Part shown: positions 1 through 64,000 of the stretch, in pieces
Position numbering within the stretch: position 1 is the first letter of the stretch
Layout of the letters: every line of letters begins with the position of its first letter
Assembly: GCA_051453625.1 (NCBI GenBank)
Contig: JBOZIK010000001.1
Location: 4,052,123 to 4,116,122 of the forward strand
Direction of reading: 5' to 3'
Length of the DNA stretch: 64,000 bases
Source of the DNA: Welwitschia mirabilis
Taxonomy: Eukaryota
Position numbers and translations under genes: made by a program
The notes under the pieces: model-generated
The model's database searches: none
Told to the model about the DNA's origin: nothing
Seen by the model: the letters and a program-made list of their open reading frames with translations, nothing else

Positions 1-1130
1 TTTGGGAGAGGCATGTGGAGGTGGCATTGGAGACATGTGATGATAACACTAGTTTGTAAAGGAATTTGGATCTAAAGGCCATATATTGGACTCTTCATGA
101 TGAAGACTTCATCAAATACCACATGAAAATCTTCACCAAATGATATAAGACAACCTTCACCAAATGCTCAATGATGGAATATTCTACCTAATGCTAGAGG
201 ATAGAATCTTATTTACTTAATACTATAAGACATAACCTTTTACCTAGTGATAAATGATAAAGATTCTACATAATGCTATGAGTCAAGAGCTTGTAACCAT
301 CACTCGCCTCCATCTCTTCCTATAAAAGGGCCTTGAATCCTTAATGATATTTATTTTCTAGTTGAATTACTGTGGGAAAGACATGGAGGCTAGGACATCA
401 TGGTATTCTAAAACTCTTTCTTAGGGGTGGAATGATCCATGACTAGTTGAGAAGTTCTTCTTCTTTTCTCCTCCATTGATGTAATGTATATTTATTTTAA
501 GTTTAATATAAGAATTGATTTAAGACCTTCTATTTATAATGCTTAAATTTTCATTGGTACTAGCAATGTTTAGGTAGGACTAATTCTTAAAGTAAGTTTT
601 ATTATTTCATTATTAATGCATAGTAAAATGGTATTAGCAATCTTTAGGTAAAGATTATTTAATTGTCAAGATATTTTCAACCATGTGAGTTAATTAATGT
701 AATTTTATGATTTATAGTTCCTATTATTTAATGAATCTTATGCACTTAGGTTCATACTTTCTATGCTTATAAAGAACTCTGAAGTATCAACAGATCTTAT
801 AACTCACTAACATTCATGTAGTGGATGTGATTATGCATTCACACTGAGCCTTAATTAATTGATGATTGTAAGTGTATTTCAGGATACTAGAATCCTTAGA
901 GCAAAGGAGGAGAGTTAGATGAATTACTAGATTGAAGCACTTTTATTCTCTTTCATTGCTGATTCAAGATTACTTTCTTTCTCTTAACTTCTAGTTTTTT
1001 CCTTTTTGTTGAGTTTTTTATTGCAAGTTAGAATAATTTTTTTTTGATTAATTTACCTCCTATGTCTATGTAAAAGAATATACTAAGTGTTATACTTAGT
1101 TTAAATCTAGACATTGTACTGTAATTAATA
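1..1130 (+). repeat. 5' LTR of element A (partial)
   Basis: Direct repeat of about 5030-6142. Ends gtaattaata (CA decayed to TA) just before the PBS. Contains short subrepeats cttcaccaaatg at about 110-170. Confidence 0.85.
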
Positions 1131-1135
1131 GATTT

Positions 1136-1153
1136 TGATATCATTGCTGGGGA
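1136..1153 (+). promoter_or_regulatory. Primer-binding site complementary to the tRNA-Asp 3' end (decayed)
   Basis: tgatatcattgctgggga vs canonical Athila PBS tggcgccgttgccgggga; every mismatch is C>T or G>A. Confidence 0.8.
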
Positions 1154-2159
1154 TGTATTAGCATAATAGTGTTTTAAGAGTATATGATTGTTTTTCTTGC
1201 AATTTTTAGTTAGTTTTTTATTTTTCTAGTAATGGGTACTAGTTCTCTCTAGTGATACGTGAACTGTCCTTTTTTTTGTGTGTGTTTGTTTATTTTTTTT
1301 TTTAGTGATTAATATTGATTCTTTTCTAGTAAAACCTGAAGTGGTCTAAGTTGTTAAGTTTAATTATTTTCTTAATATCTAAAACTTCATTTTTATATTA
1401 AATATTTTTTAGTTGTAGATCTAATGTCTTTCTTGCAAGTGAAACCAAACCTTAGATTATGAGTTGAAAGTAAAATCAAACCCTAAAGATTTGTGTGTTT
1501 TGTGTGTTTTCTCATTTTTGTAAATTCTTATACATTTTTGAGTTTTATTATTTTTTATTTATATAAAATTTTTAACAAAAACTAGAAATGTTAGATTTAT
1601 TTTATAGGTTGCAAAAATTTAAGTTTTAGATGTCTTTGAGTTTCTGTTAACATTTTTCCTAACCTTGAATTACGAAACCCAAAAAATGTAAATCTTCAAC
1701 CAAAAATTATTGCCTATTTTCTTGAACTTATACCATGACTCAGTACTTGAATTCATTTCAAATAGCTTCCAATCATTAACCTATATATTCTTATAGTTTT
1801 CATAATGATGATCAATTTAAATAAGTTGTAGGAGATTTTATTAGACCAACTAAACTCTAGGGAATTACCTTTAATTTAACTCATATCAACTGCAACCCAT
1901 AGATCCTTTTAATGATGGATAGACCTTTGAAAAGTACCCTTAATCCTCTTCATACATATACTAAAATCCTTATGACTTTAAATTTGAAAATCTCTCTCAT
2001 GAATCTAAAGATTTTAGTTCCACTTCTTTCTTAATCCCTCATGATAATTATCCTTTACCAGTGTATTTACATTCATCATTCTTTAACCTAGATCCTTCAT
2101 TGTCATTCTCATATCCTTCATTATTTGATCACCATTGGTCAACTTCATACAATCAATAA

Positions 2160-2350
2160 ACCTCTACAAATTCTTTGGAAGACACCCTTATGAGATTCAT
2201 GAAATCAAATAAAAGAGTTAAGCAAATGCATTAAAGACTTGAGCAAGTAAGCCAAAGACTTAAACGAGATACCCAACAATTAACCCAAGTTACTACTCAA
2301 ATCTTTAATGCACTAGAAGAAGGAAAATTTTATACATTCCATGAGCCCAC
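2160..2350 (+). pseudogene. gag: Remnant resembling the C-terminal coiled-coil region of an Athila Gag
   Basis: Manual translation SLEDTLMRFMKSNKRVKQMH*RLEQVSQRLKRDTQQLTQVTTQIFNALEEGKFYTFHEP resembles the Athila 'SLEDTL..FM...QL....EEGKxPSQP' segment (recalled, not searched). Confidence 0.45.
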
Positions 2351-4561
2351 AAGCCTAGAAAGCTATGAAGGATTTATTGAAAATAAAATAAACAACATCC
2401 AAATATTATCCCTAATAAATGAAGAAAAAAATCATAAAGAAAGTAAAAATAAAAAAAAAAATCCAAGAGGACTCCTAGTTAAGATGTTACTTAGAGAGTG
2501 AATGGTTGCATGAATATAAACTATACTTTGGAGTAAGATTAAACACTTTAGACAATAATGATTAATTCATAGTATGTGAATAAAAATTTGAGAAAGAAGA
2601 CAAATTTAAATGCTATACAATAGAGGATAAATCAATGAGTAACATGGATAATAGTGGAATTGAACCTATCCTTGAACCTCATCCAATGTTGCTTGCACAA
2701 CCTTATGATAAAGAATCCCTTTACAATCTTAATTAGAAAGCAAACATTAATTAAGAGCCAATTCAAGGTCCATCCTTTGAAAAATCTTTTTTTCAATAAC
2801 CCCTTAATTCAATAATAATATTCTCTTAATTATCTTCTAAGTAAGACTTAAGCCTTGATGATGAATATAAACCCATAACTTTGAAACCATCTTCTGATAC
2901 TTCTTTTGATGATACTTTTCCTTCAATGGTTTTCACTTTACCTTTATCTTCACCTAAAAATGACATCTTGCATGAGTTATTGAGTAAATAAAAATAGGTC
3001 AAGGGTTGAAAAATGTCTGATTTTAAATGAATTAATTTTACTACTAGCATTAATTTTCTTCCTAACTTTTTAGATTCATGTATAAATATCTATAAGGATT
3101 TGATCTCCTCTTCGAATGTGTTGTATAATTTTGACTCATCATTCAAATGTCTCATTTATTATTTGAAGCCTTTACATTTATAATACCTTAGAAAAAACCT
3201 TAAAAAATTCTTCATTTTATTTAATACATTTAGCTTAGTTTTTTTGTTTAAGTATAGCCTTAGAATAAATTTTATCTTGAAAAAGTTAAACTTTGTTAAA
3301 AAATTTTTGGTTGATGCCCTTTCTTATTTAAAACCTTATAAGTACTTTCACTTGTATAATCATCCTATTAAGCATTTTTAAGTAGGAAATCCAAAATACC
3401 ATCTGCTGCACTAAGTGAATCATCATCACCTTCATTTTCACTACCCATTTCTTTCATATTTATTCCACCTTCTTAACTCTATCAACCACCATTACCTTCC
3501 ATTTAGTCATAAGTACATTATATTGGATGACCTTGTTTGATGGTTGTTAGTGAAGAAATCATTAATAACTGATCATACTATTATTTTAAATTATGTAAAA
3601 TTTAAGTTTACTTGTAATTTTTTGAGAAAATGTTTTGCCTATTTTCAAGTTAACTTATTAAGGTTCAGTTTCACTTAAGATCTCCTAATTGGAAAGTATG
3701 ATTAAAGTAAGGTGGAATCTACTTTCATGCTAAATAAATTATTTTCATTGCATTTTATGGGGAAAAGAATTGTCTTGATTAGGCTAATAAGGCAATGACC
3801 CAACCCCTTATGTGCATAAAAATGTATTGAATATGAGAAGGATGATTAAAAAGAAAATAAAATATCTCCCCTCCAAAAGAAAATTATTTTATAATTAACT
3901 AAAATCGGGTTTAATTAACTACAGTGGAGCTATGGAAACTCATAGACAGTGCAATCCTAATGATTTAACTTATGACATGTTCAACTACAATGGGGCTATA
4001 AATGCTTGTTGGAAATGGTGCATTAACTACTTTATAAATCAACATGTTTAACTCTGTTGGAAGAAGATGTCATAACACTTAATGCCTAATTATATTAAAA
4101 TACTTAAAAAAAGGCACAAAGCATGATTATAGAAAAGGTAAATTGGAATGAAAAAGGTGGAATTAGGAGATGCTTTTTGTGATTAATTTTTCTTAACTTA
4201 TCTACTTGAGAATTCGTTTAACTAATTTTTGATGACTTACAAATTTACTTAGAGGATATCCTATTTGTTTAATAATGTGGAATATTAAAATTAAAATAAA
4301 AGGCACAAAAGTTTCAATAAACATGATTATTAACTTAGGTATTCTATCTTTTGAATTTGTATATGATGGATTTTTCATTAAGTTTTACATTTTATATTCT
4401 CCAAAAATTGCATTCTAGTTTAAACCTTGTGTTTCATTATTTTCCCTAAATAAATTCATCATCATCATTTGATAGCCATTTAATTAACTTATTCTCTAAA
4501 GCCTTGCATAAATTTTTCATCTTTGTAACTTTAAGGATAAAGTTTAATTTTGGTTAGGGAG

Positions 4562-6142
4562 TACAACATCTACTTTTATAGAATTTTTTTTGATTTTGAT
4601 TATTAATTATTAAAAATTGATTAAGAATTTTCACAAATTTCATATCATTTCCTTACTTTCCATTCTAACTTAGTCAATTTCTCCATGCTTCACCATTTCT
4701 TTAACACCTTTTTACTAAGGTTCTAGTAANNNNNNNNNNTCTAGTAAAATACTAGTTAGGATGTGTGTTTTTAGGCTAAAATTGACATTTTAAGCAAGTA
4801 TAATTGATTAATTTAGCATAAGAAAAGATACTTAATTTATTGATTTATTATAAAATGATGTTTTCTATTGTTTTTAAAATAAAATTTAATATTATGTTTT
4901 TCTCCATATTAATTGTAAGTCTTTGGCCATTTTTTGGAATACATAGTAGAAGATCGACATAATTTCACATAAAACAATGATGCTAATGGAGATATAAGTT
5001 GGTGAGACATAGAAAAAGCATTTGAAGACATATGGCAAAGGCATGTAAAGGTAGCATTAGGGAGATGTGGTGGTAGCACGAGTTGGTAGAGAAATCTAGC
5101 TCTAAAGACTACATGTTGGATTCATCATGATGAAAATTCCACCAAAAACTATACTATGATCTTTACCAAATGCTACAAGACAACCTTCACCAAATACTAA
5201 ATGATAAAAGATTATATCTAATGCTAGAGGACATAATCTTATTCACCTAATTCTATAAGACAACCTTCACCAAATGCTACAAGATATAATGTTATGCCTA
5301 ATGCTAAATGATAAAGATTNNNNNNNNNNTAAACGAGCCTTAAACCCTTCATTATATTAATATTTTGGTTGACTTATCATGGGAAAGACTTGGAGGCTAG
5401 GATGTGATAGTGCTTTAACACCCTTTTTTAGGGTTGGAATGATACATGGCTAGTTGAGGAGTTCTTCTTCTTCTCCTTCTTCATTGTTGTAATATATATT
5501 TCTTTCAAGTTCAATACAAGAATTGGTTTAAGCTCTTTTATTAGTAATACACAATTCTCATTTGTATTAACAATGTTTAGGTAGGACTAGTTCTTAAAGT
5601 ATGTTTTATTCTTTCATTGTTAATGCATAATAAAATGGTATTATCAATCTTTAGGTAAAGCTTATTTAATTATCAAGTTCTTTCAAACTATGTAAGTTAA
5701 TTAATGTACTTTAATGATCTATAGTTCCTATTATTTGAAAGATGTTATGTATTTAGATTCGTACTTTTTGGTGCTTATAAAGGCTATGAAGTATCGTGAG
5801 AACTTGATAACTCATCAACATTCATGTGGTGGAGGAGATTATGCCTCCACACCAAACCCTTAATGACCTAACGATTGTAAGTGTGTTTTAGGATACAAGA
5901 ATATTTGGAGTAAAGGAGGAGAGTTAGATAAATTACTAGATCTTTGGAGCATTTTTATTCCCTTGCACTGATTATTGAAGATAACTTTATTTATCTCAAT
6001 TTCTGCTTTTCTTTTGTTAAGTTTTTCATTGTAAGTTAGAATAATTATGTTTTTTTTGATTAGTTTATCTCCTACGTCCTATGAAAGAATGATACTAAGT
6101 ATTATACTTAGTTTAAGTCCAGAAACTATACTATAATTAACA
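4562..6142 (+). repeat. 3' LTR of element A (about 1.6 kb, two 11-N gaps)
   Basis: Preceded by PPT-like tggttagggag (4551-4561). Ends ctataattaaca at 6142. Homologous to 1-1130. Start position approximate. Confidence 0.8.
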
Positions 6143-8142
6143 ATCTACTTAAATGAAATTTTCTAAGTATGGCTATATTAGCTACTTCCATTTCATTTTT
6201 TCTTTTAATGATTCAAGTACTTTGGCTAAAGCCCTAGTATCTCTCAGTACTTAATAGTTTCTATAGCTAGTTGTGGTTTATGTCTACTTTGCATTTTTTA
6301 TTACTTCTTAGATGAAGAAGAAGATAAAAGTGGAAGAAGAACATGGAGAATCATCCTCCATGGTGAGGAGGCTAAGATAAAGTAAAAGACTATCTTGTAC
6401 ATTGTAGAATTAAACATGAGATTATATTATGTGATTATGATTATTGTATTGAGGTTTTAGAAAAATATTAGAACTTGAAACAGTTAGTGACTATGCTTTC
6501 CTATAATACTAGAAGCACTTAAATGAAGGATTTAGTTGTGCCTAGAATCTCCAAGTAGGGCATCTAAAACTTAGAACCTACTACCTTCTAAGTGGAGGAT
6601 AATTGCCCATTAGTTAGATTACTATCCCATTAGTTATAAAGAGGTTCCATGAAGTCTAAATCAATTATATTGAGTCTCTTAAAATATGAAATAGGTTCAT
6701 GATGTAATCAATATATTTTCTTATATCATAACATATAACCAATTAAATTAAATGAGTAGCTCTCAAAATATAAATTAGATTTATGATATAGTCAACATAT
6801 GTTTTAATATCATAATATACATTTATCTAATTATTAGTTCAAGAATAAATTAATGTCATACAACGAATAGCTTGTTTGATTATCATTCTGTCACACAATT
6901 CAAGGTGTTGTATCAAAGCTAATTAATGTTATGGATTAACATGAATACGTCATTATAGTAAATATTATATTTTCAAATTTGAAGTCATTCATGACCTATC
7001 TATTTTACACAAAACCTATAATTAGGGAGGGTTAACAAAAATGATTTTTAAAATTTTCAAAAGTGCATTATCAAGTTTGAAAGTTAACTATAATAGGTAT
7101 AAGAGCTTTACACATGAAATAAGGTTAATAATGTAAAATTCCAAAGGTATAAAAAGATTATCAAAAATAAATTAGAGAAAATGTAAAAAAAAATTTAAAA
7201 ATGTAAACATAAGCTATAAAAGAAAATAAGAAACTTATGTTAAGAGGAATTAATACATAATTAAAAATTAAATTAAAAATAAAGAATAATATCCATCTTA
7301 ATGGAGAAGGATTGAAAACTTCAAAAAAAAATGGAACAATAAAGTTTTGAATTGAGAGGAGAGGTAGAAAGAATCACAAAATATCCTTAAAAAATAGATG
7401 AAAAAACATGCAACGTTTGGTGTTATATTCCATAAGAAACGTATTATAATTTCTTATTTCATTACTTCTAATCTTGTCTGTACTCTTGCCTCTAAATTTG
7501 AGACTACTTCTACATTTAAAATTGATTCCACTCACAAATAATTAAACTACAAAAATATTTATCTAAAATCTTTGTCAATTCTAATATCTAAAAGAATACA
7601 TAATTTAACATTACCGATTCTCTTATTTTGATTTATTTATTTGTTTATTTTGGAATTTCCATTCGTACTTTAAATGATAATTGTACATGACCTTAGTTCT
7701 TAAGATTAGTTAGTATTATGAATGAATATATTCTTCTATAATTAAGAATAAATAGCAAAATAACACAAGTGATAAACTTAATATTGTGGAGAAAAAGTTT
7801 TATAATACTAACATAAGTATTTTGAATAAAAAATAATTAGAAAATTAAATGCACAATTACATTTATAACATGAAAGCAAAACATCTGATCATTGATTTAA
7901 AGAAGTTTTCCTAATAAGATAAAACAATCATTCATCTTGATAATATAAATGAGTGAAACTGTCAAGATGAAATAAGTTTCACCTCATATTCATATACCAT
8001 AAGAGAATTTAGAAAGTGTCCTACATAAGGTGAAAATATTAATAAGAAATTCATTAAGAAATAATAAAATGAGAGTCATAAAAGACATTTAATATAAATG
8101 GATGTGGTCATACCCAAACGTCATTTTATTAGTTATGTTCAA

Positions 8143-8305
8143 GATAGATTGCCATAATGGTTAAGTCTTGGATACACTAAATCTAAGGTCTTTAGTTCAA
8201 ACCTTTGCATTAGTGGGAGCACATAGTTTGAAAAATTGTAGGCCTAAGTGCCACTAGGCATTTATATGGTACATACCTATTTACTAGCCATTACTCTAAA
8301 AAAAA
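8143..8305 (+). mobile_element. Candidate decayed tRNA-derived SINE
   Basis: A-box-like ttgccataatggtt (about 8149-8162), B-box-like agttcaaacc (8194-8203, cf. GGTTCGAACC) at tRNA-like spacing, about 95 bp GC-richer body, then an A8 tail at 8298-8305. Confidence 0.5.
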
Positions 8306-9003
8306 GATTATTAAATATTTATATAAATAAAAGAAAGGATTACAAAATTATTTTTATTTAAATATATTAAAAAACTTAAAAAATCTTATTCCTTATGAAA
8401 TCCATTATCTGAGAATAGTCTTTAGAAGAATAACATAAAACATAACAAAACCTATGCTCTATTTGAAATAACATTTAGATTTTGATATTAACTTTTAAAA
8501 GGATATAAAACTTCAAATATTTTCTTAAATAAATTACTTTGGAATTTTTAAGGATTTTTTTATAGGAATGTAATTTCTCAATTTCATATCTTGGGTAGTT
8601 ATTGATGTGAATATTCATATATAACTATTAAAAAATTTTTAAAATCTTATAAACTTTAGTTAACAAGATTAGAATTCTAACATTAACTATGAAGATTATC
8701 TAGTTGTGAAAGTGATATTCATAATTGTAAAGAGTTAATGATAAGGGTAAACCCTAATAAGAAAACTGTTATCTTAGATGTATAAATAAAAGTTCATATC
8801 ATAATGTCAAGATTATTGTTAATATTGCTATTATATCCTTATGCTATTAAAATAAATATTATTATTCATGTTATTTCTATTTTATGAAATCTTTTCCATT
8901 TTTTATTTCCCTTGGTTTTATCTTTGCCAATTTACCTTACACATTAATTTTTATAAAATACTATTCTATCTTAGTTTGGTGCTAACTTTAGCCTCAATAG
9001 AAG

Positions 9004-9560
9004 GTTGAGAACATATAGAAAAATTTTGTATATTTATGGTAGCTAATGTTTAGTTCAAGTATAGTCGTTTGTTTGAAGGATCTTAACTTCAAACATCAAT
9101 ACTTCTAAGAGAACAATTGAAAGAATTGAAAAATAAAGGAGAATGAACATCAAATCAAGAATGATAAAAAATGAAGTTTTTGTTGCCTTAGAAAGTGAAA
9201 ACTCATAGTTGCAAATTTAATGTATCATACATCAAATTTCATACATTGAATGTCAAACATTAAATGCATTGAAAACTCATGCATTAAATATATTAAAAAC
9301 CTAGATACATTAAATGCTTGTGCATTCATAATCTAGGAATTTCATGTTTATAGAGTTTAGACATCTAGATGTTAAACATCTATAAAACTTAAGACTAAAT
9401 CCTTGAACATATTATCCTTGAATGTTTATAGTTAAGTTTGAATCCCATGTAGAGGTTGGACTTCCAAGAGAAGGTAAGATACCAAAAATAAAACATTTTT
9501 TGAGAAAGGATTCATTTTATCTTATAGGATAATCTTTAAAGCTTTCTTATAAAGGATTAA
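9004..9560 (+). mobile_element. Possible Copia/Sirevirus-type LTR (U3) fragment
   Basis: Cluster of short decayed palindromes (acattgaatg, acattaaatg x2, acatctagatgt, aacatctat) at 9240-9390, similar in style to the repeated-motif cluster in the LTR at 17561. No PBS or partner LTR found. Confidence 0.3.
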
Positions 9561-12149
9561 GCTCATTAATATTATCTAAAATTATTTTTATTATATTTTT
9601 TTATATGTTTTATTTTAAGTTTATAATATCAAATAAGTAAAAAAATTCATAGTTAAGCATGCTTATTCCTAAACACTATTGATATGAATAACCTATTCTG
9701 ACTTTTCTAGTAAATTTTTTATGTGTTAGATTTTGTAACTTCTTTCCCCTATCTTATTTAGCATTATATCTATTGGATAATTTGAACTCATTATTTAGAA
9801 TGCACTAGTTATAAATTACTAATAAGTGGTTATAGAAGGTGTAAAAATCCCATTATAATATAGTTGTAATGCTTAGGATTGGTAAAGATGCTATTATAGA
9901 CACTAAATATATTACTCAATTTTAAGATAAATGTTATTTTAATTTTGAATTACGAGTCTAATTAGTATGCATGGTAAAATAAAATTACCTTAGAAACCAA
10001 AGCTAATAAAATTTTTAAATATTCTTTGAAAGGAAACATTTAGTCATAATTAACGTTAGGTCTTGATGCTATTAGAAAATAAAAACCAAGTGATGAAATT
10101 TTATCTTCTTAAACTTTATAATTACAAGAATATAATGATTAGATGGTACAAAAGTATACACTTATCAAAAATATTATGAGATGATTTGAGGGAATGATCA
10201 ATAAAAAATTAGATATGGTTCTCAACTATATTTTAAATAAGATGAATAATACTTTCATGATAATGGATAAGGCATTAAAGATGATTAAAGAGTTTAAACA
10301 TATTAATACATTCTAAGTAAGAATGATTGCTATAATATTAAAATATTTCTTATTAATAATGAATGAGAATATACCTTAAAAGTGTTTAAATAATAACTAA
10401 AATTTAAGTATGTACATTACTAAGTAGTAGTTCTAGGAATGTTATAATAGAATGACTTTTAGAGTAAATGAATTATTTTTAATGGATTATTTTAGACTTC
10501 AAAGGATTTCAAACTATATGAGTTAATTACTTATGAAATCTACATGTGAAGGAAGTTAAAAGAGAAATTGTTATAATTATATATATCTTTTAGTACTTAC
10601 ATTGTATAGAATAGCCCATTAGCATACAGGCAATATATGATGAAGAAAATATTCTTTTTTAATCATTATTAAAAAAATTTTAGAATTCATTTCTTTTACA
10701 TTTAGTTGATCTAGCGATTTAGAAAAAATAAAACCATTTAAAATAAGTTAATCCTAAAAACCAATAGGGAAAAAAAAAACACCATCTCACTAGACTACAT
10801 CATTATCTATATGATAAACAACTTGATGTTCCCCTAAGAAAGGGGAAAAAGAGAAAATTATAACATGTATGATATGAAATTTAGAAATATTTTTATTCTT
10901 ATTTTTATATCCTTATTTCAAAATGATACCCTTTTTTTGGTGTAACTTCTATTGTAATATGAAAAAATGAGTAGCATAAGACAAAATAAGATTACTTATT
11001 AATTTGTTAGAAGTATGTATTAAATAAGTGTATAGGACATAGTGATAAATTAAGGAATACAAGGGAGAGACATGACATTGCATAATGAGTTTTTAATACT
11101 ATTAAATAATTTAATCTAAAGTATTACTTAAAAAACATTAATGTACAATAAAGGAAAGAAACATGAGTATAATTAACCTACTTATTTACTATCAAGTTAA
11201 ACATTTTAAAATCTTATATGAAAATAAATAAAATAAGAAGATGTAAGTTACTATACATACAATATCAATTTGTGTTAATCATTCAAAAGGAATTAGAAAT
11301 CTGCTTGCTATTATCTTAGCCTAGAAAATTTAGAAGAAATAGCAAGATAATTTTAAGAGTAAATCATGAAATTAAAAAGTGAACTATGAAGAATGTAGAA
11401 GCTCATTGAGAAATCAAAATAAATGATGAAAAAACCATAAGTATTAAAAAGTAATTAATCAAACATTATATAGGAATGAAAAATAATTCCTATAAGAGAA
11501 GCATAATATGTTGAAAGCAATGATTATTTTAAACATGTAAGTTTCTAAACATAAAAGGAAAGTAAAAAAATAGGAGAAGTTTATAAATAAATAATATTAA
11601 AAATTGTAAAGATAAAACCGTGATATCAAGGTAGAAACAGATGATAAGTTACTAATAGTCAATAATGTCAGTATTTGAAATCAAATGTGCATGAATCACT
11701 AGTAAGATTTTTCTCAAGATAAAATTTTATTTCTTCATCTTACTTATTACAATAAATAGCTTTCTTTTAAAGAAAAGCATAACATTAGGGGTTTATTAGG
11801 GTCTATACATGCACTTAGGTGTATGACCATAGTATGCATACAAGCCTTAGCAATTGCCCTTTAACATTTTCAAGGGAAAACCATAATTTCTAGAGGGAAA
11901 CTTTAGAAATGAAGCCCATAATAAAACCTACTTAAAGGAGTTGAGCTGTGAGAAAACTAATTCATTAAATAAGTAGTTAATTTACTACTAAACATTACAT
12001 AGAAGATAAGATTAAATGTACTACACATCCCATAGTGATAGGCATAAATGATAGTACACATTTCATATTACTAGGATTAAGAGTAACTTTGAATAGAGAC
12101 TTAGAAATCATTTGAATCTCATAATTTACAAGATAAAAATAAATTTAAA

Positions 12150-14900
12150 TCACCTCATTGTTAATCCAATTTTAGATTAAAAATGCTATAACTTCTTTTA
12201 ACCAAGTGATTAAGTAAGGATATCAGTAGTTTACTTTATTATTAAATAGTATATAGAAATACTAACTTTATTTTATATGAGTTCCCTAATTTTTTGAACC
12301 CCAATATGAAAATGTTTTATCTTGTCATGGAAACGAGATCTTTTTTATGTAAATTGCTAACTAACTATTGATGAAGAGCTCTATCTACTTTTAATAATTT
12401 TCTTAGCCATTTAATTTCTTTACATGCTTTAAAATAGTTGTTTATTCTTTCTTAGTAGAATATTGTGCTATAGTCTTTTAATGATTTGATTGCTAAGATA
12501 GGAATGATGTCCCTAAGAACATAATATACCCTGATGTTGACAATGAAGTATTAGTTTCTCAAACAAAATCAAAATTAGATTATTCCTTTAGGATTTATTA
12601 AGATTAGTTTTATAGGATAGAACTAAATATTTAGTCTTTTTAAAATATCTTAATACATGTTTTATAACATTTAGATGAATTATATTAGATTCATGAAGAT
12701 ATCTTAATAATACATGAACAACATATGATATGTATAGTCTACTACAAGTTACATAAATCAGAATTCCTACTATTCTTCTATATTTAGTTTTCTTTATGGA
12801 ATTTGGATCTTCATCAGTAGATATCTTGGCATATTACTCTAAATGTGTTATGGCTTTTTTTGCATTAATTTTAAACTTCTAGATTAGATCTCTAATATAA
12901 TCTTTTTATGTTAAGAATAATCCATATTTTACTAAATAATTTTTAGACCTATGTAGAATCTAGTAAATCTAAGATTAAAAATCTTGAATGCCTTACTTAA
13001 GGCAATTTTTGCTCTTTTTACATCTTCTTCATCACTTTTCATTATCAACATATCATCTACATATACCACTATGTATTTAAATTTTTACTCATTAAATTTT
13101 ATGAATCTTATTGCATTTAGGTCTTAATAATCTAATAATCTAAATCCAATAGAATTTAAATAACTTATAAGCTTTGCATACTAAGTTGTTAGTGCTTGTT
13201 TTAGCTCATATAGAGACTTGATTAGTCTTCATACCTTATGTTCTTTGACCTTTAATTTAAATCCATTTGATTTTATTATGTAAATTTTCTCTTTTAGATA
13301 TCCATTAATAAATTTAGTCTTTATGTTTAACAGATGAAGGTTTCATCCTCTTTATACTACTAAGGAAATCACTATTTTGATGGTATCGCATTTCACTATC
13401 CAAGTAAAAGCTTTATTATAATCAAGTCCTTTGTTCTATTATAATCTTATAGAAATAAGCCAATGTTTATATCAATCAAGGGTATTGTTTGCATTATATT
13501 TTTTTAATAGAAAACCTATTTATTATGCACCATAATAAAAGCTCTAAGAACTCTTATGTATCATTTACAATAAAACTATTGTATTCTTCTTACATGAATT
13601 TTATCTAATGATCATGTTGAATGACATTTTTAAATAAGGTACTTCCACCATCAAGTGTCAAGTGGACATTATGATCATCATCATGATGAGATTTATGCAA
13701 GTCATATCTTATTCATTTTTACCTTTTGCATCATTATGAATATCTTAGAAAGTAAAATATAGCTAAGTATTTCAGTGTTATCTTTGGATAATGTTAATGT
13801 ATTTAGTCAGAGAACCTATTAAATTAATTTTAGAACTATGATCAATCATGTAAAAAGTATCAAATTACTCAATTTCTATAAGTTTCAAATAGACATACTA
13901 AAAGAATGAATTGGAACATCTCCCTCTTAACCATAGGAAATTAATCATTCAATATAATTACTAGGTTAGAGAAAGAACAAAAATTTGAAGGATCAAAATA
14001 AGAATCATTATTCAAAGTTTCTATGAATATAACAACATAAGAAATACACTTGATAACTCTCTTAGTTATTGGGTGTTCTAGAAAGAAGCTAATGCAAGCA
14101 TGTGCTCCAAATTTATTTTAATGTTTGCTTAAGATATGGATGTATCACTTGTAATGAAAAATATGAAAACGATGCAACTTTGTCTTGTATTCATATCACT
14201 TTTTAACTGGAGATATTCCATTTCTAGTATATTAACTAATACAATTATTGAGATGTACTACTGTGTTTACTACTTAATTTTAAAGGTAGGTCTTTTAACA
14301 ACTAAAACAAATTATGAAACATACTATATCCATGATAGTATAATTAAATCACTTAACAATGTTATTTTGTTGAGATATCCCTAGATAGATATTTAAATGT
14401 TAAATTTATTCAAAAGAAAGTAAGTCTTTAAACTCAACAGATGTATATTCCTCATCATTATTTGAGTGGAAACTTTTAATTTAATAGTTAGCTTGATTTT
14501 TCCTTTTCTTTTAAAATTATTAAAAATATCCAAAGTTGTGATTTAAACCATTTGAATAAAGAATATAAACTAATAAAATTCATGAAGAGTAGAAACTGAC
14601 ATAGGTCCACACAGATTACCATGAATAAGAAAAAGCTTTTGATTAGCATGCCACTTCCTTGGTGAAAAATACTATTTGGCTAGTTTCCCTATAATACATT
14701 CTTCAAATGAGGAAAATCCCATGGAATGGATAGAAGAAGTGGATGGACTATAACACCAAAAAAATTAATATTTATATGAAGGAATTAAGGCCTTATTAGC
14801 ATGTTTAATTAATCATCATAAATGTTTTATGCATTTCTTATTCTTAAGATCATGAAAATCCTATTTTGCTAATAATTTGCCTTAACACTATCATTTTGCA
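12150..14900 (-). pseudogene. pol: Decayed Ty1/Copia pol (GAG-pre-integrase, integrase, RT, RNase H)
   Basis: Minus-strand translations: LIHGNLCGPMSVS (integrase, about 14595-14630); GLDYNKAF (about 13410-13430); HKV*RLIKSLYELKQALTT*YAK (about 13171-13240); YIVVYVDDMLI (YVDD at 13052-13063); RFHDKIKHFHIGVQKIRELI (RNase H, about 12277-12336). INT-RT-RH order is Copia. Confidence 0.9.
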
Positions 14901-15499
14901 AGATAAATAAGTCATCACAAGTATTATGATAGAAGATAGAGGTACGTTGAACATAATTAGCAGTGGCATGAGTCTTAAGCATGATAATACTAAGTGATTT
15001 GAGTAGAATAGTATCCTACTTATGTTTCTAAATTCTCTTGATACAATTAATTCATTTATATCATTTTGTAAGATAAATAAGGGATATTTTCTAAGAAGAA
15101 CCCCTCAATTGAGGTTAACAACTAAAGAATTATTTTATGTACTTTGGGCATTTTTTAGAATAACCCCATCAGGCCTTGTAAAATCTTAATTACAATAATT
15201 CTGCCCTATAAGTACCCTACCTTTCCTAAGTTGGAAACATTAGTTCATATCATATCATTGAAGACTTAGTTATGAACTCTTCTAAGCCTTCCATAGGGAT
15301 GGACTAGCTATCAAGCTAGCATAATACCTTTTGGTTTAGCATGAGTATATTTTTATACTGTATACTTTTACTTTTTAGATAATAAAATGTTACATGTTTT
15401 TCATGCATTACATTGATATCAAGTTATAATGTCAAACTTGTTATGTTTGGGATTTCCTAAGGTATGTTATTACTTTAAGATCTATTTTTTAATTTTCCT

Positions 15500-16006
15500 T
15501 TTTATTCTAGCTTATATAACTTGAATATTTATTTAATGTATATTAGGAGAACCCTACTTTTCATGCTAATTTTATTCTTATTGTGAAGGATGGGTGGTTT
15601 GATTATATCACACTCATGTCTATGATGGATGCAATTATGCCATTGTACTTGAGGTTGAATTAGATGATCACTCAAGTAAAGATATATGGTTTTACTTTAA
15701 GTATTTATGATTTTTCTTGAATTTCTATATTAATTTAAATGCTATGTTTCATTCCTAGATCTCATATATTATTTCACTTCTTATTACTCATTACTATTAT
15801 GCTTGCTTTACTGATATCTTTTATAATCTATCTCTATAGAAGAATGATACTAGGATCATACCAAAAATAGAAGTCCTATTATTGGTAAAAGTTGGACTTG
15901 ATCATGTGAGTCCCTAGGATGATCTAGCTATTTACCATATATTAGTGATAGACACAAGCATAGTTATATTTTACTGTAAACAACTTCTTGGTGTTGTTGC
16001 CATGAA
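15500..16006 (+). mobile_element. Athila-like LTR 3' part plus tRNA-Asp PBS (fragment), followed by a pyrimidine-rich 5' UTR
   Basis: LTR end ...ttactgtaaaca at 15982, PBS tggtgttgttgccatgaa at 15989-16006. ctatagaagaatgatactagg resembles ctatgaaagaatgatactaag in the element A LTR. Start approximate. Confidence 0.6.
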
Positions 16007-17560
16007 TAGATGGCATAGTAGCTATAGTATGACATGCACATTTAATTTTAGTTTTTTTGATTTTTTTAGTTATTTTATTTTACATTGGTTCTATTCCAGT
16101 TCTCCTTTATTTTATTTTATTTTTTTAGGTTTGCTTCTCTTCTTTTTCCTTTTTTCTCTTATTCTATTTTTATTTTTCTTTCTTTTCTTTTCTTTTTATT
16201 TTCTCTTCTCTTTCATTTTATTTTTTTCTGCAAAAATTCTTATAATAATATATGAATTTTTTTAAAGAAGTTGATATTTTACATATTTAAAGAAAAGAAA
16301 TCAAGAAAAATAAGAAAACGGTTTTTATTATTTTCCTATCCATCTTCTTTTTCTATCATTTCTTCTCTCTTCTATTTTCTTATTTATATCAAGTAACTTT
16401 CTTAGTATTTACTTGAAGATACATTTATTAAAAGGACTTTATTAGAAAAAGATCTTAAAAAGTTCTTTAATACTTGCATTATTTATTTTTGCGATTTTCA
16501 TTTCTTGCATTGCATTACATTGTATTTTCATTATTGCATTAGCCCTTCCTAGTACCTGCATTAGTTATTATCTATCAGTCAACCAATCTAGTTTTTTATC
16601 TTAAACTATAGTTTTCCTGAGAGCTTACTATCATTTTATTTGAAGCATCTTTTTTCCATCCTACTAGCATCACTGCTTTCCCTCACTAGTGCTACTGACT
16701 TCTTGTGTCAGAAAGTTTTCATCTTTGATAAATCAAACATATATATTATCTTAATATCTTTCACACACCACATTCATTGATAGAGTTCACATACATTATA
16801 ATCTCACTCTTNNNNNNNNNNNNNNNNNNNNNNNNNNNNNNNNNNNNNNNNNNNNNNNNNNNNNNNNNNNNNNNNNNNNNNNNNNNNNNNNNNNNNNNNN
16901 NNNNNNNNNNNGATGAGAAAACTTTATTGGAATTAGAACTCTTGTCTATGAGATCTTGGATTGAATCTAAGAGTGTTATTATTTGTATTGATTATTCCTC
17001 CTTAAGATTTTGGTATGCATTCATGTTTTTTAATACTTTCTTAATATCATTCTTCTTATTTCATCTATTATGTATGACACATTTATCATTCTAATCTTAT
17101 GCTTTTGTTGACACACTTTTGCATATATGCTATTTAAATTTTTTGATGATCAAAATCTCTTTACATGACAATAGCAAAATTTTTATTTAGTTATAATATA
17201 GTGATTGGTACAAATTTGAACTTCATTTTTTAAAAATGGCACATTTTTGTAAGTATATTATAATGTTGAAATTATGAAATGTTTATGTATACATAGGTGA
17301 ATGACAAATACAATGATTTATCATCCCTTTTTGTATATTTTGCAAAGCTGCTTAAGTAAATATAAAATGTGTCTTCATATGGTTTTTTAAGTGGTATACA
17401 TATCTAAGTGACTTTATGATTTCAAGTGACACATATCATGTTTATTACAACTAATAATTAATATGCATTTCACTAGAATAAAATGTTTGATTTTAATTAA
17501 GTAGTTAAGATTGCATAATGAGATTTGCTAAGTTTTGAACATCATCAAAAAGGAGGATAT

Positions 17561-19170
17561 TGTTGGAAAATCTAGTTTTGATGATTTCACTTGTCAAATA
17601 TTTTATGTCGTTATGTAGACAAGTAAATGCAAAGAAAATTAAATCATTATAAGCATAAGTCAATGTCAAAACTTTAAAGATAATATCTCATGAAAAGGAT
17701 TAGAATTGAAATTCCAAATCAATTATCTAAAAACATCTATAAAATGGAAGACATATATGGTAAAGACATCTAAACACTTGAAGAGATCTATGATGAATAT
17801 GTTTATATCTTAAAGACATCTCTGACATACCAACTTTTAGGTCACAATTTAAAGATAGCTATTTCATCAAAGACAACTATGCTAAAATTTGGATCTAACA
17901 CTAGTAAAGGATGTCTACATGTTTGAAGATGTCTATGCTAAGTTGAAATAGAGAATACAGTTATTTTATACATTAATTAATATTTTATTTTTCATTTGAG
18001 CTATCAACTTTTACATCATGGATTCATGATCATGAAGGCCTAAGGATTATACAGAGTAAGTTTTATCAAAATCTAGGCAAGTTTATAGAAGACATCTATA
18101 AGGTAAAGACATTGATTCTTAGTAGATGTCTATAAAAGTGAAGATGTCTTAGACCAAAGTTCATGTCAATAAAATTAAAGATACACATCTGATGCCTAGA
18201 AATTTTCTATCCATTGCATGATGGTTACAAAGTTAAATGGCTACCTTTCAAGATAAAATAATTGAATTCTCTTCTATTGTATAAAGGCTTAACATCATAA
18301 AACAAATCACAACTTTTGAAACTTTAATAAATAAATAGGTCTTAAAATTTTGGCACTTAAATATTAGGTCAAATCTAGAATGAAGATCACATGAGTGAAA
18401 GTAACATCTCACAATGATTAAAAGCATCATTTACAAAAGAGCTAGCATTACTACATCATTTGATCTTAGATTTTACATTACTTAATCATTCATTTGTACT
18501 CGTGATGACTACACAAATAGGTAACTCAAGTATTCTTAAAAGCTACATTGTTATACTTGTTCTTGTATTGTATTTTTATTTATATACTATTGGATTATCT
18601 TATTATTGAATATTGTTATAAGTCCATTATTGAATCAATCTCTTTATAAGGAAACTTTTGTATAGGTATACATTTGAGTTAGTATTTGTGAACACTTGCT
18701 TTATTGTAAGATTAGTAATAAGCTATAGAACCATTATTTCCTTATGAGGGAGAGAGTGTTGTCTTGTAAAGAAAATCTCACTATTGTAAGTTTCATGGTG
18801 CATCTATGAAAACCACTATTTCCTTATAGGGAAGAGAGTACTGCTTTGCAAGGAGACTCTCACTATTGTAAGGTTGATGATGCACCTATGAAAACCACTA
18901 TTTCCTTGTGAGAGGAGAGTGCTACCTTGTAAGGAGATTCTAATTTATTAGAAGGTTAGTAATGTGCTAGAAAACCACTATTTTCTTGCAAATTAAGAAT
19001 ATATAGAGCTATGAGTAGAAGCTACCCTTTATGTATGGACGTACCCAAGTTAAGGAAACACATTATCTCAGTAAGGTATTTTATTATGCATATTTCACTC
19101 TATTGTTAGCTTAAATTTTTTATTTTATAAAACTCATTCACCCCTCCCCCTTTGAGTTAAATGATCTTCA
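17561..19170 (+). repeat. Sirevirus LTR (1610 bp)
   Basis: TGTTGG...CTTCA termini; palindromic repeated motifs at 17730-18200; TATA-like ataaatagg at about 18331; C-rich integrase signal attcacccctccccc at 19136-19150. Confidence 0.85.
18702..18992 (+). repeat. Tandem repeat of about 80-82 bp x about 3.5 in the Sirevirus LTR
   Basis: Units start at about 18702, 18782, 18864 and 18945; consensus tattgtaaggtt.atg.tgcacctatgaaaaccactatttcctt.tgagaggagagtgct.ccttgtaaggagactctcac. Confidence 0.85.
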
Positions 19171-19172
19171 AG

Positions 19173-19184
19173 TGGTATTAGAGT
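19173..19184 (+). promoter_or_regulatory. PBS complementary to initiator tRNA-Met
   Basis: tggtattagagt vs canonical tggtatcagagc, 2 nt after the LTR end. Confidence 0.85.
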
Positions 19185-19222
19185 GTGTTCTCATGAAAAT
19201 AAGTAACTTTCTTAAGTGAACA

Positions 19223-20990
19223 ATGGAAGGGATGTCATTCATTAGACCTCTTCTCTTTGATATGACAAACTATGCCTATTGGAAGATGAGGATCCAGATG
19301 TATGTATAGTCTTTTGAGTTTTAGGTATGGCAAAGCATAGAAGAAGGTTATTTAGATCCTACAGAAACCACAACAGATGTTACTAGTAATACTGTCACAA
19401 AGATTAAGTGAATAAAGGATTAGTAAGACAAAGAAAAAGCCACTTTCATTCATGATTCTAAAGCTAAAAATGAAATTTATTGTGCTTTATCTATAAGAGT
19501 GTAAACTAGAAAGTTGCAAGACAACACAAAAAATTTGAAATGTTATAGTTGAAACATATTAAAGAACTTCTATTATAAAACAATCAAATCTTTTAATATG
19601 GCCAAATCAATTTAAGAATCTCAAGATAAACTATAAAGAAAGAATTCAAGAGTACTTTACTAGAGTTTTCAACATTGTGAATGCAATACATGGTAGTAGA
19701 GAATGTCTTCTAGAATGAAAGGTAATATAAAAGGTTGTTAAATCACTAACCCTTAAATGTAGTCCCAAGACTACAGCTATGAAATGATCAAGAAATTTCA
19801 ACACCATAAAGGTAGAAGAGATACAAAGTGCTCTAATAGCTTATGAGATGAATATCATATAATATGGAGCCTTGAAAGAAACACCTATTGGTCTTAAGAA
19901 AAGTAAAATAAAAAATAAAGTTTAAAAGAAAAGGTAAAGGAAGAATAAGAGGAAGATAACTTTGATGATGAAGTAAATGAGGAGCTAGCACTTATCACAA
20001 GAAAAGTAAAAAGACTACTTTCATACAAGTAAAACAAAAGAGATGAATTTAGAAGACCATCTAGTTTTCAAATGAAAGGTAATTTCAAAGATAAGTCTTT
20101 AAGTAATACTTCTTTTTCTAATGTTTCCAAAATAGAATGTTAGGTAATTGGAGGAAGAGGACATATTTCCTTGAAATGTCCAAGTGCTCATAGAATGCAA
20201 TATAAAGAAAAAAAAAAGAAAAATAAAAATAAATCATTCTTTAGGGGACCTGATGATGATGAAGAAGCAATGGAAGAAGAAACATCTAATGATGAAAAAG
20301 CACATCCTTCCTACATGGCTATTGCACACTTTCAAGATAAAGGTGATGAGTCAAAAGAGGAATATGCTTCAAAAAGTAAATATGACACAGGTATGAGTCT
20401 CCAACAAAGGTATGATCTAATTTCTAAAGAATTTATTAAATTGTGAAAATTATTTACTAAGATGAAAAAGCCATTTAATACTCATGAAGAAGCATATGAA
20501 AAAGGAAACAATGCTTGCAACAAGTTATCCTCTAAAATCTTATCTCTTAAAGCTAAGGTTAATAGACTAATATGTGATTTAAAGAATATAAAATAAGAAC
20601 TTTCAGATTTAAAAAAAATTAATGAAAGGTTTACATAAGGAAAGGAGACTTTGAATTTCATGCTTGGACAATGTAGAAATTCCAATGACAAAAGTGACTT
20701 GGATCATAATGAAGCCATAATTAGCACTTCAACTTCCTTAATTAATAAATAGAATTATAGATTAAGGTATGAATATTTAGCATTTACAAATAACATCATT
20801 TGCTTTTATTATCATAAAAGAGGCCATTACCAATATTAGATGTAAATGAAATACAAAAGTAAATATTATACTAATAATGCCAAGAGACTTATTAGAATGG
20901 TACAATATTTTGTGCAGGAAAAACAAAGAAAAGTATGGATATCAAATGAGAAAATGACACTTTTAGCATAAACTATCTTATAAGGTACTT
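19223..20990 (+). pseudogene. gag: Sirevirus extended Gag (decayed)
   Basis: Starts MEGMSFIRPLLFDMTNYAYWKMRIQMYV (cf. RPPLFDGTNYAYWK). Zinc knuckle EC*VIGGRGHISLKCPS at about 20135-20185, acidic/coiled-coil stretch, second knuckle IICFYYHKRGH at about 20795-20827. Stops near VWISNEK...LA just before the expected protease. Confidence 0.85.
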
Positions 20991-21198
20991 CTAATTAAAT
21001 TAAGTATTTGTTTAGCAAAACAAAAGAAGTAAGATATTATAATGAAAATAAGGACTTAATTAAAAATGACTTAATAAACACAAAATACATAATAAAGAAA
21101 TTACAATGTAATATACTAATGATATTCTTAGCAATGTAATAACAAAACCTCAAGACACTCAAATATATATAAAGCAAAGTAGAAACTTAGATATTGGA

Positions 21199-23016
21199 TG
21201 TTGTAGTATGTATTTATGTAATGGTTTTATCTTTAAGAAAATCCTATCAATCACACATATTTACACAACACACACATATTTGCATAACACACACACACTA
21301 CTATAGATGAAACTAAACCCAAATATCATAATCCATTAAAGGAACTAGGCTTAAAGTTAGAGAATTGATTTCAAGTAAAGTATGTTTGTTTTTTTTTTTT
21401 TGTTTAGGTTTAAATGAAAAGAATGATATAAGAAAATAATACACTACTGCAATGCAAATAAAAACTACTCTAAATGAAATATCTATCTAACTACCAAATC
21501 TTCCTATCATAAATATTATCTCTACATAACCTAGATCAATCAAGGATATTATCACTAATCCTAATGAGCCTAAGCTATTAGATATGTCAAATAGAATATA
21601 AAAAACATGCAATNNNNNNNNNNNNNNNNNNNNNNNNNNNNNNNNNNNNNNNNNNNNNNNNNNNNNNNNNNNNNNNNNNNNNNNNNNNNNNNNNNNNNNN
21701 NNNNNNNNNNNNNNNNNNNNNNNNNNNNNNNNNNNNNNNNNNNNNNNNNNNNNNNNNNNNNNNNNNNNNNNNNNNNNNNNNNNNNNNNNNNNNNNNNNNN
21801 NNNNNNNNNNNNNNNNNNNNNNNNNNNNNNNNNNNNNNNNNNNNNNNNNNNNNNNNNNNNNNNNNNNNNNNNNNNNNNNNNNNNNNNNNNNNNNNNNNNN
21901 NNNNNNNNNNNNNNNNNNNNNNNNNNNNNNNNNNNNNNNNNNNNNNNNNNNNNNNNNNNNNNNNNNNNNNNNNNNNNTTACTATCATAAATATTATCTCT
22001 ACATAAACTAGATCAATCAAGGATATTATCACTAATCCTAATGAGACTAAGCTATTAGATATGTCAAATAGAATATAAAAAACATGCAATAATTAAGCTA
22101 TAAAATGTAAAATGCAATATAATACAAAACCTAAGCTAATGAATTCAACCTTAATAAAGTTTGGCTTTGATGATCTATCCAACATGCTTCCCTCACCCCC
22201 ACACAACATCCATAACATGCTTACCTTGCTACTAATTAATACTTGTACCAACTATTAAGTTGTTATCCAATCATAAATAATATAAACCGTAAGGGAGATG
22301 CACATGAATAAAAATTAAAGAAACTTTTTATTAATATAAAATCAACATTCTATTATAAAAAAGTAGTACCTTAATGAAGGATACACAACCTAACACCAAG
22401 GAAGATCCCTCTCTATAACAATGGATGGACCTTATATTATTTAATCTCCTTTCATAAGATTTTTAGATGCCTGATAAGATAAAACTCAGAGGGAGGATGA
22501 ATGAGGTATTTATTACAATCAAAAACCCTAAAAATAGTAAATCTAACAAATGCAATATAAACCATAATTATGTATAAGAGGTACATAAACATTGCATAAG
22601 GTAGGTAAAGTTTGATGCATTAACTAAAATAAGTGTCATCCTAACTATTATTTGGATGATGCTAGGGATAATACCACATCAAGAGAGGTTCTGCATTAGA
22701 TTTCATATTTGATCCAATTAGCATTCTTATCAACATACATGTGTTATTTTCTGTACTATCATCCTAACAATGAAGGGGATAATAGTCTTTTAAAGCTATT
22801 TAATTAAGTTAAATTGGTCTTGAAGATGATTAACTCCTCCTTAGAATGTGAGTATTAAAAATAATCCAAAATGCCTGAAAATATGCTATGATTGCATATT
22901 TCCATGATTTTTTCCTTGATTATCAATAATCACTAATTTCCACTTAAACCTGTTTCAATGTCCTACAAAACTACTTAAAATACCCCATAAAAAACACATA
23001 ATTTGGCATTGCAATG
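21199..23016 (-). repeat. 3' LTR of B1 (length inflated by a gap with duplicated flanks)
   Basis: Begins tgttgtagtatgtatttatg like the other family LTR termini; no PBS adjacent; PPT at the other end. Confidence 0.8.
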
Positions 23017-25445
23017 TGGTTCCCACTTAGTCTTATTAGTCCCTAATAAACTAAGTGAATAATTATAATTACAAGTTAAATTAACTAAGATAAACATTAA
23101 CTAGAAAAATGTAAATCAAGTTAATAAATCTTACTATGCAGGATCAAATCTTAAAATCTAATAAACTGAATGTTTTATCTTGAAAGATAATTTGACCATG
23201 ATGTCATCTAATATGTCATTCAAACAATTATAAGGATGATAATATTTTAAAAATTATAGTATAAAATCAAAATGCTTGTAATTATTCTAATAATAAAACA
23301 AGATCAAAACCTTTACTAGTGCATTATCCCCCACTTAAGAAATTTAGCACATTAAAAAATAGATATTAAATGTCATAACAAAAAGAATCATCATAAGATA
23401 TAACCATGATAACTTTGATAATGATGTGCATATATAATCAAAAAGAATAATAACTCAAAAACGATATTCATAAATCAAACATTGAGTTTTTAAACATAAT
23501 ACATGAGGGTAAATACATTAAAGATAATCATAACCTTATTCCCTTCATCCATGGTTTCTTGAATTACTTGGGCTGCATCTACAAGAAAAAACCTGCAAGT
23601 ATGCTGCTATCAAGTATATGGTTTACTAAGTAATATTCATAATGCATATCACTTAAATAATAGATAATCATAATTGAACTGGTACATTATAGAAATGTAT
23701 TTTGAAAATTCATAAATGACCTTTATAATTTAAAAATTTTACTTAAAGTATCTCAAAATATAAGTTCTATTCCCCTCACAGGTGAATGAATATGTCTTGC
23801 ATTACGTTAGCATAAGAAGAAAAAGACCAATACATAATTTAACTTCATACAAGTAATATGAGAGGGCCTTATAATAGTAGTCTTTATGTGAAAGAAGGAT
23901 TAGAAATAGTCAGAAAAAGATGAAAAATAGAAAAGATGATTCATTAAAACATCTTAGTCTTTCATCCTTTGTGTTATCTATATGATAAGGTGGATGATCA
24001 AATTTTTTAAAAGATCAAAAAAAAAAAAAAAAAAACCATGAGTAGAATAGGTTAGGATGAGATGGAATCATGAAGTTTATGAAAGTTATTAGAAAGTCTG
24101 AGAGATGGTAAATGACTAAGAATTATGATGAATAAGGCTTTAAATGAGGATAGTTCAAGGTTAAAGAAAGAAGTATGATGATAAGGCATTNNNNNNNNNN
24201 NNNNNNNNNNNNNNNNNNNNNNNNNNNNNNNNNNNNNNNNNNNNNNNNNNNNNNNNNNNNNNNNNNNNNNNNNNNNNNNNNNNNNNNNNNNNNNNNNNNN
24301 NNNNNNNNNNNNNNNNNNNNNNNNNNNNNNNNNNNNNNNNNNNNNNNNNNNNNNNNNNNNNNNNNNNNNNNNNNNNNNNNNNNNNNNNNNNNNNNNNNNN
24401 NNNNNNNNNNNNNNNNNNNNNNNNNNNNNNNNNNNNNNNNNNNNNNNNNNNNNNNNNNNNNNNNNNNNNNNNNNNNNNNNNNNNNNNNNNNNNNNNNNNN
24501 NNNNNNNNNNNNNNNNNNNNNNNNNNNNNNNNNNNNNNNNNNNNNNNNNNNNNNNNNNNAATAAGTAGGAAAAATCATTGCTAAAGAAAATCAGCAAATA
24601 TTCCTAAAATCAAAATCATATAAAAATGTTAAATATATATCAAAACTCAAAAAGATGCTAAAAGAATAAATGGGAAAAATTATCATTGAAGAACATCACA
24701 AACTAACATAATGTCTTATATTAAAATACTAAAATTAAGTTAACCTTAAAATAAAAAGCATGAGTAAAAATAAAAATTAATAAGAAAACTACTAAATGAT
24801 CAATTCCTAAGTATTTGTGATTAAAAAGTATAAAAATAACTTTGAAATACTAAATAAAATAATTAATAAAAATAAAATAAAAATGGATAACTAAGAACAT
24901 GAAGAACATTATATACCTACCCTAAATTCGAACCTAGTAAACCCCCTTAGAAGAAATCATAAAATCACTTGATTAATAATTCATGACATAATGCAAAAAC
25001 TTCATAAAGTACCACTTAAATAGGCAATGATTATGATGATGCCAAGTAACTAATGCTTCTAATTAATGAATGATAAGATTAAAGGATACTTAGAAATAGA
25101 CTCACCTATTCACATCCTAAGATACATCTAAATCCTTAAAAGTGAAATGATCATATGGGAGTATTGTATGCTCAATAAGTATAGAAATCAAGTAATACCT
25201 CTAATAACACCAAGAACACCACTAATTCCAAAGCCTCAAAATGATAATTATTTTTCCATGATGAATGGAGTGTAACCATAGTCATAGAAGTAAGGACTTG
25301 TAATGCATGACCAACTAACCCCTAAGTGGAGTTCCCATAGCTACCAACACTACTAAATATTTCTCTTGGAAAAATTTACCCTATATGGTAGGAAATCATG
25401 GTAACCATGTATTTAACATAAAAACAATAGATTATGATCATTATT

Positions 25446-25513
25446 TCTCTCTCCCTCCCCTCTCTCTCTTTCTCTCTCTCCACACACACACACACACACA
25501 TACACAGACACAC
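25446..25513. repeat. Compound (CT)n(CA)n microsatellite in the B1 3' UTR
   Basis: Seen directly in the sequence. Confidence 0.9.
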
Positions 25514-28500
25514 ATCACATGAACACATACTTTCAAAGATGAAAGTAAATAAATGGGAAGAAAAATAAGGAACAAAACCCTCAAAAAACTAAAGACTCAT
25601 ACCATTAAAAGTGAATACAAGAAATTAAAAGATCTTCCTTCAAAATGAAGTTCATACACATATGAACGTCTTAAGATTGGGTGAATCCAATCTTATCACT
25701 TTAAAATTCCCAAGTAAAGATCACTAGTTATGGTAACCTTATAAAGTAACAAATAAGTCAAGTTAAAGATGTTTAAGTGATAGTATAATGTCCATCAAAA
25801 GAATTGGTTAAGAAAGAATTTAGATAATGTTAGAAGGACTTTTAGGGCAAGTGATTCTATCATGTTCAAGATTTGATAACTTATGTATTTTTAACCTTTG
25901 TCCATTTTTTTGAATTTCCTTAGTGTTCACATTAGAAATCTTAATTAAGCCATTAGAATGTACTTTCTTTGAAATATAACGATCTAATTATTGAGAGGTT
26001 AACTTTTTATGTAAAAATAAAAATAAAAACAAAATATAATAACATAATAACTTGAAATCAAAAGGAAATACAAAGAAAACTAAAAACAAGTTTTATTTAG
26101 ATACTAAATCCTATTAAATGTTTATTTGAAAAATTTTTTTTTTTATTTTCCTAAGGATATGGTCCCAGGGTGTTCTAATTTCTTGCAAAAATAAGGACAA
26201 ACCAAATAGAAGCCAATTGATAAAACATAAAGGGTACACATGCATGACAAGATAACATCTTGACTCCACATAATTTACTTGGAACATGAGATATAACAGG
26301 TTCATTTAGTTTATGAAAGAATAATCCCTTATCAAATGCATGTATGAAGAATTCCAAATATATAATTCATCTAAATATTGATACTAGGAATGAAAAATAT
26401 CAATGGTACTATTATTAATCAAAAAATTTAGAAAATTTTTCTTAGTATAAATGATTAAGGTAAGTTTAATATACCTAAAAAGTTCCCTAAGTCTTAGCTT
26501 AAAGTATGAATTATAAAGAAGATAAGGTTTTCTAAAATTTAGAAGTCTAAGATATCCCAAGTCAAACTTTTGAAAACAGTTAGCATTAGAGGCATAAGCT
26601 AAAGTAAACTTGGTAGAAGAGGATGGATAAGCATAGGTAGACTATTTAAGTTGGATTTCTATATTGGAAATGATAGGTATATTTTTCATTAAGTTTGGTT
26701 AAAATTCTATAGGTCCTTCAGTATTTATCCTCTCTTTATTATTATATTTATCCTTACTATGTTGACTACTTTCTGTTTTTTTCTTATCAACTACTGTATC
26801 TTCTTCTTTTTTTTTTTATTCTTACTATTCTTTTATTAAATTTTATTCTTATTTACTATTCATAATGTGAATGAAAATTTGAAAATTTTATCTAATGAAA
26901 GATGTAAATTAAGTTAAAAATTTTTAATGTGAGTGATGAAAATGAATCCCACAAAGAAAAGAAATACATCTCGTATTGGGAAATAGAGCAAAGAAAATAG
27001 ACAAGAGTGAGAAGGTAGATAAAACAGGATAACTTTCTAAATTAAGTGCAAAGCTAAGTAATGTTAGATTTAAAAGAAAAAGAGTGGACAATAAAAATGT
27101 TTCATCATAATAATGATTAAGAAGAGCACTTACAACACAAAAAATCTAAAAACAAACATCACAAAATTTCCTAAGAAAATTCAACTAAGTAGGAAATTTA
27201 CTTTTATTAAAAACTAAATAAGAAAAACATGATAAAAAAATATGGTAATTAATTTAAAATAACTAATCAAACCACAACAAAAAACAAAAAGAATGGGCAT
27301 AATATAAGCAAAAGATATCCCACCTATTTAACCTTTTAACCTAGTAGACTCCATAAAATAAATCATAACATCACTTGATGGGAAAATGCATGACTTGTTG
27401 TATGAAAATTTCCATTCAATAAGGTAGTGGTTATGATAATGTTGAAAATAAAAAGAATGATTAAACCAAAGATTTGCTGAAAATTAACTTACCTACAAAT
27501 ATCTCAAAACAAACATCAAAATCTCAAGAAATGAAATGAACATATAAAAGGACTAAAAGTTTAGGAAACAAGAAATGCCTCTAATGACACTAGGGATAAC
27601 ACTAATATGTAGCCTCTTAATTTTTATTTTATTGCCATGACGAGGGGAGTGCAGCCACCATTAGAAAAGTGAGAACTCATGAAACATAACCAATTGACCT
27701 CCCATTGAAGTTCTCATAGCTACCATATTACACTACCAAAGGCTTATTTCAGAAATATTTGCCCTGGTGTACTTGTGATAGAACATCATAGTGATAATGT
27801 TTTTGAAATATCTCAAATCAAACATCATGGTATTATTTCATTCTCCATCTTTTTTTTTTTTTTTGGTATTTTGATGATAAATACACTAAAACACATTCAA
27901 TATGATCAAACATTTCAAAATACAAAGGTGAAAGTTTAAGATAAAGATAAAAAAGAACACTTTGTAAATAGTCTAAAACCTTTTTATAAGTGAAAAATAA
28001 AGCATTTTTCTTCAAACTAAAGTTCATGGACATGTGAGTGTCCTAAAATTGGATGAATCCAATTTTACCACTAAAATGCCTAGGTTAAAAGAGTAGTCAT
28101 GAGGATAAATACATAAGTCAAGTTCACAAAATAATTAAGTAATGCTATAATAACCTTTAAAGAAAAAAGCTAACAAAAAATTTAGATGGTGTACTTAAAT
28201 AATTTCAAACTTTACCCATCAACTTCCTGAAATTCTTAAGGAGTCAAGTCAGAAATCTTAAGAGAGCCATCAAAATGTATTTTCTTTAAAATAATAGAAA
28301 ACTAAATGATTATTAATAGACTATCATCCTGATCATCATCTAAATAATAGAGTGGATGATAGAGATAGAAAAAAGAAATAGAAAGTAAAAATTTAGTAAA
28401 AATTAAAAAGTAAAAATAAAGAATAGATACTATCATTCTAACTATTATGAGGATAACAGAAGGAATGACACATCAAAAAATTAAAACAAAAAGCTGAAAA

Positions 28501-29899
28501 CAAAATTAAAGATTAGAATTAAAAACTAGGAAGAGAAAATTAGGAACAACAAATTTTTATTCAAATCTTAAAAATATACTAAGCACTTTTATTAAAGAGG
28601 AAAACAAAATGGAAGGAATATGTTTTGATTATTTATTATTTTTGCATGTTTTTAGAGAAGTAAGATCCAAACAAGAAGTTTACTAATTAATAAAACATAA
28701 AAGATGTATAATTATTTCTAAGTAAAATTAATTGGATGAAGAGAGGGGTAATGGATAACACTCTATGAGACCATATTAAAGCAAAAATTTTGAAACTTAA
28801 AGAGGATATTAATGGTAGCTTTGATAAAGGATTTTTATTGATTACAAGAGTTTTATTTTAATCATCATAAAGAACATTATATTCAAGTCCATTAGAAAAA
28901 TTTAAATTCAAACTATGATTTTCAATTGGTTCATGTAATGGATAATCTTCCTCAAGGCATGAATCTAAAAGTTGGACTTCCTTACATACTAAAGGTTTTT
29001 TCTCATTCTCAAGATTGGATTTATCATTANNNNNNNNNNNNNNNNNNNNNNNNNNNNNNNNNNNNNNNNNNNNNNNNNNNNNNNNNNNNNNNNNNNNNNN
29101 NNNNNNNNNNNNNNNNNNNNNNNNNNNNNAAGCACAAATTTTGGAAGTCAAAGAGGAGATTAATGGTAACTCTAATAAAGGATTTTCATTGATTAAAAAG
29201 GTTTTATTTTAATCATCACAAATAACGTTATCTCAAGTATATCAAAAGGGTTTTAAAGATTCAAATTCAAATTATGATTTTCAATTTTTAACTCGTGTAA
29301 TGGACAATCTCCCTCAAGATGTAAGTTTAAAAGTTAGAATTCCTAATACATTAAAAGTTTTTTATCATTAATTGATCATTGCTAATGTCTTTTACTAGGA
29401 TAAAACTATCCCACAGTAAATATTCTTCTCTAGCCTCTAGTCACCAGTGACAATTTTTAATTCTGAAATCATGTGAGTTTGCCTTAAAAGAATTTTTCTC
29501 TCAGACCATCTCTAGGCCTATGTGCAAGTGATATAACATAGCTGGATTATAGTTAGTAAAAGGAAGAGGGTTATTTCCCTAATCTTCAAATAGTTAGCTT
29601 GGCTTTAATTTTCCTTCTCTAAGATCAATTTATCTGCTTCAATTTTGCTCATGATTTGTTCTTTATTCTATGTTTTATAGATTGTAGTATTGAAACTTCC
29701 TTTTTTACATAGAAATAAAAGCCCAATTTTCATTTAAAAGGAAAAAAAGGTTCTTTGTCATTCTTAAAGTTGAATTTATTATTAGAATCTAAATTATTAG
29801 TATTAAATTGATCATCTTAAAGCATATACTCATGTGATTTCATGTCTCTTTTTTCAAGTGGATGATGTTGCAAGAATGAAGTTGGTTTAATGTTATCTT

Positions 29900-31710
29900 C
29901 TAAGTTCATTTCTTCATCACCTAAATCTTTCTCAGCTGCATCAAATACTCTAATTATAAACGTTCTATTCTAAAGTGACATTTCATTGTTTCTAATCTTA
30001 TATCAATGATGCAGTGGACTATTGCATAAAAGGATCATCTTAGAAGTAAATTGTATCCTCTATTATGCATAACTTATATTATAATCACACCTAATTGATA
30101 GCAAGCCTTTTCAATTTGTATTACCAAATCTTTAAAGACACATAATGATTTCTTAATTGAATTGTCTGCTAATTCCAAGATAACTGGAGTAGGCTCTATT
30201 CTATCCTCTAAACTAAGTCTCCTATAAATATGAAGTAGCATAATATTAACACTTACTCTAATGTTAATTAAGGCTTTTATAATCTTTTTATTTCCTTGTA
30301 AAGTAACATTTACCATAGCTATTTCTGGATCTTTAAATTTTGATGATTCTGGTAATACTAAATTTGTAAGCGATTGGATTAGAAAGACTCTATTAGGAAT
30401 GACTTATTTTTTTCTTATTATTAAGTCTTTTCATAATTTGAGTATCCTAGATTTTATTGAAAAAGTTTATGAAAGGGTAAGTTTATACTCACATTTTTCA
30501 TCAAGGCTTTAAAATGTTCACTAAAAGTTGAATTGTTGTTAATCCTATCAAGCTCAAGGATGATTTATTGAGAAGAATTTTTATTTTTCTTTTTACCAAG
30601 AGAAGGGAAGTTATAATATTCTAATATTTCAATGTTTTTTTCCCTCTTTTTCTTCATCATTTCTACAATATTTTTAGGAGGTGGAAGGTTCACATGGAGG
30701 AAGGTTTGTTTCTTATCCACTTCTTATCATAACCTTACAATCTTTTCTCATCTCATTATGATTTGATAAAGGTTGTGTAGCTAATATTCTTTGAAGTCTT
30801 TGGTTTTCCAACATTGTTTATTAAAGGACATTTACTAATTTTTCCATGTTGTCATTTAATTTTCTAATCTCATCCATAAGATTTCTGAGTTAATCATTTA
30901 GATGTTAAAAGTTCAATAAATTTGGTTGGTACTTTGTGTTTCAAAATTAGTTTCTAAAATGTTGAGAGTTATTTTGAAAATTAGTGCTCAACCTAGGTTG
31001 TGCTTGATTTTGATTTATAAAGTTTTTAGATATTTGGTTAAAAGCACAAACTTCTTTACATATTCTTTCTTTGTATGTTAGTAAAAGAGGATAGTTTGTG
31101 GTGATGTGATAATTATCCCTACATAAATCATAAGTTGGCATATTATTTATTTTGATTATGGATTTGACATCTAAGATCATTTCAAATACTTTTTTAATGT
31201 TGTTTTAAAGTCTCTTATGAAATTTATAGGATTGGATTCTACCTCTTTTTATTACTTAACTTCTTTTAAGTCTTTTATGAGTTGGCCTACAATTTGATTT
31301 TCTTTAGGAGTTGATCAAGTTTAACTAACCTCTATAAGTTCTTCTAATTTTGTCTATGCGTCTTCTAATGTAAGGTTCATAAGGTTTCTATCTTAAGAGA
31401 AACCTACAAGCTATTTTGTATGTGAAGTTAACCCACTATAAAAGTAGTCTACTAGTTCTATTCATGAAAAGGCATTTACTGGATTAAAATGGTAAGCTAC
31501 AAAGAAACATTTATATGTGGAGGCATAATCTTCATTTTCTTTTTATTGAAAGTTTTTTACTTCTTTTTTTCTTTTTTTAATTTTTTTTTACTCATAAATC
31601 TCTTTACAAACATTTCCCATACTTGATCCCAAGTTTTTTAGCTTTTGTAGGGAATATTTTATAGCCAAAGTTTTGCTCTACCTCTTAATGTCATGGGAAA
31701 GATTGCCACA
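29900..31710 (-). pseudogene. gag: C1 gag (C-terminal part) and aspartic protease
   Basis: ORF track: PTYDLCRDNYHITTNYPLL (decayed CX2CX4HX4C) and VNVTLQGNKKIIKALINIRVSVNIML...IEPTPVILELADNSIK (Athila ALxDxGxSVN protease). Confidence 0.85.
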
Positions 31711-31909
31711 TGTTGCGATTCCATTATATAGGAATTTGATGATGTATTTTGATTACTTTTGTATGATATTTACATAGTTTTGGATACAATATTGATGATT
31801 ATGTAGATCTAATGGGATGGTCAATGAAACATGTGATTATTAGCATATTTAATGGTTTCTTAGGCTCATTCTAAGAATGCATATTTGGAAGAAGAATTTA
31901 TCATGCAAG

Positions 31910-34900
31910 AGTCATTTGTACAACTACCCATTTTATCATTAATAAATGATTAGGGATGATGAAATACCATTTTGATAATAGAAACATTACCATTAGATTT
32001 TTTGATGCTACTGATAAAGACATAGGAATAGAGTTTAACTTTGAAGATGAATTTAAATAAACCTTGTCTTTACAACATTAACCAATTGAAGAGAGATTAA
32101 TCATGCTACATGAATCAACTTTATATGATGTTCCCACTAAAACATAGTGTCTTAAATCTGAGTAGGAAGAACACATAGACTAGAAATAAACTCAATATAT
32201 TTATTTAGTAGAAAAACCTTTTAAGGAGTATTGTCCCATGTCTATCATCCACATGACAGATGGGATGATAACCCAAAATACCACCCTTAAACTTAAGAAA
32301 TTACCCAAGGATTAAAATATATTTTTCTCTCTAAAAATCCAATGAAACCTCTGATAATCAGTGACCTTCTCACTCCTTAACAAGAATTAAACTTGATCTC
32401 ACTCTTAATTTTGAAAGAAAATGTCTTTGTACTTAGACATATAAATACCTAGTTGTCATTCCTATTTTCATAGTTCAATATAAGATTTACCATGAAGATA
32501 ATGCTAAACCTATTAGGCATCCCTAAACAAGACTCAATCTAATCCTTAAATAAATTATTAAAGATGAAATCTTTAAACTTATGGATGCTAGAAATTTATA
32601 TGCCATATCTAATAATTAGTGGGTTAGTCTTTTAACAGTAGTTCCAAATAAGGGGGAATGGAGAATGTGCATAGATTTTAAAAAACTTAATAAGGTCACT
32701 AAAAAAGATCATTATCCTTTACCTTTTCTTGATTAAGTACTTGATAGAATCCAAGGTCATGCCTACTATTATTTTCTTGATCGATATAGTGGCTATAATA
32801 AAATATGTAAAGTGAGTGAATACTAAACTAAAACCACTTTTACCTCATCATTTGGAATCTTTTATTTTAAACAAATGCCCTTTGGACTTTTTAATGCCCT
32901 TAAAAACTTTCAATAAGTCATGATAAATATTTTCTTTAATATGATAGAAGATTGTATTGAAATTTTTATGGATGATTTCTCCATCTTTGGTGAAACTTTT
33001 GAAAAAACTATACTGAGATTAGAAAAAGTCCTAGATCGATGTATTAAAAATGGCTTACATTTTAGTTGTAAAAAGATTTTTCTCCTTATCGAATATGAAA
33101 TTGTTTTAAGTCATCACAATTCAAAAGAACAGATTAGGATGAATCCCATAAAGTTGATATCATTAAAAACCTTAGCCCTCCAACTAATGTCAAAAAAGTT
33201 AAATCTTTCCTTGGCCATGCTAGCTTTTATGGATGATTCATTCATGATTATTTTAAAATTTATAAACATCTTCACTCATTACTTAAAAAAGATGTTAAAT
33301 TTAATTGAAATTATTCATGCCAACTTGAATTTAAAAATCTCAAAGAAAACATTTATTCTAAGCCTATTATCATATGTCTCAATTGGAGTAAAGACTTTAA
33401 ACTTATGTGTGATGCAAGTAACATTGCTGTAGGAGGTGTTCTTGGCCAAAAGTATAAAAATGGTTTCAAAATTATATTTTATCTTAGTAAAACTTTGTCC
33501 CAATTCCAATCCAAATATACTACTACCAAGAGAGAAATGCTTGCCATAATCTTTTACTTAGATCATATTTAACATTACCTTCTTGACTTTCACCTCAATG
33601 TTTACACAAATCATGTAGTCATCTGCTATCTTATGACTAAAAAAAAATCTAGTACTAGATTATTATGTGTATTTTTCTCATGTAATAAATTAATCTTACC
33701 ATTATTGATAAGGTTGAAAAACATAACAATGTTGCTAATCATCTATCTTGACTCTCTTTCTCTTATGATGAAGCTCCCATTAATGAATTTTTTCCTAATG
33801 AATAACTCTTTGTAATTAAATAACTTTATGCTATCTCATCTTCTCATCTTACTCCTTGGTATGCTATCATCGTAAACTACCTTGTTACTATGAAAACTCC
33901 TTAGTGTTGGAATCATAACCAATGTAAAACTTTTTTCCCTAGGATTGGTAACTATGAATGGAATGAACCCCATCTTTATAGATGTTGCAAAAATTAAATT
34001 ATGCATAAGTGTGTATCTGAGTAGAAAACTTTAGAAATACTAAAACTTTACCATGGTTGGGTTTGTAGAAGATACTTTAGTGGATAAAAGACTATCATGA
34101 TAATTCTTCACTGTATTTTTTATTAGCCTACTCTTTTCAAAGACTCATTTTACTTTTCTCAAAAGTGTAATGCATGTTAATGCTATGGTAGTCTAACTCA
34201 TTCTCATAACATACTCCTCAAAGCTATACTTGAATGTGAACCTTTTGATTATTAGAAAATTGACTTTATAGGCCTAATTACACCACCTTTCCATGAGAGA
34301 TAAGTATATCCTTGTAGCTATGAATTATGTTACTAAGTGGGTTGAAGTTGTTCCTACTACCAAAAATGCTCAAACCATTTGCAACTTTTTTTGAACTCAT
34401 ATCTTTCAATGATTTGGTTTTTCATGAATTATCATTAGTAATTAGGGAACTCATTTTATTATTCACCTTTTCTAGAAACTTATTTTATTAATAGATGTTA
34501 AACATAGAATTTCTTATGCCTATCATCCTTAAATTAATGGTCAAGATAAAAATGAAAATAGAGAAATCAAAAAGATTCTTCAAAAATTATTCTCTATCAA
34601 TAAAAAACTTGGTCCTCTAAACATAATGATGTTTTTAGTTATTATTATACTACTTAATATAATTTTTTAGATTTTTCACCTTATGAACTTGTGTATGACA
34701 AAGTGTATGTGTGTTACTAATTGATGTTTTCTATAATTCTTATCAATCCACCCATCAACTTAACCTCGTAGACTTGAATGACAATCATAAAATTCAATTA
34801 CCTCAACTTGATTATTTAGATGAAAAATGTACTCATGCTTTGCATTATTAACTCACTCATAAAACTCAAGCTAATTTTAGACATGATAAAAAGATTTTTC

Positions 34901-35185
34901 ATAAGTAATTTAAACCTGATCCACTTGTTCTTCTGTGTAACACTCAAGTACACCTTTTTTACAAGAAGTTAACTTCTAAACGGTTAAGTCCTTATCTTAT
35001 AGCAAAAGTACACTAAAATGGCTCAATTAAAATATCTAATCTAAAAACTAGAGAAATTCAAAAGATTAATGGACAAAGGTTAAAAATTTATGAGTTATCT
35101 CCTAATGTAACCTTGAACATAATAGAGGTACTTGTTTTGGAAGCCCCTCTTCATAAGAAGAACATTTCTTTTGTCATTATCTAAA
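31910..35185 (+). pseudogene. pol: D pol: protease end, RT, RNase H, integrase (decayed)
   Basis: LKLKKLP; WVSLLTVVPNKGEWRMCIDFKKLNKVTKKDHYPLPFLD; MPFGLFNA; IFMDDFSIFG (FMDD at 32965-32976); FKLMCDASNIAVGGVLGQ; integrase HHCC region about 34050-34190, IDFIG, N*GTHF, YHP*INGQ, LTSKRLSPY. Confidence 0.92.
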
Positions 35186-35381
35186 TTCTTTCTTAAATCA
35201 TTCCTTAGGTAAATATAATGTTATTACTTGAATATTTTTTAACTTAACATATGTATTTACTTATGAAGTTTCCATGATTAGNNNNNNNNNNNNNNNNNNN
35301 NNNNNNNNNNNNNNNNNNNNNNNNNNNNNNNNNNNNNNNNNNNNNNNNNNNNNNNNNNNNNNNNNNNNNNNNNNNNNNNNN

Positions 35382-37185
35382 AGTAAAGACTTTGAACTTA
35401 TGTGTGATGTAAGTAACATTATTATTTGGGGTTTGGAGGTGGGGTGGGAGGCTATTCCTGATCAAAAGTATGAAAATGGTTTTAAAGTCATATCTTATCT
35501 TAGTAAAACTTTGTCCCTAGCCTAGTCCAACTATAGTAATACTAAGAGAATAATGCTTGCCATTATATTTTGCTTAGATCATCTTTGACATGATATTTTC
35601 AGTTTTCACATTAATATTTACACAGATCATGTAGTCATCTACTATCTTATAACTAAAAAAGACTCTAGTGCTAGACTTATTAGATGGATCCTTCTCATGG
35701 AAGAATTTAAGCTTACCATCATTGATAAGGCTATAAAATATAATAGTATTTTTGATCATATATCTTGATTTTTTTCCTATCATGATGAAACTCCTATTAA
35801 TGAATCTTTTCCCAATGAGCAACTCTTTTCAATTAAACAACTTTATGCTATCTCATCTTCTTAATATACTTCTTCATATGCTGACATCATGAACTATCTT
35901 ATCACTATGAAAACTCCTCAAAATTATAACTAACAAAAAACTTTTCTCCATAGGATTAGTGACTATCAGTGGAATGAACCCCATCTCTATAGACATTGCA
36001 AAGATGAAATTATATGTAAGTGTGTACCTGAGTGGGAAATCTTAAAGATTCTAAAACTTTGCTATGAAGGAGTATGTGGGGGATACTTTCGTATTCAAAA
36101 GATTGTCATGAAAATTTTTCACTCTAGTTTTTATTAGCCTACCCTTTTTAAGGATTCATATGACTTTTACTAGAAGATGTGATGCATATTAATGTTATGG
36201 TAGCCTAACTCACTCTCATGATATGATACTTAAACCTATTCTTGAAGGTTAACCTTTAGGTTATTATGAAATTAACTTTATAGGCCCTATCTTATCATAA
36301 CAAAAATTATATCCTTATCACTGTTGACTATGTTACTAAGTGGGTATAAGATATTCCTACTACTAAAAATGATGCTCGATCCATTTGCAACTTTATTCGA
36401 AATCATATATTTCAATGATTAAGTTTTTCACAAATTATCATTACTGATTAGAAAACTCATTTCATTAATCACCTTTTTTGAAAACTTTTTTTATCCATTA
36501 GTGTTGAACATAGAATTGCTATGCCTATTATCCTTAAATCAATGGATAAGTAAAAAATGCAAACAAATAACTCAAAAAGATGCTTCATAAATTAGTCTCT
36601 GTTAATAAAAAAACATGGTTCTTTAAGCTTAATGATGTTCTTTGGGCTTACCGTACTACTTGGCATAATTATCAAGGTTTCTCACCATATAAACTTATGT
36701 ATGACAAAGTTTGTGTTCTACTAATTAATGTTTGCTATAATTCGTACTGATCCACCCATCAACTTAACCTCATAAATGTAAATGAAAATCTTAAAATTTA
36801 TTCCAACTTGATCATTTAGATGAAAAACATACTTACGCTTTACATGGTTAATTCATTCATAAAATGCAATCCAATTTTAGACATGATAAAAAAATTATTC
36901 ATAAACAATTTAAACCTAATTAACTTATCCATTTGTATAACACTTAAGTACACCTATTTCACAATAAGTTAACTTCTAAATGATTAGATTCTTATCTTAT
37001 AGAAAAAGTACACTCAAATGAATTAGTTTAAATATTTGATTTAGATACTAGAGAAATTCAAAAAAGTTAATGGACAAAGGTTAAAAATTTATGAGTCATC
37101 TCCTAATAAAACATTAAACATAACAGAAGCACTTGTTTTGAAAGCCCCTCTTTATGAGAAGGACCTTCCTTGTGACATTTTCTAA
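35382..37185 (+). pseudogene. pol: Second, diverged RNase H-integrase copy inside D
   Basis: Colinear with 33387-35185 (KDFELMCDVSN; VDYVTKWV; ITD*KTHF; VLWAYRTT; KVNGQRLKIYE) with many substitutions. Confidence 0.9.
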
Positions 37186-39103
37186 ATTTCTTCTTAACTC
37201 ATTCCTTAAATAAACATCATGTTATCACTATGATAAGATTGACTTCATCCAATCTTCAGACATTCATATGTCTATGAACTTCATTTTAAAAGCAATATGC
37301 CTTAGTTATTTTGTTCTCTTTTAATGATGTGAGTAATTAGTTATTTTTGCATGTTCTTACCTTATTACTCATCTCATTACTTTACTTTTATCCTTAGAAG
37401 TACTTGGTCATGTGGAATTTCATATAAAAAAATAAAATATAAAAAAACAAGACCATGCTCTTTCATGTTATATCTCAAAAACATGGCCCTCATGATGTCC
37501 TATCATAAATGCACTAGGACAAATATTCCTGAGAATGGCCTTTAGTTGTGTAATATGATAGCTATGAAAACTCCACTGGGGGGTAAATTGACCATGCTTT
37601 ATGATTTATTACTCCTCTAATAGTGGTTTTACTTTCCTCATCATGGTAAAAAAAAAAAGTACTTGCAGGTTATAACATCAGTGATGTCCCTAGTATCATC
37701 AGAATCATTGCTTTTTTTCAAGAATCATGTTTACTTATTTATGGTACTTCCACATGATTACTTGACTTTTTTAGATTCTAATGTTATTTTGAGATAAGAG
37801 CTTGTAAGTTCTTATTTTAAATAGATTTTTATCTTATCATTTGTTATTTGATAACATTAGACATACTTGACATCATCATAATCATTGCCTAATTAAGTGG
37901 TACTTTATAATTACTACATATTGTCATGCATATTTTATCAAGTAATTTTATTATTATTGCCAAGGAAATTTGTTAGGCTAGAATTTAGGATAAGAAAGTA
38001 ATCTTCTTCATGTTTCTAGTTGTTTATTTTCATTTTATTTTTCTTTAGTTGTTTTTTAAGATTTTTGAAATCCATTTTTCATACTTTTTAAGCATCATAT
38101 TATGGATCTAATCATTTTCTAATTCCTTATTGATATTTTTTTGTAATTTCTCTAGAAGATATTATTTCTTTCTCATAGGTTCTCATGATTTGATGAGTTT
38201 TTATTCTTATTTTCCATGAGTTTGGACACATTTGAGGAGTTATTGAGCATTGATTATTTTCACTTAGTGCATTTTCTTATACTTTCACCTTTTTCTTCCC
38301 CACCATGAGGATGTTCTTCAAGCTATTTCTTTACTTTCTCCTTGTTTTCCATTTTTTTTCTGTGTTTTTTTGTGTTTACTTATTTTTAGAATTTTATAAT
38401 TTTACTTTTTCATCTCAACAAGTTATTTGATGACTATCATCCCATGCCTGTCATTCTAACGATAGATGGGATGACACTTCTCCTTTATTCTTGGTGTAAT
38501 TTGGGATGTCTTACTTCTCCTCGGATTTTGGGGGAAGTGGATAGAACACCTTTCTAAGCATTACTCTATGATTTTGAGCATAAAATGTTTCATATTTTGA
38601 GCTTTTATGGTCTAAATTTATGATGGGTTATTTGGATTAGTACATTAATTGAATAAATTTATGGAGAATTCATGAACTTTATCTTGCAGGATTCAATAAT
38701 ACACCATAAAGTTTTTCCCATAAGCCATATTTTAGATCATCTAAAAAAATTCTATATCTACTCTTACCCTTTTCCTTTATGATAATACTAATGAACTTAA
38801 ATACATCATTCTTTAGAGGATAATACTACTTAAGTCTATCACATCAGTCCATTATCACTATACTGTTATCATTTTTTTTTTGTGTATGGCACTCATTTAT
38901 TTTATAGTAACATGCTTAAGTAGGAGGATTAAGGAAGTTTTTTAGCAGTTGTTTTAATTATCTATTTTTGATATCATTTCTTACATGATTTAATGGAACT
39001 CAATTTACATCTTTTTTAGTATTATTTTATCTTGGTGAAATTGGATCATATTCTAGTTGATCATTTACTTTGTTAGGAACTGATAAGGCTAAATAGAGGG
39101 ATA

Positions 39104-40975
39104 TGTTCTGATGCCAATTATAGGAATTTAATGGTGTATTTTGAGTTCTTTTATAAGATATTTACATAGGTTTGGATGCAATATTAATGATTATGGAGAT
39201 TGGATGAGATGATCAATGAAACATGAAATTCTTATCATATTTGGTGGTTTCTTAGGCTTATTCTAATACTAGATATTTGGAAGAAGAATTGATCAAGTAA
39301 TAGATTAACTTACCTTTAATACTGAAGACAAAGAAGATTATTGTCCCCTATGTCATTCCCACAACATGTAGGATGACAACACTACTAACATGGATAGGAG
39401 CTATAGGGCTAATAGTAAGGCATGAAGCTAATGATGTACCTTTTAATGTATGAAGACATATCCTCTATCATCCCTATGATAGTNNNNNNNNNNNNNNNNN
39501 NNNNNNNNNNNNNNNNNNNNNNNNNNNNNNNNNNNNNNNNNNNNNNNNNNNNNNNNNNNNNNNNNNNNNNNNNNNNNNNNNNNNNNNNNNNNNNNNNNNN
39601 NNNNNNNNNNNNNNNNNNNNNNNNNNNNNNNNNNNNNNNNNNNNNNNNNNNNNNNNNNNNNNNNNNNNNNNNNNNNNNNNNNNNNNNNNNNNNNNNNNNN
39701 NNNNNNNNNNNNNNNNNNNNNNNNNNNNNNNNNNNNNNNNNNNNNNNNNNNNNNNNNNNNNNNNNNNNNNNNNNNNNNNNNNNNNNNNNNNNNNNNNNNN
39801 NNNNNNNNNNNNNNNNNNNNNNNNNNNNNNNNNNNNNNNNNNNNNNNNNNNNNNNNNNNNNNNNNNNNNNNNNNNNNNNNNNNNNNNNNNNNNNNNNNNN
39901 NNNNNNNNNNNNNNNNNNNNNNNNNNNNNNNNNNNNNNNNNNNNNNNNNNNNNNNNNNNNNNNNNNNNNNNNNNNNNNNNNNNNNNNNNNNNNNNNNNNN
40001 NNNNNNNNNNNNNNNNNNNNNNNNNNNNNNNNNNNNNAATAGTAAGGCATGAAGCTAATGATGTACCTTTTAATGTAGGAAGACATCTCCTCTATCATCC
40101 CTATGATAGTTAGGACAATAGCTATTTTTCTATGGTTGAAAAAAAATCTTTGTAATGAGGCCATGCAATCCATTTGGGCTATTAGATTTCTCTTTTGACT
40201 TCTAGGGTTGAGTTTCTAAAATTGTAATGTAAAACTATAAATACCCTTCTCCTTCTTTGTTTGTATTTCCATCTTTTCTATTGGGAATTCTTATGATAGT
40301 TCATCTAGTGGCTACAGAAAGGCATTCCATTAGTGTTAGACTGAGTCTCTTTCATTGAGGTGCTTCTATTTTATTATAAGTGGATATAAAGTTCTTGAAT
40401 TAATCCAATTAATCTTGAATCAATACGATTGCTATTTTCATTTTAATTTTGTGTATGTCCTTTATGATTTATACTAATCATAGTTTAAAGTATCTATTCT
40501 ATGATTTATCTAGATGATAAGGGTAATCTTTATTAAGATTAATCTTAGTTAGAATTAGATTTGCATTACTATTCCATTCCATTTTACATTACATTTTATA
40601 TTCTACTTGGTAGATCTTATAGTTCATATTTATTAGGAGCTAGTTGAATACTCTTCTTAATTGATCTAAATTATAAAGAAGCTAGTTGTTGTGAGAGAGG
40701 GATTTGAAACCAAATATATTTCATTCCATTTGCATTTGCATATATTTCTATTCACTTGCATTGCATTTACTTATTTAGTTACTTTTAGTTATAATAAGAT
40801 AAAAAGACCAAAAATATCTTGGAAATCAATTCTTTAACTCTTAGGCTAATGCCTTCATTGGGATTATGACATTTAGCTGAACTCCTATTTATACTAGCAT
40901 GTGTTTTTTTGCAAGTTATTTGATTTGCAGATTTACCTAAAGAACTTTAAGATCACATAAATTTAAATTACAACA
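39104..40975 (+). repeat. 3' LTR of D (contains a gap with duplicated flanks)
   Basis: tgttctgatgcc...attacaaca; follows the PPT; first about 195 bp match 31711-31905. Confidence 0.85.
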
Positions 40976-41931
40976 TCATGTATATTCTATCATTGATTTT
41001 TTTCTTCCCATTCCCTAATGTAAGAATTATTTATTCAATGTTCGTAATATGTTGAAGGGGATCCTCATCATTTTATCTTCTAAAATTTTGGTAGGCATTT
41101 AAATTCTTAAGTTCAGCATCATCTCCTAGGAGTAGGTCAAAAGGTATTTGAATCTCTCTTTTTCTATTGGCTAAAAATTCTCTAAGGAAAAGATCTAAAT
41201 TAGGGGTAGAAGATCCTATAAATCATTTTTGCTTATGGGCAGCACTCTACATTGTACACTAATTCTCTTCTTCTATAGTATTATAATTAAGAAAATCTAA
41301 TTTAGAAAAAATAAATTTAGAAGGAAGATTGAGTGCACTTGGAGATTGCTTTTCTGATTTGTTTTCTATCTTTACCCATCCTTCTTTAATATTCTTTTCT
41401 ATCAATAGCTTTTCTCTATAATATCTTTTCTTAATATTGACCATATTATAGCATTATGTCAACAGAAAATAATAGAAAATAGATAAAAAAGCAACACTGT
41501 TGTGCTATCTATCATGGAGATGATAGAAGGAATGATACACATAGAAAATAGAAAACAGAGGTAGAAATACAAACCAAAACACATAACTAAAAGCTTAGAA
41601 AACAAGATTATTGTCCACCTTATCATCCAGATAGCAAAGACAATGATAGTAACTAATTCTATTATGGGAAAAAAATGAAAGTCTAAAAGTACAATTAAAA
41701 ACTCATTGTTATCCTGCCTGTTATGGGGATGATAGAGAGGATGACCACTATTTTTCTATAGAAGAATAAAACTAAAAAACTGAAACTGAAAAATACAAGT
41801 GAAAAACCTATATTTCTTAATAAAACATAATGTTACTATAGATAAATAACCAAACAGAGGTCTGATATACTCACCTAAATGACGACAACCCTTGTACTTC
41901 TCAGTGATCTTTCTTAGTAATGGCATCAATT

Positions 41932-43038
41932 TGTTGCATTGTGTATTTGTATAAGTAATTAAGTTCAAAAGGATTCTGTCATTCATAAAATAAATAGATA
42001 TCTCACACAATATAACATATTATTATGAGTGGAAATAAACCCAAAATGTTGTATTCTCATTAAAGGCTATGAGATAAGACTCAAATTGGTTTACAAATGA
42101 AAATAGGAATAAAAAATAAGGAATAATGTAATAAAATAAAGTATAATGCAAATACAAGATAAAATCTAATATGGAATGAAAAATGCTCCTAATACTACTT
42201 AATTTTAGCCTTAACAAAGCCTACCCTTGATGATCTATATCACTCAATAAATTATTACTAAATCAAGAGCAATTATAAATCATAAGGCTCATTTCAGAAT
42301 ATAAATGCAATCATGAAAACAAAAAAGATTTTGTATTAAGAAGTAACAAATCATCTAAGTTACAAAATAGTTGGGCTTCAATAGAGGATGCATAGCCCTC
42401 CACCAAAGGAATGTCTTTCTACAATACTTGAGATGGATTTCCCTCCCTTCAATATCCTATTATGAGAATTTCCGATGCAACAAAGATAAGAAAGAGAGTT
42501 AAATGGGAACTTATTTATAATAACTCATAGTGGAAAAAAACAAATAGATGACATGATAAGATGTGTTTATTATAGATAAGAAACAGATGAAATAGTCAAG
42601 GGTCAACTATTAGAGTTGGTTACATATTAATGTTATCCTAATTGTCCTCCAGATGATATGGGGGATGATACCTCATTATAAAAAATGACTTAAAATGATG
42701 ACTTAGTAGTCAAAATGATGACTTAGTAGTGATTTAGCCATCCATTTCAACAACTAACAGTGTTATCATCCTACCTATCATGGGGATAATAAAGCGAATG
42801 ACGGTCTTCTTTGATCATTTTGCAAAGGAGAAACGTAGCCTTGTTATCAATATTCTTCTTTCAAGGCTCTTTGTATCAAAATATGCCTTAAATGCATTAA
42901 ATCTAGGTAAGAATTATACATTTCCAATATCTTCTACTGAATCTCCAAAATCCTCAAAATTACACTTAAATTTATATAAATGTCCTATAAAATAGCTTAT
43001 AAAAACCCATTAAATAACCACAAATTGGTAGTGCAACA
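41932..43038 (-). repeat. 5' LTR of C1 (1107 bp)
   Basis: Perfect 7 bp terminal inverted repeats tgttgca/tgcaaca; PBS adjacent on the element-internal side. Confidence 0.85.
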
Positions 43039-43538
43039 TGTATTCATTTGGATTAGATCCTATACTATTGCATCCGTGCTTGAGGTGCAACTTGTTTTTA
43101 TTCTATTCTTCCTATGATTGAGTCTCAGTCTTTGAAATACTCCAAGTGTAAGAGGTAGATGATAAGCCTATAAAGTCATTACTGTTATGTAAGAATTTGA
43201 TGATAAGCTTGAAAAATCATTACTGTTGTCTAAGAAGTTGATTATAAGCCTATAAAATCATCACTATTATGTAAGAGGTTGATGATAAGCCTAAAAAATC
43301 ATCATTTTTGTATAAGAGATTAATGATCAACCAAAAAATCATTAGTTTAAGAGTGATAAGGAAACCAAGGAAGATAACATCTTACCTCTCCTTGAAGAGT
43401 GGAGTAGGCACATTGCCGAACCACCATAAATCTTGTAGGATAATTATTTTGTAAAGCTAATTAATTTTGCTTAAGTATTAGTTTTTGGATTTAAAATTAT
43501 TTATTATTCCTATTTACCTCCCCTCTAGGAATTTCACA
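43039..43538 (+). mobile_element. 3' portion of a second Sirevirus-type LTR
   Basis: 41-bp tandem repeats, ggagtagg...gccgaaccac block, C-rich end cctatttacctcccctctagg and terminal ...ttcaca; no PBS follows. Confidence 0.7.
43148..43348 (+). repeat. 41-bp tandem repeat x about 5
   Basis: Units at 43148, 43189, 43230, 43271 and 43312; consensus gtaagaggttgatgataagcctataaaatcatcactgttat. Confidence 0.9.
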
Positions 43539-43539
43539 T

Positions 43540-46170
43540 TCTTTTGTAGGATGAGAGTTATCTTCAAATATATCACATATTGTAATTATGTTCTTCTCAT
43601 TTGTTACTTTTATATCAACTAATATTTGAGTGTATTTCTCCAAAGTGGAAGTGAAATCCTTAATTACATTTGTTGATTTATTTGTTCTTCCTCATTATCA
43701 TGTTTTAATTCCTTTAAATCTTTTATAATTTATCTTGTAGTTTGATTTTCTTTAAAAATTGGTTTAGGTCAAGTTTAACTTATTTCAACTAAATCTTCCA
43801 AAACTTCCATGCATTATCTAAATTTAAGTTAATAAAGTTAACATCATAAGAAAAGTCTATAAGTTATTTGGTTTTATTATTTAATCCATTGTAAAAATAA
43901 TATGTTAATTCTACTTTAGAAACTTTATTAACAGGATTGGAATGAGTAGCTATAAGAAATCATTCATATGTTTTGGCATGATGATCATTAAGTTGTTATT
44001 GAAAGTTCATGACTTATTTTCTTCTTTTTTCCATTATACTCTCACTAATGAATCTTTAATAAAAACATTTTATACTTGACTCCAAGTTTTAAGACTTTTA
44101 TAAGGAATGGTTTTAAGCCAAAGTTTTGCTCTTTCTTTAAGTGTGATAGGAAAGCTGATCATGTAAGTTCTATCACTAATTTGTATTTTTCCCTTTCTTA
44201 AAGTGAGGAAACTTGTTCTATAGTGGTGATATGTTGAAAAGGATCTTCATTAGGTTCTTCTAAAAATGTTGTATAAGCATTTAAGTTTCTTAGCTTTACA
44301 TAATCAATAGGAGATAAGTCAAAAGGGTTTTGAATCTTACATTTTCTATTGGTTATTATATCTTCTAGTGTAATATTTGTATTTGCATATGTATTTTCAT
44401 TAGAAATTCCTATCATGACTGGAGTATTGTATGACACTGCTTGTTTTTGTTCTTGCATTGAGTTTGATGCTAATTAAATAAAACTATTTTCTTCTATAAT
44501 ATTATTTGCATTAATTTCTTTTGAAAAATATGATTTTAAAATAATGAAATTTGAAAATTCTTATCATTTAATTATTAGAATTCTTTACATACCTAGGATN
44601 NNNNNNNNNNNNNNNNNNNNNNNNNNNNNNNNNNNNNNNNNNNNNNNNNNNNNNNNNNNNNNNNNNNNNNNNNNNNNNNNNNNNNNNNNNNNNNNNNNNN
44701 NNNNNNNNNNNNNNNNNNNNNNNNNNNNNNNNNNNNNNNNNNNNNNNNNNNNNNNNNNNNNNNNNNNNNNNNNNNNNNNNNNNNNNNNNNNNNNNNNNNN
44801 NNNNNNNNNNNNNNNNNNNNNNNNNNNNNNNNNNNNNNNNNNNNNNNNNNNNNNNNNNNNNNNNNNNNNNNNNNNNNNNNNNNNNNNNNNNNNNNNNNNN
44901 NNNNNNNNNNNNNNNNNNNNNNNNNNNNNNNNNNNNNNNNNNNNNNNNNNNNNNNNNNNNNNNNNNNNNNNNNNNNNNNNNNNNNNNNNNNNNNNNNNNN
45001 NNNNNNNNNNNNNNNNNNNNNNNNNNNNNNNNNNNNNNNNNNNNNNNNNNNNNNNNNNNNNNNNNNNNNNNNNNNNNNNNNNNNNNNNNNNNNNNNNNNN
45101 NNNNNNNNNNNNNNNNNNNNNNNNNNNNNNNNNNNNNNNNNNNNNNNNNNNNNNNNNNNNNNNNNNNNNNNNNNNNNNNNNNNNNNNNNNNNNNNNNNNN
45201 NNNNNNNNNNNNNNNNNNNNNNNNNNNNNNNNNNNNNNNNNNNNNNNNNNNNNNNNNNNNNNNNNNNNNNNNNNNNNNNNNNNNNNNNNNNNNNNNNNNN
45301 NNNNNNNNNNNNNNNNNNNNNNNNNNNNNNNNNNNNNNNNNNNNNNNNNNNNNNNNNNNNNNNNNNNNNNNNNNNNNNNNNNNNNNNNNNNNNNNNNNNN
45401 NNNNNNNNNNNNNNNNNNNNNNNNNNNNNNNNNNNNNNNNNNNNNNNNNNNNNNNNNNNNNNNNNNNNNNNNNNNNNNNNNNNNNNNNNNNNNNNNNNNN
45501 NNNNNNNNNNNNNNNNNNNNNNNNNNNNNNNNNNNNNNTGATATTAACTTATTATGCAACAAAATAATAAAAAAACCCTAAACCTAAGCTATTGTCCACC
45601 TCTAACATCTAAACAATAGACAAAATGATAGGGCGCTATTTGTAGAATGGAAATAAAAAAAAACTATGGAAAGAAAAACTTTAGTATTTATAGTAAAAAT
45701 ACAATGCTATTATAAACACATAACCTAAATTAAAATTCAAAGCACTTATCTGGGTAATGATAGTCCTTGAACTTGTCACAGCCTTCCTGGTGATGGCACC
45801 AAAATGTTATGATGCATATTTATGGAATTATTATGTCCTTAAGCAAATCTTGTTAATCACATTTTTGGATAACATGCACATTAGTATAAATAAAAGTAAA
45901 CTCAAATGTTCTAATCCATTAAAGGCACTAGGCTCAAAGTTAGAGAATTTATTTCAAGTAAAGTATTTTTGTATTTTTAATTTATGTTTAAATGAAGAGA
46001 ATAATGCAAGAAAATAATGCAAAGTAAACATATTAATGTGATGCAAATGAAAACTGCTTTAAATGAATTATATATATAATTACCAAATCTTCTTATCACA
46101 AAGACTAGTTTTGCATAACTTAGATTAATCAAGGAAACTATTACTAACCCTAACCAACTTAAGTTATCAG
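43540..46170 (-). mobile_element. Element B4: 5' part of a B-family element (partial 5' LTR, PBS, 5' UTR, gag N-terminal part)
   Basis: LTR part 45805-46170; PBS reverse at about 45784-45801 (tggtgccatcaccaggaa); gag ORF 44198-44458 with TTFLEEPNEDPFQHITTIEQ; colinear with 58990-60590. Confidence 0.8.
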
Positions 46171-46177
46171 GTACTTT

Positions 46178-47438
46178 TTTTTTAATGCTAAATTGTATGT
46201 TTCTAATTAGGTATTTTGAGTAGTTTTGCAAGATATTTAGAAGTGTTTAACACAAAATGATGATTGTTAAGATTCATGGAGAAAATCATGGAAATACACA
46301 ATTATCAATACATTTGAAGGCATTTTGGATTAATTTTAATATTTCACATTTTGAATAGGAATTAATGTTCTACAAGGCTAAATTCACTTAGTTGAATAGC
46401 TTGAAAAAGTCTATCAGCTTCTTTATCATCTGGATGACCACCTGGATGACATCATTTACATGCTAACTAGGATGTTGATTAGACCAACATGAAGGCTAAA
46501 TATAAAAATCTCCTTACCATCATTCATATGACCAAAGGATGATACTTAATTATAGTTAATGTATCAAACTTTACTTAACTTATGTAATGTATCATGCATC
46601 TTCTATGCATCATTAGGATTTTAGTTGCGTCTTTTAGATTTTTTATTTTTAAGTCTATTATTGTTAATAAATACTACCTTTTCCCTCAACTTTGATAATA
46701 TTTTTAGCATAAAAAAGTCTTATGATAGAAGATCGAAAGGCATAAGGTCCATCTCTTAGTTACAGAGAGGAGTTTTCCTTAGTGTTCAATTGTGCCTACT
46801 TCATTAATGTGCTACTACTTTTTAATAGAATGTTGGTTCAACTTCTAATGAAAATCTTCTTTTAGTTTTATTCATGTGAATGTCCCTTATGATTTATGTT
46901 GCTTACAGTTCCATAATAACTTTATTTGTGATATAGGTCATTAAAGAAAACCTTTATCAAGGTTGAAATTATTAGGATAGGAACTTATATTATATTTTAT
47001 ATTTTTTAGCTTAATATTACATGTTTTTCATATTTTATTTAACATACTTAATAGCCTACGTTGGTTAGGATTAGTAACTATTTCTTAATTGATCTAGGTT
47101 AGATAGGGCCAATCTTGATGATAGAGATTTAGTAGTTAGATAAATATTAAATTTAGAATCATTTACATCTATGTTTTATTAGTGTATTTATTTTCTGGCA
47201 TTGTTGATTTTCATTTTGAACATTAAAAGAAAAACCAAAAAATACATAACATTAAATCAATCCTCTAGCTTTGAACCTAGCGCCTTCAATAGATTATGAC
47301 ATTTGGGTTAACTATTATCTATATTAGTGTGTTGTGTTTGTGCATATATTTATGATTGATAAGATTTAACTAGCATATATTTGTGATTGATAATATTTAA
47401 CTAAGGATATAACATTTGTATAAATACATCCTGCAACA
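46178..47438 (+). repeat. 5' LTR of B2
   Basis: Homologous to 63601-64000; ends ctgcaaca before the PBS; start decayed into a T run. Confidence 0.8.
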
Positions 47439-47875
47439 TCTTGGCACCATTACTAGAAAAGGCTATAAGGAGTTTGGGGATTATCATTATCTAGATTAGT
47501 GATTTTAATTTTAATTTAAGTATTTGTTTGTAATAGTTTTTATTTTTATGTTTTTCATTTTTCATTCCACATTTTTGAGCTTGTTGTCTTGTTTGCCATC
47601 TAGATGATACAATAGACAATGATCTAGGATTATGATTTTTCTAAGATTTTTCATAGTTTTTATTTTCAAGATTTTTCTATAGAACAAATTGCTATTATCT
47701 TTCCTATTATCCAAACAATATAGGTAGACAACTATTAATTTTAGTTTTAGTTCTATTTTTTTTTTTCCATGTTCTCTCTTTTTCATTTTTTTTTCTATGT
47801 AGTAGTTGTCCAGGTAATCATCTAGATGATGATAGAGATGAAAACTATAGAAATATCATTAAGCATTCAGGGATA

Positions 47876-50800
47876 TGATATACTTAGGTAAAAAGTTAAA
47901 GTATTAAACAAAGCAAAGCTTGATTAAGAAAAATATTAGAGAAGGTATAATTAACTATGAGCGTAACCCAAGCATGCATATCCTAAGTATGTAAATAATT
48001 TGAAGAATTAAGAAAGAAGGTTTTATAGCTTTATTATTTTAAAATATAATTTTTTAAAAGAAATTAATAGTTTAGAAGCCAATTATTTTTCTCCATTTAT
48101 TTTGAATTGAATACAAAAAAAGATAAGTAGGTTTATTAAACACTTCAATCATGATAGAAATTTCTAATATAAATTCAAATGTAAATACAAATGTTTCATT
48201 TAAAGTTTTAAAAGATAATAAAAAATATAAAATCCAAAATCTTTTTTACTTACCTTATGGTAATGATCTAGAATTAATAAACTTAAATGATTATTCAACT
48301 TTTTTAGGAGAACCTAATAAAGATCCTTTCCAACATCTCTCCAACATAGAATAATTAGTGCTCACTTTAGGAAATGGAAAAAATGAATTAGTAATTAAAC
48401 CTACATGATTATTTTTTCTATCACAGTTAGAGATAGTGAAAACTTTGTCTTAAAATCATGCCTCATAAAAGTCTTAAAACCTGGAGTTAAGTATAAGACG
48501 ATTTTATCAAATGATTCAAGCATGAGAGCATAATGGAAAAAATAACAAAACAAGTTACAAATTCTTTACAACAACTTAATGGTATTATGCCATAACATAT
48601 AAACACTTTATTACAGCTACTCATTCTAATCCTATTAACGAATTTTCTAAAATGAATTATAGATTATTTTTACAATGGATTGAATAGAAAATTCAAATAA
48701 CTTATAGATTTTTCATGTGATGGAAACTTGATGAATTCAAATTTAGAAAATGCTTGGACATTATTGAAAGATCATCTTAAAATTAGTCAAACTTGGCCTA
48801 AATTAACGTTTAATAAAAATTGAACTGTAGGTCAAACGATAAAAGACTTAAAAGAAGTAAAACATGATAAGGAGGAATTTCAAAAAAAATCTAATAAAAG
48901 TAATTAAGGATTTTACTACTTCTTTGAAAAAATAAACTCAAATAATTCTAGATCCAAAGGTAACAAATGAGAAAAACATAATATCAACATGTGATATATG
49001 TGAAGATAGCTCTTATATAACACAAAAATGTTCCTTGTTACCTACATGTAAAGAGAAAATACTTGAAGAAGTTCATGCATTTAACCAAAGACCTTTAAAT
49101 TTTCAAAACCANNNNNNNNNNNNNNNNNNNNNNNNNNNNNNNNNNNNNNNNNNNNNNNNNNNNNNNNNNNNNNNNNNNNNNNNNNNNNNNNNNNNNNNNN
49201 NNNNNNNNNNNTTTAAATTTTCAAAATCAAATGTAATATCAATAAGGAATGAGTGGATAAAATAAATAAAAATCTCTTGAGAAAAGATCAAATAATTCAA
49301 ACTTCCAACCAAATAAATTCTAATCAAGTAGTTTAAAATTTAAATCAAGCTTTTTAAATTTTTAAAATCAAAATAAAAATGATCTAATTATGAATACAAT
49401 GGAAGAGTTAAGAAGAACTAACACAAATATTAAAAATTCAATTNNNNNNNNNNNNNNNNNNNNNNNNNNCAATCAAAGATTACAAGGATCTCTTACAATA
49501 TAAACTTTTTCAAATTCAAATGAAGTAAAAATGAGATTATAAATTAATTAATACAAAAACACCTATCTATGAAACTTCAACTTCAAAAAATTATGAAGAA
49601 GGAAAGGAAGAGGAGATATAGAAATCTTAGAAACATATAATTTTCCTTCAACTCTAAGTAAGTGTTTACAAAAAAATAAAGGAAATAGATAAGCTACTCC
49701 TTGACTTGATAAATTAAATATAGATCCTATTTTTGATGAGAACTTAAATGACTTAATATAAGATAATAATATCAACTCATCCTTTCAAAAACTCTTTCAA
49801 GAAATCCTAAGTATCCTAAGTTGTGGAAAGACCTACTTAAAAGAAAACAAAAATGTATTGTTCGTACTAGAGTCTTTCTTGCATAATCTATATTCAACTT
49901 AGTCATATAAAAAGCACCTAAATTTGAAGATCCTAAGGTAGCTATAGAGAGTGTTACTTTAGAAGGAAATAATAAAATAAACAAATCTTTAATTGAACGA
50001 GGATCAAGTGTAAACACTATGCCTCTTCACATTTGTGAAGGACTGGGGTTAAAAAAAAGAATTAAACCTACATAAATCACCTTAGAATTAGCTGATATAT
50101 TAAGAAGGAAAATTGTAGGGATTATTAAAAACTAAGTCATCCAAATAGAAGAATCCGTCTTACCCATATATCTAGTTATAAATGAAGTATAACATGATGA
50201 AAGTTACCCACTACTTTTAGTAAGAGCCTTTTGTGCAACTATTCATTTCATTATAGATGCATGAACCAGATTAATGGAATGTCACATTGGTAATAATAAG
50301 TACACTATTAGGGTTTTTGATGCTATAGAAAAAGATATGGATAATGAAAGAAACTTAGAAAAAAGATCAAAACCAACTTTATTTGTATAACATCATCTAG
50401 TTGAAGAGATATTAAGAATATTATAAGAGTCAATTTTTCATAATATTTAAATAGAAATAAATATTTCTAATTACAGGGATGAAGAAGTGAAATCTATTAA
50501 TAGAAAAGAAGTCCAATATGTAAACTTAATTGAGAAAATATTTTATATGACTTATTTTTCACTTCAGTTATCTAGATGACAATCATATACAATAGTAAGA
50601 AAAAGTATAATTCAACAAAATAAAAATAAGAATAATGAAAAAAAGGAAAGATATAATTACTGATAATAAAAAAAATAGAAAGTACTTAATACAAAAAGAA
50701 TAAAGACAACAATAAGAAGAGAAATAATAATTAAGAACCTATAAAATATCAACCAAACTTGATGAAAAATAGAGCTATCCTTTCCAAAATACTAATCCAA

Positions 50801-51340
50801 TTTAAAAAAATTTCCCATGTTTCTCCATCCCATTCTCTTAAAAATATTTAAAGAAACATCTTTTCTTATTTTACCAAGTACACTTAATCTTATTTATCTA
50901 ATGATAATTTTTTTTTAAGTATGACTTGGGATATCTCAGACTTTTAAATTATAGAAAATTTTATCTTTTTGATTTTTCATACTTAAAGCTAAGACTTAGA
51001 AAAATTCTTAAGTATATTAAACCTAGCTTCATCATTCATCCTAAGAATCTTTCTTAAAATTTTTTTGATTCCTAATAGGACCATTAATCTTTTTCATTTT
51101 CAATATTAATCTTTAGATGAAATCTATATTTGGAATTCTTCATGTAATGAATTTGATAAGAGATTATTGTTCCATGAATTATCTAATCTCTTTATCTCTC
51201 AAATAGCAAATAAATGTTTTGGAGTTAAAATATAACTTCTCATGCATATATAACTTTTATATTTTATTACTTGATCTTTATTTGGTTTATTTCCCTTTTT
51301 TTGGAAGAAAATACAATTTCCTAGATCCTAAATAAATTCT
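47876..51340 (+). pseudogene. gag: B2 gag-protease plus a C-terminal extension of unknown function; no RT, RNase H or integrase
   Basis: STFLGEPNKDPFQHLSNIE; knuckle STCDICEDSSYITQKC (about 48985-49032); KINKSLIERGSSVNTMPL (protease, about 49975-50027); LLLVRAFCAT; then an extension ending LDEIYIWNSSCNEFDKRLLFHEL...SLFGLFPFFWKKI. Confidence 0.85.
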
Positions 51341-53019
51341 TCTTTCTTTTTTCTTTTTTTCCTTGTAAATAAAGTGCTGAGTAGGACTTAGGATCTAAAT
51401 AAAATTTGTTTTTAATTTTCTTTGGTATTTCGTTTTGATTTTATGATTGTTATGATTTTGTCTTTGATTTTTAATTTTTAATAAATTAATCTATAGATGG
51501 TTAGGTCCTTATATTTTAGAGAGAGTAAGTTTTTAGTGACTTACTTGAATTTTTTTATTTAAACACTAGGGGAATTCAAAAAAATGTATAAGAGTTGAAC
51601 ATCTGTGAGTTATTAAACTTTAAAAATGATATAAGTAATTGTTTTGAAAATTCTCCTATCATTATAAATTCTTTCTTAGCTAATTCTTTTAGTGGACATC
51701 ATGTTATCACTTAAACATCTTTAAAACTTGACTAATGTTTCACTTTATGAAGTTACTATGACTAGTAATTTTTACTTATGCATTTCAAAAGTGATAAGAT
51801 TGGATTCACATAATCTTAAGACATTAAAATATGTGTGAAATTTATTTTAAAGGAAGATGCTTTAGTTTTTTTATGTTTTCTCTTAATGGTATGAGTTTTT
51901 GGTTGTTTGGGGGTGTTATTTNNNNNNNNNNNNNNNNNNNNNNNNNNNNNNNNNNNNNNNNNNNNNNNNNNNNNNNNNNNNNNNNNNNNNNNNNNNNNNA
52001 AAAAAAAAAAGAATAACGACCATGATCTATTATTTCTATGTTAAATACATGGTCATCATAATGTCCTACTATATTAGGATAATTTTTTTTAAAAGGGATC
52101 TTTCATAGTATTAGTAGCTATGGGAACCCCCATGGGGGATCAGTTGGCCATGCTTCATGAGTTCCTACTTCTTTGATGATAGTTTCACCCCTGTTCATCA
52201 TGGAATAATAATAAATACTTTAAGGCTACAGGGTTAGTGGTGTCCCTAGTATCACTAGAGGCATTGTTTGTTTCCTAGACTAATTGAAATTATAGTATTA
52301 TCATATGGTCATTTCACTTTTGAGGATTCAGGTGTGCTTTGAGTTGTGAATAGGTGAGTCCATTTTTAAGTAGCTTTTAATCTTGTCATTTATTATTTTT
52401 AAATAATAGTTGCTTAGCATCATCATAATCACTACCTTTTCAAGTGAAACTTTATGAAATTTTTGCATTATGACATGCATCATTAGTCAGGTAATTTTCT
52501 AATTTCTTTCTGAGGGTTTACTAAGTTAGAATTAAGAGTAGGCATATAATCTTCTATATATTTGTAGTTATCCATTTTTGTTTTGTTTTTCTTAAATGTC
52601 TTATTTTGTATTCTAAATTTCTTTTCATACATTTTCATCATAAATATGTAGGACTTAATCATTTATAGTTTTTTATTAATTTTTATTTTTAACTTACACA
52701 GTCTTCTTTATAAATTTGATTTTCTTTTTAGTGCTTTTAGCAAATAATGCTTCTTAGTTTATGATGCTGATTTTTTCCATCTATTCTTTTAGTATCTTTT
52801 TTGAGTTTACTTTTCTTTAATTTTCCTTTTGAGTTTTTATGCATCATATTTTTTAATAGTTGTGAGTTCATGGCATATTTCATAATCTCCTTAGCTTGCT
52901 TCATTCACCTTCTTTGTCATGCCTTCTTCATCATGATTCTTAGCCATTTTCCATCTCTCAAACTTTTTGATAACTTTTTAAAACCTCCTTAATGCTATCT
53001 AAGCTTAACTAATTCTATT

Positions 53020-54229
53020 TATTGTGATGCATATTTATGAAAATGTTACATCCTTAAATAAATTATATTAATCACAAATATATGCATAAACATAACATAC
53101 TAATATAGATAGAAGTATACCTAGATGTCATAATTTGTTGAGGGCACTAGGCGAGAATAAACAGGATTGATTTTCATAACGTAAAGGTTAAAAATAAAAA
53201 TCAATAATGCAAGAAAAGTAAACACATAATGTGAATGCAAATGCAATCTATTTTAAATGAAATATCTATTTGATTATTAAATCTTTATTATTAAGATCAG
53301 CCTTGTATAACCTAGATCAATTAAGAAAATTATCACTAATCTTAACTAACCTAAGCTATGAAGTATGTTAAACAGAGTAGGAAAAACATGTAATGATTAA
53401 TCTAGGAAATATAAAATGCAATGTAGGTTTCTAAAATAACATTTTTAACCTTAACAAAGATTGCCCTTGATTACCTATATCATAAATAAAACTGTCATGA
53501 AATCATAAGCAACATAAATCATAAGGAAGATGTACATGAATAAATAACACTAGAGGAATATTTTCATTAAAATCAAATCAACATCCTATTATAAAGTAGT
53601 ACCTTGATGAAGGAGCCACAATCCAATACTAAAGAAAACCCCTCTCTATAATTAATGGATATACTTTGGCTCTTCAAGCTCCTATCACAAGAATTTATAA
53701 TGCAATGAAGATCATTGAAGTTGAGGATAAAGGCCATATTTATTGACAATAATATAATTAAAAGTAGATAATTATAATAGATGTATGAGAAATCATAATG
53801 ATGCACAAAAAGTACATGACATATTACATAAGTTTAATGAAGTTTAGTACTTTAATTAAAATTAGATTATCATCCTAGTTATCATCCAAATGATGGTTGG
53901 GATGATGCCATATTAAGAGAGTTCTATATTTAGCTTTCATGTTGATCTTGTTACATCCTAGTCAGCATGTGAATGGTATTGTCTAGGTGGTCATCCAAAT
54001 GATTGAGGAGATGATAATCTTCTTCAAGCTCTTAATCAAGTAAATTTTTATTTGTAGAATATTAATTCCTTATTAAAACATTAAGTGTTATAATTAATCC
54101 AAAATATTTGCAAAAGTGCTAGTATTTGTGCATTTCTATGATTTATTCTTTTATTCTTAAACCTATCTAAATGTCTTGCAAAACTACTTAAAATACCCCA
54201 TTAAAAACATACAATTTGGTGTCATAACA
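53020..54229 (-). repeat. 3' LTR of B3
   Basis: Colinear direct repeat of 60596-61784; adjacent PPT. Confidence 0.88.
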
Positions 54230-56890
54230 TAGCCCTCCACTTAGTCCTGTCAATTCCTAATAAAGTTGGCAAAAAACTATAATTACAAGTCAAATTGACT
54301 AAGATAAAACACTAACTAGGAATATGTAAATTAAGTTCAGAAATCTCATTTTATGGGATAAAAAACTTAGAACCTAATAAATGAGAATGTTTATCTTGGT
54401 AGATGTTATGATGGTATTATCATCTAGAATATTGTCTGAACAATTATGGGGATAATAGGTTCTTAAAAATCAATTTGTAAAATTGATTTCCTATAATCAT
54501 GTTCATTAAAAAATAAAATCATAATACTTAGCAGGATATTAGCCCCCCAGTCAAAACATCTGGTGCATTAAAAAGACAGAAATTGGATGTCATAATAAAA
54601 ATAATCATCATAAGATATGACCATAATAACTTACATAAATGATGTGCATGTATAGTAAAAAAATCAATAATTTAAAATTAATTTTCAACAAGAATTAAGT
54701 TTTAAACCATAATCAAAGACTATATTACCTTCAATCACGGTCTTAAGAACTTCTTGTATCATTCCTATAAGGAAAATAAACTACAAGTATTCTACTATTA
54801 ATTACATGTTTTGTTAAATAATCTCTATAATATATATCACTCAAATTATAGGCATTCAGAATTTGATTAGTACACTACAACTATATCTCACGAAAATATA
54901 AAAATAACCCTTAAAAATGTAAGGTTTAAACTTTTTTCTCAAAAGTATCTTATTCCCTTCCTCCCCCCCCCCTTCTCCCCCCCAACTCCTCCTCCTCCTC
55001 CCTTCCTTTCTATTAAGTGAATCAATAAGTCCTGTATTGCATTAAGGTAAGATGAAAAAGATCAATATGCAAGTTTAGTAAAAGTGAGTAAAATAGGAAA
55101 GACTGGGATCACTATATTGTACACAAAAAGAAGGGTTAGAAAGAGATAGAAAAAGATGGAACAAAAAGATGATGCACCTCATAAATTATCTATGGATTAT
55201 TTACCTAGTTATTTGGATAATAGGTAGGATAACACAATTTTTCAAAAGATTAAAAAATTTGGAATTATCAGCAAAAGTAATTAAGCTCATATAGCATTAT
55301 GTAGGTTTTAGAAAGTTATTAGAAAGTATGAAAGATGGGAAATGGCTAAGAATCATGATAAATAAGGCATGATAAAGGAGGTGATACCAAGCTAAGGAAG
55401 ATAAATGTACTATAAACTTACAATTTATTAATTGCATTGAAACTCAAAAAGAAAATTAATGAACTAAAAGAATAGATGGAAAAATTACCATAAAAAATTA
55501 AAGAAACATTATTTACAAAAAGAAACTTAACTGCTATAAACAAAAACTATAGATGAGAAATAAAAATTAAAAAGAAAACTATTAAATGATCAAGTCCTAA
55601 GCATTTATGATAAAAAAGTATGGAAATGACTTTGAAATACCAAAGGAAACAACTAAGGAAGAAAAAATAAAAATGAACAACTTAGGAACATGAAGAATAT
55701 TATATACCTACCCTAAATTCAAACATAGTAAACCCTCATTGAAGAAATCATAAAATCTCCTAATTAATGATGCATGACATAATGAAAAAACTCCATAAAG
55801 TACCAATTGAATAGGTAGTGATTACCACAATGCCAAGTAATTAATATTTTCAAATAATGAATGGTAAAATTAAAAGCTACAATAGAAGAACTCACCTACT
55901 CACATCCCAAAACACACCTAAAACCTTAAAAGTGAAGTGACTATATGGGAGTACTATAAGTACAATAAGTCTAGGAAATAAGCAATACCTCTAATGATAC
56001 TAGGAACACCCCTGATCCTGTAGCCTCGAAGTATTTTATTTTAATCCATAATGAGGGGAGTGCAACCATAGTTAGAAAAATAGGAACATGTGAAGCATGA
56101 CCAACTGATCCTCTAGTATAGTTCCTATAGCTACCAATATTACTAAAGGTTCCTTTTAAGAAAATTTACCCCAATGTGATAGGATATCATGGTGATCATG
56201 TAACTAGCACAGAAATATTAATCATGGTCATTATTCTTTTTTTTTTAAATATACTTCTTTAAATTAAATTCCACATGACCAAACTCATCAAGACCAAGGT
56301 GAAGAAATGAGAAGAAAAATAACAAAATAATTAAATATTTAAATCATTGGAAGAAAACACAAAAAATAAAGCATCTTCCCTTAAATGAAGTTTATAGATA
56401 TTTGAATGTCTTAATATTAGATGAATCTAATTTTATTACTTTGAAATGTCCAAGTAAANNNNNNNNNNGACTAACCATGGTAAATTCATAAAGTAAATCA
56501 TAAGTTAAGTTAAATATGTTGAAGTAATAGCATGACATCTAACAAAAGAATAAGCTAAGAAATAATTCAGATAATGGTAGGATAACATTCAAAACAATTA
56601 CTTCTATCATGTTTAAGATCTTTTGATAATTCATGGATTTTTAGGGATTCTTCATTTTTCAAATTTCCTTAGTTTTTAAATCAAAAATCTTAACTAAGTC
56701 ATTCAAAATGTACTTTCTTGAAAAGATAAGAGCCTAATCATCTAGAGATTAATTTATTGAAATAAAAACCAAAGAGAAAAATATAATAACATAAAATAAA
56801 AATAAAATATAAAGTCAAATAAAAAATGTTCCATTTAAATATTAATTCCTATCTAAAACTTTATTTGCAATAAGGAAAAGAAAGAATAAT

Positions 56891-59800
56891 TTATTTCAAT
56901 CCTAGGATAATGTACTTTCTCAAAAAAAATAAGGACCAAATCAAATAAAGACCAATTGATAAAACATGAAAGGCATATATGCATGAAAAGCTAATATTTT
57001 GGCTCATAAGATTTATTTGCAATATAAGAGATAAAAGGTTTATATAATTCATGGAAGAACAATCTCTTACCAAACTCATGATATAAAGAATTTCAAATAT
57101 AGATTTCATCTAAAAATTGATATTGAGGATGAGAAATATTAATGGATCTATTAGGAATCAAAAAAATTAGAGAAAGCTTCTTACGATGAATGATTAAGGT
57201 AGGATTAATATACTTAAGAATTTTTCTAAGTCTCAGCTTAAAGTATGAATTATTAAAAAGATAAAATTTCTATAATTTAGAAGTTCAATATTTTTGAATT
57301 TATTATTTTAAAAAGATTTATCATTAAAAGCTAAAGTGAACTTGGTATAAAAGGAAATAATGTTTCTTTGAATATTTTTAAGAGAATGAAATGAAGAAAT
57401 ATTAGAAGATTTTCTAAATTGGATTATCGTCTTGGAAATGATAGATTTATTTTTCACTAAGTTTGATTGAGATTTTTTTATATTTCTCATTACTCCTCCT
57501 TTTTTCTTTATTGTTTTTGATCTTACTATGTTGAATCTTTTTTATATTTCTCTAATTAGTAACTTTATCTTTCCCTTTATCATTATTTTTATTTCTCTTT
57601 TTTTGATTTTTATATTTCTAACTATCATCCTACTCTATCATCCAAATGACAGGGGTGAATGATGAGGCTTATAGTAAAACGTTTTAATTAAGTTCACTTC
57701 TTTATCCTTGTGATTAAAGCCATTTACTTTTATTAGACTTTTGTGAAAAGTCAAGTCTTGTAGTATTCTTAATCTCTCTCTAACTGAATGATGTTAAATA
57801 AAGTTAGTTTAGCTCTTTTTTCTAGATTTTCTTCATCACCTATATCTTTCTCTATAGCATCAAAAACTTTAATAGTATATCTCTTATTAGCAATGTGACA
57901 TTCAATTAATTCAGTTCGTGTATCTATGATGTAATGGGCAGTTTTACAAAAGGTTTTTCCTAAAAGTAGTGAATACTTTCCGTTATGCTATACTTCAATT
58001 ATAAACATATCTATGGGGTAGAAGGCTCCTTTTATTTAAATAACTAAGTTTTTAATAATCCCTACAGGTTTTCTAGTCAATGTATCAACTAATTCTAAGG
58101 TGATTTGTATAGGTTTAATTCTTTCTTCTAGCCCAAATCTTTTACAAATGTAAAGAGGTATGATATCTACACTTGCTCCTATATCAATAAAGCTTTTTTG
58201 ATTTTCTTATTCCCTTCTAAAGTAGCACTTACTATAGCTACCACGTGATCTTTAAATTTAGGTGCTTTGTTTATGACTAAGTTGAAAATGTATTGTGCAA
58301 GAAAAACTCTACTAGAAATAGTATGTTTTTGTTTTTTTCTAATTAGATCTTTCCACAACTTAGCATACTTAGGATTTTCTTGCAAGAGTTTCTAAAAAAG
58401 GGAGTTAATATCAACATCTTGCATTAAAGCTTTTAAGTATTTATTAAAAACAAGATTTGTATTTAGTCTATCAAGCTAAGGAGTAGCTTATCTTTTCCTT
58501 TTATTTTTTCATAAAGGCTTATCTAATGTTGAAGGGAAATTATATGATTCTAAGATTTTATATCCTCCCTCTCCTTATCTTTCTCAACATTTTTAGAAGT
58601 TAAAGTTTCATGAATAGGTGGTGGTGTATAAATTATTTTGCAATCTCTTTTTACTTCATTTGGATTCGGAAAAGTTTGAGTTGTAAGAGATCCTTGTAAT
58701 CTTCGAAGGGCTAACAACTGATTACTAAAATATCTTAACTAAATTTCTAATGTTTCTATTAGTTTTACTTAAATCTTTTATACTTAGTTCATTTTAATTT
58801 TAAGTACTTAGTTATTTGATTGGAAATTTAAATTATTTAATATATTCTCAAAAGGTTTTTAATTATTTTACCCACTTATTTCTTGTTGACATTTCATTTG
58901 ATTTTGAAAATTTGGGCCTTTGGTTAAATGCACATACTTATTCAAGTACTTTCTCTTTACATGAAGGTAATAAGGAATATTTTTTTATTACGTGAGAGTT
59001 ATCTTGATAAATATATCATGTTGATATTACACTCTTTTCATTTGCTACTTTTTCATTTAGAGTCATTTGATTGTATTTCTCCAATGTAGTAGTGAAATTC
59101 TTGATTACTTTTGTTGAATTATTTTGTTATTTATTATTATCATATTTCACTTATTTTAAATTTTTTATCATTTACTATACAATTTAAATTTTTTTAAAAA
59201 CTTGATTTAGGTCAAGTCTAACCAAATTTTAATATGATTTTCCAACAATGTTCATGCATTTTCTCAATCTAAACTTATTAAATTGCCATCACACAAAAAA
59301 TCTATAGGTTGTTTGGTTTTTCTATTTAGTCCACTATAAAAATAATGTATTAATTGTTCTTTAGGAAGTTTATTAACAGGATTAGAATGAGTTGCTATAT
59401 TGAATCATTCATATGTTATAGAATAATCTTCATTAGGTTGTTGTTGGAAATTTGTGACTTCTTTTTTTCTTTTTCTTATTGTGCTTTCACTCATGAATCT
59501 TTTGATAAAATCATCTTATACTTGACTTAATATTTTAATACTTTTATGTTATATAGATTTAAGCCAAAGTTTTAATCTGTCTTTAAGTGTAATAGGAAAA
59601 ATAATCATGTAATTTCTATCACTAGTTCATCTTTTTTCATTTCTTGAAGTGAGCTCTAATTGTCCTATGTTAGCAAAATTTTGAAAAGGATCTTCATTAG
59701 GTTCTCCTAAAAATGTTGAATTAGAATTTAATTTTTTTAGATATACATCATCACCAGAAGGTAGATTAAAAGTGTTTTGTATTTCATGTTTTCTATGGGC

Positions 59801-60135
59801 TATTAAATCTCTAAGTTTAATATTTGCATTAGATGTGTATGCATTAGGAGTTCTTATCATGGTTGGGGTATTGGATGATGCTACTTGCTTTTACTTTTGC
59901 CTCGTATTCAAAATAGATTTAAAAAAATGATTCACTTCTAAACTATTGCTTTTTTGAAAAATAATACTTTGTTATAATAAAAGTTGAAAAATTTTTGTTT
60001 AATTCTTGGAATTCTTTATTTACTTGGGTGTGCATACTTAAAATAAGTTTGAATTCAACAAGATCTTCTCTAATATTTTTCTTAATTAGGCTTCACTTCA
60101 TATGACACTTTGTCATTTTATCTAAGTGTACTATG
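56891..60135 (-). pseudogene. gag: B3 gag-protease plus C-terminal extension
   Basis: ORF track: STFLGEPNEDPFQNFANI (59627-59860); QENPKYAKLWKDLI...APKFKD...VSATLEGNKKIKKAL (58179-58385); extension fragments 57308-57490 and 56891-57109 region. No pol motifs. Confidence 0.85.
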
Positions 60136-60595
60136 TCCCTACATGATCAATTATGTTTTTGCAATCTCGCCTCTATCATTGTTCAGGTGATAACTTGGAT
60201 GACTACTATATAGAAAACAAAAATAAAAAACTAAAAATAGAGAAAAATAAAAATAAAACTAAAACCAAAACTGATAGTCATTTATCTATGTTATTTTAAT
60301 GATAGAGGAGATGATATCAATTTATTATATGATAGAAAACCAAAAATTAAAATCATAGAAATTTTAGAAAAACCCTAATCCTTTGCATTGTCCGCTTATG
60401 TTATCTGAGAAACAAATAGGATGATAGGCTTAAAAAATAAAAAAATACCAAAAAATGTGGAAATAAAAACTATGATATTTATAATAAAAATATAATGCTA
60501 TCATAAACAAATACCTGAATTAAAATCCAAAGCACTTATCTAGGTAATTATAATTCTTGAACTCCTTGCGATCTTTCCTAGTAACAATGCCAAGA

Positions 60596-61784
60596 TGTTC
60601 TAGTATGTATTTATGCAAATGATATTTCTTTAGTCAAGTCCTATTAATCAGAAATATATGCACAAACATAATATAGTAATATAGATTATAGTAGATCCAA
60701 ATGTGTTAATTTCTTAAAGACACTAGACAAGAAGAAGAAGAATTAATTTTGACAAAGTAAAGATTCAAAATGAAAATCAATACTACAAGAAAAGTAAACA
60801 CATAATGCAAATGCAAATGCAATCTACTCTAGATGGAATATCTATTTAGCTATTAAATATATATCATTAATATCATCCCTATATAACCTAGATTAATTAA
60901 GAAAACTATTAATAACCATAACAGACCTATATCACAAATGAAGTTGTTATAAATGAAGTTCCTTAACTAGTATTTTTAACTTTAACAAAGTTGTCCTTGA
61001 TGACATATATCACAAATGAAGTTATCATGGAAACATAAGTAACATAAACTATAAGGGAGATATACATGAATAAATAAAACTAAAAGAATATTTCCATTAA
61101 AAATCAAACCAACATCTTGTTATAAACAATAGCACCTCGATGAAGGAAACGCATCCCAACACTAATAAAGACTCCTCTCTGAAACTAGTGGGTGGACTTC
61201 TAGTTCTTTAATCTCCTATCATGATAATTTTTAGTAAAATGAAGATTATTAGAGTCAAGGAAAAAGGCCATATTTATTAACAACAATAAATTAAAAAATA
61301 GACGATCTTAATAGATGCATGAGAAACCCTAATGGTGCATTGAAATCACATGCAATATTGCATAAGTTTGATCAAGTTTAGTACATTAACTAAAACTATA
61401 TTATCATCCTGGTTGTTATTTGGATGATGGTGGGGATGATTCCATGTCAAAAGTATTCTATATTTAGCCTTCATGTCGATCAATCCCACATCTTAATCAG
61501 CATGTAAGTGGTATCATATAAGTGGTTATTTAGATGATTTAGGTAATGATAGTATTCTTTAAGCTATTAATCAAGTAAATCTAGTTTTGTAGAACATTAA
61601 TTCCTCCTTAAAATGTGAAGTTTTATAATTGATTCAAAATGCCTCCAAAAGTACTAGTATTTGTTCATTTTAGTGATTTTATCCTTGACTTCCAATAATA
61701 ATTATTTTATGTTTAAATCTATCTAAATGTCCTATAAACTATTTAAAATATTTCATCAAAAACATATAATTTAACATCACAATG
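60596..61784 (-). repeat. 5' LTR of B3
   Basis: Adjacent to the PBS; direct repeat of 53020-54229; outer flank matches the TSD. Confidence 0.88.
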
Positions 61785-63600
61785 CTAATATTTTCATTTT
61801 TTTAAAATCTTTTCAAAACCTTGTTGTCCACCTTATCATCCAAATGACTAAGCAAGATGACACACTCATATTTTCTAAGATACATTAGTTTTTTATTTTA
61901 TCTTTTTTATACTAAATATAACCCTTCTTTTCATACATAGAATACTATTCCTAGGTCTACCTATTTTGCTTCTTTATACTTAACTTGCATGTTGATATTT
62001 ATTTTCCTCATGTTAATGCAATACAAGACATATTAATTCACTTGTGAAGGGGACAAGACATATATTTTGAAGTATTTTAAAGAAAAAATCTTAAGTTTTT
62101 AAGGGTTATTTTTAGTTTTCACAATACATATTTATAATGTACTTTTCTAATTTTGACTGCCTATTATTTGAGTGATATGCATTATGGATGCTATTTAGTA
62201 AAACATGTACTTAAGAGTAGAATACTTGCAATTTGTTTTCCTTGTAGGGGCAATCTAAGAAATTGATGAGATCATGAATGAAGGGAATAATGTTATGATT
62301 GATTATTTTTTATATAATTTCCCTTGTATATTATGCTTAAAAACTCAATGTTTATCTTATAAATTTCATTTTTGAGTTATGAAGTTTTCTAATCATACAT
62401 GCATATCATTTTTCTACGTTATNNNNNNNNNNNNNNNNNNNNNNNNNNNNNNNNNNNNNNNNNNNNNNNNNNNNNNNNNNNNNNNNNNNNNNNNNNNNNN
62501 NNNNNNNNNNNNNNNNNNNNNNNNNNNNNNNNNNNNNNNNNNNNNNNNNNNNNNNNNNNNNNNNNNNNCAGTTGCAAGCACTTGATTTTAGAGTATAATT
62601 TTTAGAATCTTTTTATCCCCATAATCATCTAGATGACATGTTGGATAATAGCATAGTTACATTATCTATTAGGTAAAACAATTTATTTTATTTGATTCTG
62701 AGATTTAATCTTGCATAATGAAATTTTTGAACTTGATTTACATATTCCTAGTTAATTTCTATCTTAGTCAATTTAGCTTGCAATTATAGTTGTTTGCCAA
62801 CTTTACCAGGGACTAACAAGGCTAAGTGGAGTGCTATGTTGTAANNNNNNNNNNNNNNNNNNNNNNNNNNNNNNNNNNNNNNNNNNNNNNNNNNNNNNNN
62901 NNNNNNNNNNNNNNNNNNNNNNNNNNNNNNNNNNNNNNNNNNNNNNNNNNNNNNNNNNNNNNNNNNNNNNNNNNNNNNNNNNNNNNNNNNNNNNNNNNNN
63001 NNNNNNNNNNNNNNNNNNNNNNNNNNNNNNNNNNNNNNNNNNNNNNNNNNNNNNNNNNNNNNNNNNNNNNNNNNNNNNNNNNNNNNNNNNNNNNNNNNNN
63101 NNNNNNNNNNNNNNNNNNNNNNNNNNNNNNNNNNNNNNNNNNNNNNNNNNNNNNNNNNNNNNNNNNNNNNNNNNNNNNNNNNNNNNNNNNNNNNNNNNNN
63201 NNNNNNNNNNNNNNNNNNNNNNNNNNNNNNNNNNNNNNNNNNNNNNNNNNNNNNNNNNNNNNNNNNNNNNNNNNNNNNNNNNNNNNNNNNNNNNNNNNNN
63301 NNNNNNNNNNNNNNNNNNNNNNNNNNNNNNNNNNNNNNNNNNNNNNNNNNNNNNNNNNNNNNNNNNNNNNNNNNNNNNNNNNNNNNNNNNNNNNNNNNNN
63401 NNNNNNNNNNNNNNNNNNNNNNNNNNNNNNNNNNNNNNNNNNNNNNNNNNNNNNNNNNNNNNNNNNNNNNNNNNNNNNNNNNNNNNNNNNNNNNNNNNNN
63501 NNNNNNNNNNNNNNNNNNNNNNNNNNNNNNNNNNNNNNNNNNNNNAATTATAGTTGTTTACCAACTTTACCAGGGACTAACAAGGCTAAGTGGAGTGCTA

Positions 63601-64000
63601 TGTTGTAATGTTAAATTATATGTTTTGATGGGGTATTTTGAGTAGTTTACAAGACATTTAAATAGGTTTAAGCAAAAAACAAAAATTATTGAGAGTCAAG
63701 GGAAATATCATAGAAACACATAATTGCCAGCACATATGGAGGCATTGTGGATCAATGCTAATACTTCACATTTTAAGGACCAATTAATGTTTTATAAGGC
63801 CAAACTCACTTGGTTGAAGAGCTTGAAAAAATCTATCATTCCTTTAACCACAAAGATGCCACCACTTACATGCTAACTAGGATGGTGACTAGACCAACAT
63901 GAAGGGTAAATATAAAACTCTCTTAACATGGCATTATCCCCACTAGTATTTAGATGATTAAAAGAATGATACCTAATTTTAGTTAATATATCAAATTTTA
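63601..64000 (+). repeat. 3' LTR of B2 (partial)
   Basis: Starts tgttgtaatg after PPT aagtggagtgcta; aligns with 46178-46570. Confidence 0.85.

Follow-up and report, generated by a model that had tools for sequence, protein, structure and literature searches.

The window, by which we mean the whole 64,000-nucleotide stretch of Welwitschia mirabilis DNA that was analysed, holds three copies of one LTR element family (B1, B2 and B3), a pol-containing element (D) and a more divergent gag-protease copy (E-). In the B copies, the place of RT, RNase H and integrase is taken by a segment that is referred to here as the tail. The features are as follows.

46180..47440, + strand: 5' LTR of B2 (start approximate), then PBS-like TGGCACCATTACTAG at ~47442
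49806..50333, + strand: protease remnant of B2 (tblastn E 1.9e-15; residues 553-731 of the reference polyprotein P0007)
50334..50589, + strand: protease-RT linker of B2, resembling D 32020-32270; the similarity to D stops at its end
50590..51480, + strand: tail of B2, 0.89 kb, in place of RT-RNase H-integrase, without Pfam match or pol similarity
51112..51312, + strand: in-register stretch of the first-pass annotation in B2, ~67 codons with three stops
51481..53022, + strand: post-tail region of B2, with a remnant of the integrase C-terminal motif first (51483-51530)
53023..61781, - strand: B3, complete, 8,759 bp, pol-less, nested in B2 (from self-blastn and alignments)
53023-54217, 54218-56759 and 56760-57626, - strand: 3' LTR, post-tail region and tail of B3
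57627-58200, 59279-59716, 60577-60592 and ~60594-61781, - strand: linker plus protease, gag, PBS-like motif and 5' LTR of B3
61782..64000, + strand: continuation of B2 past the B3 insertion, with the 3' LTR from ~63603 running off the window
26020..26860, - strand: tail copy of B1; similarity to B2 and B3 opens at the first bases of the tail and extends downstream to ~22254 (post-tail, LTR)
28476..28710, - strand: fourth tail copy, partial and more divergent (3' end of the tail, 64% to B2)
29853..31703, - strand: E-, gag-protease copy (gag 31590-31703, protease 29996-30340), ~65% identical to B2 and B3
31960..37229, + strand: D, with protease end and linker at 31960-32270 and RT to integrase at 32312-35091
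35391-37092, + strand: second RNase H-integrase copy of D, after a 100-N gap

B3, complete as an LTR element, interrupts the post-tail region of B2 at 53022/53023, and the view that this structure transposed as a unit is upheld. Its LTRs are 74% identical and have the termini TGTGATG...CATCACA. A gag domain (PF03732, E 1.7e-7) and a protease (tblastn, E 8e-13) are recognisable in B3, and translations of its gag-protease region have abundant stops in every frame. B3 had been described as carrying both LTRs, a PBS, a PPT and a target site duplication (TSD). The two LTRs are present, as are a PBS-like motif beginning with TGG, placed 2 nt past the 5' LTR in both B2 and B3, and a purine-rich, PPT-like tract, AAGTGGAGGG, which precedes the 3' LTR. 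The TSD, however, is not evident: the 5-bp flanks are TTTAT and ATGCT, and ends shifted by 2 nt are also unconvincing. Decay of ~13% per copy could have erased it. ARAGORN found no tRNA gene in the window, and Rfam gave no family over 46000-64000.

B2 (+ strand) and B3 (- strand) align with D across the end of the protease and the protease-RT linker, and they leave it at a common point (B2 ~50585-50595, B3 ~57633-57622, D ~32262-32270), both as the first-pass annotation had described. An unrelated segment then follows in B2 (50591-51478), B3 (57626-56760) and B1 (26860-26020), although it measures 0.89 kb and not the ~0.75 kb first given. It is A-rich over the initial ~170 nt (62% A) and T-rich over the remainder (46% T). 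Similarity to D resumes 3' of the tail at the integrase C-terminal motif (B2 51483 onwards, D 36957 onwards), and the rest of the B2 post-tail region is post-integrase non-coding sequence resembling D 36957-38145. Between the protease and the 3' LTR of B, no RT, RNase H or integrase core was found by tblastn, tblastx or Pfam, and the sole trace of pol there is ~10-19 residues of the integrase C-terminus.

B1 is an incomplete copy, and the sequence upstream of its tail has no significant match to the protease-linker of B2 or B3 (z 0.2 and 1.8). The fourth, fragmentary tail copy is detected by lenient blastn scoring (E 2e-14) and reaches only E 0.28 with nhmmer. It lies downstream of E-, with a 100-N gap separating it from the E- protease. 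No RT follows the linker of E-, and local alignment of its downstream region with the B2 tail gives a match at both ends only, namely the protease end and the last ~230 nt of the tail. The comparison of tails comprises three copies, ~25% diverged from each other, and one fragment.

D is itself 5'-deleted and may have been joined from two copies across its 100-N gap. It gives Pfam matches to RVT_1 (3e-14) and RT_RNaseH (4.5e-43), and the window contains no intact D-type helper. B and D have in common the PPT region and the 5' end of the LTR (~78% over 102 nt), the protease linker, the integrase C-terminus and the post-integrase region. Sequence comparison supports the derivation of B from a D-type Ty3/gypsy element with loss of pol. 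The shared PPT, LTR end, linker and integrase C-terminus are also consistent with mobilisation of B in trans, which would be carried out by D-type enzymes.

Alternatively, the tail might be a remnant of the element's own pol, reduced by several internal deletions and heavily decayed. Its position, exactly between RT leader and integrase C-terminus, would fit this view, and at the level of decay seen in these copies (CpG observed/expected 0.10) short fragments of pol might go unrecognised. However, the equally decayed D still matches pol with tblastn (E 3e-97 and 4e-55), as the B protease still matches its reference (E 1.9e-15), whereas the tail gave no credible match to pol by Pfam, tblastn, tblastx or nhmmer. 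The Pfam searches, in which stops in the translations were read as X, covered the sense frames of the three tails and the antisense frames of B2, and nothing exceeded the cut-off. A nhmmer profile of the three tail copies, run against the window including the D pol, recovered only those three copies. With lenient blastn scoring, matches of the tail in the window were mostly low-complexity noise, and neither tblastn nor tblastx of the tail against pol gave a credible match: the few tblastx matches are I/L-rich low complexity, and two different B3 segments match the same D segment. An origin of the tail as decayed pol is thus quite unlikely.

Two further database matches were set aside. A Pfam match to Bin3 (E 0.027, 15.5 bits against a cut-off of 27) is compositional, arising from a K-rich translation of the A-rich tract. 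The lone phmmer match, P0022 (E 4.6e-4), covers 25 residues across a stop of the query and is summed over repeats in a FAR1-domain protein.

The first-pass annotation had proposed that the Gag-protease expressed by the family was extended by a novel, conserved tail, whose end would be hydrophobic and possibly membrane-anchoring. In favour of a master copy with such a protein, B2 and B3 stay in register over ~67 codons, F, L and I abound in the C-terminal part of the translation, and the tail accompanies gag-protease in complete elements. The reading frames are nevertheless against it. Each tail copy carries 10-43 stops per sense frame (19-32 in B2). B1, B2 and B3 have 12 stops in common in the protease frame, and the corresponding figures are 13 for the second frame and 5 for the frame proposed as coding. 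In the protease frame, the first stop shared by B2 and B3 after the protease is at 50577, ahead of the 12 three-copy stops of the tail, whereas the control, the same frame over 49767-50577, has no B2/B3-shared stop except 50190. Some 175 codons separate the linker from the in-register stretch, whose frame is not that of the protease in B2 and is offset differently from the protease in B2 and B3.

The peptide strings of the in-register stretch were reproduced exactly, and B2 and B3 are free of indels between 51112 and 51312, but this agreement is not beyond chance. At the rate seen between the B2 and B3 tails (12 events in 891 nt), an indel-free run of 200 nt is expected with a chance of ~7% per position. 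The stretch has three stops in B2 and two in B3, the codon at 51233 being TAA in B2 and TAG in B3, and B1 has four 1-nt indels across it. Over the whole tail the indel phase is random, with lengths in multiples of three in 1/12 indels (B2-B3), 2/14 (B2-B1) and 3/16 (B3-B1).

Nor is the tail better conserved than its surroundings. Between B2 and B3, the tail has an identity of 0.71-0.82, against 0.77-0.80 for gag/protease and 0.76-0.80 for the post-tail region, which places it no higher than adjoining decayed or non-coding parts. Differences by codon position in the frame proposed as coding (9/17/19, 16/13/21 and 17/15/13) show no pattern of selection; this test is uninformative, with the protease control likewise flat (37/33/36), because the differences between copies arose after insertion. 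The hydrophobic end does not stand out as an anchor either. It is 53% T and for that reason equally hydrophobic in all three frames (hydrophobic fraction 0.56-0.60), within the range of other T-rich non-coding pieces (0.48-0.76). The proposed frame had no credible match among 1.84 billion representative proteins searched with phmmer. With shared stops, random indel phase, ordinary conservation and no homologue, a Gag-protease running into the tail is contradicted for the common ancestor of B1, B2 and B3, and we regard such a protein in a master copy as extremely improbable. A much older master copy may have had coding capacity, and some of the stops in common could stem from C-to-T changes that occurred in parallel at methylated positions.

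A small independent ORF within the tail is a second way in which it might be coding, either of up to ~130 codons (50990-51389) or as the 72-codon ATG frame 51117-51335. The proposed frame has no three-copy stop over 50990-51389, and B3 has another, overlapping frame without stops over 72 codons, whose ATG is found in all three copies and which contains one stop in B2. A small ORF of this sort would be comparable with the variable extra ORFs known from Athila/Tat-type elements; within the OTA superclade, such ORFs occur frequently and show little conservation (PMC6317226). The span of 399 nt is the longest without shared stops, but the antisense strand comes close with 384 nt: such spans measure 243-399 nt in the tail and up to 306-384 nt in antisense and post-tail sequence. 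In B2, the overlapping frame from the ATG at 51117 is just as open as the in-register frame, and two equally open overlapping frames are expected of a T-rich, A-poor stretch. Stop-free stretches of at least 67 codons number 47 in the window, 32 of them outside mapped gag/pol. The four 1-nt indels in B1, the absence of a codon-position pattern and the empty homologue search with the proposed frame also weigh against a small ORF, and we consider one very unlikely. The tail looks like ordinary non-coding filler, without any coding signal.

The B family is very abundant. Contigs aligning to 49470-51921 at a level of at least 80% number 25,108 in the DNA run X2 and 23,817 in the DNA run X3, in two organisms, and the tail bins reach a summed contig depth comparable in order of magnitude to that of the gag-protease bins. 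In X2 the depth is lowest over the supposed anchor (730 and 118 in the bins of 51192-51355, against 19,895 in 51110-51191), a further point against a membrane-anchored extension. Two RNA runs contained no read at least 95% alike, and the run index listed no RNA run as carrying the stretch.

An Athila-like lineage is plausible for B and D. An additional (archaeal-type) RNase H marks the Tat clade. The RNase H Pfam domains in D are RT_RNaseH and RT_RNaseH_2 only, and its RNase H-integrase is colinear with P0007 (615 nt for 200 residues, no insert), in an element that contains a 100-N gap and a tandem repeat. The PBS-like motif of B starts with TGGC..., which we take to resemble the tRNA-Asp type. 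The closest protein relatives found were apple polyproteins, only 42-44% identical. Athila elements, which belong to OTA, are described with several features that recur here (PMC6317226): the non-chromovirus-type order gag-protease-RT-RNase H-integrase, the lack of a second RNase H between RNase H and integrase and a long post-integrase region are shared by D, and the size range of 7.3-22.8 kb includes the length of B3. The same source gives a tRNA-Asp PBS for 72% of Athila elements (supplementary file 3) and a 5-bp TSD for 95%, and notes that OTA elements commonly have large non-coding regions (PMC6317226). In contrast to Athila, a 5-bp TSD is not seen at B3, and no Pfam match to ATHILA ORF-1 (PF03078) or another 3' extra ORF was obtained in the tails, the B3 post-tail region or the D post-integrase region. 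The missing 3' extra ORF is compatible with Athila, because many Athila elements are without it.

The B family is a gag/protease-only non-autonomous Ty3/gypsy family, of a kind already described. In sugar beet, 28/115 non-autonomous LTR families have GAG/PROT only, as reported in a preprint (10.64898/2026.03.01.708851). Such TR-GAG-like families resemble B in having LTRs, PBS and PPT (PBS-like and PPT-like in B) and remnants of gag and protease, in lacking RT, RNase H and integrase, in their long non-coding internal region and in a presumed dependence on an autonomous relative. B differs from them in keeping a short remnant of the integrase C-terminus and in its very high copy number, and the family is unnamed. 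TR-GAG in the strict sense has an intact gag ORF and was originally proposed at <4 kb, whereas B3 measures 8,759 bp and an intact gag ORF is absent from every copy in the window. LARDs (>4 kb) share with B a long LTR-bounded internal region without enzyme domains and mobilisation in trans, which is presumed for B (10.64898/2026.03.01.708851); B, however, retains recognisable gag and protease and hence is not fully non-coding in origin. The preprint also describes RLG_Cereba/RLG_Quinta in wheat and BARE-1/BARE-2 in barley, pairs in which the defective partner shares cis-acting ends with an autonomous element and uses its enzymes, and may still supply gag (10.64898/2026.03.01.708851). Unlike in those pairs, the partnership of B and D is a putative one, suggested by shared sequence modules, and the window has no intact helper or gag.

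Together, B1, B2 and B3 are probably old, methylation-decayed copies of one non-autonomous, non-chromovirus Ty3/gypsy LTR family that descends from a D-type autonomous ancestor. From that ancestor the family would have retained the LTRs, PBS, gag, protease, protease-RT linker, last integrase residues, post-integrase region and PPT, while ~2.7 kb of RT-RNase H-integrase would have been swapped for 0.89 kb of non-coding filler, most likely by template switching or illegitimate recombination. B RNA would be made from the 5' LTR and enclosed in particles, after which D-type relatives would provide the RT, RNase H and integrase for its reverse transcription and integration in trans, with the PPT and LTR ends common to B and D as recognition sites. 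The filler would act as a spacer and would not extend the protein.

The first base of the tail could also be a discrete, reused recombination point and not a random deletion edge. The divergence point of B2 from D is within ~10 nt of the position at which the B1 copy starts (26860), and here B1 abuts the post-tail of another gag-protease copy, one that is more divergent and resembles D and B3 down to ~26900-27012. In that case, a fixed RNA end or the 170-nt A-rich tract may have forced template switching, and a module of tail, post-tail and 3' LTR would have been joined repeatedly to different 5' halves, giving rise to the pol-less family. Such reuse of one point is rather doubtful.

A Gag-protease fused to the tail would, if true, have been a new membrane-anchored Gag-protease and a rare instance of a parasitic element gaining a domain. 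The results point to something ordinary, a derivative without pol that keeps gag and protease alongside non-coding filler, of a type already catalogued in plants. T-rich decayed DNA can mimic a hydrophobic reading frame. For annotation, the value of the finding lies in a family very abundant in two organisms, which domain-based tools would label by gag and protease only.

The window has a G+C content of 27%, with CpG at 0.10 of expectation, and contains 15 N runs totalling 3,607 bases. Self-comparison reveals nested repeats with mutual identities of 63-83%. The low CpG and G+C, the excess of transitions over transversions between copies, and the LTR pairs within elements (74%), which are no closer than separate copies are to one another, point to a single burst long ago and prolonged decay since then. 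Pfam searches of read-through translations (stops coded as X) found RT and RNase H on the plus strand at ~32650-33670 and, on the minus strand, weak similarity to gag (31703-31532), and the RNase H region of the pol-bearing element D retrieves apple Ty3/gypsy polyproteins with 42-44% identity. Together with the low CpG, these matches indicate a plant-type Ty3/gypsy landscape, decayed under cytosine methylation.

Coding regions were mapped by tblastn, the probe being the single full-length relative P0007, whose 1,787 residues span gag to integrase. B1, B2 and B3 are copies of one pol-less family, and E- is a more divergent gag-protease copy. The bounds of B3 as a whole are from LTR starts and ends.

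32312-35091, plus strand: RT to integrase of D
35391-37092, plus strand: second RNase H-integrase copy of D, beyond a 100-N gap
49806-50333, plus strand: protease of B2
58200-57847, minus strand: protease of B3
59716-59279, minus strand: gag of B3 (also PF03732, E 1.7e-7)
31703-31590, minus strand: gag of E-
30340-29996, minus strand: protease of E-
53023-61781, minus strand: whole B3 element, 8,759 bp

B3 is bounded by TGTGATG...CATCACA, and its two LTRs, each ~1.19 kb, share 74% identity. B2 is interrupted at 53022, continues at 61782 and has its own 3' LTR starting near 63603, so B3 is a complete element inserted into B2. In B2 and B3, each 5' LTR is followed by a TGG-initiated PBS-like motif, which may resemble the tRNA-Asp type, and ahead of each 3' LTR lies a purine-rich tract. 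Of the features attributed to B3 in the first-pass annotation, the two LTRs are recovered, with PBS-like and PPT-like sequences beside them, but not the TSD, as the 5-bp flanks (TTTAT and ATGCT) do not match. The 5' end of an LTR makes up the first ~200 bp of D (~31703-31911, 82.7% identical to 39103-39303) and is fused directly to the protease end (window 31703-31960), so D is a 5'-deleted copy without most of the 5' LTR, the PBS, gag and most of the protease. It sits within the gag of E-. Two 100-N gaps each lie between direct repeats 77-78% identical (33387-35228 versus 35382-37229, and 28779-29007 versus 29130-29369), which suggests scaffolding of contigs from separate element copies or, alternatively, ancient tandem duplication. 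With such repeats either side of its gap, the D pol may be a composite of two copies. A further B-type 5' fragment (43536-44599, minus strand) covers the leader and the beginning of gag at 75-76% identity to B2/B3, with a gag match at 44299-44055. It runs into a 939-N gap and may be the 5' half that one of the truncated copies lacks.

In a four-way alignment B2 and B3 track D through the protease end and linker and then diverge from it at a single point, as originally described. Similarity is lost at B2 ~50585-50595 (D ~32262-32270), where D enters the RT leader. The unrelated segment, or tail, that begins at 50591 is common to B2, B3 (57626-56760) and B1 (26860-26020). Similarity to D resumes from B2 51483 and D 36957, at the C-terminal motif of integrase, and extends across the post-integrase region (tblastx). 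The interval swapped is therefore ~2.7 kb of pol in D versus 0.89 kb in B; presence in all three copies agrees with the earlier account, but its size of ~0.75 kb was too small. The peptide strings reported there were reproduced letter for letter, and its sequence observation is largely right.

The tail had been interpreted as a conserved coding-like extension fused to Gag-protease. Each sense frame across it carries 10-43 stops in each copy, and where stops align in B1, B2 and B3 alike, the protease frame has 12, the second frame 13 and the originally read frame 5 (50627, 50633, 50945, 50990 and 51389). As a control, the protease frame at 49767-50577 is without B2/B3-shared stops, with one exception at 50190, and its open run terminates exactly at the B/D breakpoint. 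These aligned stops and the control exclude a gag-protease-tail fusion in the common ancestor of B1, B2 and B3. The stretch reported to stay in register has no B2-B3 indels and four 1-nt indels against B1, and contains a stop at 51233 in both B2 (TAA) and B3 (TAG). Spans without shared stops measure 243-399 nt in the tail, and extend to 306-384 nt in antisense frames and the post-tail, the region from the tail to the 3' LTR. Stop-free stretches of at least 67 codons occur 47 times in the window, 32 of them outside gag/pol. Indel phase in the tail is random across the three copies compared (multiples of three in 1/12 B2-B3, 2/14 B2-B1 and 3/16 B3-B1), and pairwise identity (0.71-0.82) is not above that of decayed gag/protease (0.77-0.80) or post-tail (0.76-0.80). 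No pattern of selection is visible in the tail's codon-position differences; with an equally flat protease control, this test is blind to past constraint. The supposed membrane-anchoring end is 53% T, with hydrophobic residues at 0.56-0.60 in all three frames (0.48-0.76 in other T-rich non-coding pieces), and is thus accounted for by composition. Pfam gave nothing above cut-off in sense frames of the three copies or antisense frames of B2. HMMER with the B3 translation of the originally read frame against 1.84 billion representative proteins gave a single match (E 4.6e-4), rejected as 25 residues crossing the query's stop, summed over repeats of a FAR1-domain protein. Several independent tests thus say no to coding. 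In each of the three copies, A makes up 62% and purines 72% of the tail's first ~170 nt (50590-50760); a Bin3 Pfam match was spurious, arising from K-rich strings encoded by this tract. If the tract has a role, it may be as a recombination-prone site or an internal purine tract.

Decayed pol was also considered and judged unlikely. The tail has no match to pol by tblastn (P0007), tblastx or nhmmer profile, although D and the B protease, as decayed as the tail, still match strongly. No known env-like ORF was matched either, ATHILA ORF-1 and other Pfam domains being absent from the tails, the B3 post-tail and the D post-integrase region.

Similarity of B1 to B2/B3 starts at the tail's very first bases (26860), where B departs from D, so the same point is a junction twice. 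Upstream of B1 is not a B protease-linker but the post-tail of a more divergent E-type copy, made up of a tail end and post-tail, with similarity running to ~26900-27012. The junction at 26861-27012 has the tandem form ...post-tail followed by tail-post-tail-LTR, with 27338-28710 (E-type, minus strand) and 24643-26860 (B1). Chance may explain the repeated junction, as may a fragile A-rich tract or a site at which template switching is favoured.

The stretch 49470-51921 is matched at 80% or above by 25,108 and 23,817 assembled contigs in two DNA runs from two organisms. Summed depths of tail bins and gag-protease bins are comparable in order of magnitude, and several contigs span the linker to ~50617-50639 with variable small skips. 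Thus, the structure without pol is no local accident but a family of great abundance. Depth minima lie at the junction (50536-50617) and the supposed anchor (51192-51355). With roughly one quarter of each run read, two RNA runs gave 55 and 14 matching reads, none at least 95% alike and nearly all partial, so there is no sign of transcription of this copy in these libraries. Just past the integrase end, B and D have in common a short conserved core able to form a hairpin (51796-51822 in B2, 25668-25694 minus strand in B1, ~37233-37262 in D), its stem measuring 8-9 bp (AAGATTGG...CCAATCTT in B1, -12.6 kcal/mol). Its bin has by far the top contig depth (188,514 in run X2, versus a few thousand in other bins) and receives most of the few RNA reads, with unrelated flanks. 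It has no Rfam match, and could represent either a cis element that is widely shared or a short dispersed repeat.

Members of the OTA superclade (Ogre/Tat/Athila) typically have sizeable non-coding regions and extra ORFs that vary, Athila is distinguished from Tat by absence of a second RNase H, and most Athila elements have a tRNA-Asp PBS and 5-bp TSD, according to the available part of PMC6317226 and its supplementary file 3. D resembles Athila in being without a second RNase H (Pfam, tblastn), and the Athila-like label is plausible but unproven. Sugar beet has 115 non-autonomous families, 28 of them GAG/PROT-only and many above the TR-GAG size limit, as given in the available part of 10.64898/2026.03.01.708851. 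Gag/protease-only non-autonomous LTR families have already been described, and B is a new, unnamed family among these. The PPT region and LTR 5' end are common to B and D (~78% over 102 nt), as are the protease-linker, integrase C-terminus and post-integrase region. With pol absent and these cis regions common to D, the earlier view of the family as non-autonomous holds. This anatomy is that expected of a non-autonomous derivative, and we infer that B RNA would have been copied and integrated in trans by enzymes of autonomous relatives.
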